Assembly (NCBI GenBank): GCA_026023565.1 | Contig: JAPETS010000009.1 | Location: forward strand, 744,001 to 808,000 | From: Cirrosporium novae-zelandiae | Taxonomy: Eukaryota | Length of the DNA: 64,000 bases | Direction of reading: 5' to 3' | In this document: piece by piece, positions 1 to 64,000 of the stretch | Position numbering within the stretch: the stretch's first letter is position 1 | Layout of the letters: each line of letters starts with the position of its first letter | Notes under the pieces: generated by a model | The model's database searches: none | Told to the model about the DNA's origin: nothing | The model's input: the letters and a program-made list of their open reading frames with translations, nothing else | Program-made: the position numbers and the translations under genes

Positions 1-594
1 CTCGTCATCCGCGCTCGTGAACTAAAAATTCCTACCCAATCAATCCCCAATGCATCTATCATGTCTGCCATCGGTTGCACAGGCCTCCAGCTATATAATT
101 TCGGGCAAACAGTGAGCATGGTATTCTTCCTTGATAACTGGAAACCATCTTCCTTCTACGATCGCATCAAAGAAAACACACAAATAGGACTACACACACT
201 GGTACTACTGGATATCAAGGTAAAGGAACAATCATTAGAGAATATGGCTCGAGGCCGTAAGGTTTACGAACCCCCACGATATATGACTGTTGCACAATGC
301 GCGCAGCAGATGCTGGAGACAGAGGAAACAAGAAAGGAAGACGTTTATGGACCTGAAAGTCTAGCGGTAGGAGTTGCACGAGTGGGATCGAAAGACCAGA
401 AGATGGCAGCGGGAACACTCGCACAACTGGCAGAATCAGACCTCGGAAAACCATTACACAGTCTAGTGCTGTTGGGTAAGAGGACGCATGACTTGGAAAG
501 AGAGTTTATTCAAGAATTTGCTATTGATAAGGAGATATTTGCCAATATCTGGAAGAGGGACTATGCCGAAAACCATAATACAAAAACGAAATGA
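1..594 (+). CDS. DPH5: Diphthine methyl ester synthase, 3' part (5' end outside window)
   Basis: The frame is open from base 1 (LVIRARELKIPTQSIPNASIMSAIGCTGLQLYNFGQTVS). It contains GLHTLVLLDIKVKEQS, YEPPRYMTV and LGKPLHSLVL, typical of Dph5. Confidence 0.95.
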   Translation, partial: LVIRARELKIPTQSIPNASIMSAIGCTGLQLYNFGQTVSMVFFLDNWKPSSFYDRIKENTQIGLHTLVLLDIKVKEQSLENMARGRKVYEPPRYMTVAQCAQQMLETEETRKEDVYGPESLAVGVARVGSKDQKMAAGTLAQLAESDLGKPLHSLVLLGKRTHDLEREFIQEFAIDKEIFANIWKRDYAENHNTKTK

Positions 595-796
595 GGCATG
601 CAAAATCAAGTGTTCGTATTGATCTAGCTATGCTTCATAAAATTCATAAAAAATGACAAGTCTGAACAAGATTGGGTTGAACTGGGTTCTTTTAGGCATA
701 CACCATTGTTCATATCGTGACAATCACCCACGGTGTGTTGCGCGCCCTATCATATCATCAGGTCAGATAAAGGCTCTCACCACCTTGGGGAAAAAC

Positions 797-1642
797 CTAG
801 AAATAAATCTCCTCATTGACCCAGGAAGACCTACATTGCTCCAGCTCCTGCGTACTAATCTCTCTCAGCTTGTTTATTGCTGGGGCTTCGCCTGTGACGA
901 CCCCCTTCACGATTTCCACACCCTTTCCTACAGCTGATTTCCTACTGACTGCATACGTTACCGTCACAGCCTCGACCCTAATCACACCAATTCTCGGATC
1001 CTCGGGGCCACCGTCATGAGTCCCATCACCAAGATCACTTATCCAGGCTTTGAGGGCTGGAGAGTAGTATTTTTTGATGGTGTCACAGTCGGTAAGAATG
1101 TTGGCGTGACCGGAGATGGAAGCCCATTCACCGGTGTTGGTGTTTAGAAATGCAATATTGATACAAGGATCAGAGACAAGATCAGAGGTTTTGCCCGATT
1201 CAGTGTTTGTGTGGAAGAGGAGGTCGATACCACCGGATTCCTGGTATGTGATGTCAGAAAGAGTATCTAAAACACTTCAAGATATTGAAATATCAAGGTG
1301 ACCATCGTAAGGTTATAGAAAGCCTTCTTGCTTTGCTCATCGTTCCAACTTTAAAGGACATAGAACATGTTTCGAGAGACCACTAATTACAACTAATAAA
1401 TTCAGACGAACAGATAATCAAGAAATATTACGAACCTGGGCCGCTAAACCCATGCATCTTGACACCAGCAATCCCGAGCTCGCAATCCTTGTCGTCATCA
1501 TAGCGAACTTAACACCGGATATAAAATGAGAAAGATCCTCGACCTTCTCGCTGAGTGAAGGCTCATCGATGTTTTTAGCCTTGTAAGGATCTGCAGGCTT
1601 GGAACCTGTGTCGGCGTTGCTAAACCCGGCTTGAACAGACAT
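797..1642 (-). CDS. bli-3: BLI-3-like / general stress protein (pyridoxamine 5'-phosphate oxidase-like FMN-binding fold)
   Basis: Exon 1 is 1642-1436 (DTGSKPADPYKAKN..MMTTR..LVSRCM). A GTTCGT..CAG intron spans 1435-1241. Exon 2 is 1240-797 (GGIDLLFHTNTESGKT..YSPALKAW..GDGTHDGGPEDPRIGVIRV). Confidence 0.88.
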
Positions 1643-3585
1643 TTTTGGAGCAGTTATATATGGTTCTGGTTCTAGTTCTGGTTGCTAGATTTGGCTTGGA
1701 GTTTTTTTGTAGAGTTTGAAAGACTGAGAGATAGTTAGAATGGGGATATACTTAATGTGAGTGACAGAAGATAATTGTCGAGTTGAGGGAAAGTAAGTAC
1801 ATGTATAGGGCGATCAAGATGAGGAATCGATGACGTAGGGGGTAAACAGTGGAAGGTTTCACCACCTGCTACCGAATTGTTAGCCGTCCCGATTCAAGGG
1901 AGTATTGCTTTCATCATCGAAATGGGGATGATTTACTCTATGTAGGTACCTAGTTAGGATCAATGGTTGGGGAGGTTTCCTCAATCATGGTCATCCAAAT
2001 GGACACTCTAAATAGCTGACATAGGTAAATATCTTCATCATATCATTCTTTCTCACATCATTTAAAACCCCCCTTTATTCATTATCTACCTACAAAATAT
2101 AACAGCAATTCCATACTCATTCATGAACAATAACATACACAAGAACAATCACAAAGACCCCCAAAAATATCCAGAAAAGATACACTCTTCCCCCCTCCCT
2201 GCAGCGATAACCCTACCTAAGTAGGTATAAGACTATATTGGAGGGGAGGGGAGAAAAAGAATGAATGGGTAAGTGAGTGGTATAGATATAGATACTAATT
2301 AGTGTAAGGTCATACATACATACATACATACATATCAAGGGAGAAGAATGATGATGAGTTAGAAAGGGGGAGAGGGTAGGGTAGTAAATACCTAAATAAC
2401 ATCTTCAAAAAAGGGGTGATTTTCTCCAACCAACCAACCAGCCACTTTTTTTTTTTCTCCATCCACACACACACACACACACACAACTTTAGTAATTATC
2501 AAACAATACAAAAAAACGTCCATCTATACGTTTTTACAAAAACCCAACCAAACCCATCAAACATTATTATTCCCGAAATAAAATTTCAAGTTTTCAATTA
2601 ATAAAAACAAATTCAAACATATTCAATAGTTCAATAGTTCAAAAACTTGGAGTTTTTGGTGATCGAATTAATTTGAATTAATTTCATACACTAATTATTG
2701 TAGACACAACTAGGCCAGATGTAATTATGACGTTACAGTACAGTACGCCCACCCCCCTCCCCCTCCTCTGGATCTCGCCTCCTCCTCCTCCGGTCAATCG
2801 TCATCGCGTTTCATCTCCAATCTTCTTCTTTCTTCCTACCTCTCTTCCTCTTCCTCTGTTTTATCTGATTACCTACTTGATAGAGGAAGGAGTTGGAATT
2901 AGCGATAGTCTAATAGGCCATTCATTCATTCTCAATTGCGATATCTAAGGTTCACATTATACATATCTATACCTGTACTTCTCTACATCGCATCCATCCA
3001 TCCATCTACTGGACTCTCCCCCTCTCCCTCTCTCTCTCTGCGGGACATACATGTTCCCACCCATCCTCGTTGTTGGTCATCATCCATCCGCTTCATGATG
3101 CGCGTATTTATTGTATAGCTACACCAAAAGAAACGAATGGGTGGTGTTTGTGAAATTATACATACCTTCTTTAATATTCGAGGAGTGGACTATTTGTTTA
3201 GGGCTGGCTACCAAGGGAAAAAGTACTGAGAAGTATTCATGGGAATAATTGAGGGATCGATCTACTTACTATTTAATGGTCTTATCTCTTTTTTAACAAT
3301 CTTCGATTTGGCTTAGAGCTTGCCGTTGTTCCTCTCCTCTCTTTCCTCTTCTATTTTATATATTATTATTGTCTTTGGAGAAGGAGATGCCATCTTCGTG
3401 ACTGCTACGTCTCTACTAGGAAACGGATCAACGAGTCTATGCTTTCAAAACCCCGCTTTGTGCGTGATTTAGATATTCTATGTACGATAATTATATTTTT
3501 ATAATCGATGACTAAAAAAATAATTTGATAACGAATGCAGCCCTAGAATTTGCTAGTCCTATTTTGGACCGTTAATAAACATAGA

Positions 3586-5307
3586 TCAATCAACCAACCA
3601 ACTCAACCCCATCCAAGCACACACAACCGTCCAGCCCATCCCCAGCACCAGCGCCCCCAACAGCACCCCCGTCTCCACTCTCCCTCCCGATTCCCTCCAC
3701 CCTTGATGTTCCATCCCGCACACGCCTCCGGTGCATTGCACCCCAATAGTGACCCACAATACCGTAGCAATAATACTCGCGACCACCACTAAAAGGATTG
3801 CAAATGCGATTCTTGTTGCGTTGAACTCTTCGCTTATCTCAAATGTCAGCGGCTGCGTATCGGCCCCTTCTTCAGGACGTAAAGCTTCCTCAATCGATTG
3901 CGATTTCTCGGATGATAGGCTGTAGACGAGATATACAAAGTCCCTTTCTCCATGACCAAGTTTTGGATGCTGGAATAGAGAAAGAGCACGGGTTTGCAAC
4001 GTGCTGTAAATGGGAAGTGTGGAGTCAAAGTTGGGGTGGGAGACGGACACGCTGGAAACCGAGCGTGCGGAAAAGAGGCGGAAGGTCGGGGATCGCAATG
4101 CTAGGTATGATTTTGAGAGAAGGCGAAAGAGAGCTTCATCGTCTGGCAAACCGGGGGTGTTGCGGTTCGTTATTTTGGATAAAGGGACATGGAATTTAGG
4201 TTTGTTCTTTTCCTTGGATGCCGAGGAACGGCGCGGGGGTGTGGGTGGGAATATTTTATTTCGGGTAATGTATTCCCGTCTCACTTTGGGGGGTAGTGAA
4301 CCATGCCTGTATAAGCAGACGATAAACTCAGATCGGTCTTCGGTAAGTGGATCGGTGGGACTCGCGTCTTCGGGGTCGCGGTCGACTATGCGGAAATGAG
4401 GAACATAAGGGGTGCTAACGACACCTTCACGCTCGAAGCGCGGTGCGGGATTCACTCTAATATCATTGGGGTGAATTCTCACTTTACGCATTGTCATAGG
4501 GACAGAAGCTGCACGACGCACGGGATGTGAGCGGAGGCCATCAATTGGGATGGGGGCGTCGACAGAGGGGCTCATTTTTATTCGGAGGCCGGTTAGGGGA
4601 TCGACAGCGTCGGGGACAAATGAGCCAGCTCTTGACTGGAATGGAGTTGCGGCGCCTTCTTCCAAGGGACGAATATATTTTGGGACATCACGGTTTGCGA
4701 TAGATAAGGTGCTATGTGAAGGACCTGAGGGGACTTGACTATTGAAAACTCGTCCCTGTCTTCGTGTTGGAGTTGGCGGTGAAAAGTCCACGAGTGGTTG
4801 ACCAAGTAATTTTCCAGCTTTCTGACGTGATCGTGCTTGATGGCTAAGCATCTGAGGCTTCAAGAATTGGCCTTTTTGTGCTTCGACAACCTGGTGAGTT
4901 TCTATGTCGGAATCGGAATCATCTTCGAAGAAAGACGTCGGCTCTGACATTGGTCTTCTCTTGCCCTTGTTTCCATGCCTTGGTGGAATCTCATCTGGTG
5001 GGCTCATCGATTCAACCGATTCTAAAGTAGGAGATTTCACTGCGTGCATGGAGCCAGTAGGACCAATCGAGTCTCCCGAAAGAGAACTCAAGGAAGATCC
5101 TCTCCTAGGGGCTTTCATGCTCACTGAACTAAGATTACTAGCATTTGTTGACGCAGCCATGGAAAACCGGCCCTCAGGTGTAGGATCCATATCCGTATGT
5201 ATGCTGTGGTAGCTTCGTGTGGAATTTTTCCGTACCAGAATTGGCGAGCCTTTGGACGTCTCGGACAGGACGAACGTCTTTCCTTCCTCATTTTGTGATT
5301 CCTCCAT
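3586..5307 (-). CDS. Hypothetical protein: long Ser/Pro-rich disordered N-terminus, two C-terminal transmembrane helices
   Basis: Single 573-aa ORF with two hydrophobic segments at the C-terminus (IAFAILLVVVASIIATVLWVTIG; GVLLGALVLGMGWTVVCAWMGLSWL). Confidence 0.8.
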   Translation of the reverse strand: MEESQNEEGKTFVLSETSKGSPILVRKNSTRSYHSIHTDMDPTPEGRFSMAASTNASNLSSVSMKAPRRGSSLSSLSGDSIGPTGSMHAVKSPTLESVESMSPPDEIPPRHGNKGKRRPMSEPTSFFEDDSDSDIETHQVVEAQKGQFLKPQMLSHQARSRQKAGKLLGQPLVDFSPPTPTRRQGRVFNSQVPSGPSHSTLSIANRDVPKYIRPLEEGAATPFQSRAGSFVPDAVDPLTGLRIKMSPSVDAPIPIDGLRSHPVRRAASVPMTMRKVRIHPNDIRVNPAPRFEREGVVSTPYVPHFRIVDRDPEDASPTDPLTEDRSEFIVCLYRHGSLPPKVRREYITRNKIFPPTPPRRSSASKEKNKPKFHVPLSKITNRNTPGLPDDEALFRLLSKSYLALRSPTFRLFSARSVSSVSVSHPNFDSTLPIYSTLQTRALSLFQHPKLGHGERDFVYLVYSLSSEKSQSIEEALRPEEGADTQPLTFEISEEFNATRIAFAILLVVVASIIATVLWVTIGVQCTGGVCGMEHQGWRESGGRVETGVLLGALVLGMGWTVVCAWMGLSWLVD

Positions 5308-5971
5308 TATGTTGCCTTGATGCTAACGGTGAAGTATGGCTGCCTCTTGGTTAAATTTGATTAATATATCTGGGGGGCAATTTTTCCCGGATCCGGTAAT
5401 CATGGTTGCGGCGAAGGACTGTAGACAAAGAACGTACTGTTTTGAGTCTTTTGTTTGCTCGTGGTCACCTCTGTCATACCGTAGAAACTCTCCAGAGATC
5501 TTTCAAAGGTCAGTAACCTTTGTAGAAGGATACTCAAGCAAATTAATTAGGCTCGAATATAAGGTGTTTAGTAGTACATCTCACTTGAGATCTTGACCGA
5601 AAAATTGTGAATATTGCTATCACAAAATACGCCCGATATATTGACATCTTCAAATTCACTAGGAATCCATTTTCCACAGCTCCTTCTTTTCCCTTTTCTG
5701 GCATAACTTGCTGTTTGTCCGTGATCCGTGTCCGTTGTCAGCAGTTTCGACATGAACAAACTTTCGCCACAGCGTCCGATCCATAAAAATCGATGGTTTC
5801 TTATTACCCATTTCGGGCTATTTTATTTCTTAAATATGATGCTAGACTCTTGGAATATACCAATGTCGTCTATGCTTAGTTGATTTATAAAATCCCCTTG
5901 AAGATTGGTTTGTGGTTTTAGAAATTTCGTATTGCCTACTATCACGAATTCACGTAACCGAGGAATGCATG

Positions 5972-8444
5972 TCAGTCGGCAAATTTCCCATCACAATATG
6001 GGCAAATATCCCGCGTGGAAAATAGCATGGAAGCTAAAGGAGAGATGTCGGTTGCGGCCTTCGTTAATCCAGCCACCGTTGAAGAATGTGATTGTCTGCC
6101 ATTCCAGACAAGCTCGTTTAAGAATTGTCGACCACACCGTTCGCAATATTTTGAAATATCAGGCTCCTGAATTGACAAAAACGTCAAAGAGCATCGAGCT
6201 AGAAATATTAACGTACCATAACATTCATAAAGAATAGAGACCTACAAAAAACATGCCCACTTGCGCACTGTGCTTCGTTGCTTGAAAGCCAGCCTAATCC
6301 TTTCCCGCAAAATCCACAGACATCAAATAGGGAGGCAGCCTCGGAGTTCGCTAGTTGCTCATTGGACTTTGGCAATATTCCCCGAAAGACAAAATTATTT
6401 TCCGAGCTTGACACGATGACTGAGAGAAGCTGGTCTTTACATAGATCCAGTTCCTGGCTCATATCGAGGTCAGTAATTGATTGTATCCAGAGGAAAGCTT
6501 TTTTGCAATGTTGCATCATCTGTGGGTTATGAGCAAAGTGGAGGATAGCGGCGCAAGCGGCTGAATAAAAGATCCTTAGTCCTAGATCATCCGTTCTTAG
6601 TTTGCTGTGGGGATATTCAAAAATATTCACGAGATGCCTCATTAGCCTTGGGTTTATTTCGGGGAGTGATGTAGTTAGTATTGTGGATATATTTGACTCT
6701 TGATCTTCACAGCTGCCGATGATGATAGTCGACCTTTCTTGAGATGATATATTATATTCCACACAGTCTCCAGGATGATATGTGACACATGCTGCCACCT
6801 TATCTTCATAAGAGGCCATACCCCATGTCTTGCAAATAGCAAAACCTCCAAGGTCCTTATCTAAGTCAAATTCACTCAAACCACTTTCTATTGCTTGCTG
6901 CAACCCCACCTCAGGATTAATTTGAAGAGCTGGCGACTGAAACTGGATTGGACCTCGTTTTTGCATTACCTTGAAGGTCCTTATGTAGGAAAGAAGGGTT
7001 GATATGTGTAAAAATAGTTCACCGGTAGTAGAATTAGTCGTAAATGCGAGCCCTACCAAATTATGAGTATATCTAAAAACTAAGCGGCTTAGGCCTCAGC
7101 TTACCGGTAGTTGGTTCCCAAACAGCTCGTTTCTCAGGAGGATCTATGCTAGAGCTATTAAAAGGAACAAATTCGACTACTTTCAAGTTTGGTATTGTAA
7201 GAACTGCAAATCCTTCTTGGGCCGCAATGGCAAAAATTGTCTTATCCTTGTCCTTTTTCCAACAGTTAGCACTTATCATCGTTCCACTAAACTCAGCACT
7301 TACCAGTTCGCCATGAGATGAACACCATCGTAGCGGCCCAGAGAAGTTGTAAGTATTTCCAAGTGCACCAAAATCAGAACCGGGAAGTTCTACTCGGGTA
7401 ATAACCGATAGTTGATCAACATTGCTAGAATCTGCTTGACCTGTGGCAATAGTAACTCTGCATAGCTGGAGTGTTGATCCCACTAAATAAACAAGAAAGG
7501 CCGTCGATTGTGTGGGTTTGGAATTATCAGTGGGCAAGATTGAAGACCAGCCGCTCCAGGTAAGATGTTGCACAAACCTCTTACGCTGCATGAACTGTCC
7601 AAGAATCGAATAAGCACTTGGATTATCCTGCCATCCAGATGTTCCATCAACAGAGAAGTGTTCTAGGACTTCTGCCTTCCACTGTGTGCGGGGGGATTGA
7701 AATGGTCGATAAGGCCTTCGTAGCCTTACGAGAATTATATCATTGTCGTCATTAGCAATTGCAAGTATCGGTATACCCCACGACGGATTATCCGCGATCT
7801 TTGAATCATTTACAGTCTGAGCTGGATGCCAAGCTTGACTCCATGAAAATGACCTGATTCGTCTCTTCCTCCGGCGCATAGGATCCAAGGTTCCAGTATC
7901 TTCTGTAGCATCATTAATAAGGGCTTGGAAGTAATTCTCGATGGTATGATTAATCACTAGAACCCTTTTCCAATTTGTAGACTCTACTGGTGATGATGTA
8001 CATTCCCAAATAGAGAGAACAAGGTTGGATGTAAGAAGAGCAAGGAGAGAACGACGATTCTTAGCTAAACCAGGCGGAGACCAAGCAAGAGCAGTTACTG
8101 TGCTGAGCGTCTGTTCTTCACCGATAGAAGAATCTTGAATTGGCATAGGTTCTTGAGGCGACCATTCTTCCATAGAGAAAATATTGATTTGAAACTGAAC
8201 AGCATCATATTGACCACGCGCACCCTTTCTGGGGCCATGGGAAGGATTTCTAGGATCAGCTTTCATATATTTAGGGATCTGAAATTTGCATTAGAAGATT
8301 TGGGTGACAATATAAAAAAGCCGAGTTCGCTGGGCATACCAAGATTCGAACATCTTCCCCAGCTGCAACTGCCATCTCCCCATCCTCAGACCATGAAAGG
8401 CAGTCAGTGCATGAAGGAAAAAATGGACACTTGATATATTCCAT
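5972..8444 (-). CDS. Transcription factor IIIC subunit (TFIIIC delta/Sfc9-like) with C-terminal zinc finger
   Basis: ATG at 8444 (MEYIKCPFFPSCTDCLSWSEDGEMAVAAG). Contains ALAWSPPGLAKNRRSLLALLTSNLVLSIW and a C-terminal C-x2-C..CASGHVF..RCGLTFLSIQEP..KYCERC..CPYCDGKF. Several GT-AG introns join ORFs 7073-8266, 6208-7059 and 5972-6187. Confidence 0.82.
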
Positions 8445-8717
8445 TATGTGGGTTGCTGTTTTTCGTATTATGATAATTATATCAAAGAAAACTTAAAATT
8501 GTAAGATTTTGGATGGTAGTTGAAAATAATTAATGCTGAGTTCTATTTAGATTGTCAGTTGTCGAGGCGTGCGAAGATTTCAAGCAAGCAATGAAACTTG
8601 GTCAAATTAAATTTCATCGTTTGATCATGTGTGCTGAGCGATTAAGAGGACTTTTATAAAATACAATTATACACCTAATACTGAATATGAATTCAAAGTC
8701 TAATTCTTTCAAGTCCT

Positions 8718-10235
8718 TCATTGGTTAAACCCTAATATTTGACCAAGCACAGGATCCCATTCTTGGTCCCATCGGCGATTGCTCTCTTCCAGTGCACCAC
8801 CACGCAATTTTCGAAGCTCTTCACCATTAGAACCGAAAAGATCTACAAGGGAGTCTGCCAGCCCTTGAGAACTTTGAAATCCTCTACCATTATAACCTTC
8901 TTTGACCAATTCCGGCCAGGCGTCAAATTTACTCCAACCCACAACGGGTAGTCCAGCACCAAACATATCCACTACTTTCATGGGGAGATCTACTCCACTG
9001 CTACTTGTGTGCAAGCTGACCCCTAGGTCTGCTGCTGCCAGCAAGCTGGCGTAATCACGCATCGTCAGCCAAGCTGTTTTGACGTGCACGTTTTTCAGTT
9101 TCCCATCCCTATTCAAAGAATGGATCTGGGAAATGTAATAGTCTTTAAGAGGACCTTTCCCTGTTATTATTGCCAGGATATCAGGTAGTTCACGTTGTGC
9201 TGCGGCTTCAGAATACATAGCCAGGGCATCTAAAAGGATTGAAAAGTCTTCATCAGGGGTCCAAGAGGTTGAGCTGACAAGGACTTTCATCTGACCAGTG
9301 TAAATTTTTGAAACCTCACTAGCAGTCTCTGGAAGCCGTCCAAGGAAGGACAAGCTCCTCTCGGGAGTCAAAAATGGCTGTAAATGGGCCGCAGGCCGAT
9401 CATGCAAAGAATGCACTTGAGATGTAGTGTAACCATCCCGTTTTAAGACACTTGCCATAACATCCGTAACTGTTAAATGGACATCCGCATTCCTAGCAAA
9501 TACCCGCTCGTACACCCGAGAAATTCGGACAAGAGGATGTTGCTGGCCAAGTTTCATAGCTAAAATAGAATATCCAAAGTTATGCCAATCGATAATGAGT
9601 TTTGTGTTTCGAAGGAAGCAAACAATTTGAGCAATAGCGAGTGTTGGAATCGAAGGGGGGTTCTATGGATAAAATACAGAATCAGCACACATTCGCTGTT
9701 GTCTTTATGGATGCGATAGGTATACTTGGACTAGCATCCACTCAGCGGGATCAATTCGATACCCTAGTGTAAGCCATAGGTACCAAATTTGGAGCAAAAC
9801 CTTCAGGGGTCCAAAGAGAAGGAAGAGTAGTTTATTATCAGTCCGCAAACTCATAGGAGTTGATGGCAGGGAAATAATCGAGATTCGATCGCTCAGAACA
9901 ATTTCTGGGTGAGGATCAGATTCTGAAAGGCGATTAGCTGCACATTGATCCTCAATGAAGAACTAAAGGCTACCAAGATATCCTATGAGATCGACGTGAC
10001 CTCCATGTTTGGCAATGCTCAAGGCATGATATTGCATACGAGGACTTCGGCCTATATCCCCAAGCACAAGTACCTGAACAGCTGTGTTTTTGTGTCCATC
10101 CCTCATGTTATTTTGGCCATTTCCACCCTTCGCTGCGGCTGAATCAGACGCCTTTCGGTAAGAGGGTAACGAAAGCAGGAGAAGGCTAAATAAAGTCGAG
10201 GCGAAAACAGCGAAACCTAATATAATATGCAACAT
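8718..10235 (-). CDS. ALG1: Chitobiosyldiphosphodolichol beta-1,4-mannosyltransferase
   Basis: N-terminal TM anchor, [43 protein letters not shown] and [27 protein letters not shown]. Introns at about 9924-9973 and 9663-9725. Confidence 0.95.
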
Positions 10236-10926
10236 GTTGATTTCTGGTTTTCAGGAAATCCTCTATCGAGCACCTAAGTAAAATCTAGGATAGTGGTGTA
10301 TTTCGAAGTTCCTCGAAGTTTTCTGATGTCATCTCAGCGTTCCTGCATTAGGTATTACTGTCAGCCGCAGCCACTGGAACATAGTCCTGATAACGGGAGC
10401 TCATGGTGAAAACTCAACCAAATATGTATTCCATTGCTGATACTGATAACCAAGGATACAACCAAAACGACAGATCAAAGAGGAATCAAGATTTAAGATG
10501 TGCTTTGTTATGACCTGGCGTGTCCTGGTCCAAGCAAATATTTGAAGGTAGAGATGAAGTTTGATCAAGCTTCAACGGCGGCCAATTTAGTTCCCCGCAC
10601 CCCTGAATCCTTAGACGCAAGCTGGCAAGCCGCGCCATCACCCCCTGAAACAAACCGATGTGCCCATGGTCCATCTCGCATTTCACGGAGCAACAGGCAT
10701 CTGTATTGGACAATCGACCGCCCCCGCATACGTCTTGAATATAGGTCTTCGATATCTTGAATATACCCCTCCTCCATGAGCAATTTGATTCTGTCGCCAA
10801 TCGACTTGGAAGGTGTTGTCGAACTCACAATATGATCGGATGCCAGCAAACACTCCGATAACAACTCTCCCCTTCTGATGACGCTATTGCAACTCACCAA
10901 AGGATAGCCTCGAAATCATATTTATC

Positions 10927-13595
10927 ATGGCTTCAACTTATACCTATCCTATGACGGAAACAGCAGTGCGTAATCCTCGCGGTCATGGACATCGACGATC
11001 ACATCAACACATAGTATCTCCGCTGGGATTGGGGACAGCGGGGACTCCTTCCCAATTCCTGTCTGTTGGCGGCAGGTCACCGGGGCCGGAGGGACTGACT
11101 GGATATGGATATAACGATTTGTTATCCAACAAAAGTTCAACATCAAGTCTGCAACTTCCAGAAACTTTTGGTGCGACTAAGCCTCCCGGACCAAATAGCT
11201 ATGCACCTTCCCAATCCCCGGCACTGAATGATAATCACTCTCATAAACTTGGTGACACCTCTTCACACGGCCATGATCATACCACAATGGCGCCAAACGG
11301 CTACGGATTTTCCGCAATCAATGACCATGCTGAGGGTCAATCATCGAGGTAAATATATGCCCTGTTTTTCTTTCAAACTGACTCTAACTATGTGCTTTGC
11401 TAGGTTCGAATTGCTGCCAGTCGAGGCTCTCAGCGCTCTACTTATACCTCTTCCTTTCCTTATCGCTTCTGCAGTTTCGGCAGCTTCTACCAACTCTTCT
11501 ACCCACTCTTCTACCTCCTACAGCGCATCGTCCTTGACCTTATCATGCGCCTATGCTTCTGCGACTCTCCTCTCTATCGGAACTATCAGAAAGTTGGAAA
11601 ATGCCCAGAAAGATGAACGGCAGAAAGAAAAACAGGATAGCCGGGGTGGGCAACCAATAAATATGTCTAGGATTGGGACAGGCATAAACAGGTCTCTTAG
11701 TATCATGTTGCCATTCTATGCATCTATGAAAATTGGAGTCGGTCGGGTTTCGTTTTTGATTCTCCTCGCAGCTGCTGGAGGCTTCCTCACAAACGAGAAT
11801 GATCGCAGGAAACAGGCTTTAACTTGGATTGAAGGGTGGAAGAAACTCATTACACAACGAATATGGACATCTTTTGCTTTCCTTCTTGGTATCATGTTTG
11901 ATATGATTGGTCTCACAACTGGGCCAGAGTCAAACTCCATCTTGGCCTACTTAGCACTGGCTGTATCTATATTCCTACTCCCACCGCCATATTCTTTTCG
12001 CGTTGGTCGATCTATGAGTCTTGCCAAGCCAGCTCTTGCTCGGAGAGTTTCAATCATGTCTGCGGCGCCTCGAGATGTCTCTCAGGGACTTCTCGCGGCT
12101 TTCATAGATCCTAACACCGTTTCACCACTCACCTTAAATGATGGCGAGACCGACCTTACGCTTTGTTCTGGAGGAGCCCTTGGAGGAGCTACCTTATTTC
12201 TTGTACTTGTGGGACAGGGTTTCTCTATATCAAGCGCTACTCAGCTATTTGGTTTTTTTGCGGTTGTTACGGTATCAATATTCTCATATGGCGTTTCCTG
12301 GCCTGCAGCACTCCGAACGGACCTTAAGCTAGGAACCGCCCTTGGACTTGGGCTCACTATACTTTCTTCTTCATTCTGGGGTACCTGGACAAATTTCTGG
12401 TCACAGTCATTTCTCGGAATGTTGTCATATGTGGCCTTGACGAAAGATACGAGAATATCTTTACACTCTCGCCACCATGATCACGATATTGAAAAACATA
12501 TACTTGGAAAAAGCAATCCTTCTAAGGCCTCTATCTTTCTGCTGAAAACTTTCAAAAACTGGCCATTGGTATACGACATACTTGCAGAAAAGGATTCGAG
12601 AAGGATTCTATACTTTACATGGTCAGAAACTCCATGATTTTACTGTCCCTCGCTGACTAATTCATAGTCTTAACTTCGGATTTATGCTGATCCAGATGGT
12701 ATACGGGTTTATGACCAATTCCCTTGGTTTGATGAGCGACAGCATTCATATGTTCTTCGACTGCCTTGCATTGGTAGTTGCTCTCGCAGCTTCTGTTATG
12801 GCAAGATGGCCCCCAAGCGCACGATTTCCATACGGCTTGGGCAAAGTTGATACTCTCGCTGGATTTGCTAATGGGATTTTTTTGATGTAAGTCTGATAAT
12901 AGACTTTTCCTACTTCTAGCTAACGGAAAATTAGGATTATCAGTATTGAAATCATATATGAGGCGGTGGAACGCCTAACAGAAGGCAGCCATATGCAACG
13001 TATTGGAGAGCTACTTGTTGTTAGTACTCTTGGTCTCATGGTGAATTTAGTGGGAATTTTCTCCTTCGGTCATGCTCATCATGGTCATGGCCATGACCAT
13101 GGCGGGCACTCCCATGACCACGACCACGATCACGACCACGACGATCATGATCATGATCATGATCATTCTCCAAACCTACTTAATTCAGCACCACCACTAT
13201 CTCATAGTCATGGAGGACATAGCCATGGCAGCGATAATATGGAAGGAATATTTCTGCATGTGCTTGCTGACACACTTGGGTCGGTAGCGGTGGTACTCTC
13301 TACTATACTTATCCACTACTTCGGTTGGGCAGGTTTTGATCCTCTCGCCTCATGTATGATCGCCACATTGATCTTCTTGTCTGCGATACCCCTTGTCAAA
13401 AAGAGCGCAACTACTCTTTTGTTGGCTCTTCCTGCAGATACGGAGTATTCGCTAAGAGACACTCTTTCAGGCGTCAGTGAACTTAGGGGTGTAGTTGGAT
13501 ATACAGTACCCAAATTTTGGGTAAATGATTTAGCAATATTAAATGGCCTTGATGAGCACGACCATCACCACGACCACGGTCACGCCCATGATCAT

Positions 13596-13627
<32 letters not shown>

Positions 13628-13955
13628 TGACCATGACCATGACCATGATCATGATCACGATCACAATCACAATCACAATCACGACCACAACCACGACTAC
13701 GATCACGACCACGATCACGATCACGATAATTTCCATCATCATGACACATATGACCATGACCACAGTCACTGCAACGAGCAAGAAGAGAAACTAAGAGGTG
13801 TCATGCATGTGATTGCATCACGGACTGCGGATCTAGAGGATGTGAGACAGAGAACGGTCTCTTATTTGAAGGAGAGGGGCATCGATGCTGTTGTTCAAGT
13901 GGAATGGCAAGGGGAAGGCAGGTGTTGGTGCGGAGCGGGGAAGAGGATTGGGTGA
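10927..13955 (+). CDS. MSC2: Cation diffusion facilitator zinc transporter, Msc2/Cis4 type (ER/Golgi)
   Basis: Four exons (introns at about 11350-11403, 12622-12667 and 12887-12934). CDF motifs SLGLMSDSIHMFFDCLAL, FPYGLGKVDTLAGFANGIFL and NMEGIFLHVLADTLGSVAV. Extra N-terminal TM region and His-rich loops. Confidence 0.88.
13556..13770 (+). repeat. Coding hexanucleotide-type repeat (CAYGAY)n encoding a His-Asp/His-Asn tract
   Basis: Visible cacgac/catgac/cacaat arrays. A shorter tract lies at about 13076-13166. Confidence 0.9.
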
Positions 13956-15948
13956 GAGATATTAGGCGGCAGAATGGTGCATGGGACGTTGATTGATACC
14001 CACGGCGGCTGTCTTTAAACAAGGCGCTCATGTGGTTCAAGATATTATGTTGTTGTCTGACCTTTTAGTGGAGATGTATGCGATATGGGCGAATATGGAG
14101 TACTGAAGGGGGTGTTCTGATGGCCAGGGTTGTCTGGATACATCATAAATTTGAGAGTATGGATTTATCTAGGCTCACAAATGAGCATACCAATGATAAC
14201 AATATGAATGGCGATGCAATCATTACATTGAACAAAATTTCTTAGAAAATCAATGTAAATGGGAAACTAGATAGTCGTTTCCAAGTATTAACCATAGCTT
14301 CGGTGTGAAACCTAGTAGCTCGCAGTAGCCTTCTTTCCGTAGAGCCTGTATATACATACATCTTAGCTTCTTGGACGCCTAATATATATGTTTGCAAACT
14401 ACTCTACCTTTTTAGAGATATGCTTGTTATACCTGTAGAAGTCGTAAGTATGACTGGTTGAAATTTATTTGAAGCTATTCTATCTAAACACAGACAACGT
14501 AGGGTGATCACAGCATAGACCCCTTGAACTATCCGTGGCTTTTCCCTTTGTATTTTATTTTACCTTAATCGCATCTTTGTTGTTGTTTTTGTTACACGGG
14601 TTCTTATGAGTGGCTTCAGTTTAATTATGATGTTTTTCTTGAGATAAAGGGCGATATTAGGGCCCGTGTTGAGAAGATGGTTGTTCTGATCCACATCTTC
14701 TGGTGGCTTTCTGGGACATGCGAGATCGTCCCAGTTTATTGATTATGTACAGTGGGCGTCTATTCCTTGCTGCTGTGGCTTCGTGTTATGATCGCCTATT
14801 CCATATGTCAATAATTGATACATGAATATGTACTGTACCTATTTATTCTTTCTTGATTCAACCTTTTGTTGATTTTTTTCTCTTCAGATTGAATTAGTTT
14901 CATTATGATAAGCTTTCTGCTCTGGATGTTTTTACCATATCTGATTAGCTTATATCCTCTCTTGTTGTTAGACTTTGGAGATCTGCTTCTGGTATGACGT
15001 TTGGGTCAACTATCATGAATATAAGTAGTAAACTGGAGGAGTCCCCCTGCGTCTTGTGGAGGTGGAAAATCTCAATGATGAAAAAGCTAGATGGAAAAAA
15101 TGATTACTGAAATCCTTCCTGGAAACTGCATTGATATACTTGTATCAACCATGCTATCTCTACCATGCTACCCGAATACCCTCCAACCTTTCGAGGAAAG
15201 TAAAAAGGCTAGGTGTGCTAGGCTGTCGAATGAATCCTGTCGCCTTTAGACAGGCAACCATCAAGGTATTTTCTTTGATTCATGCCGTCTTCTGTTGAGG
15301 TACATAAGATGACTGCCTAGAGGCGCAGTGGTACTATGTATATTGAGGAAAAAACTCAATATCTTCAAAGTTCAGGAATGATGTCATGATCTGATTTCCG
15401 GTGTGAAAAAGGATTTGGAACCGCGTGTCCTTGCGGCACGCTGAACCAACGTAATGGCTGTCGCCTGGATCGGAATTCGAAACATCCTATTGGAGTTGTA
15501 TCGGGTTTGGCTTCAATGTTATGTTCTACTTTTGCATGGTACAGTACGCAGGCAGGTGTGACAGGACTGTGGTAGCACGAATAGTTCGCCTCGGTCGGCG
15601 ATCTCTTTGGCCGGTTTCACGTGAATCGTAACATCGGAGAGAGGTTGAGCCGACACTCTGAAAATAGAATCATCCTACTGGGTGATGTGAGGATTTGTCC
15701 TCCCTAGTTGCCTAGCGGAATTACCGTTAGCACGACATCATTGAAACGCTGCCCTCCTTCATCTTCGGATTCCTCTTTATTATTATTATTATCATCAACA
15801 ACTTCCTTCTTTCTTCTTTCTTCATCAGAAAACTACAAAAATAATCATCTCCTAACGACTTTTTTTCTACCTTTACTCGCTTGCAGCCTTCATTTCACGT
15901 TTAAAGTGTTCTCTCATTTCACCTTTGCGAATCCTGTAGCTGGTGACG

Positions 15949-17170
15949 ATGTATCATCACGCTGTACATTTGGTGAGGCGTGTAGCCTCGACCTATTACG
16001 AGGCTGGTAATCCTCAAAATGGGTTTGAAGATATTCCAGAATATGCCTTCAAGTTTCCTGCTTGGGGTGCTGTGCTCACCGTTGGAACTGTCCTCGTCTT
16101 CATGTTCTTGACTGCTGCTGTAGGTTGAGAAGCGCCATCAAAATAGTTCAACATTTTACTAATCATATACCTAGGTTCAATATACGTATGAACATGTTGT
16201 AGCAACTTTAACCATGGTCGAATCCCCCTATCAGACTGTCATTATCAAAGCGGAAGAATCTACCGATCCAGACGCTCCCCTGTCCACACCCATAGAAAAG
16301 TCCGAGAAAGCACCTTTGATCGAGCTCGAGACTGTTGTTGTCAGGACCCAACCAGTCACTGCCAAATTCCGTACTGCTATTAAACACCTTAATGCTCGCG
16401 CTGGTCGCCTTTCTCGCTTCCGTGGTCTTGGACTTCATTGTGCTTATCACTTTGTACACCATATTTTGACTGTCTTGACGATGGCCATAATGCCAACTCC
16501 AAGATATGTGTCGCGTCCTATTGGATATATTGCTGCTGCGGTAATTCTCTCCAGGTGGCAGCTTGCATGGACTCACATCGTAATCTCCGAACCATCTACC
16601 AAACCTGCATGCCAACGTATCCCGGGTCGTAACTCGTGGAAGAAGGTTGCTCCCGCTACTGCGCTTTGGGCCGCTTCAACTCAGCTTACAGTTGGCCTGC
16701 CAATGGTTCTTGGCAAGCTTTTCGGATTCCACGAACTCTGTCAACGAAAGGAATCGCTTGCCGAGCTCACTCCATCAGAACTTAGAGTTCTGTTCATCCA
16801 GGTATCCTTGGTATTCCTTGTCTTCATTGGAACCGCTGTAGCTATCCTTGTCCCAGCAACCGTCACCATGAGACGCGTTCACGCTTCCATGCTTCCAGAA
16901 GAAGATGAGCCCATTGTTTCCTTTGACCGAACATTCGATGGAAAGGTCATTCCCGAGATCCTTGGAGGAAGTGGAAAGGTCGATATGCTTGAGGCATGGA
17001 AGAGCTTTGACATGAGCTCAAGGATTCGCTTGTTGAAGACCTATGGAAAGGTTTTCGCCATCCAGCTTGCGCTCTCCATTCTTGGTGCTCTTATTGTATT
17101 TGGTGAACTTGCCTTGGTAATGGGCCATGAGCTTCCCAAAATGATTGCTGCTGTTAAAGGCTCCAACTGA
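15949..17170 (+). CDS. Conserved fungal multi-pass membrane protein of unknown function
   Basis: ATG at 15949, intron at about 16124-16174, then YTYEHVVATLTMVESP..LAWTHIVISEPS..PATVTMRRVHASMLPEEDEPIVSFDRTF. Several hydrophobic segments. Confidence 0.8.
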
Positions 17171-17973
17171 GGTGTCAGTGACAGGTTCGAATCAAGAACA
17201 TAGTGTTTACCACGATATGGTATTCAAGCTTATAGCGACAGTTGATATCTCAAACCCCCAGTCTTGTACTTTGTGTGCCAGTCAAACCATGATTCCGAGG
17301 CTTTCTATTGGCGTTTATAAGGAGTCGGTCAACTTAACCGCTTTGAACTTGTATGTTTTAGTTTCTAGAATGCAAACGGTGATTGGATCCATGTTGATAA
17401 TATAAAATCACGTCATTCTTTGCGAGTTCTGTACTTTATAAAAAATAGTGGAATGATCGGGATGTCCTTGACCAGCAAGGTACCTTTGTAGCTTTTGTGG
17501 CATCATATTTTTGTAGTCAGAAGATGTCCACTTGATGATGTGCTGTTCAGCGAACAAACCTAAGCCTTTGGGAGGCCCCGTGAATCTAGCTCTAACCGAC
17601 AATCAATCCGGATCCCTTGCCGTTTTGATATCTAATCGATGGCAGATCCTGATCTTACCTCTTTATCATTTATTCAAACATAACAAATCTATATGAAATA
17701 TTGACACGCCTTAAATTGTTTCACTCATCGAAAGGCATTGCTACAGTCCTCTTGCCTAACCCATATAAGGGTATTCACACATAACACCGCTTTGTCCCTG
17801 CACAAGTCATCCGTCCAAATACCACCCCACCTTCAATTACCGACTTTATTATTCACTGACTCCAGCTTGCGTAATTCCTTGAGCCACCGCTATTTAAACC
17901 TTCGGCCCTCTCTATTAGTATCGCTTATATCGAAATACCAGCAATTTCACATACAAATTCATACTTTATCATT

Positions 17974-18808
17974 ATGACGAGCTCGCCCAATACTTCCGCC
18001 GTGCTTCTAAGCCGGCAGCTGAAACAAATGCAAAAGGGAGACATACCCGGAATTAGCTGTGGATTGGCGGCAGATAATATTTATGACTGGGAAGTCATGT
18101 TGATGATCTCTGATGACTGCAAATATTATGGTGGTGGGTATTCTGTCTTGCGATTTTGGATGTGGCGAAGACGTAGTAGGGGTGGGATAAGATCGGCTGA
18201 CAGGAGCAAAAACCTTTTTGGAACCAACGTGTCTGAGGCGGAATAGAAAAGGGACTGTGCGACAGAAGATGAATCTTGGCTGATATTATTTGGTGGTATT
18301 ATAGGAGGATTCTTTCGCGCACGACTCACGTTTCCAAAAGAGTATCCACTCATGCCACCGAAACTAAAGTTCGAGACACCAATATTCCACCCAAACAGTA
18401 TGTCATTCCGAACTTGCGGAAAACTATGAATTTGTTATTCTAACTCCTTGTCCTTCTAGTCTATCCTACTGGTGAAGTTTGCATCTCAATCCTCCATCCT
18501 CCTGAAGAAGAGTATGCTCCTCCTCCTCTCTTTTCACAGTCTTCTTCCCCGCCTCCTCACCATATAGCTACTTGTTGTCCAGCCTAACACTCCCCTCTCT
18601 TAGTAAATACGGCTATGAATCCGCCGCCGAACGTTGGTCCCCGGTACAATCTCCCGAGACCATTCTCCTTTCCGTCATAAGCATGCTCAGCGATCCCAAC
18701 GATGAAAGCCCTGCCAACGTCGAAGCCGCTAGACTATGGAGAGAGGATACCAAAGAGTTCAAAAAGAGAGTACGAAAATGTGTTAGGGAGAGTCTAGGGG
18801 AGGATTAG
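17974..18808 (+). CDS. ubc15: Ubiquitin-conjugating enzyme E2, UBE2G1/Ubc15-like (Ubc7/Cdc34 class with acidic loop)
   Basis: Four exons splice to [18 protein letters not shown](I/V)[55 protein letters not shown], with the catalytic Cys and acidic insertion present. Confidence 0.9.
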
Positions 18809-20055
18809 GTTGGGTGGATGGCTATGATCAATCAAAAACGGATTCAGCCCTGGAAGGTTGTACATAATATGCATTTAGCGAAAGGCGAGAGAGAATGGAA
18901 GTCATAGAAGGGGAATCCATGGGTGTTCCGGGTATCAATTTCAGGAAGGGGTTGATCCCACTTTGAATAACTTTTGAGCGTTTTATGGGGGAGTACTTTT
19001 TTTGTTAGGTGCTTGCTTATTGGGTACTTACTCTTTCAGTTCATAGGTTAGCGGCAGCTGTGATGATGATTTACAAAAACTCTTTGTTTTGTAAATGACC
19101 CTTTTTTGTTCGGTTGGTTGGTTGGTTGGCTGGGTTCCTTTTTTTGGACAATGGGACACGTTTGTTGATGGATGGCTCTCCCTCCCTTATTCCGTTCTTC
19201 TTCTACAGAACAGTACAGTACAGTAGTACAGGCATCATCGGAGAACATAGGAATAACCATAACCAATCCACAAACCACCACACCCACCTACTATACTGTC
19301 CACCCAACCGAGGAATGAAATAACCACGACAATTAAAGACATCCAACCATATGTACATGTACATGCCCTTACACAGTAAAAGTCCTTGCTCTTTCAAAGA
19401 AGTTTTCTACTGTAGTAGTAAATCAATCATACACCATATACATATACAAAAACCCCAAAATTTTTATATCCAAATCAAATCAACAATCAGAAGAAGAGTG
19501 CTACGCTACTCCCATTTTCTATATATATCTCTCTCTATACTCGAAGTATTTTTTCATCGCATCGAAGAAGAGGATATCGGATATCGATATAAATCCCTTG
19601 GTTGTTACCCCCCCCCTCTTCCCACTTTTTTTTTTTTTTAGGGTTGTTGGTACAATAATAATATCCTTTTATTTTGAAGCAATAAGCACTTACTGTACTT
19701 TTAGATGGCACGTGCATCTTATCTAAACTATCTACTTACCAAGATAATTAGCTTTTGAACTGAACATAATTAGGTGATTACTCCTTCTAAAAGCTTTTTT
19801 TTTTTTGGTGAGGGGGTTAAATAATTAGATCTTCATGCCCAAGTAAAAAAAATTTCAATAGAATGAATACATATTTTTTAAATAATATTTAGTATCATAA
19901 AACAATTAAGGGATATTATTATTATCATTTGCCCCCCTCCCCCCCTCTCAGAAAAAGCCGTTACCCCGAAAACGGAAGACCGGACCAATAATTAATTATC
20001 GGAACTTGATTGATTGATTGATTGAAAAAAGAAAACCGAAAACCGATCAAGCGAG

Positions 20056-20061
20056 CCGAGG
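20056..20061 (+). promoter_or_regulatory. CCGAGG motif (FarA/FarB-type fatty-acid induction site) upstream of the carnitine carrier
   Basis: Exact CCGAGG about 430 bp upstream of the ATG, with a second copy at 19308-19313. CCGAGG is the known FarA/FarB core in Aspergillus fatty-acid utilisation genes. A 6-mer can occur by chance. Confidence 0.45.
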
Positions 20062-20489
20062 TAACTCTTTTCCCTGTGTACCACAGTAATTACAGTACTG
20101 ACATACTGACGTACCCCCCCTGTCCTTGATTTGAAAGAAGTTCGTTCGTTCGTTCCCGCAGAACGCGGAGAGAAGGGTGTAATTAATGAACTTTGGGGGG
20201 GGGGCTCCACGGTTCTGATCTACTAAGCTGAGAGAGAGAGAGAGAGAAAGAGTGAATGACACCGGCAATTATCTATTCAATAATAACTTAACAAGTTTGC
20301 TTGTGATTTTTTTCTTCTCTCTACTTGATGGGCTTTCCTCTCTTTGTTTTGTGACCAACAAATAAATACACAGGAATAATTTTTCTCTTTTTCGCTCCTT
20401 GGTTTCGCTTCTTCGTTTTCCTCATACCCATATAGAAAACTCTCCGCTCCTTTATCTTCTCTCCTCCTCCTCCACCATCATTCATCATC

Positions 20490-21686
20490 ATGTCTGCAGA
20501 ACCTTCTCAAGCGCAGTCCAAGTTACTGCATAAACCTCATATCCCTACCCCCCACGAACTTGAAGAGGATGTTAAAGCCGCTACCAAGTCCTCTCTCTCG
20601 TCTCTTCGGGCCCTCGCTGCAGGGGGCGTCGGGGGTGTTTGCGCCGTCGTTACAGGGCACCCCTTCGATCTTGTGAAGGTGCGATTACAAACGGCGGAGA
20701 GGGGCGTATATAGTGGGGCTATGGATGTCGCGAGGAAGACTGTTGCGAGGGAAGGATTGTTCAGGGTGAGTGATGATTGTGCTTAACTGGAAAAATGCTT
20801 GCAATTCCACGTTTACTGTATGAGAAAGTCGGTATTAACAGTATTGCAATCAGGGTCTGTACAGAGGTGTTTCTGCTCCATTAGTAGGAGTAACTCCTAT
20901 GTGTAAGTTTTCTCTCTCTCTCTTTCTCCTGTGTAGATAATATACTGACCAAACCTTCTGGTAGTTGCTGTCTCTTTCTGGGGCTACGATGTCGGTAAAC
21001 GTCTCGTCTCCTCTTTTTCAGAAGTTGGTCCCGGTGGCTTTACAATCGCGCAAATCTCGGCTGCCGGTTTCTTCTCTGCCATCCCCATGACCATTATTAC
21101 TGCCCCCTTCGAGCGCGTTAAGGTCCTCCTGCAGATCCAAGGTCAGAAGCAACTTGCTCCCGGTGAAAAACCAAAATACAGTGGTGGCTTGGATGTCGTA
21201 AGACAACTTTACAAGGAAGGAGGAATCCGTTCTGTCTTTAGAGGTTCTGCCATGACTCTCGCTCGGGATGGCCCTGGCTCCGCCGCATACTTCGCTGCCT
21301 ATGAATACATCAAGCGACGCCTTTCTCCCAAGGACGAGCATGGCAACGTCGGTGCACTCAGCCTCCCAGCTGTATGCGTCGCGGGTGCGGCAGCGGGTGT
21401 AGCCATGTGGATCCCAGTATTTCCAGTGGACACAGTAAAGAGTCGACTGCAGAGCGCCGAGGGTCGGCCAACGATTGGAGGTACCATTAGTGGACTTTAT
21501 AGAGGTGGGGGTATCAAGGCGTTTTTCCCTGGCTTTGCACCAGCAATGGCAAGGGCGGTACCGGCGAACGCGGCGACTTTGTGAGTTTTCGAAGTTCTTA
21601 GAGGGAGAAAATTGCTAACGACTTTATTTTTGCGTAGCGTCGGTGTGGAACTAGCGACCAAAGCTATGACTGCTATGTTTGATTGA
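20490..21686 (+). CDS. CRC1: Mitochondrial carnitine/acylcarnitine carrier
   Basis: Three carrier repeats (HPFDLVKVRLQ, APFERVKVLLQ, FPVDTVKSRLQ) plus ARDGPGSAAYF and RAVPANAATF. Introns near 20766, 20902 and 21581; last exon ends AMFD-TGA at 21686. Confidence 0.93.
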
Positions 21687-22734
21687 TCGATTAGCCTTAT
21701 TGATGTCAGAAAAAGTACTATGAATATACAAATAACAGGAACAGGAACCATGGATGGGCTCATGAGGATGTTTTCATTTCTTTTACAATTGTATTGATTA
21801 GCCAAAGAAAGCCTCATGATTTAAGCATATGAAAGGGTCCAACCAGCGAGCGAGCGACCGCATGTCTTTTTTGTTTTTGTTTCAAGATCAAAGAAGGAAC
21901 TCTTTAGATTTCTCTAGAATTCTGGTAGTGGTGGGTGGGTATAGGAAGATGTTTTTTAGTTTTGTTACCATGACTGTCAATGAAATTAAATTGGTGAAGA
22001 CAGACACACGGCCCTCCTGTTCTTTTTCTTTTTCTTTTTCTTCTTTTTCCTGCACACATGACCGATTTGCCCTGCAATTGTGACTCGATATTATATTGGT
22101 TGATATTCCCGAAGCGTGATACAGGATAAGGATATTGCAGGCAATATAACAATGCCCTGCGTGGATTATGCTTACCTTGTGTGTCCTTTTTTCTACTGCT
22201 ACGATATGGTATCGAGACCTCGTTTTTATGGACCAATTGATATTTACCGCCTGGATTGATTATCGGTCTCTAGAATTTAGGTAAGGGATATTTAATTCTT
22301 GATTTATTTTTATTTCTATGTAGGAATTTCCCACAAATCGTTGTTTCTGACTTGCAAACTGCATAGGATCCTGAACCTGCTCCTCTGCCCCGCAATTCTC
22401 ACGATCCTTGACTGCGACCGCTGCCAGCAACCCCGAACCTAAGAATACCTATTAAATCGCAATGACGTTCAGGAAATTTGGCCTTGGGTATGGAATATAT
22501 TCCTTGCATAAACATTACAGCGGAGACGAAACTACAGGAGATATACCCGGAGTCCGAGAGATCACGATCATATGATTAACACCGCTTTCCCCAACTCGCT
22601 CTTAGTCCAACACCAATTATGAAGCCAAATCCTTCCATGTGCCGAACAGAGAGTATATCAATCAACCAAGTCCACTTGTTCCTCGGGTTCATTAAGTCTG
22701 CCGAAGCACCCCAATTCCTACCGTTGCCTTGAAG

Positions 22735-23955
22735 ATGTCGATAACTGCCAATGTTGAAGAGGGGGGATCTCATCCTTTCGAAGTCGAACACGATGTGGCT
22801 ATGCGTGGAGGAGGTTTTTACACTTCCAACTCCGATCTACAACGGGCCAATGTGTTGAAAGCATTGCCTCTCTTTAGCTTGAGGGGAGCTCGCCAGCCCG
22901 TCTCTCCTAGCCGTCCATTTACAATAGTGGATTACGGGTCATCGTCCGGGGTCAACTCGTGAGTATTCCAGGGCCCTACTAGAATTCAAAGAAGATCACT
23001 ACTAACAATCTATCTGAAAACGTACAGGATTGACCCATTTTCACATATCTGCAAGACATATTTTCCTCCACCAGACCCGTCAACCCCGAACACAAAGAAA
23101 CAAGAAGTAACCTTGGTCTTTAGTGATCGGCCCAGTAATGACTTTAACAATGTCTCCGAAACCATCCAGGAAGCTCGACCCTTGTTGACGAAGCAACACC
23201 AACACCTTTCTATATTTCCTACAATGATCCCTTGTAGCTTCTACGATCGTGTCATGCCTACATCTTCTGTCGACATTGCCTTTTCCTGTTCCTGTCTCCA
23301 TTACCTCTCTCGCCTTCCACATATATCCTCCCCCGAAGTCCGTCAGGAAACATACCGCCAACAAGCCCACGGAGATCTAAAAAACTTCTTTCTACTTCGT
23401 GCACAGGAACTCGTCCCAGGTGCACCTCTTGTCCTATCATTCGTCTGCTCTGCTTCCTCTAAACGGCCGAACTATGGTCCTGCCACTGCAGCGTTGCAGC
23501 AAGGGCTCCAAGAAATGCTGCACGATGGCCGCATCTCCCCAAAAGCGCTAGAGCTTTTTGAGATCCCCTTCTACAGCCGTACTATTCAGGACGTCCGTAG
23601 CGTGCTAGAAGAACCCGACATTGCCGGAAAGTGGAAGGTCGATGAACTTTTTGAACACGAATCAACTCATCCCGCATATCAGCGCCTGGTAGTAGATGGC
23701 TATGGAGGTGAAGATGACATCGCATACGCTCGCGTCGTGATCGAATGGTTCCTGGCAGTCCTAACCAACTATTTCCTCACAGCATTGCGGATGGCTGCCA
23801 AAGCATCAGGCACGGAGATTTCGACCGCGGAGGAGAATAGCCTGCTGGTCGAGTGGAGGGAACGGTGCATGAAGATCTATCTGGAACACCATCGTAACGA
23901 GAGACTTTTTGCAACAGAAATTTATGTGCGGTTAGTGAGGACGGAAGAAAGATAG
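22735..23955 (+). CDS. SABATH-family (Methyltransf_7) SAM-dependent carboxyl methyltransferase
   Basis: Motifs MRGGGFYTSNSDLQ, IVDYGSSSGVNS, FSDRPSNDFN, PCSFYDRVMP..AFSCSCLHYLS, DLKNFFLLRAQELVPG and IPFYSRT match plant SAMT/JMT/IAMT motifs. One intron at about 22960-23027. Confidence 0.9.
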
Positions 23956-24692
23956 ATAGCTTCTTGATAGATAATAGATAAAGACAGTCATAAATAAAAA
24001 ACGATATTTATCCATAATCTCAACCCTTTAAATCTCAGTTACATCTGCTATACGCATATGGAAAAACTGTGTTGGGATTTTGTCGTTGTTATTGTCAAGA
24101 GTTATTTATATATGGTAGGAATGATTTTTTTTATCGATACTTACCTAGGTTGGAAATAAAATATCTAAGTAGAGGGAGAGTATGAAGGAAGGGGGGGCGT
24201 CGAGTATCTCCAATAGATAGATACCTACAGTAGGTAGATAATAGACTAATGGAAATCAACATGTTGTTTACTGGACTACCTAAGTACATTATAGCTCCTT
24301 TAGATTATGCGGGGGGAGATGTGAAAACAAGCAATATTGGTTGGAGGGGTCCCCTATCAACCTTATCAGAAGGTTGGGCTTGGCTGACGATAGCAAAACC
24401 GGCCCTGCAATAGCTTAAGCTAGATCTAAAACGGTATTTCCAACCCACCAGATGCAGTAGTTATCGATTCGATTATCTATGCCCCCCCCCCAATCCAAGT
24501 TACCGGCCGGCCTTCTAGAAAGCGGATTGTCAGATTAGATGGGTCGGAATTTGATTAAAGTTGAAGTGGTTGCCCATGATGAGAGGTTGGTTTGGTGCGA
24601 CACACATCCTTAACAAACAACCCGCTTTGCTCGCTTTCCTTTGGTGGTAGGAGGATATCCGAAAATCACCGCAAATCTCCCAATCTTAAAAT

Positions 24693-26406
24693 ATGGCTCA
24701 AGATAATAATCATGAAGTTGAGAAGCAACCTTCTTCGGATGTTAAGGCATCATCATCATCATCGTCACCGGCGAACAATGTCAGCGAAGGCAAGGTCTTT
24801 ACGCAGGATGAATACCATCTCGCCTCGTTGGGGTACAAGCAAGAGTTTTTCAGGCATCTTGGTCTGTTCGAGAATTGGGCCGCTACGTTCTCGTCCATGA
24901 ATTTTATTTCTGGTATTCCCGTGCTCTTTGGATGGGTGCTTTATTCTGGAGGTCCCAAGTCTGCATTCGCCAATTGGACCATGGTCGGTGGACTATCGTT
25001 TATTGTTTCGTTGTCGATGGCGGAGATTGCTGCTGCGTTGCCGACCGCTGGTGGTATATATTTTTGGGCATATAGACTTGGGGGCCCTACCTGGGGTCCG
25101 TTCCTGAGCTGGATGACTGCTTGGTGGAATTGGGCTGGCTGGATCTGCGTCGTGCCGGGTGTGCAACAGGGCGCGACCAGTTTCCTTCTCTCGGCTTTGG
25201 AGATTAAATATCCAGAGTCCGAAGTGCTATACCAGGGATGGTTTTCATGGTTGCTTACCTCGATTGGAATGCTTTTTGCTATGGCACCCAATATCATCTC
25301 CCAGCGAGTCCTGCAATGGTATTTCCGCTTCGCCATCTTCATCTTCTTTACCCTCTTTGCCCTTTATTGGACATGGTTCCCAGCAATGGCTTCTGGCCAT
25401 TTCCAAACATCAGCTGGGGTGTTCGACCGGTTTTATAATGGAATAAACTTTGGGCCCGAGAAGCAAGCCTCTGATTCCTATACATGGGTGGTTGGAGTTC
25501 TTTTTGGAGCTTGGGTTTTTTATGGTTATGATGCTTCCGCCCATTTGGCAGAGGAAACCCATGAAGCAAGTACCGTTGTTGCCAAAGGAATGTGGATGTC
25601 GACGCTTTCATCTTGGCTCCTTTCAGTCCCAACTTTGATTATAGTTCTCTTCTGTATGCAAGATTTCGACAAAATCATCTCGGCTAGTTACTCTAATAAT
25701 TGGGCCGAATACCTGGTTCAGCTCATCGGGAAAAACGGAGCAGTGGCCATTCTGTCGATACTATGGGTTGACTCGACCTGTGCAACAGCCTCTTGTTTCA
25801 TGTCCGCACAGCGGGTGACGTTTGCTATATCAAGAGACGGAGTCTTGCCTTTTTCCAAATATTTTCGCCGTCTCAACAAGAACCGAATTCCTGTCCATGC
25901 TGGATTTTTAGTCTGCTTCCTCAGTATCGCCGTCACTTGCGCTGTTATTGGCTCCTCGGTAGCATTCACAGCTATTACTGCTACAGCCACAATTGCTACA
26001 AATTTCTCGTATCTGATCCCAATCGTGGCGCGTCATACAGTTGGGCGCAAGCGTTTTACCCCAGCTACCTGGAACCTTGGAAAGTACAGCGTATACTTTG
26101 CTATCGTGGCTGGTTTGTACATAATGTTTTTGTTTGTTGTATTGCTTCTTCCACAAGAATATCCTGTTACTGCCGTAAGTATTCTGGGCTCAAACATTTT
26201 CGTACGCAACTCTAATGCGTATCTAGAAAACCCTCAACTATGCGCCTATCTGCATCGGAATTGTGACGATCATAAGCCTTGTGGGATGGCTTCTACCATT
26301 CGGCCTTGGGGGCAGGCACTGGTTCAATGGGCCTAAGAAAACCATTGAGGAGGAAGAATTGCAGAAATATAGGATGGTTGATGCTACTGGTACAGTTTCT
26401 GTTTGA
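24693..26406 (+). CDS. APC-superfamily amino acid/GABA/choline permease (UGA4/HNM1-like)
   Basis: LGYKQEF.R, SMAEIAAALPTAGGIYFW, YGYDASAHLAEET and RVTFAISRDGVLPFS. Intron 26175-26226; last exon TLNYAP..HWFNGPK ends at TGA 26406. Confidence 0.92.
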
Positions 26407-27041
26407 TAGAGACGGTATCTAAACTTTTGTAAAGTGTTTTTGGATCCGATTCAAAGGATTCTGATGGCACGAGTAAAGATATAGATTTCTCGGCGGGTTT
26501 TCAGGGGCCATTTCGCTTGTTGTTGCAGGGCTTGATGGTTGGGTTTTACTTGCAAGAATCAAACGGTTCAGTTCGAACATGGCCTTTATAGAGATGTATG
26601 GAAACATGCTGCATATATTACATTCACATTATTGATGAGTAATGATATTGAATCTAAAAGACTAGGTCCAAAGTTTGATCCTAAAGCTCCCAGCCCCGCT
26701 CCTTAGTAATTATTAGCCTCAGGCACAAACCCATAAGCGAACTCTCCTGGTCTCGTCATTCCTCCACCCTACTCATCAATATGTCAATACTCCATCTATT
26801 CCTGTTAGTTGCGCAATGCAGATCGGCGGCACGTAAAGGATCACACATTTTAGGACAAAGAACTATTAACTAGTTAGCATGAACTTACGAGATGATTATG
26901 AATTTGGGCCATCATCTAATTGCGGAGATAATATGTCCGACTCCTCGGACTCTATATCCGCGGTCTATCTCCGAATACTTTACATCTCAACACCTCCGTC
27001 CGAAGTGATCGATCGTTTTCATTCCATTAATTTTCATAGAA

Positions 27042-29574
27042 ATGTTCAATCGGAATCCCTCTTGGCGATCACGTTCGGCTGATGAAACGAATGCACGCGA
27101 TCGGAAAAGGAGGAGGAAAACCCTTTCCTGCTATCTTTGCAGAAAGAGGAAGTTAAAGTGTGACCGTGAGTATCCTTCATGCGGTAGATGCCAGAAGGCT
27201 GGCCATGGAGACTCTTGTACCTATGAACCAGGCTCCCTGGAAGCTAGGAATGATGTGGACGAGGATGAACCGTCTACTTTGATCCACAGAGTCGATAATG
27301 TTCAAATACGAACACCAGCTTCAAGTGTTCATGCACCAATTGACGACCCGGCCTTGATGGCCAGTAAAAAAGCTTCCGATGATGCGGCCTCATCCAAATT
27401 GTTGATGCAAGCAAAAAGAATCTCGGAGCTGGAAAGTAGACTTGCGAGCCTAGAAGCGTCAGTCAATCAACGACCATTGCCATGCTCAAGGCTTGAGCGA
27501 GGCGCATTTCCTGCTAAGCTGAGTATAAAGTCCACACTTCTAGTGCCGGATTTAAGCGGAGCTGGTCCAAAAGATGCCAAGGAAATTGAGATGATGAGGT
27601 TCCGAGGGAAGGGATACAAAACGAATTTTTATGGCGTCAGCAACACAACAAGCCTCGTTGGTCAGGTATGTCTGCTGCTTCTGCTACATAATAGCTCTAT
27701 TAACATCAACAGTTTCCTGAACTCTGGACATTTATGAATGATGCTTTTAAAAACAACCCAGCAGGTGTCCGGGTTGGGAATGACCTGGATGCTCTAAAAA
27801 GCCCATTAAAGAAAAAAGCCAAGGAAATGCCAATTAATATCTTAGCTCCTAGCGATGCGGAGCTTTTTAGTTTGCTTCCTACACAGGAAGTAATGGATAA
27901 TCTTTTGCAACTCTATTTTAGTACCTATGAGACTACATATCGTATTCTACATGGGCCTACATTCTGGGACGAATACCGTAGCTTTTGGGAAGATCCGGAA
28001 AAGCGCAGATCCGGCTTCATGGTACTCCTCCTATCCATAATCGCAACCGTCTATTGTGGGTCTTCAAAAGAGCCATTCAGCTATATTGCTGATAGTTCCT
28101 CGGCACGAGAGATGTCAATACTGTGGATCCGAGCATCCGAATCATGGCTTCAATATCAAAGTGAAAAACACATGACTCTAACCCAAGTTCAGGTTCGTTG
28201 TCTGTTGCTACTAGCTAAGCAGGTAAACCAAGTAAAAAGGAAGCAACATTGGGCATTTGCTGGAGCTCTTATGAGATTTGGCATGCAAATAGGATTGCAT
28301 CGTGACCCTAGTTTACTTGGTAGAAAGATAGCTATGTTTGACCAGGAGTTGAGGCGGCGACTGTGGGTCACAATGACTGAGTTGGAGCTGCAAGCTTCAA
28401 TTGACAGGGGAATGCCATCTTCGACAGCAGGCCTACCATTTGACTCTGCGCCCCCAAGAAACATCAACGATGATGACCTTGAGGTCTTATCTCAGCAGCC
28501 CCCAAATCCTAGGCCATGGCAGGAATACACCGAAACGTCCTTTTTACACATATCCCAAAAAAGCTTGTCGCTGAGGATCTCCCTAAATTCGGTGATAAAC
28601 AATCCTACATCTCATTTACAACATGATGATGTGTTGCAATACACAGAAAAAATCATGGAACAATTAGAAAAGGTTCCTCCTTGGGCTAAATCTGAAGGCG
28701 ATCTGGAAGACGTTTCGAGGTCTTCAGTCTTTCCACGGACTCTATTGAGCCTTCAACTTCAACAGTTTTTGATCATGCTTCATGGTCCTTTTCTCCGACG
28801 AACCGGATCCAACCCCTGGTATGAATACTCAAGGATGGTTTGTCTAAAAGCTGCCAATTCTATCATTGATCAGCATTCCAAACTTGTAGAGTCTGGAAAC
28901 TATGCACTCTGCATGCTTAGAAATGACGTAACCCGAGCAGCTCTATGCATTTGCCAAACGATGTTTATCTCAAATGCTATTCAAAGTTAATAACCCATGC
29001 CCCTTTCATTTGGATTTAGAAATAAATTTTTAACAAATGCTATAGGTGATCTCTTCCTCCAGAACATGGTGCATTCATTTTCTCAGACTGTAGAGAAGGT
29101 TCTTGCGATGCTTGAAGACTACGTAATACGCCTTGGTCGTGGTTTTAGTTCCTATTGGTTTGTATCTGCTGCATATAGCCTTGCACAATCGAAGTCTTCT
29201 GTGGATTCAAATATCCTAAGAGACCAAGCAATGAACAGATGTACAAGGCTATATTACAGGATTCTCGCTTCACAGGAAGACTTGTCCCGTACAGATGCAC
29301 TTGAACCTAACACAGAAATGGATGCTACTGGACTTCCGCTTTTAGCTTCGGGCCCAGTTGAGGTAAGATTTTTCTGTCAATCTCATTCAACGTCCCTGGG
29401 TCTACTTTGGCTATGTCTCAAAACCCCAACCTAGTATTTACAAGAATCGGAAGTCGCTAACTAGTGAAGATCACAATCCAGGATATTGCGCCAGAGCTTG
29501 AAGAGTTTGAATACTCTCACTTTTCGGGGTGGAGCTTCGAAAATGATTGGTTATTTGACTTTGGACATGAGTAG
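27042..29574 (+). CDS. Zn(II)2Cys6 transcription factor with fungal-specific TF middle domain
   Basis: CYLCRKRKLKCDREYPSCGRCQKAGHGDSC, and QIGLHRDP..ELRRRLWVTMTELELQAS. Introns at about 27667-27712, 28986-29046 and 29362-29481; acidic C-terminal tail ends at TAG 29574. Confidence 0.93.
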
Positions 29575-29681
29575 TAGATCACGCTCTTGATAATGTAGAG
29601 ATAATCCCTATAAAACCACACACTTGAACAAAAAAGAATCCAACTTAAGCAAACTCAACTATCAACCACAACAACATCACC

Positions 29682-30413
29682 CTACTTGCTCACAACCATA
29701 GCCATCAGAAAGCCATCATAATCCTTCTCCCCCACAGTTTGGATAACCACAGCGTCAACCCGCGTATCCTTTCCTACCTCTTCCACCACCTTCCTAATTC
29801 CCTGTACACGTGGATTGTTTCGAAACTCCTCGGCCACCAATTTCCCCTGGCAAACAACATTATCCACACAAATGCACGCTCCCACGTTACTCATCTTGGC
29901 CGCCAAATCAAAATACGCCCAATTGTTTGAGGCATCAGCATCAATATACGTAAACCCAAAAGGCTCCCGCGTTCCCTCTTGAATCTCAGCCTCCAGCTTC
30001 AGGAGCACCTCCAAAGCAACCCCCACAATAACCTCGACCCGATCGCCGACTCCCGCGAAAGCGATATTCTTCCTCGCTACCTCGGCACGCTTCGGATCCA
30101 TCTCGATAGTAGTAATATGGAGACCCGGGTTCTCCGTTGCTAGCCAAATGGACCCGTACCCCCCCAGCGTACCAACCTCCAGCGCATGCTTTGCACCAAC
30201 TAGTCGGCACTGTAGAGAAATGAACTTCCCCTGCATGGGATTCGTAGCTATGTCCGGGAGACCTTGATCGCGCGCGTTCACCAGAGCATGTCTGAGCGCT
30301 TCGGTATTCGGACGAGTTGAAGGGTGGAGATTGGAAAAGGTGTAGTCGTCCACAGCGACCCAACGCGGGTCTTGTTCATACTTAATGTTGGTAAAGACGT
30401 TTTTGGCGGCCAT
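29682..30413 (-). CDS. O-methyltransferase family 3 (caffeoyl-CoA/catechol OMT-like)
   Basis: Intronless from ATG 30413: LEVGTLGGYGSIWL, TYIDAD, ICVDNVV and IQTVGEKDYDGF. Confidence 0.92.
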   Translation of the reverse strand: MAAKNVFTNIKYEQDPRWVAVDDYTFSNLHPSTRPNTEALRHALVNARDQGLPDIATNPMQGKFISLQCRLVGAKHALEVGTLGGYGSIWLATENPGLHITTIEMDPKRAEVARKNIAFAGVGDRVEVIVGVALEVLLKLEAEIQEGTREPFGFTYIDADASNNWAYFDLAAKMSNVGACICVDNVVCQGKLVAEEFRNNPRVQGIRKVVEEVGKDTRVDAVVIQTVGEKDYDGFLMAMVVSK

Positions 30414-30690
30414 TGTTGACTTGACGGGGCGGGAGGGAGATAGATGATAACGATAGATTTTTTTTTCAAGACTGTGTTGAAGAAAGAGTTGGGGATATAT
30501 ATAGGATATGGGATATGGTTTATAGAAAAGCGAATCAACCAGATTTCCAAGATATTCAGTTTTTGATGAGAATTCGAAGCACACTTAATCATTCATTCAC
30601 TCAAAGGAAAACCCCCTCCCCTTCTTATACCCAAAAATTCCCCTAATTCCCTTTCCCCTTCCCTTCCCTTCCTTGAGTTCGGATTCGGAT

Positions 30691-30708
30691 TCGGAGATAC
30701 ATCTCCGA
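30691..30708. promoter_or_regulatory. Palindromic CGG-N10-CCG site (tcggagat-ac-atctccga), candidate Zn2Cys6 binding site
   Basis: Perfect 8-bp inverted arms, about 280 bp upstream of the OMT start, preceded by two further ttcgga units. Confidence 0.55.
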
Positions 30709-31752
30709 TAAATAACCTACCTACCTACCTAGGTACCTATATACAAGTCCGACCCTCGAGCCCTCGCCCTTCGGACTTGGAGATCCTTTTTGAAAATAAA
30801 ATCCGAGTTTTTTATATCCCTGCTCCTACATGGAGGGGGAATGCTGTTGCCTTGGGGGTTTTTTTCTACTTGTATGTATACCTCCGTCGATCGGTCATTG
30901 GTCATCGGAGATGGATGGATAGATGGACTATGCATGGATTATGGCATGTAGATGTAGATGTGGGCATAGGTAGGTCAATTATTTCCTATAGCTATAGCTA
31001 TAGTAGATTAGATTAGATTAGATTGGCTGAGAGCTTGTTTGGGGGGGAGGGGGGAGAGGGATATAAAACTTGCTTTTGGAAGTTTTTTTTTAATTCAAGT
31101 GGACTTTTAGTGTATTTAGTGTACTTGGTGTATTACTTTGAGATTTGATGTTGGTGTTAGTGTGTGTAATTGTTGGTGTTGGATATATCTATAATTAACT
31201 TATCCCCTAATCTAATCTAATCTAATCTAGAGTAAATACACCCCACCACCAACCACCTAATTATTGTATTTCTTATCATATCATGATAAAAAGGGATAAG
31301 ATAAGATCATTATTTTCATTTTATGATTTCCGTCCCCACCTTAGTAAGATATAATAATTACAGTACAATACAGTACAGTACAAACAAAATCCAAGATATT
31401 TTTATCCAGTAGAATGTGAATCATAACCTACTTACCTACCTACTTATCTACTTACCTTGCCTACGTTCCACAGAACCTTCAGTCTCTTAAGACTAAGAGA
31501 TATATAATCAATGTTTGTCCCTTTCGGGAGTATTTGGTTTAATTAATAACGCAGTAACTTTTCTGCCCTCTTTTTTGATCGTTTTCTGTCTTGACGCTAG
31601 GGTACCTGGGTAGGTAGGTAGGTATTACATAGTACATTAAACACGGACATAAGCATGACATCACCACCACCACACCTTGCCTCTTCCCTCCTCCCAATCC
31701 AATCCATCCCATCCCCATTTCCCCTCAGCATCTAGAAACCAATAAATAGCTT

Positions 31753-31886
31753 ATCTCCTGAACCGGGCACAAAAGGACCGCCTTAGCAGGGGAGGTCAAA
31801 CTAGGGGGTCAATCTGACCTATCATTGATCCCTACATGAATATCCCTAATTACTGAGGCGGACCTTTTGTGCCCGGTTCAGGAGAT
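31753..31886. mobile_element. 134-bp foldback / MITE-like element with 34-bp terminal inverted repeats
   Basis: The left arm atctcctgaaccgggcacaaaaggaccgccttag matches the reverse complement of the right arm at 32/34 positions (first 24 perfect). The interior is also imperfectly self-complementary. No clear target-site duplication. Confidence 0.6.
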
Positions 31887-32509
31887 CCTACACACTATAA
31901 CAAACATTACACCACACAGGAAGCATACAAGTTACACAACATGAACAGCAATCAATTGATTAATTAACGGTCTGCCTTGGCCCATTTGTCTCCCCTTCCC
32001 CTCCCTCTCTCCTCCCACATGCGTGTCAGCAACCACCAAGTCATGCCTCTTGGGAAATTTGAACTGAATTGATTGATTGGCTGGCCGAATGATTGATTAA
32101 TTGGTCTGATTGACCTTGTCCGTCCGCGCATTGCTTGGCGATTCGGGGCATACCACAGGAGGCATGGGTATCTTTTGCTAGTGCTGATGTAATTACTGGA
32201 ATCAAATCAAATAGTCACTCGAGTAATTGGCTAGGATGTACCGGATCTGCAGGGGGATCGGACCGGACCTGGGGATTTTTTATTTGTTTATGAACTACTT
32301 GGGGTAGGGGGAACGAAAAAAATATGCTTATGTTATACTTTTATATATATATATGCTTGTTCCGTCCTTTTTGATTATTTTTTATTTTTTGTTAATTTTA
32401 ATGCTGGGGTTTTGAACCTGTTTTTTATTTATCTGTTTGTTTGTTTTTGGTAAGAGGGTATATACGTACAGTACATACATATATATACCCCGCAAAAAAT
32501 AAAAAACAA

Positions 32510-33487
32510 ATGACACCGCGGCCATTCCTTTCAGTTTTCCACTTCCTCGCCATCTCCTCCTCCATCCTCTCACTCCTCATACCCTCATCCACAACAGCCT
32601 CCAACAGCAGTCCAGGCTGCGACACCACCTCCACCCCCAGCTTCCCCATCGGAACCTCAAAAAACTTCACCCTAAAAACCTCAGATGGCCGAACACGAGA
32701 CTACCTTCTCTACCTCCCTGAAAACTACACCCCGACGACCCCCTCCCCCCTAATATTCTCCTACCACGGCAACGGCAAAAACATGACAAACCAGGAATCC
32801 CTCTCCCAGCTCTCAAACTCCACCTTCAACAAAGATTATCTGGTTGTGTATCCCCAGGGTGTGAAAAATCACTGGGAAGGGCCTACCTATGCCGTGAAGG
32901 GGGTGTCGGATGTGAATTTTACGGCGGAGTTGTTGGAGGAGTTGGAGGCGGGGTATTGTGTGGATGTTGATAGGGTGTATGCGAATGGGAAGAGCAATGG
33001 GGGTGGGTTTGTGGATACCTTGGCTTGTTCTGGGGAGAGGGCCGGGGAAGCATTCGCAGCGTTTGCGCCTGTGAGTGGGGCGTTTTATACGGATTTGAAT
33101 GCGAGTAGTCCGTGTGATTTGGGGTCCAGGGTTAGGACCCCCATGTTGGAGTTTCATGGGACGGGGGATAAGGTGATTAATTATACGGGCGGTGAGGGGG
33201 GTGGGGGACCCATACCGCCGATTCCGGAGTGGTTGGCGAGATGGGGGGCGAGGAATGGGTGTGAGGATTCTTCTTGCTATAGTGAGACGGAGGAGTATGG
33301 GGGTGTGGTGCAGTATATTACTTATTCTGGAAATGGGGTCGATGAGGTTGTGGAGCATTATCGCATTGATGGGATGGGCCATGATTGGCCGAGTACGATG
33401 TGGAATAGTGATAATGAGGGGGATGTGACGGTCCTTGATGCGACGCCGTTGATCTTGGAGTTTTTCGAGAGATGGGTAAAGGAGTGA
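32510..33487 (+). CDS. Secreted carbohydrate esterase family 1 (feruloyl esterase C / PHB-depolymerase-like)
   Basis: Signal peptide, RDYLLYLPENY..PLIFSYHG, VVYPQG, nucleophile motif GKSNGGG, EFHGTGDKVI and GMGHDWPS. Confidence 0.9.
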   Translation: MTPRPFLSVFHFLAISSSILSLLIPSSTTASNSSPGCDTTSTPSFPIGTSKNFTLKTSDGRTRDYLLYLPENYTPTTPSPLIFSYHGNGKNMTNQESLSQLSNSTFNKDYLVVYPQGVKNHWEGPTYAVKGVSDVNFTAELLEELEAGYCVDVDRVYANGKSNGGGFVDTLACSGERAGEAFAAFAPVSGAFYTDLNASSPCDLGSRVRTPMLEFHGTGDKVINYTGGEGGGGPIPPIPEWLARWGARNGCEDSSCYSETEEYGGVVQYITYSGNGVDEVVEHYRIDGMGHDWPSTMWNSDNEGDVTVLDATPLILEFFERWVKE

Positions 33488-33783
33488 TGGTTGGTCGGGG
33501 GAGCTTTGGAGTAGTCTACCATAAGAAAAAATTGATGGCTATTATTACTTTTAGGCGAATGCTTTTAATTTTCATGCTAGGACTTTGAAAATTTATGAAC
33601 ATATTTCTGCAGAGCGATTGTCCGATAATATTTTCTCCCAGCAAGACCCCGCAGGGGGTAATCCAAGCTGTGAGAATATCCACTTTTATTTAATCCCCCT
33701 TGTTGCTATTCTAAACATACCCATCCGAACTTAGATCGGGTTGGAGGAATTCTTTGAAAAGAAATACCAGGCCGTTCAAGAAG

Positions 33784-35586
33784 TCAAACTATACTGTACC
33801 GTCTTCGTATCTTTCCAACAGGTTGCTGTATAGAAGGTGTTGTTGTATTAGCAGATGCCATGGATTGTCCAGCAGCCAAAGATGGCTGCGGCGTCAATTC
33901 AACCTCTTTGATGATAAAATTATAACTGGTGTCAAGAGACCTTGACCTTCTGCCAATCAGGATACACCTATAACTCTTAAGTGAGCGTTATACAGTACTT
34001 AAATGAAGGTGATCATACCCGTTTGATCCAATTAAGTCTCATTGTGAAGAGTATTTGGCATAAGCCGACAATTCCAGTAATTAAGGGGATAAGCTGACTA
34101 GTGGACTGCACCTCATAGATGCCGCGTATTGAATTCCAGCATGAGGTTAATTCCACTGCCAATATGAACCAAATAATAATTCCCAGAATTACGATGATAA
34201 GTGTAGTTCTAAGCCAATATCTCCTAGGTATCGTCAATATGTAGGGAACAGACTTGTTGGGAGCCTCACCATTTTTCGTAATTGATAGGTTGTGGCTTTT
34301 CCGTGTCCGAGCCTTTATCTGGATGGCTAGAAATATTTAATATTCATTTGAGAAGTTGCTAGCAATTTGGAATTTCATAATAGAACCGGATCTTTCGTAT
34401 AGTCTCGTCCACTAGTTCGATAGCGACTCCCTAAGCACGATAGTAGGAATAACGGCCCTCCAGAATATATTTTAACAAGGCCGAAAGAACTAACTTATTA
34501 GCTGCTAGTATGACCTGGAGAGATAACATAACCCAACATAACCCCCAAAATGCTCCATACAAGAAGTAGAGAGTCGAAACTATTTTGTAAAAAATGCCCC
34601 CACCCCCTTTGATGTCTACTTCTGAGAGCAAAAAGATTACAGGGCTGCATGAATGTGAAATAAACGGAGAATCTCCAGAAAACCAGAACCAGATATTATA
34701 GGAAGAAATCCCACAAACAATCATGGCACGCCAATATATGCCAAGCCACGACAATTCAAGGTGTCTGGCAGAAGAACCTATGCCAGTGTGAAAATTTTCC
34801 TCTGACCCTGTTCGCGTAGAATTAGATACTTCCTTAGAAACCTGTATTTATCACTGCTCTGTATATTTGTCGAAGAATAGTGTTCGTTGGAAATCCAAGG
34901 CAGCAAAGTCCAGCCAACATTATCGAAGAACAAGAATATCAAGTTCAAGATTGATAGCCCAGGAATACTCTGGCTCATGAGGCTCAATTTAACATATTAT
35001 CCAAAAATTTATTGCCAATTATCCAAAGGCCTGTAGTTGCTTTGTCCGGGAATTGACCTGAAGACTCGACAAGCAATGCTCTAAATTCATCCCTAGCGTT
35101 TTCTAGAGCTATGTTCTCTTCCTTACGGTAATGGCGAAGATATTCACTCCACCTTTTCAGTGCAAGGCCATCGAGGTTACTGAGAATTGTAATCCGCAAT
35201 CTAGTAATACTCAGAATTGATAATAGGTACCCAAAACATAATTGTAGCATCACAAACGCTTCCACCTGACGTAAGGTGTGAGCGGTAGTAGCTTTAACAA
35301 TAGCAATAAATATTGCGAAAAGAAATGTTGAGTTTGTATCAAGTGCACTTGGCATCATATCAGGGACGAAGGCGTTGGCGAGTAAAGAAGAGATCCATTG
35401 CAAATATATACCAAGCCGAATTCCAAAGCCATAGAGATCAGAGTTGCCTTGGAATCCGGTGCAAACATCTCGCTCGACATCATGGAAAGGTTGCCTTGAG
35501 GGGAACACATGTAGGGTAGAGATGATAAGGCTAAAGATAAGTATTGGTATGAAGACGGATCGTAAAACACTAGTTTGCATTGACAT
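33784..35586 (-). pseudogene. Multi-TM fungal protein of unknown function, fragmented (probable pseudogene, or weakly spliced gene)
   Basis: ORFs 34984-35586 (GNSDLYGFGIRLGIYLQWISSLLAN), 34778-34987, 34431-34754 and 34013-34237 (AVELTSCWNSIRGIYEVQSTSQLIPL) are collinear pieces in different frames. Some junctions lack strong donors, and the last exon appears frameshifted after YPDWQKVKVS. Confidence 0.5.
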
Positions 35587-36043
35587 AGATTATAAGAAGA
35601 ACAATATAGACTGAGATAGTGAAGAATATTGAAGATTGGAAGAAAATGACCATGTATTTAGTACAATACGTAGTACTAGGCTCTGTATCGAAATCTTAAT
35701 TACCGAGGGTGGGTAGGTGAGTAATAATAGGCTTTGTTTATGAGATGTAGATTGTGTGGATGAGACTAGGTAATTATAAATAATCAACCTATTCCCGACT
35801 TAGACTAGTATGAACCCTTTGGACCAAACGGCTACCGACAGACCAATAGTTTCCGCGAACAACGTTTCTCATGTTTCTACCGCTTGTTTGCTGGATATCA
35901 AAGAGAGCCTATTGTTACTATTCCACGCACCCCACGTTCGGTACTCGACTTGAAAAGACTCGTTCCTGTATATCATTGAAACTATTAGTGTTCAAGCTAT
36001 GCAGCAAGGATGAAATCAAAGGAAAAATTTTACAAAAGTCATC

Positions 36044-36428
36044 CTAAGGAGCACTTACATCTGACGGGCTCATAGGAAACGTGAACTGTCGTCTTTCGAA
36101 AAGACCTGCCTCAATGTCCAGCTCGATTGCTCTGACACAACTATATCTCGTTTGGCGTGTTACCGTAGCAAAGGATACCGTTTCCGAAAGCTGTATCGAT
36201 CGGCTGTCTGCTAGTTGCAATTATGAGAATGTTGATGCGGTACTATAGGTTTAGGAGAAAGTATATACAACGGAGGCCCAAAGTTTCTGGGAACGGGGTT
36301 GCAAGGGCTCTGTGAGTATGCTTCTTCTGAATTCCTCTTCTTAACCAGTTTCGGCAAACAAGTAGTGATGGGGGGAGTGTCACGAATATACTGATTAAGG
36401 CAAGAAGAGCTTCGGTTGACAAGGCCAT
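36044..36428 (-). CDS. Small hypothetical protein with N-terminal hydrophobic helix (MALSTEALLALISIFVTLPP..)
   Basis: ATG at 36428, a TM-like start followed by a basic stretch, and a probable second exon (..LDIEAGLFERRQF..) ending at TAG 36044. Splice sites are uncertain. Confidence 0.45.
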
Positions 36429-37202
36429 GCGGATGCAGTTGTACCAGTAAGTTAAAGATGGGGTTGTTTATGTCGGGAAAAAAGATGCTCCGGAAGCTGC
36501 AAGACTTGGTGGATATGCTGCCATTTTAACTATTTAAGAATGGCAATGCTTCTATTATAGTAATTGAGATTAAAGCAAATTCTAGTTTGGACAGAGAACA
36601 CCGCCACCTGAAGAATGAAGAAAGATTTCGGCCATCTCGAATAAAAAATCAACTTGAAGGGTCGTTAATGTTGATGTACAAAGGTTTTGGAAAGAGCCAA
36701 TCACTTAATGTATTCCTCAGTCAGTAACGGCAGGCTTGTAGAAATGAAAGACAGCAGTCTGATCGATGGTGTTTCACTGCATGGTGATTTCGGTGTCTGC
36801 CAATAGACGAACGAGCACCGACATGGATAAGAATCCTGTAAAAGCCTCGCAGCTCACGAGCCTAAGCTGCGTCAATGCTTGGCAAGATTTTGGTATTGAC
36901 CAATCTCTAGTTGCTAATGGTGAGAAATCGGTGTCGTATCATCGTACCATTGGGGAGGGGGGGTGACACAGGTTATATCAAGTTGCAGACATATTCAGCC
37001 GTCGGTGGATTATAGGCGCAGACAGAAAATGTACAACTGGTGATGAATAGCCATGCGAATGTCTATAAGAACAACAATGACTTCCCTTGTGGAAATTCTT
37101 CATTTACTTAACATTCGAAGCCTTCTAAATCTTTTGCATTCTCTTCTCCCACAATAGGATCCCTCCAACAAAGAACCAGAGCTCTTCCATTAACCATACA
37201 CC

Positions 37203-40184
37203 ATGGCAGACACGTGGGAATCATACAAAGAGACCATAAAGAACTTATACTTGACACAAAACAAACCACTTAAAGATGTTATAACGTATATGAGCGAGGC
37301 ATACGGCTTTCGTGCGAAGTGAGTTCTCGCGATTAAGTGCCTCGCAAAGAGACTAACGATGTCTCAGTAAAGCACAATACGGACCTTGGTTGAAAGCATG
37401 GAATTTTCGTAAGAACCTCACAAGTCCGGAGTGGGATTTCATCGGGCACCGTATCCAGAAACGAAAGAGAGACAAGAAAGATAGCAATGTTTACATCAAC
37501 GGGGCTTTAATTCCATTCAAGAAGGTCAAGAAAGAAGTATCACGAAATATGCTCCCAAGCTACTATTCCGGTAGGGTCCATATATATACTTCAAGACTGC
37601 CAATACTAAAGGTAGTCAGCACCAAGCCCGCAAACACCTGAAGGAATTTCAGTGTGTACTCCTCAGGCATTCCTTCTACGTTCTAGCTTATCGGAGACTC
37701 TCCCCATATTCAAATTCCTAGAAACAGTTGGAACACATGGTATTTCAATGCTCCTAGAGTCAATGCTAAATAGAAAGCCATAGGCTAAACTAGAATACAG
37801 ATGGACAAGCTCTGATCAGCATTCATGAGAAATGGAATCTAGCTCTACAAGATGGCAAATCAAGTCTAATTGACGGGTGTTCGGATTTTTCATGGCTTTT
37901 CTCACCAGGAGATATTAAACCTAGTTATTTTGGAACGCTGTCAACCGTGCTGGATTCGAGCTTCACCAGGAACGTTGCTATCACCGGTAGCGATGGCACC
38001 CTTGCAGAGATACCAACACCAGGAAATTGCAACCGACTCGAAGATACTGCACGCAACACCATTACAACCTCGAAGGTATCAGACTTGTGGCTCTTTTTGG
38101 GGGTATTCGCTTATCGAATGACGAATAACTTTATAAGACAAGAAAAGGAGATTCAAGAATTCCTCGAATGGATAATCGAAAATAGAAAGAGTGCGTCTCT
38201 TAAAACCGTGTTGCAATACAAAACACCGACCACCAAAACATTGGCACAGGTTCTTCTCTATAGCGCAGTGAAACTCAAATATATGGATATTCTACTAGCT
38301 TTGCTGGATTTTGGTGTAGATGTCAACGCCATAAGCCCATTGTCGTGCCAACCACCACTCATTATAGCGGCAAGGGATGGCAACATCGAACCGGTTCAGT
38401 CTCTACTACGAGCTGGAGCTCATATTAACGTCTGCTATACTGAAAAAACTGCGCTTACAACAGCAGCGGAAACTGGCAATATAGCACTAGTCAAGTTTCT
38501 CATACAAGCTGGTGCGGATATCAATATCTCCGAACACGGACACACTCCACTTCAAGCGGCAGTACAGAAGGAAAATGTTACCTTGGTTCGGATACTATTG
38601 GATCTTGGCGCAGATGTCAACATTTATCGTACTGGAAATAAATCGATAATACTTGAAGAGGCCTTTAAAACCGGAAATAACGATTTAGTTAAGTTGCTTC
38701 TTGATACTGGCGCAAATATCGACGATGCAACTAAGCTCCATGCAATGATTAAATGCGATAATTTTGAATACCTCACAGAATTCTTAGAAGCTGGTATGGA
38801 TATTAATTCCTCTACCCTGGAAATATGTGGAGTAACCCCGTTACAAACAGCAATAAGATATGGAAGAAAGGAAACGGTTGAGTTTCTTTTAATAATGGGG
38901 GCAAATATTAATACTCCAGCTACAAAATATTATGGATTGACTGCATTTCAAGCAGCGGTTTCCCGAGAACCAATTGATATTAACCTAGTCAAAATGCTTT
39001 TGGAGGCTGGTGCAGATGTTAATGCTCCAGCTGCAAAATATAATGGATTAACTGCACTTCAAGTAGCGGTTTACCGAGTACCAATTGATATTAACTTAAT
39101 CAAGATATTTTTGGAGGCTGGTGCAGATGTTAATGCTCCTGCTGCAAAATATTATGGATTGACTGCACTTCAAGCAGTGGTTTCCCGAAAACCAGTTGAT
39201 ATTGACCTAGTCAAGATGCTCTTGGAGGCTGGTGCAGATGTTAATGCTCCTGCTGCATACTGTCAAGGGAAAACAGCGCTTCAAGCGGCAGCAGCTTTAG
39301 GGGGTGAGATTGAGTTAACTCAGATGCTCCTAAACGCTGGAGCAGATGTTAACGGTCCAGCTGCAAAATGTTGTGGGTATACTGCATTACAACAAGCTGT
39401 CCGGAATAGGGACTCCCTGTTAATTCGAATCTTCCTGGATGCTGGCGCGGATGTCAATAGTACTGCCACAGAATCTAGAGGTTGCAGCTTCAACGGTATA
39501 TGCATTATGCACGGCAAAGGAGAAGAAGAAGCATGGGGAACTGCACTGCAGATGGCAGCACGTTGCGGCAACATCGAGTCAGTCAATATGCTTCTGAATG
39601 CAGGGGCAAATATCAATGCATTAGCTTCAGAGTCCTGGGGACAAACCGCACTCCAAGCCGCAGCAGAGGCTGGCGAAAATAGAGTCCAGCTCGTTGAGTT
39701 ATTATTATCAAGGGGCGCAAATATAAATGCACCTATTTGTAAAATAGGGGGAAGGACGGCACTTCAACATGCAGCAACTAAAAATGATGTAGACCTAGTC
39801 CGAACCCTACTTAATTCCGGGGCAGACGTCAATGCTGCTGCTGCCGAAGGCTGTGGATTTACCGCACTCCAAGGAGCTGCGATCAGTGGAAATCTCAGAA
39901 TTGCATGCATGCTCCTCGAGGCCGGAGCTGATATTGATGCTGACCCATCAAAATGGTGTGGGAGGACAGCTCTCGGAGGCGCTGCTGAACATGGCCGTCT
40001 AGACATGGTACAGATGCTTATGAATGTTATCAAAGGTCGTGATGTTCCAGAAACATGGAGTTATCAAATAGCAGCTAAGTTAGCGGAAGACAACGGTCAT
40101 GTTGTCATAGCGGGATTGATTCGAGCCTTTGAGGAAGAACGTAGGGAGGCGGGATTCTCGTCGACGAGCTCAAGGAAAATCTAG
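37203..40184 (+). CDS. Clr5-domain protein with long C-terminal ankyrin-repeat array
   Basis: Exon 1 is MADTWESYKETIKNLYLTQNKPLKDVITYMSEAYGFRA. Introns at about 37319-37367, 37571-37619 and 37740-37800 join in frame to KAQY..LKAWNFRKN and then the 37947-40184 ORF, which carries more than 15 GADVN..TALQ.A repeats. Confidence 0.88.
38898..39257 (+). repeat. Three-plus tandem 111-bp high-identity ankyrin repeat units
   Basis: Units start at 38898, 39009 and 39120, with a partial unit at 39231; near-identical at DNA level. Confidence 0.92.
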
Positions 40185-40199
40185 GTTACAAAACTTACG

Positions 40200-42870
40200 G
40201 CTAGAAATGTGATCCTGAGGAAGCTTTTGAAAAAAAAAATATGTTTTCAATAACAATTCATTTTGAAAGCCTCTCTAAAGCCTCCATAGGATCATTTTCC
40301 TGGGGTTTTTTTTTTCGGTTCTAGTCGTTTTCATTTCTACTCTATCTGTCAAAAGTATTTACCTACGTCTTTCCATTGGAGCAGATAGATGCGACAAACT
40401 TGTGGATTCTATGTGTGGGATCGCCAGCTAAATAGTGGGCGGCACATGACCGGTTTATAACCCTAACACTTTCAACATCCATCCTTCTAAAGCTATGAAG
40501 TACAGTAAATCAGTGCAGTAGATCAAGGAAGTAACATACTCCCCCCCCGCCCATCCCATCTCTCTCTCAAAACTCTAAAGACCAACCACCTGCCTATATC
40601 TATATCATCTACATACCCACAATTCCACATCCAACTCTTCCAACTACACCAAGGCAGACATCCTAAAACAAATAAAAAAAAACAGAAAAAAATAAACCCA
40701 CTTTCACTTTCACTCTTAACTCTTCACCCCCTAAAACCGCCATCACAACCCTAAAAAAAAAAGCCCCCCCCCACTATATATCCTATATCCCATATCCCAT
40801 ATCTCAAACTACCATAACGGCCATAGTGAATAGTAATCGTAATAAGGAGGTCATCATTGCTGGAGAGAAAAAAAAAGTTTCGTTTGGAAAAATCATGTAA
40901 ACTATACTATACTATACTATACTGATTATACTATTGTGTCTCGTGCGCTTTTTTGATATAGGTAGATAGATATATTTGATTTATTTTTTTGGTGGAGGGT
41001 AGGGGGGATAGAGGGGTGGAGGATGAAGTGCTGGGGAAGAGGCCGAAGGTGCATTATTACTTACATTGCTTCAACTCCCCCTTCCTGTCTTTCTTGTTAG
41101 CTGTTAGAAGGCAAACCAACAAGCCAACACGCATCCTCTCTCCCCCCACCTCCTCCTACACTCCTACCTAACCACCTAACTCTAGGCCCAAAAAAGTGGA
41201 CCTAGAATAAAATAAAACAATCCCCGATTTACCCTAGTATTAAAATATATTTATATGTAACCTGTAACCCGGGTTGGGTTGAGGTGTAATAACTTGTAAC
41301 AACTTCCAACAAATGGGGGGAGGGGGGAGGGGAAGTAGAAGGAGGAGGAGGAAGGGGTAGAGAGGTAAGGGGTTAAGAGGAATGGAATAGAAATAGTATA
41401 ACTTGCTACCAGTAGCGGCCGAAGTTGGATTTACTATACATAAATAAATAAATAAATTATGATAGCAAACAATATGCAATATGTATTTCATCTCGAAACT
41501 CGAAACTCGAGATCTCGAGATAGATATACACATACACACCATCAACCCTTCTCTCTTCCACCTTCTCCTTCTTCTTCTTACCTATATCAATATCAATATC
41601 GATATCAACGTAATAACCTAGCAAACTCATCCAATATCCAACCCCCCGTACCCTACTTACTAGGAACACGAACACTACGAACACTACGAACACTACGAAC
41701 AAAGCCTCACCCTTACCTCACTCCTACATACTTCTATACTTCTATAAAAATAAGCAACACTCTCCCACACCTCTCCCCTCTCCCCTTTCCCCAACCCCAT
41801 CACGTTTACAAATTCACACACTTCCTTCCTTAACCTTCCTTCTCAAATAGTCACTTACCCATCCACCCACCAACCCACTTCCACCTAATTTATCTTCTTT
41901 CCCTCTCACCCCCTCTCCCCCCCTCCTCCCACCCTAATATCCCAATATATCAACCCCTCTATAAACAAAATCGGATTAGTAGTCCCCCCCTCCAAAAAAA
42001 AAGGAGAGGGGTTAGGATTGGGATTGGGATTAACTTGACTTAATTTTTAAGTATCTTAGACAGAGAGAAAGAGAAAGAGATGTTTTCATTTTTTTTTTTT
42101 CACGAATGAGAGATGAAAAGGGAATGAGAAGATTTTTGGTGTTGAGAGTTAAGAGTCTAGTATTATCACCATTATAAATAAATAAATAAAACCACACCGA
42201 CCTCCTCTCTCCCCCCCTTTCCCTTCCCTTCCCTCCCTCCTTCTCCCCTAGTCTAAGACTCTAAGATCCATAAAAACCGACCGTCCTATTTACTCTTTAC
42301 TATTTAGAGTCTTGATCTTGGTCTAATTAGTCTAATTAATTATTCATTTATTCACTTATTCATAACACACTTTGTTTGATATTTTGATAATGGGTTTAAA
42401 AAAAGGGGGATAGGAGTAGGGGTGGTTCTGGGATGTTGATGAGGAAGGAGGAAGGAAGGAAGGGGTTTTTATTTACTACTACTACTACTATTACGAATTA
42501 CGAATTAATTAATTATTATTAGAGATTCAAAAAGAAAAAGAAAAAGAAAAAAAACTAAAGAGAAAAAAGGGGATTTATTTATTCATAATTTCGTGTCTTA
42601 GTAAATAGTAGAGTAGAGAAAGAGAGAGAGAGAGGTCTACTGAAAACTAAAAGTCCAGCAAGCAATAATATAAAGGTTCCATTTCTTTTTCTTTAATCAA
42701 AGTCATCATATCATATCATCTAGATAACCCTGTGCTATGTTATACTACGTACATGTACGTAAAAACGCTAGGTAAGAGTTATACACACCATAAGAATCGA
42801 AAGGTATATTCATCATAATTAAAAAAATTCATCATCACATGCTAGTTCGCTGAGCTGAGCTGAGCTGCGC
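40200..42870. repeat. Gene-free low-complexity/microsatellite island
   Basis: Poly-A/C/G runs, (tacta)n, (ag)n, (tac)n and a 9-bp tandem (acgaacact) at 41668-41700. Confidence 0.8.
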
Positions 42871-42878
42871 AGCTTTAA

Positions 42879-45578
42879 TTACCAGCTGTTGAGCCCCTTC
42901 TTGATGGCTTCGCTTACGCGGGCTGGACCAGCTGAAGATGTGGTGGTGTTTGTGGATCCCGGAACACAGCGTCCGTTACCCCAAGCGACATTCCCAGCAC
43001 GGGTCCAGAGGGCAGAGATGTCAAAGAGATCATCAACCGTGTGGAAGATCCTGCAGTCTGCGGCTTCATAAACGAACTGGAGTGGGGTGTTGGTGTCGTC
43101 TCCTACGCGGTAGTTGTTCCTCGCGTTGACGCTGGGACCCGTGGTTGTTAGGTTTGTGTAAGCCAGGGGGGCATCTTTGAGGGATGGGAGGGTCATGCCC
43201 TTGGGCGCGTCTTTTATTGCTAGGGCATCGAATGTGTATCCCTGGAGGGTGGATATCGTCAATACCTCGGCGCCTTTGGTCCCACCGACAGCCTGCATGG
43301 GTGCGTTTTTGGGTCGGCCTCCAACGACGATGCTGTTTAGTTGTGCTTGGGACTTTAGGAACTCGGAAAAGATTGTGCAGGTGGAGGCACACACGCCGTC
43401 GTAGAGGACGTAGATGTTCTCCTTTTTGAATGGCTGAGGGTTAAGATGGGTCAGGTTTATGTAGCCCGAGATATCTAAACCTTGGGTGGAGACGATATTA
43501 CTGAGGTTGTAGCGGAGGAGGGAGGTGAAGTTATCACCATCAATCTCGATGGGTCCGTACATATCGGCCCAAGAAGTATAGGGAGCATTGTCAGCATTTT
43601 GATAACTAGATACAATTGTTAGCAAAAACAACCTCCAAATTAATACTATAAATGAGATCCAAGGGTAATGTTCACCTTTTATAAGAAAAGTCTGTTGAGG
43701 TAGTCAAATTATATTTTTCCGTGTTCAACGCACTACCGATGAAATTCAGGGATGGAGCATCGCGGAAACGTGATGCACCGTATGGCTCGATAGTAGGGAA
43801 GAGTTGTTTGAAGAGGCTTTGGCAAGTCAGTAATAATTCCCCCATGTATCAAGTATGCATTGATAACTTACTCATAACCAGCATCAATTAATCCACCACC
43901 ATTATTAGAAAGATCGATCAGAAGTTTAGTTTTCCCAGCAGCTCTTGCACGGGAGAAGAACTTCCGTGTCACTTCTTGCCATTCTGTAAAAGATTCGGTC
44001 GTCTCCCCTGGCTCGAAACTTGTTACAGCGAGGACGGCCACGTCCGACATACCCGTTGAGTTTAGAAAATATCCAGATATAGCACCACTTGAGTGGATAA
44101 CAACAGGATTAGGATAGCCAGTTGGAGCTGCTACCGCTGTAGATGAAGCACTAGCCGGGTAAGAGGAATAATACGACAACGAAGAGCTAACAGGTAAGCC
44201 CGACGACATAGAGCTGGCAAGTAAGCTCGATGATGTTGGAGCTGTAGTTGCTGATAGCGCCACCGCAGAGTATAAAGCCTTACCACTATCGATACCGACA
44301 AAGCTCGCAGCCATTGCCGCCTTGATTTTCACAAGCCTTGGAGTCGTCTTATTCGCAAAAGATATGGTGTAGCTTTGAGTGTCCGGTAGCGGAGCCAAAC
44401 CATTCGCTAAGAAATTTCCCCCAGTTGTTCGTCTCAAGTCAAAAAAAATATCGTTGTAATTTGCATCCGGATCTTGGTTTGAGCCCATAAGTGCCACTTT
44501 CTCTAGGTAAGATGCTGCATCTTCCCCATTGATTTTTGTAATTGCAGATGGCGTCCACGTCAGATTGGGATTTGTTTTAGCTGCAATAATATCGGCTAAA
44601 CTCTAGTCAGTCTCTCGAAAATTCATTTGTATATACTTTTCTATGCTTATATGAACTGGAGTACTTTTTCAAATCCATCACTTCGGTATTTTTACCAGGA
44701 GGGCTTCGGAAAAATGAAAAAAAAAAATGAAAAATACAAAGGATTGATTCCGCAATAGCCGGGTTCATATAAAGGCCAAAAAACAAGGAAGCTAGAGAAT
44801 CTACTCACTTAAAGCATAAATTTCGGGCAATTCGATTCCATCTCGGGAAATTGAGGTGAGTATAAGTTGCCTATCATATTCGAAAACGTTGATAAGCGCA
44901 GGTATATAGAAAAAATGTCCGTCGTGAGCATTATTTATAAGGTTGAAAAGGTCAAGATCGAAGTCATATTGGTTGGTGTATCTGTTCGTTTATAGCACGT
45001 CAGTCTGAGGCTGGGTAGCGCAGTAAAAATTGGAAAACAACGACTTCCACCGAAAAGTGAGTCAGAATCTTCAATAACTTGCAATGATTATAGCGGTTAA
45101 AGAAGGTGATCTCAGCTCACTCATCGCCAAACATGTTAAGCAAAGCATGAAGCACTTACCCATTAGCGGCTGCTGTCTTTTTTATTCCCTGAAGGCCTCC
45201 CATGATATCAACTGGATCCATCAAATATCCTTCTGGGGGATCTTTGAGGTATGCCAATGTTGACTGGTATTCCACAAATGGTATCAACCATTCAATAAGG
45301 GCTACGGCGCGGTTCTTTTCGAACGGGGTAGACCTTAAACAAGCGTTTGCAAGGTCAAGATCGGCAGAATAAAAAGATGTTGCTCCTGAGCTAGCGGATG
45401 CATAGTAGGCAGAGGAAGAACTGCTAATAACAGCGCAAGCATTTGCTACTTTAGGAGATTTTGTCGTAGTTGGTACCACGGTGCTTGACGAAATTGAGCC
45501 ATCTGAAGTCTTGGCAGGAAGGGCATAAGAAGCAGTCACAGCAGCCAATGTAGCCGCAACAATGCTTTTGGTGTGCAT
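42879..45578 (-). CDS. Secreted peptidase S41-family protein
   Basis: Signal peptide, EYQSTLAYLKDPP, NNAHDGH, KLLIDLSNNGGG, LYDGVCASTCTIF, VVGGRP..MQAVGGTKG and PLQFVYEAADCRIF. About four introns. Confidence 0.88.
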
Positions 45579-46563
45579 GATGTATTAGGATGTAGAAAGA
45601 AAAAAATACAGAGAAGAGAGAATTTTCGTTCCAGAGTGTGGAACGGCTGGGTTGTTGAACGTGTCTACAGTAAGCAGAAAGGGGAGTTTATATGTTCGTG
45701 GAAGGAACGTTAGCAAAAACGAAATAAGCACTGATGGGATCATAGAGGATGGCCCTTTAGCATGATGTGAAGCTTCCTAGAATAAGTTTAGCAGTGAGGC
45801 TGTTCACATATCTCACTCCAGCATATTAAATCTAGTGAAATTGCGGTAGCAGTGTGTTTATGCGATTGCCATGTTTAACACCCCACAAAGATGACAACGG
45901 ATAGATTGATTATACGCTGGTTATAACCTAATGTGGGAATTTTCATTGGATGCAAGCAAATATTTAGTGCAAGGTACAGACTAATTAGTAGAAAGAAGGG
46001 TAGAGTTTATCGTTAACAGGTAAGAAAGCCACCACGAATGGGACTGGCGGTGGCTGTTGAACTGACTTGCAGACAAAACATTCTGAATATAGAGTAGGTA
46101 CAGACCAAGTTAGTGATTATTAGGACATGTCCAGGCTGAGTAGCTAAAGTGGATCTTATAATAGTTCTCCAAAGAATTAACATGATGAAGTTAATGCAGG
46201 ATTCTGAAGGAGTGTCAGGATCTGGAAATTAATTTCCTCATGGTGGTAGAGAGGTTAGCATTGGTGACGGTAAGCTTATTTGGTGTTGGCGGCTCAAGGC
46301 TGAGTTAAAGTTTGGAGCCATGATCAGCTACTGCTTACTGCGCCAAGTGTCACTACCTCAAATACTGGATAGCTTAGCAATGATGCTTTAAGAGAGACGC
46401 ATTATACCTCAATGACGAGTTCAATAGGAAATCATCTCAAAACATGTTAACTTCAGGCAGATGGAGTTGATGATGTGAGGAATGCCACGGCAAACAAATC
46501 CAAATCAGTCATTCCGCCATTATATTTTACAGTACTAACTTGGGTATACATCTCCTTCTCATG

Positions 46564-48203
46564 TTACCTGCGGAACCTCTTAAGCTCCCAATATCGAAGC
46601 GGGAGATAGGTGGCAATAGTAAACACCAATGTTAACTGGTTGCCAATATCTCCTCCACCTCCAATCTTCTTCGAAATCACCCCAACATACCATGTTTGGA
46701 CCATTCCGAGAATGCAGCCTACAATGCCAATTAAAAATGCACTGCAACCTGCGATCCCGATCGGAAGCTTCGATTGTGTGTTCCAGGCTTCGAGATCATA
46801 ATTGTCAATGTTCCCCTTTCTGAAAACATAATGTTCCAGGAAGACAATCACAAAGAATGCAGTATTCCAATATCCGAGGAGACTGAGAAAGTTCTCGAGT
46901 ATTTCTTGAAGATGTTCGCGACCTGCGATTGAGAGGGCAAGAATTATACCACAGAGCAAAAGACACCAGAAAGCACGAGGAATAAGTTTTAGAGGTCGAG
47001 CAAAGAGTTGGACCGATAGACCGGCAGAATAAATAGCAATTGTGGTCATTCCGATAGAGGAGAGAACCAGCAAAACCAAGAGGAATTTGGCGAATCCTCG
47101 GGGGTACAAAATCATTTGGATAAGGTACCCAAGGCCATCGTTTTCGTAGGTATCCAACCATTCTTCATCGACACCCATTGTAGATGCAACACAACACCCG
47201 GCCACCATTCCTATACATGTTGGAATTGTTATTCCGAGGGTTGTCAAAATAAAGATCTTCCATTTGTGGGTGTCAACCGGATAATGGACGTAGTAATCAG
47301 ATACAATTGACGACCAGGATGCGGAGGAGCCATAGCAGACGGAGAACAGGTTTAAACAAGCGGCCGAAAACGACACGCCGGCGAGGGCTGAAGGGGTTTT
47401 TGTATCTGCAAATCGACCAGCCTCTCCATAGATGACCATAAAAACTATGAAGATTGGAATCCAGGCATATTGGTCGAATGTTAATACCGCCCGCAACCCA
47501 ATAAAGCTTACCACCAATCCAACGAGGGCAATGATTACAACTCCCAGAGCAAGAGAGACATGGCCGTCAGAAACAGCCGTGAGACACAATCCACCAGTGA
47601 CGCAGGCCGTTGTGCACCAACCGAGCTGTTCGACGACGTTGAGAGCGGCGATTATTTTAGACGGCCACCATCCAAAGCTATAACGGCAAATAGCCACTTG
47701 TCTGCATCCAGTCGGAGGTCCCAGTGTAGCACACCATCCCTAAGACCCGATCAGTTAGAAAACCCTTGCAAATTATACTATCCAGCACTCACCGTTACAG
47801 CGGCACCAATAAGTGTAGAGAAGATGACAAGAGGAATTGTCTGCTTGAGAGCCAACCCGAATTCCCAACCCAGGAAGCCAGTCGCAAAGCACGAAATATT
47901 CATGGTACCACTGAACTACAGAATAAATTAGCACGTTGTCGTTCCTATCCTGCGCGGATAATGGATTACCCAAATGAAGCATCCCACCCACAGGCTTGGT
48001 GGGTTCTTTTCGTGAGGCAGGATACGATCAGGTCCATGACCTTCAATGCCGAGTTTCTTGTCAAACACGGCCTCATAATATCTCAGTCGTCCAAGAATCC
48101 CATCCTGCCGAACTATTTTCTCCGAGCCCAAGGAAGGGTCCTCTTCGACCTTTACCGTGTGTGGGTCGACGATAGTAAGCTTCTCAACATCTGTCGATGC
48201 CAT
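46564..48203 (-). CDS. NCS1-family purine-cytosine / vitamin B6 permease (Fcy2/Fcy21/Tpn1-like)
   Basis: LGIEGHGPDR, FSGTMN, GP.TG.RQ..I.RYSFGWW, SDYYVHYP and LENFLSLLGYW. Two introns at about 47920-47970 and 47740-47792. Confidence 0.9.
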
Positions 48204-49057
48204 GACTGATAGTTAAACCGGCGCAAAGGCAGTGGAAGACCTGGGGGGAATAGGTCAAGACGGACGACGTCTCTGTAGAAGCCCTAGGTAGGTCAGCAAA
48301 AAGGTATTTGCTGATAACACCTCATAGCAAACAGCATTCGTCTTCTGAGGACGCTGCTCCTTTAAGTAAATGCGCGCGCCATGACGAATAGGAATTGAAA
48401 AAAAATCGACGGAAGTAAGCGACTTGTGCGGTAGGATAGAATAGATAAGACATGATGAACAGGCATGAACTAGTAATTGCTTTGTACAGTACCTTATCAG
48501 TCGGCTCCCAGATGAACCACAGCGTTGCAGCGCTAAAACATATTTTTGCCGCATCCTACCCTGAAGAGGCAGTTGGGCACACTTGATATTCTAACATCCT
48601 TTCTGAAATTCAATAATTAACAGATTACCAACCACATTTCTTGCCTCGGTAGGGGATTTTGGGGTATGGGAGAAAACCGTAATTAAATGCATAAGCATTT
48701 ATATTTTTCAATAAAGAGAGATATATATATATATAAATGAAACCTACCACCAACCCCGAGATTTTTTGTTTCTCAGATTTTGAGGTGAGGAGAGGCCTAT
48801 AGCCTATATAGGCAAACAACCAGGTTTAGATATATAACCCAAAATAAATTCTTGGTATTGAGAACTGATCTTTGTTCAAAGGGCTCTCTTTCTCTCTTTC
48901 CAAGGCCGCTTTCCTATTTCACTTTTGGGTCTCTGGTCGCTTTCATTTCCAACTCATCAAAAGCAGAAAAAACATGCATCTATTTTTTCTAAAAAAAACA
49001 AAACAAAATTTCACAGCGTCCATACTCCCCTTGTCATCCAACAAAACCACTAACCTC

Positions 49058-49096
49058 TTCTTCTTCTTCTTCTTCTTCTTCTTCTTCTTCTTCTTC
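49058..49096. repeat. (TTC)13 microsatellite
   Basis: Perfect run starting about 15 bp downstream of the VOC gene stop codon. Confidence 0.9.
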
Positions 49097-49110
49097 CTCA
49101 CTCTCAGTAC

Positions 49111-49641
49111 TCAATACCTCCCTAACCAAAACTCATCCCGATCCGGAAAATCCGTCCACTCATGCTCTTCTTCACAATAAACCCTCACCACCCTCCCATC
49201 CGGATCCTCACAGCACAGCACCCACCCCTTAATCCCCCTCAGCACCCTACTCCTCCTAACCCCATTGGCATCAAACCACGTCCCCCACTCCTCCAAATCC
49301 GCTCTCGTATCCACACCCCAGGTGATAGGATCCCAGCCCCGCTGAGCGCTCACCACCTGGTCGGGGACGTGTCTGATTTCGACTATCAGGTTTGTTGGGG
49401 CGTGGGCGAACATGACGGCAAAGAGCTTGTGGTCCGGGGTGAAGTGGTCGTAGTGGGGGAGCCTGGTGAAGGGGAAGATGGTGGTGTAGAAGGAACTGGT
49501 TTTGAGGATGTCGGTTGCGGGGAGCTTGAGGTGGTTTATGCCACGGAAGCTGGAGGGCATTTTTGATGAAGAAGGTGGGTTTTTGCTGCTTGCTACGCTC
49601 TGAGTTGGCGGTGCCGAGTTGGGTGGTGGTGTGTCTTCCAT
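49111..49641 (-). CDS. Glyoxalase/bleomycin-resistance (VOC) family protein
   Basis: GINHLKLPATDILKTSSFY, DPITWGV and CCEDPDGRVVRVY fit the VOC beta-alpha-beta pattern. Intronless. Confidence 0.85.
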   Translation of the reverse strand: MEDTPPPNSAPPTQSVASSKNPPSSSKMPSSFRGINHLKLPATDILKTSSFYTTIFPFTRLPHYDHFTPDHKLFAVMFAHAPTNLIVEIRHVPDQVVSAQRGWDPITWGVDTRADLEEWGTWFDANGVRRSRVLRGIKGWVLCCEDPDGRVVRVYCEEEHEWTDFPDRDEFWLGRY

Positions 49642-50578
49642 TTTTGCTGCTGGAAGGAAGGGGTTATTATATACCAGCTTGGTTGGGTTACGGTATATAT
49701 AACTAGGGTTTGAATCTGCCCCTGGTCAATTGGGAAAATTCAAATGCTTTTATGTGCTCGTTTCATAATCTCGATGTGTATGGCTGATTCTGACAGTGGA
49801 AACCATCTCATCCAGAGTGGAACTGAACAGTTATATAACATTTGTTTCTCCCATACATCATAACGCTTATGGTGTCGCTGTCGCTGTTCGGTACAACCTA
49901 GGTCCGAGAGAGCGAGTCTTGAGAGTTTCGCTAAGGGCCGAGAGGCCGACTTAATAGTCGTGAGTGATAGAATATAATACCCCGAGACCGAGGGTGTGGC
50001 GGTGTGGATGAGCTTCTTTGAGTTATTTATATACTATGACTTCAATTGCTTGATGGTGATTTAGTCACCTACTGTGCTAGTTGACTCTGGATGGGACTGG
50101 AGTCAATCAATGAACTACAACTTGATACCTAGGACATAGACTAATCCAACTATCATAGGGAGCTTACGTTTAGGAGAACACCCCAAAGCCATGGTACGAA
50201 GACTCAAGGTGAAATGTCGAAGATGTAATGTTTCAAGCAAAATGCAACTCTAACTGAACGCTTGGTCTTGAATCAACTTCAATCATTGTAATTGGTATAT
50301 ATATGTATATATGTATCTTTTTTTCGTAAGAATAGTCATAAATGTCATAACATGAGACAAAAGAAAAATCGTTAATGGAAGAAATGCAGGGCAATTTATC
50401 GCCAGTACACACACAAATGGTTATCTCAGTCTTCATTGTGCAAAACTCCAGATGCAAAACTCATAATGCAAAACTCATTCTGTAAGCCAAGGACAACTCC
50501 ACCAACAGTTATATATTTCCCCTCGCCCAGAACCATGACAATTTGTTATCGAGACACCACCGTATTCATTGAAACTTT

Positions 50579-52623
50579 TTAAGAGATTGTAGGAGCTGAT
50601 GTGGACAGCTTTTTCCTGAGAGAATTTTTAAGCCCAGTGTCATCGACAACCAAACTGCTTGGTCCTGGCTCGTGGTCCTCACAGCTGCTAGTGTCATCTT
50701 CAGAAGGCAGGAAGATCGCTGAGTCTGGTCGATGCTTCATATTCTGAACCGGCCGCACAGTCATAACAATTGGAGGGAGTGAGTCTCCTAAAATATTGTC
50801 CTGGCTTGTGTATTCCGCATCTGAAGGTCCCGCTATACAATCATCCGCAAGACTCCGTTCCTTTCCCCTGGCAGTCCGCTCGGCTGACAACTGTTGTTCT
50901 AGTTTGGTTTGCTGGTGATGATCCAATAATTCTTGGATCTCGGATTTTTGTTTCAAGGTCAACGAGTGGTTGTCTCGGAGTTTCTCCATCACATCTAGCA
51001 TCTTTGTGAAGTCCGAGTCCCTCTGTTGCAAATGAGAGCTTTTTTTCTCTGCCATCACGAGCTTCTTCGATAGGTCCGATAGTTCGGTGGAATTCTCCTG
51101 AGCCAAGGTCTCTGCTTTCGCATTGTGTGTCCTCTCTTTCAGGAGCTCTGCTTCTAATCGTTCCAACTCTTTCACTTGATCCTTGCATAGGTTCAAAAGC
51201 TTCGAGGTAGTTCTAGTTTGGGATGCAATGTGCTGACGGAGCTCCAGAACGAGTGCATCTTTCGTAAATCTCTTTGCAAGATAACTTGTCAACTTCTTGA
51301 CGTCATCATTACTTGCTTTCTCTCTGTTATAGGATTCCTGGATCGCCATCTTTTGCATGTTGATGGTCGATTGCAGAGAGCTGGTCTTTAACTCGGATTC
51401 CTTTCGCAGTAGAGCAAATTTCTGTTCAGTCGAGTCTTTGGCATGAATGCGGTCGCGGTATTGTTTGTTGACTGCTGTAAGCTGGCCCTGTAATGTCACA
51501 ACTTCCTTCCTAGCTTGTTCTTCCTTGATTTCAAACATAAGGATATCATCTTCTAGTGAGTGAACCTTTTCCCAAGCCCTCGCTGCACTGTCTTCACACG
51601 CCCTTGCCCTATCTTCCAAGTACCGAGCACGAAGATCACCTTCGCTAAGCTTCGTTTTGAGTTCCTGCATAGCCATATCTTGAATGTGATGTTGGCTATA
51701 TGCCGCTTCAAGTTGGGACTGCAATTCCTGAATGTTTGTAATCGCACTGTCAAGCTGTGACTGGAGCTTCCTGGCGACATCTTCTTGGTTCCTGTGCTGA
51801 CCTTCATGGGCAAGATTCTGCTCTTTATGCTTGGCCTGTGCACGTTCAAGCTGCGACCGGAGATCTCCCACCAACAGCTTTTGCAATCTACAATTTTCCA
51901 CGGCGTTGTTAAACCGGTTGACCAGGTTAGCCCTCCGTACTTCGAAGTTTGTCCTATCCCTTTCTGCTTCTTCAACCACTTCAGCCAATTCTTCCTTTAA
52001 GATGGCAAGCTCATGCTGGTATGATGTTTCGGTACTTCGAGTGACCGGTGCCAATGACAATATTTCGAACATTGGGACTGGAGCTGAGTGGGGTCTTTGG
52101 AGCGTGGTAAGTTTTGGGCGGTCTATCGAGCTTGCGACTTCGGTCTTGGACTCTGTGGATGGTGTGGGTACAAAGGTGCCAGCTGGAGTGGAATCTTGGG
52201 AGCTAGCATTCTCTGAATGGGTTTCTTCGAGGCTGGGTTGTATGGTTTCACTATCTATATGAGATAGATCGTGGATTGTGGCTTCGGTTGCAGGAGATAG
52301 GTTGTGAGCGATGTCGTCGGTTGTATCAACTAATCGAATACCAGAGTCCTCGGTTTCATCTGTTAATCGAACACCAGATTCCTCGATATCATCTGCCAAT
52401 GTCGATACCATTGGTAGTTGAAGTTCTCGGAAACCAACTTCGGATTTTGATCGTCCAGTTATCCGTTTTATCCGGTCGACCTGGGGAGGCTAATTCCTAG
52501 GCATTAGAATAGCAAACTCACAGAAGACTGGGGAAAACTTACTACTTTTGCGAATCCACGCTGTATGGTTTTGACCAGGACCATCTCCCTGAACTTCTTG
52601 AGGGACTTGAAGTGTTTACCCAT
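50579..52623 (-). CDS. Hypothetical long coiled-coil protein
   Basis: 610-aa ORF with an E/Q/K/L heptad-rich middle. A short upstream exon starts at ATG 52623 (MGKHFKSLKK..) with a GTAAGT..CTAAT..TAG intron at about 52542-52498. Confidence 0.75.
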
Positions 52624-53913
52624 CTTGATCTCTTGTAGTCCGCAGTACAGAGTTCAGAAGGTATTGGGTAGGTAGAAGATGTAATAATTTCTGTAAAACA
52701 GATAGTCTGATAAAAACTCCTCAATATGCTAAACAGATTATGCAAAAAAAAGAGTGAAATGAATCGTGAGCTCGTAATAATTAAATCAAAGCTGAAACAA
52801 CTCAATGCAAAAACAACAAACAGACAACACAGACAATAGCTGAGAGGGTGAAAGCGTCAAAAAAATACAAGGCGAGAGAAGTAATGGATATATGCCCAAC
52901 CAGCAAGCGAGAAGGAGGTCATTTTTCCCCTTGTGGGTACGGTGTATCTAATTGATCTGAAGTGCGGTGTGTTGGCAATTTGGCTAATCCATACCGGCGT
53001 GAACATAGAGGAAGCATAGACCACGGCCACGTTTCGAAAAAGGGTAGGTAGAGGGGCTGGGCGATCTTCATGAGGGAACTTTGCCCGACAAAAGACCATA
53101 AAAGACCAAAAATACATATTAAATCCATTGATTCTACCATCTACTACTGCAGAGCAGTTCAACATAGTTAAGGTTGGGGGGGGTTTTGAAGGGGAATGAA
53201 CCTGAACTCTGGGACTTGATGATAATAATAATAATAATAAGGTAGGTAATGTAGGTAATTAATGTAATTAATGTAATTAATGACTAATAATAAGAGGTAG
53301 TTGGGCTGCATAGAATGCACAGAATGTATAGAATACATAATGGAATCTTCTTTCTTGATGCCTTGATGCCTAAACACTTTTGTGCTTAAGTTATGTAGTG
53401 CATCCTTGGCACCAGGAACAACACTTAACGGGTCCTCGGGTCTTGAGCTGTCACCAATAGCGAGACGTTCCATGTGAAAAATTCAAAATTCGGAATTCAT
53501 CTGCCTGGACCCGAACAGGGGACCACCAGGAAAGCATTTGGCACTTGTCAAACTACCCCTGACCCCAAGTCAATTCGTACCCAAGTACCTTGTACTGATC
53601 ATGGTAATTCATAATATCATAATTCTATTATTGTTCTTATTTCACTGTCTAAAAATCCCATGGCTGGTAGATCCTGTTGGTAGATCCGGTTATCCCCAAT
53701 CTAGTTACCTTAATTTTCTTGTACCCAGCCCCTCGTTGTCACTGTGTACCAATGTTCTCCAAAGCCTCCAAAGCCTCTTGGTCTATCCGGCAGCCCGAGA
53801 GGGCCTCCTAGAAGCCCCGCCAAAGTTATTCTAACAGCCTATTCGATCATTACGTCATCAAAGTGCCAACGCAAAGTGTCACGCTCATCTTTCGCTTCAC
53901 CACAACCGTGAGC

Positions 53914-55988
53914 TTATGGACCTTCAGCGCTCGCCCCAGCAGTATTCTCCACATCCTTGGTCGTCTTGTGGTGTTTGAACCCTTGCTCCGTCTCCAACGG
54001 TTTGTTCAGGTCGAGTTCTTCACCAAAAAGGCTCAAAATGAGGCCAACACCTGCGAATGCGCACATCACCACCCAAACTATCTTCAACGAATCAGCGTAG
54101 GCTTGAATGAGGTCTGCCTTATCGGTTCCGGCAGCCATCGCTTTGATTATCTGAACGAGTCCACTTGAATCTTTAGCATACTCTGATGCCATTGGGGCCA
54201 GGGCCGGATATTTCAGCAACTTTTGCTTCATTTGGTTCTGAAAGATAACACCTCCGATAGCGACGCCGATTGCTTGACCGAAAGCGCGGAAAAAGGAGAA
54301 CATTGCGACAGCGAAAGCGAGGTCGGCATTAGTACTTGAGGCTTGGATAGAGAAAGCCAAGCTTGGGAAAAGGATGCCCATGCCTATTCCACTAACAAGA
54401 TACATAAAAATCCATTCCACGGTCTTCGTATTAACATCGAGAAGGTAAAGAATTCCCATTCCAAATGTAGTCAATACCCACCCAATCCAAATTGATAGCC
54501 GATAGCGATTGGTCTTGGTGATAAGTATGCCCGTTACCATTGCCAAGGGAGCAACAGTAAACGTATCTGGAAACTATACACATACGTCAGTTTTACATAT
54601 TGGGAGTAACCTAGGGACTCGTTCCTACCATGGAAACACCTGCAAGGATGGGTGACTCATTCTTAACGGCTTCAAAATACAACGGGCCATAATACCTAGA
54701 TCTATCGTAAGACCGTAGTCATGAACCAACATCTAAACAACTTACAAAAGTCCCCAAAGGATCATACCATGAAGAACAGTTCCAATGTATGTAACAATAG
54801 CAGTTCGGTTACCAAAAATTCCTAAGCGAATAAGTGGTTCAACGGCGACATATTTTTCGTATAAGATAAACCCGACCAAGCCAGCAATGCCGAGCAGCAG
54901 AGGAACTAGTGTTCTCCACGAATCCCAAGGATACATGACACCACCCTAGTTTGAAATTAGTCGTGGTAATAATATGAGATTGATTTAAACTATACCCAGG
55001 TAATTGGGATAAGGAAGCTGGTTGCAGAGCCAACAAAGATGATGGAGCCGATCCAGTCAACCCGCCGGAGTTGTTTTTTTAAGGAGCTTGGTATAAAATT
55101 GAGCCTGAGGAATATAGGGACCATGATAAAGGCCATGCCAATAAATGGCAGGTTTATGTAAAAGACTAGAAAAGGAATTAGTATAAAGGCCTTTCAGATG
55201 AATAGTTCAAATCATACTCCATCGCTATAGTCTAGTTAGTCTTGAGCAATACAGAGGGAGCAACGGTATTTACCCAGGAAACCTTTTCACTAAACGCTCC
55301 TCCAATTATTGGACCTGTGACAGAGCCTACTGACCAAGTGGCACTGATGACACCAAACCATTGCCCTCGAAGTCTCAAAGGGACAAGATCTGTAACGATA
55401 ATCTCGGTAAGAGCAATAATGCCACCTCCACCAATGCCCTGAATAGAGCGACCGACTAGGAGTTGTGTGAAGTTATTCGAGAGTGCTCCGACCAAGGTTC
55501 CAACGAAGAAGAATACGAGTGCTATAAGGACCATGGGCTTTCGTCCGAAGATGTGAGAGAATGATGCAAAATTAGGTTGAAAAACTATCTCCTCATTAAG
55601 CTCAGAACATTGCCTTGATATCTCTAACACGTACCAGTCGAGGCCAAAAGGAAGGATGTTCCAGCCCAGAATGCTTCAATTGCAGAACCTTTGAGCTTTT
55701 GGGAGATTATCTAAAAGGGCTAAGTTTCTCACTCAAAAGGCATTGGGGGAAGATAAGTATTATACTTACAGGCAGGGCAACTGATAGTGATGTACCATCT
55801 AGAGCTACCATCATGGTAAGTACCGATAGAGTAGCAAAAGCTAGATAGAAGTGCAATCCTGGATTGAATTCCGGGATATCATTTTCACTGCCGGTGGCTA
55901 TGGACGAGGTATCTCTGGAAACGGAAGAGTTTGATGCAGCGTCTGAATTCTTTTCATCTGTGATCTCAGGGGTATCCATGTTGTTCAT
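53914..55988 (-). CDS. MFS drug:H+ antiporter (DHA2, 14-TMS type)
   Basis: ALDGTSLSVALP, SHIFGRKP, GRSIQGIGGGG, GPIIGGAF, WRWIFYINLP and FSFFRAFGQAIG. About seven short introns, including a 7-nt exon. Confidence 0.92.
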
Positions 55989-56766
55989 ACTGCCTCCCGA
56001 AGCTATAAGAAAGAACAAAGATATATTTTATATTAGAGAAAGGATTTATATCAGGAAGGAAAGCTTTGAGACACAAGAGACAGATATGAGGGGGGCGAAG
56101 ACACCTCCATATCTGTATGATTTATATTCTGTTCCTGCAAGGCAGAAACATTCAAGATATTTCGCATGGTCAGCAAAGTAGAATTATTGACCCGCAGGCG
56201 ATGGGTAAAACCGAGTGCACTTCGGGGCATATATGTCCAACACACATCATAGCAACCTATTACAGTACAAATTTGAAGTAGAAGGAGCTCTATGCTTGCT
56301 CATCTTCGTGATGACAGGATGATTTTCACGTTTTCTCCGACCTTGTACGGATAAAATCCTGGCCCGACTCCTAAACGCCGTCTAAGAGTCCTGAACGGGT
56401 AATGGTAGGGCTTGGACGTCGGCCGTAAATATCGGATAGTTGTTCATCCACAGATAATTCCTGCAAGGATATGGATTACTCACTCTAGAAAGTAACCTCA
56501 TTGGCTCGGCTGGCATCGAACTTTAAATTTGAAGCGATATATTCCGACCCAGACACCCGAAGCTAAATTTCTATAGGGCATAATTAACCTGTTGTTTACG
56601 CACGTATCATGCTTCTCAGTAATCCAGTCAACTTTTGATAACTCAACAGAGCTTCCAAAATAAAGCTCTCTTGATTTATTTCACCGCCAGGATGGTAAGC
56701 TCGTTGCTCGTTACTCGTTACTCTAACACAATACTTCAATCGCAATTCTTGTTTTGGCTGGCGGCA

Positions 56767-58156
56767 TCACCATTCTCTTATACTTCCATCTGGACCAAAA
56801 AATCCACCAGATTCCCAAGGTTTGGTCTCTTGAGCAACTTTCCTTACCTCTTCTTCGTCTATTTCTATCCCAAGACCAGGGCCATTCAGCCCATCAATAT
56901 ATCCATCCTTGATGGCGAATACACTTGAGTCCTTGAGATAGCTTGTAACATCATAAGTACCAGCCTCTTTATTATAATGCATTCCTAGTGACATTTCTTG
57001 TATGGTATGGTTCGGAGTTGACAGGCCAACCTGAATGCAAGCTGCTAAAGCGATGGGTCCGAGAGGACAATGTGGTGCAAGTGCTACATCATAGGCTTCT
57101 GCCATGGCCGCGATTTTTTTGATCTCAGATATTCCCCCACAATGAGCTATATCGGGTTGAATAATATCAATCGACCCATTTTCTAGGAATCTCTTAACAT
57201 CCCACCGACTATACAGTCGTTCCCCGAGGGCAATTGGGCATGTAGTCAAATTAGACAATTTTTCGATACCTTCGGGATGCTCTGAGAGAAGAGGTTCTTC
57301 TATGAAAAGGGGATGATATGGCTCAAGTGCTTTGGCAAGTTGTTTCGCCATAGGCTGGAGGAATTAGTCTCAAGTTATAAATTGCATGAACATATAAATG
57401 GGTAAGACAAGACTCCATTTAATATCTAGCAATCTAGATGAGAAGATACAATCTTTCGCAGCACCTCAAGTCATCAGAGTGCGGAATTACTCGAGTTCAT
57501 CCATAGCTTGCAAGGACGTGTTATACGATGGGAGGAGGAACTTACTTTATGAATCCGTCCATGGAAGTCAACACCAGCATCAAGACCAAGATTCCGGACA
57601 GTTTTGAGTCTCTCGACCGAGGATTCGAGTACTCGAGGTGAATCAAGCCAATTTACATCTTCGGTAGCATTCATCTTGATTGCCTTGAAACCCTGTTTGA
57701 TCCGTTCCTTTGCTGCTTTCTCGACATCGGATGGTCGATCTCCACCAATCCAGGCATAAACAGATATTTTGGTTCTGACTTTTCCCCCAAGTAGCTGGTA
57801 GATTGGTACTCCAAGTTTCCTCGCTTTGAGGTCCCAAAGGGCGATATCGATCCCGGACATTGCAGACATGAATACAGGACCACCACGATAAAATCCAAGC
57901 CGCCAGCCAGTTTGCCATATGTTTTCAATGTCCCTACGAGGTGAGCTTCTGATGGCACATTTAGAAATCTAAATACTTACTCAGCTTCATAACCCTTGAT
58001 ACGCCGGATCATTTCATTCAACGTTCCCTCTACAGCTTCCGTATGCCCTTCTAAAGTGGCTTCTCCCCAGCCATAGTTGTTTTGATCATCTTGAATCTTG
58101 ACGAATAGCCATCGTGGAAGGACTCGAAAATATTCAACAGATTTGATCGGGGCCAT
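56767..58156 (-). CDS. dgoD: D-galactonate dehydratase (enolase superfamily, mandelate racemase subgroup)
   Basis: PRWLFVKI..GWGEATLEGH, FYRGGPVFMSAMSGIDIALWDLK, KMNATE, DFHGRIHK, FIEEP, GERLYSRWD and APHCPLGP. Introns at about 57938-57980 and 57355-57545. Confidence 0.92.
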
Positions 58157-59772
58157 ATCTAATGTCCAATTTTAGATCAGTAGGAAACAGCTTCTGTAGT
58201 GATAGGAAGTAGAACAAGAATGTAAACCGAAAAAGCCAAAGACGGACTTTCGAGTCGAGTAAAAACCCAGTGTCGGTGGGGTTCGTGACCTTTAAGCTAC
58301 TCGAAAAATATCGGCTATAGTCAGGGCGAGTCAGCTTGTAGAAGCTTTATGTCGGTCTGATTGTGACCGAGTTGCTCTTTGGTGAACTCATCGTTTCATC
58401 TCATTACCGGAAAAGAATCCGCGTGGGGATTGCTGAACATGAGTCTGAACCTACAGGCCAGCATTCCAGAGCCTAAGCTTCATATAATATCATATGACTC
58501 TTCGATTGGAATGATGTAGGACAGTTTTTGTTTATTGCAGTAAATCAAATATGAGCACTTGATTGCCTCTAAAAGATGGTAGAGAATCGGCGATTTCGTA
58601 CTGTTAATGACATATAACTCTACAGTGAACCTTGCATATGATATAGTGCGGGGGTCTTCATGTTCAACGCCAGGTTAGAGGTCATATGTTACCATCTGCT
58701 GCTAAAAAAAGGTTTCTGGGCAAACAAAATAATTATTTTTTGTTCTATCAGTCAATAGTCAATCCGGCATCGGACTTTTAATATTTCAATATTCTGGCTT
58801 GGCAAAAGGAACTGTTTTTTATCAAAGCACAGCTTGCAAGTACACCTAATATAGGAAGGTAGTATTCATAATAGATACCTATTCATGACCAACAAGGATA
58901 TTATACGGTATTTCACACATACCTATCGATGTAAACAAGTAATCGATCTATATATTACGAACGAGGTAATGATAGAAGACTGATAGGACAAGCCTAGTAC
59001 ATGAAATTTGGCTCTGAGGAAGTCCTGTATGAATCTTGAAGAACAGCATAGGAGGCTCTGGAAGCAGACCTACATTTCATGTTTGAGAAAGTGTTGGTGT
59101 GTGGATTGTTGTTCCCAAGTAGGAAAACCATAAATACCAAAGCTGAAACAATAATTGCGACACTCATTAAGCTTCAGTAATGTCATGGAAACATATAAGA
59201 ACATGATAAGAAATAAAACATGGATGATATTGACATTTTAGGACTGAAGATAGACCTAGAACAGTAATGTCACAGAGATAATATATACATACAAAGGGAG
59301 GTTAAAAAAGGGTCAATACCTGGAGAGCAAGGAAGAAAGTTATATTGGGGTTGTGCGACCAAGACTGTAGAAGGAGCCTTCCAGAATTGCGATTCAATCA
59401 ATAATGCACTGAATTGACCACTGAGAGAATAGTAATATTAGCCAACAAACGGGCTTTGTTCTGGAGTGTGTGTTGTTCGGAGTAGAGGAAGTTCAATATA
59501 TGGATTACAGAGATGACGCGAATAGACCTTTGTCATGCGCCCGCTCTCTTCTCTGTCACTCCTTGAGAGGCTTTTGAACCGCCTTCCTGCCACACATCAT
59601 TGTTCAACCTAATTAACCTTCGAATTCTTCCCAATATCGTCGTATGACCACCAATTCACTGAGAGTGAAATTCTATTCAATATCCCTAGCAACTGGAAAC
59701 TACCTGCAGGGGTGAAGAAAATCAACCAGGCAGTCCCGATAGCCCTGGGCTATCCTATCCAAAAGGCCTGCG

Positions 59773-61694
59773 ATGCCCCCCGCAAACTCCCCTACCGTTC
59801 GTGTTATCTCTATCTTCATGTTAAGCATCTCGACGTTTGCTCATAATTCTGGTCCTTTAGGATACCCCTTCAAACCCTACAACAGCCAATGAGAGCCCAT
59901 ACCTGCAACAGCTCCAAGCGATAACTAGTCCTGTCCCGAACCTCGCCGCAACGCTCACGACTGCTTCCGACGATGATGCAAATGAGGGAAACATTAGCTT
60001 TGTCCGCACCCGTCTACGAGAAAGCTCCGATAATACACTGAGCCTTTCTAGGCGCAGACGACAAGCCTTAGTACCGGATGATGAATTTGAACAATTCTAT
60101 ACCCAATCTGATAACCAGAGGAGGATGCGAAGAGCCCTAGACTTTCAGCGGAGATATAGCCCCGAACTGTCCGAATCACTTCGAGTTATAGAGCAAGCAA
60201 GCTCGACTACCTACAGCAATCGCGTTCCTTCTAGACAATCATTGTATGATTGGGCACCGGCGAGATCTAATACTGATGAGGATGCGACTTATGACGAACT
60301 CCAGAGGCTTATCGAAGAGAGGCGACAGATCCACCGGGACCGCCATCCTGGGCTCTCTGACATCCCCACATGGCGGCCAGTTCCCCTACCTGTACCCGAA
60401 TCCAGGTCAACATATTCGCAAAGATCAGGAGGTCGCTCCTCTATGCAACCGCCACAAACCTCGATGAGCTCCGAGTCTTCATTACAGAGAACTGCACTGC
60501 TTCAGTCAGTCCGACGCCACCCACGATTTTCGAGCAGGTCAAGAAGCAACCTTCAAAGTTTCGTCTTAGATCGAGAGAGGACAGGGCAAGATGCTGAAGA
60601 TAGAGACCGACCAGGTACTCCTCCCGAACCGCCAAGTCGAGAGGCTGAAAGAGAGAGGAGAGCACAATCTCGGCGAGCATTAGATTACCTCCGACAACGA
60701 TACCTAGAAAATTCACCTCACAACGCGCCATCCAGCTCCCCATTGACCGAAAAAGCAATTACGTATCTCGAACGTTTACGTTTCTCAAGTTCTTACGAAG
60801 AAAGCCTTATGTCTGCCGCCGCTGGTGGTTTCGCCTGTGCCGACTTCCTCGGTGAGCAGCACGAAGACTTCATCCTTGATACCGCAAGCATCGATCCCCC
60901 ACCGCCGAGCTCCTGGCTCTGTGTCGGTAGTGTTTTTTCTGGTCATCAAAGAGCAACATCTTCCTTGTCCTCTGTTTTCACCAGCACCCTACGAGATCGT
61001 GATGAACGTAATCGAGAGATTCTTCGGTTTCGGGACTCGGAATTTTCGCAATTTGCACCGATCCGTTCGAACCTCGCATCCTCAATTATTTCCAACTTCT
61101 CGCCTAGCCAGGAAGATCAATGGCCTGTACGAGTCACTCTACACGGCGTTGATTACTCGACCATGACCTTGGCTGGGACAATGGAGGCACATAGCATTCC
61201 GGATAAGGCCTCTCCTACAAACGAGACAAGCATCACAACGTATCTGGAGGGCGAAATAATTGATTTCAACAATTTTACACTAGAGACTAAGAGTTACAAG
61301 GCGGATGCTAAGACAGACAGCACATACTGGCGGAAGCTGGAACCCTTCAAAGGACTTTCAGATGATGAGATTGCCGTGAGATTACTGAGTAGGAAATGGT
61401 TAATAGAGGAGCTATCAAAAAATTGGGTTCTAATGAGATGGAAGGGTAAGCTTATCGATCCAACACAACAGACCCATTTTTTATCTTCGTATCTAACCAA
61501 ACCCCATAGAGAAATGTTTCATCACTCCTTCCTCGCATCGCTCCGGCCTCACTATTTCTGGATTCTATTACATCTCGATGCGTCGCGACGATGGCCGTAT
61601 CGAAGGCCTCTACTATGATCCTGGAAGTTCTCCGTATCAACACCTAACTCTCACTCCAGAGAAAAAGACATTCCCTACATACGAATTTAGATAA
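59773..61694 (+). CDS. Vid24/Gid4-like protein (vacuolar import and degradation domain) with long disordered N-terminus
   Basis: ATG at 59773, introns at about 59797-59860 and 61446-61510. Contains WPVRVTLHGVD..LAGTMEA, TYLEGEIIDF, WVLMRWKEKCF and GLTISGFYYISMRR..IEGLYYDPGSSPYQHL; TAA at 61694. Confidence 0.87.
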
Positions 61695-61699
61695 CAAGG

Positions 61700-64000
61700 C
61701 CAGAAGTATATATCCAGAAACAGGTCGAGAAGGGGGGGAGGAAGAGAGAGAGAATATAAAAAGGGTAGATAGAATGAAGGAAGGAAAGAACAGGAATTGA
61801 AAAACAAAGGAAATGGATTTTTTTCTTATTCCAAACAAACCTCTTCGAATAAGCATGGCGTTGGTAATGGTTTTGACACTTGACACACCCTTGGCATGGC
61901 GGGCGCAGGACTTCATATTATCAAGTCAAGTTTACACTTTGAAATCAAACGCATGTTCTTTTTTTTTTGGTTTCCAATGTACCGCACCGTACTTCCCAAC
62001 CGGCTTCTTTTCAAGGACCACACCCCCAAAAAGATAGCGAGGCTTTTATAGGGGGTACGTTTTTCATATTCTTTTTTTTTTTCTTTTTACATTTCTAGGA
62101 CCATGGTATGATCAAGCATGATGATCTGCAAAAAACCAATTGGGAGTTTTTGTAATTTAGTTCTAGGTTGTACAGTATCTTATGAGCTTAAGATTGTAAT
62201 ACTTTATGTTTACGTTTTTCCTTTTCCTTTTCCTTTTCCTTTCCTTTTCGCTTTTCTTTTTCGTACCTAGATTATCCTGGAAAACTAACTAAATGAAGAA
62301 AGGACCTTTTGAAAACAACTATTGTTAGATTTTAGAAAGGGAAGCCAAAAAAAAAAAAAAAAAGGACGTGGGCGTAGGATATCTAACTATCTAATTATCC
62401 GCTAATTAATTACTTGAGCGGATACCTAATCCAATTCAAGTATTAGGGATGTGGGATATGGATATGGATGTATAACCTGGCTGGCTGTGCTGGCTGTTGC
62501 TACGGCGTAATAGTTTTTTTTTTTTTTTTTTGTAGTAGTAGTAGTATCCAGATTTATCCTGGAGGACATTTATTTGAAAACACTATACTACGTAAGATTT
62601 ACGGATTCAATTTCCTTTGCTATCCCATCCCCTCAAACCCATCCATCCCATCCCTATCCTCATCCTCTAGCCCCCAACCCCGCCACCATCAACTTATTAA
62701 CTTGTTAGAAGAAATACTTCTTCTGATATGAGGGGACGGGGGGGGGGTTATACATACATATAGAATAGATAAGGGAATGAGGGAAAAGTAAAGTAAAATA
62801 CCTTGAAGTAACTACTCAAAGAGCCTGGTCGCTGGGGCTGGTTAGGCTTTTTGGGAAATGCCTTGGGGGGTCTGGCAGGCGAGGGGAGGCTTGGGAGATA
62901 GTGAAGGTGTGGGTAGTTCAAAGAAAGAAAGAGAGAGAGAGAGAGATGTGGATAATAGGGATATGAGGGGCATAGGGGGATATAGCATCATAGTTATAGT
63001 TGTGATCATAATGTGTATCCGACCTTAGAGCTAGTGTACATATATATAATATAATCAACACCAACACCAACACCAACACCAAAACAAAAACGAAAATCCC
63101 CCTTCTTATCTTCCTTTTTATAATTAACTAATATCTCCACTTCATTCATATCTCCAATCTCTCAATCTCTTTCTCTCGAAGGGGATACAAGTATAAGTAT
63201 AAGTACAAGTACCAAAACTACCCCACTCCCTCCCCACCACCATCCCTGTTCTGTCCTACCCAGGTCCTATCTAAAGTCGTAAGGGGAGGGGTAGAGTAAA
63301 AGTAGTAGTAGCAGGGGAAAAAAAAAGAAAAGGTGTTGATTGATGATATGGAAAAATAGAAAGAAGGAAGGATGGATGGATGGATGGATGGTAACGGGAT
63401 TGGAATCAGGACTGGAATTATTTAGGGTAGGTAGGTATGGGTATGGGTATAGGATGTTAGGGGTTGGGGTATGTGATAGTAGGATGGAGATGGAGACAGA
63501 GATGGAGGATAGGTTTATTAAGGGGAGGAAACTTCAAGGATAAAAGAGAGAGAGAGAGAGACTATTTAGTTGTTTAGTTAGTTTTTGGAATCGAATTTTT
63601 GTTTTGAGACTTTTTTATTTTTGAAGCCTCTCCCACCCACAGACAGCTAATATACTAGCTTTTTTGTTTTCTGTAATTGAAAAAATACACTTAGTAGTAG
63701 AACCCTGAGTGTTTATGTGCTATAATCCATCTCAGATTCAAACAACAAGCATATAAGCTCAATCAATCAAGATCAATTCTGTTCCATTTCATATTCCTCC
63801 CCCTCCCCGTCAACCCTCAAGGTAAGTAACAATCATCCATCCATCCCCCCCTTTTGAATTCCTGCACAACACACAACACCCTAAAATCCATTCCTCCATA
63901 TCACATCACCACCATCATCATCATAATCATAGGGTTATGTGTATCAAGTAAACGAGGGTTTTGTTTCATCCAGTCAACAAAAAAGTAAAGTTGGACGGGT
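61700..64000. repeat. Low-complexity/microsatellite-rich intergenic island
   Basis: Poly-A/T/G, (ttttcc)n, (ag)n, (gatg)n and (accaac)n; no credible ORF. Confidence 0.75.

Follow-up and report, generated by a model that had tools for sequence, protein, structure and literature searches.

Among five adjacent genes in the window (the whole 64,000-nucleotide stretch of Cirrosporium novae-zelandiae DNA that was analysed), only the Zn2Cys6 transcription factor and the cation-dependent family-3 O-methyltransferase (OMT) recur together. The functional core of the locus has a slightly better than even chance of being a two-gene, inducible catechol-methylating unit made up of this factor and the OMT. 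What was observed directly are the genes, their families and residues, the adjacency of factor and OMT elsewhere and the positions of promoter elements; factor binding, induction, substrates and a detoxifying role are inferred.

Gene content and recurrence of the factor–OMT pair

A sequence-only reading had named five gene families at positions 22735–33487, and all five genes proved to be real and intact by ORF translation and Pfam matching (Table 1). Its claim that polyketide synthase (PKS), NRPS and terpene-synthase domains are absent was likewise borne out among the 34 ORF pieces scanned with Pfam, an author-chosen subset; ORFs of 100 aa or longer number 92 in the window. The five genes have housekeeping genes to their left and ankyrin genes, S41 peptidase genes and unassigned ORFs to their right; the longest ORF of the window encodes a 796-aa ankyrin protein.

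Table 1. Positions of genes and other features in the window
Feature	Position	Strand	Details
SABATH-like carboxyl methyltransferase (PF03492)	22735..23955	+	383 aa; exons 22735-22958, 23028-23955; one GT-AG intron
APC-family amino-acid/amine permease	24693..26406	+	553 aa; exons 24693-26174, 26227-26406; probable bystander
Zn2Cys6 / Fungal_trans transcription factor	27042..29574	+	768 aa; introns 27666-27712, 28986-29045, 29363-29481
Cation-dependent family-3 O-methyltransferase (PF01596)	29682..30413	-	243 aa; intronless
Secreted CE1-type feruloyl-esterase-like enzyme	32510..33487	+	325 aa; triad Ser162/Asp220/His291 inferred by alignment; probable bystander
MITE-like element	31753..31886	.	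134 bp; 34-bp terminal inverted repeats; dispersed in genome; outside unit
Degenerate CGG-triplet cluster upstream of SABATH gene	22521..22558	.	GGAGATA-N-CCG at 22537-22549; 9-mer at 22550-22558 in common with factor promoter
Four CGG half-sites, including two CGGAGATA-N-CCG, putatively autoregulatory	26923..26973	.	70-120 bp upstream of factor
Near-palindromic CGG-N10-CCG (30692-30707) plus more CGG half-sites	30692..30777	.	about 280-360 bp upstream of OMT

The window factor corresponds to database protein P0125. In Chaenotheca, its best homologue (P0126, M4579_002884) and an OMT homologue (P0033, M4579_002885) carry consecutive locus tags, with contigs of equal length, and in Penicillium pancosmium a single gene model (P0341) harbours both PF04082 and PF01596, that is, a factor–OMT fusion. 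Among the seven informative metagenome loci (identity of 40% or more, with 2 kb or more of downstream sequence), three (L028, L030 and L080) place an OMT directly downstream of the factor, all three belonging to one lineage that shares an upstream Chalcone_2 gene, and four (L025, L026, L027 and L090) do not. In two of the three other named species found in both match lists (Lepidopterella and Paraphoma), the listed factor and OMT are on contigs that differ in length, the OMT list being the best 120 of 1317 matches. The pairing is thus patchy. A more distant factor relative (28% identity; L077) lies near a family-3 OMT, UbiD, UbiX and an FMN dehydrogenase.

The synteny check that the sequence-only reading had suggested went against co-occurrence of all five genes: none of the 80 factor loci yielded a SABATH, permease or CE1 motif, in a test that required exact motifs and in which many loci are short. 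The SABATH motif pair was recovered from 15 of 25 bacterial control loci, and the permease and CE1 patterns detect the window's own genes. In addition, the ORFs of 12 loci (L023–L031, L077, L080 and L090) were read, with Pfam applied to eight of them.

Promoter elements shared by the factor and the OMT

The pattern CGGAGATA-N2-6-CCG occurs 45 times in the 31.4-Mb genome, and three of these sites are upstream of the factor or the OMT. Its relaxed form, GGAGATA-N2-6-CCG (218 in 31.4 Mb), occurs five times in the window versus 0.34 expected by shuffling; of the five, two precede the factor, one the OMT and one, in a weaker form, the SABATH gene. Because the element was derived from this very window, its excess here cannot serve as an unbiased test, and the pattern was relaxed only once the site in the SABATH promoter had been seen. 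One 9-mer is exclusive to the SABATH and factor promoters, and in our reading the window's three densest CGGASW clusters are the SABATH, factor and OMT promoters; across the window as a whole CGGASW is not enriched (87 versus 82). A scan of the window's promoters found no element upstream of the permease or the esterase.

Beyond the window, element words are present upstream of two distant factor homologues (L024, with an identical 11-mer and 9-mer, and L029), and absent upstream of the factor in L030 and L025. The OMT promoters of L028, L030 and L080 are likewise rich in CGG/CCG. By hand count, 9 of 68 factor loci have TATCTCCG at a distance of 700–1300 bp ahead of the match, versus about 2.5 expected. 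Sites with one mismatch to TATCTCCG are so frequent (57 in the window versus 44 expected) that they carry no information, and CGGASW-N7-WSTCCG, an element with fixed spacing, failed to hold more widely.

Active sites of the two methyltransferases

The SAM motif and the Asp/Asp/Asn metal ligands of the OMT (E79, G81, D158, D160, D184 and N185) match the family, with D158, D184 and N185 invariant in the alignment, and the protein departs from the family at just three well-conserved columns. One of its residues, Ala161, occupies the position in the D-A-D-K motif that is Lys in 118 of 119 homologues. One DNA run covering the stretch, possibly its source and hence not independent, shows no differing letters, so that an assembly error at codon 161 is less likely. 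In Rv0187 of Mycobacterium tuberculosis, which has the same motif spacing, the K142A mutant stays active and its methylation shifts to the meta position (PMC6543040); since the Lys is not essential there, Ala161 marks a variant rather than loss of the OMT family.

The label ‘CCoAOMT-type' given by the sequence-only reading holds for the PF01596 family, but not for CCoAOMT proper: the bacterial cation-dependent OMT 3DUL scores 234 bits, about threefold the plant CCoAOMT 1SUI (79 bits), and Podospora PaMTH1 scores 58 bits. With the catechol OMTs of Bacillus cereus (3DUL) and M. tuberculosis (Rv0187), the window OMT shares the PF01596 fold, the SAM motif, the Asp/Asp/Asn triad and the spacing, yet it differs in its natural Ala at the conserved Lys, its fungal origin and its link to a Zn2Cys6 gene. 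Plant CCoAOMT and PaMTH1 are of the same Pfam family and methylate vicinal hydroxyls, but are distant and not orthologues; PaMTH1, a fungal precedent for an antioxidative role, is reported to protect against metal-induced oxidative stress via such methylation (PMC2806012). The genome encodes two other OMTs of the subfamily (58–62% identical, DADK intact), both on C75: the L003 copy has a reducing PKS and an acyltransferase as neighbours, the L004 copy unassigned genes. The factor search gave no match on C75 near these two paralogues, and the element words are absent upstream of them.

The SABATH-like protein matches PF03492 (E 1e-35; 123.8 bits versus a cut-off of 29.8) as the sole such match in the genome, and its spliced model equals database protein P0121 in length, with 100% identity across exon 2. 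The SAM motifs D-x-G-x-x-x-G and D-x-P-x-N-D-F are present, with D66, G68, G72, D108, P110, N112, D113 and F114 invariant in 22 sequences. The carboxylate-binding pair of SABATH enzymes includes a Trp (PMC10193983); in the window protein Gln36 is kept, but Tyr167 takes a position filled by Trp in 19 and by Phe in 2 of the 21 aligned homologues, in a loop of low confidence in the structure model. Foldseek TM scores to SABATH structures range from 0.57 to 0.72, and the best match in both sequence and fold is a fatty-acid methyltransferase, salicylate methyltransferase ranking lower. The mycobacterial fatty-acid O-methyltransferase 5F2K shares PF03492, the conserved Gln and the SAM motifs (TM 0.70–0.72 by query to the 5F2K/N/O chains), and the plant IAMT, SAMT and LAMT share the same family, Gln and motifs; unlike the known enzymes with their Trp, the window protein has Tyr, and also a fungal intron. 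Its identity to the fungal, plant and bacterial relatives that were found is only 24–34%. Horizontal transfer was considered and set aside, as no donor can be named (bacterial relatives 24–34%, fungal and plant 26–27% identical). A single-protein scan of prokaryote genomes for SABATH found nothing, and no characterised fungal member of the family was found in the literature searched, which included few full texts.

Weighing a two-gene core against other readings

In the preferred two-gene reading, a ligand-responsive Zn2Cys6 factor would bind the CGG elements before its own gene and the neighbouring OMT, and the OMT would methylate one hydroxyl of small bark or wood catechols or polyphenols, perhaps of the protocatechuate, gallate or caffeate type, which may lower their redox toxicity. 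The Lys161-to-Ala change most likely leaves the enzyme active, though at a lower rate and with a preference for the meta hydroxyl, giving vanillate- or ferulate-type products. The SABATH-like enzyme presumably acts on a small carboxylic acid; its gene is a lineage-specific neighbour whose recruitment under that factor is put forward tentatively, at less than an even chance. Small backbone-less aromatic-acid regulons have a precedent in cdcA-padA-sdrA of Aspergillus niger, likewise a factor with one or two enzymes, although the window contains no decarboxylase. The earlier proposal of a backbone-less, factor-controlled methylation unit finds support in conserved adjacency and a shared CGG element as far as the factor and the OMT are concerned, extends weakly to the SABATH gene by one degenerate element, and lacks support for the permease and the esterase.

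That extension would make a three-gene regulon, in which a phenolic acid is methylated on both ring hydroxyl and carboxyl to give an ester (methyl vanillate or methyl ferulate, for example) that is volatile or permeates membranes. We regard it as unlikely: the excess of relaxed elements, the exclusive 9-mer, the three CGGASW clusters and the intact SABATH gene with its Gln36 and SAM motifs speak for it, but the SABATH site qualified only through a relaxation of the pattern, the SABATH motif pair is missing from all 80 factor loci despite its recovery in bacterial controls, the Trp-to-Tyr change and the fatty-acid methyltransferase match point elsewhere, and an element-less permease separates the SABATH gene from the factor. 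Its fuller version, doubtful to the same degree, has an undescribed conserved factor–OMT unit recruiting a rare fungal SABATH enzyme, both active sites being retuned (Lys to Ala with meta selectivity in the OMT, Trp to Tyr in the SABATH enzyme), so that bark catecholic acids would become doubly methylated volatile esters without a backbone synthase; the secreted esterase could even re-release the acid outside the cell.

Permease and esterase are probably bystanders, which the sequence-only reading had allowed as a caveat and which is the likelier case. The permease (PF13520, E 2e-46) is one of 25 family matches in the genome; its best model is the amino-acid permease TIGR00907 (262 bits, below the cut-off of 598), and no solved structural relative was found at E 0.001. 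Families known to transport aromatic acids are of MFS types, and a role as aromatic-acid carrier was rejected on family membership, the protein being of the APC, TIGR00907-like, amine/GABA type. The single-copy esterase resembles its best solved relative, the FaeC feruloyl esterase PDB 9J07, over its whole length (E 5e-74), shares the G-K-S-N-G motif and triad of this fungal CE1 enzyme, and has a signal peptide as judged by eye from its hydrophobic N-terminus, in keeping with a CE1 feruloyl esterase; it shows no sign of factor linkage or co-regulation. The proposed chain of esterase release of hydroxycinnamates, permease uptake and double methylation under one factor is therefore very improbable as a five-gene module. 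It can call on adjacency and families, on the esterase's close solved relative, on a host fungus of wood or bark (PMC6712537) and on two single-copy genes, esterase and SABATH, within 11 kb of each other, but it is not supported: the 80 factor loci contain no exact permease or CE1 motif, neither gene has an element, the permease is of the wrong class, and 2.1 kb with the MITE-like repeat and microsatellites separates the OMT from the esterase. An ester of the type formed by SABATH enzymes would moreover be a target for hydrolysis by a secreted CE1 esterase. Nothing indicates host hormone manipulation, also suggested at the outset, and the fungus is described as saprobic (PMC6712537).

Two further readings concern the OMT itself. 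The D-A-D-K motif is changed in four of the six OMT copies beside close factor homologues (K to A in the window; K to W in P0341; D to G and K to W in L028; D to V in L080), against one of 119 general homologues lacking the Lys, which could suggest a family-3-derived pseudo-enzyme that senses catechol or SAM and co-regulates the factor, as AflS/AflJ does beside AflR. This is hardly probable, because the window OMT keeps all SAM and metal ligands, DADK is retained in the linked copies P0033 and L030, plain pseudogenes account for two of the changed copies (a frameshift in L028, an in-frame stop in L080) and the K-to-A change leaves Rv0187 active (PMC6543040). AflR–AflS pairs also join a Zn2Cys6 gene to a methyltransferase-fold gene, but AflS belongs to Methyltransf_2 and is divergent from aflR, whereas factor and OMT genes are convergent or tandem; the window pair, convergent, with PF01596, intact cofactor ligands, no AflS-like degenerate domain and no backbone cluster, was rejected as a pair of that type. 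Because the linked OMT is broken in L028 and L080, Ala161 could instead be early decay, and there may be no living unit but a rearranging, lineage-specific stretch that adjoins a housekeeping block and has collected unrelated accessory genes, the OMT being a redundant, decaying copy from an old factor–OMT pair. The two intact paralogues, the linked OMTs broken or lost in L027, L028 and L080, and the flanking genes fit such a history, which is nevertheless improbable given five intact reading frames, an OMT deviating at so few conserved columns and CGG elements retained before both factor and OMT.

The five-gene guess is thereby narrowed to a testable factor–OMT core. No description of such a pair in phenolic detoxification was found in the literature searched at the level of titles, and the unit, apparently undescribed, has a predicted binding element and occurs in three or more named genera of fungi as well as in one metagenome lineage. 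The very divergent fungal SABATH-family protein is an enzyme worth assaying, and the three-gene reading, if true, would amount to a fungal pathway for aromatic methyl esters that is overlooked by backbone-based cluster finders. The natural Lys-to-Ala catechol OMT offers a test of whether this residue sets regioselectivity rather than catalysis.

Gene content and surroundings of the locus

The five genes claimed for the locus by the sequence-only reading were all found, each with an intact frame, and its statement that a backbone synthase is absent was borne out: no PKS, NRPS or terpene-synthase domain was detected among the 34 ORF pieces scanned. The left flank is housekeeping in character (mitochondrial carrier, ubiquitin-conjugating enzyme, cation efflux and a TFIIIC subunit), and the right flank carries ankyrin, an S41 peptidase and frames without assignment.

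Features of the locus and of its flanks, in window coordinates
Feature	Position	Strand	Length	Description
Cation-efflux gene	12924-13955			zinc transporter-like; last exon encodes a very long run of His-Asp repeats
SABATH-like gene	22735-22958, 23028-23955 (exons)		383 aa	123.8 bits against PF03492
Permease	24693-26406		553 aa	one intron
Zn2Cys6 factor	27042-29574		768 aa	length equal to that of database protein P0125
OMT	30413-29682	minus		convergent with the factor
Inverted-repeat element	31753-31886		134 bp	MITE-like; 34-bp terminal inverted repeats, 94% complementary
Esterase	32510-33487
Membrane-protein-like frames	34013-35589	minus		no Pfam match; immediately right of the esterase
Ankyrin frame	37794-40184		796 aa	many ankyrin repeats in one frame
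S41/CPAF-like peptidase	42879-45584	minus		multi-exon, secreted

Across the 31.4-Mb genome, the SABATH-like gene is the sole match to PF03492, the esterase (a good CE1 feruloyl-esterase relative) is single-copy, and the permease, an APC carrier whose nearest model is TIGR00907, is one of many. Members of TIGR00907 transport GABA, choline or polyamines. Secreted esterases of this CE1 type hydrolyse methyl hydroxycinnamates, so that the esterase would undo, and not only feed, the SABATH reaction. A single-copy CE1 esterase is as expected for a wood saprobe, and the family of Cirrosporium novae-zelandiae is described as wood or bark saprobes in the accessible text of PMC6712537. The 2.1-kb gap between OMT and esterase holds microsatellites and the MITE-like element, related copies of which occur on at least four other contigs (C13, C32, C42 and C102). 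In the same assembly, contigs C35 and C47 gave identical matches at near-identical positions, which suggests a duplicated contig.

Factor and OMT as neighbours in other genomes

The top match among factor homologues, P0126 (52% identity), is Chaenotheca gracillima M4579_002884, while P0033, 58% identical to the window OMT, is M4579_002885 of the same species, on a contig equal in length to that of P0126. In Penicillium pancosmium, the factor and OMT domains fall within a single gene model (P0341), most simply two tandem genes merged. Lepidopterella and Paraphoma speak against the pairing: both appear in the two homologue lists, with the listed factor and OMT on contigs of unequal length, among the best 120 of the 1317 matches to this OMT subfamily, which is widespread in fungi.

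A metagenome scan around factor homologues yielded 80 loci, four of which contain OMT motifs (L028, L030, L080 and L077), with the OMT directly downstream of the factor in the first three. Factor identity reached at least 40% in 12 loci; seven of these extend at least 2 kb downstream, and three of the seven carry an OMT. L028, L030 and L080 were counted as one lineage because an upstream Chalcone_2 gene is common to all three. L027 has the same neighbourhood without the OMT; over these four related assemblies the OMT of the Chalcone_2-factor-OMT neighbourhood ranges from intact through frameshifted or stopped to absent. The factor-OMT pairing is old, with a patchy distribution.

In L077, the OMT lies ~5 kb from a factor homologue of 28% identity and adjoins UbiD and UbiX. 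The whole stretch (L077:12042-20444) runs from this distant homologue through an FMN dehydrogenase with cytochrome b5 and a family-3 OMT (D-A-N-K) to UbiD and UbiX, and is a plausible cluster for decarboxylating and methylating aromatic acids. Two more distant factor homologues (L029:205-1191 and L031:5126-6307) are near a gene that we take from its sequence to be cellobiohydrolase-like, and the source record of P0168, a 36% homologue, gives it the name 'transcription factor lepe', which may point to the leporin regulator.

A CGG-type element shared by the two promoters

The pattern CGGAGATA-N2-6-CCG occurs at two sites just upstream of the factor and at one near-palindromic site upstream of the OMT; its 45 copies genome-wide are not a clean test, since the pattern was derived from this same window. 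CGG triplets are established Zn2Cys6 binding sites, and the factor probably binds the elements at this locus.

Words from other fungi provide independent support for the element: L024, whose factor is 47% identical, carries upstream both TATCTCCGAAT and ATATGTCCG, identical to those of the window's factor promoter, and L029 carries TATCTCCG upstream of its factor homologue. Of the 68 loci that extend far enough, nine were counted by hand to have TATCTCCG at 700-1300 bp ahead of the match (two of the nine being the same sequence), the expectation from 57 sites in 923 kb being ~2.5 of 68; its position was confirmed by reading in L024 and L029 only. It is absent there in L030 and L025, and also upstream of the two OMT paralogues on contig C75. 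Without its first base, the element also matches 186 bp upstream of the SABATH-like gene. Of the five window matches to this shortened form (218 in the genome), four are upstream of the SABATH-like gene, the factor and the OMT, and one 9-mer is common to the SABATH-like and factor promoters only. Neither the permease promoter nor that of the esterase contains a site of this kind.

Two methyltransferases and the working of the locus

The label 'CCoAOMT-type' had to be given up, as both CCoAOMT and PaMTH1 are more distant from the OMT than bacterial cation-dependent OMTs are. The SAM and metal ligands of the window OMT are intact, and D-A-D-A replaces D-A-D-K, whose Lys is present in 118 of 119 homologues. 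For Rv0187, which has the same motif spacing, the accessible text reports that K142A retained substantial activity, with more meta-methylation and reversed selectivity on protocatechuate (PMC6543040); since that variant is still active and meta-shifted, the Lys-to-Ala change by analogy predicts a retuned rather than dead enzyme. The motif is altered in four of the six OMTs beside close factor homologues (window, P0341, L028 and L080; two of them pseudogenes) and intact in P0033 and L030, a recurrence that fits relaxed selection or repeated substrate change. A paralogue on contig C75 (L017, L003; 62% identical, DADK intact) has a highly reducing PKS and an Acyl_transf_3 gene in its vicinity, and a third copy lies 34 kb away.

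The fold and SAM motifs of the SABATH-like protein match its family. A word-based search recovered three relatives at 26-27% (two Orbiliales fungi and one liverwort), and is too insensitive at this distance to establish fungal rarity; bacterial relatives are 24-34% identical, and the top sequence and structure matches are to a mycobacterial fatty-acid methyltransferase. SABATH enzymes hold the carboxylate by a Gln and a Trp, according to the accessible part of PMC10193983. Gln36 is retained, while the Trp position is Tyr167 (Trp in 19 and Phe in 2 of 21 aligned homologues). As 20-25% identity is too low for substrate assignment, methylation of salicylate or hormones would be only one option. 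Both methyltransferase active sites at the locus are unusual. The mainly open-access literature, in the parts available (including PMC11393059 and PMC11644291), yielded no characterised fungal SABATH enzyme.

The five-gene module for release, uptake and double methylation, put forward by the sequence-only reading, is the least probable account. SABATH, permease and CE1 motifs occur in none of the 80 factor loci, a moderate negative because the patterns tolerate no mismatch and a good many of the loci are short; the patterns detect the window's own genes, and the SABATH pattern also 15 of 25 bacterial loci. There is no sign at these loci that the three genes travel with the pair, and the element is missing from two of their promoters. 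Double methylation by factor, OMT and SABATH-like gene together is possible but rather unlikely: the shortened element and the shared 9-mer speak for it, and the lack of SABATH motifs at factor loci against it. That the locus is a decaying relic seems quite unlikely, and the altered D-A-D-K of factor-linked OMTs leaves a small chance that the OMT is an AflS-like co-regulator, a comparison drawn from accessible parts of PMC3202775 and PMC8395729.

All genes here fall into known families, and small units of a factor plus enzymes are of a known kind; no description of this factor-OMT pair was found in the mainly open-access literature, as far as its text was available. A phenolic-induced factor-OMT unit that caps catechols is the most likely working, with somewhat better than an even chance. 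A phenolic signal would activate the factor, which, through the CGG elements, would raise transcript levels of both its own gene and the OMT gene, and the OMT would cap one catechol hydroxyl, probably meta. Methylation by PaMTH1 is described, in the accessible text, as limiting metal-driven redox cycling (PMC2806012), and hydroxyl capping by the window OMT may curb such cycling likewise.
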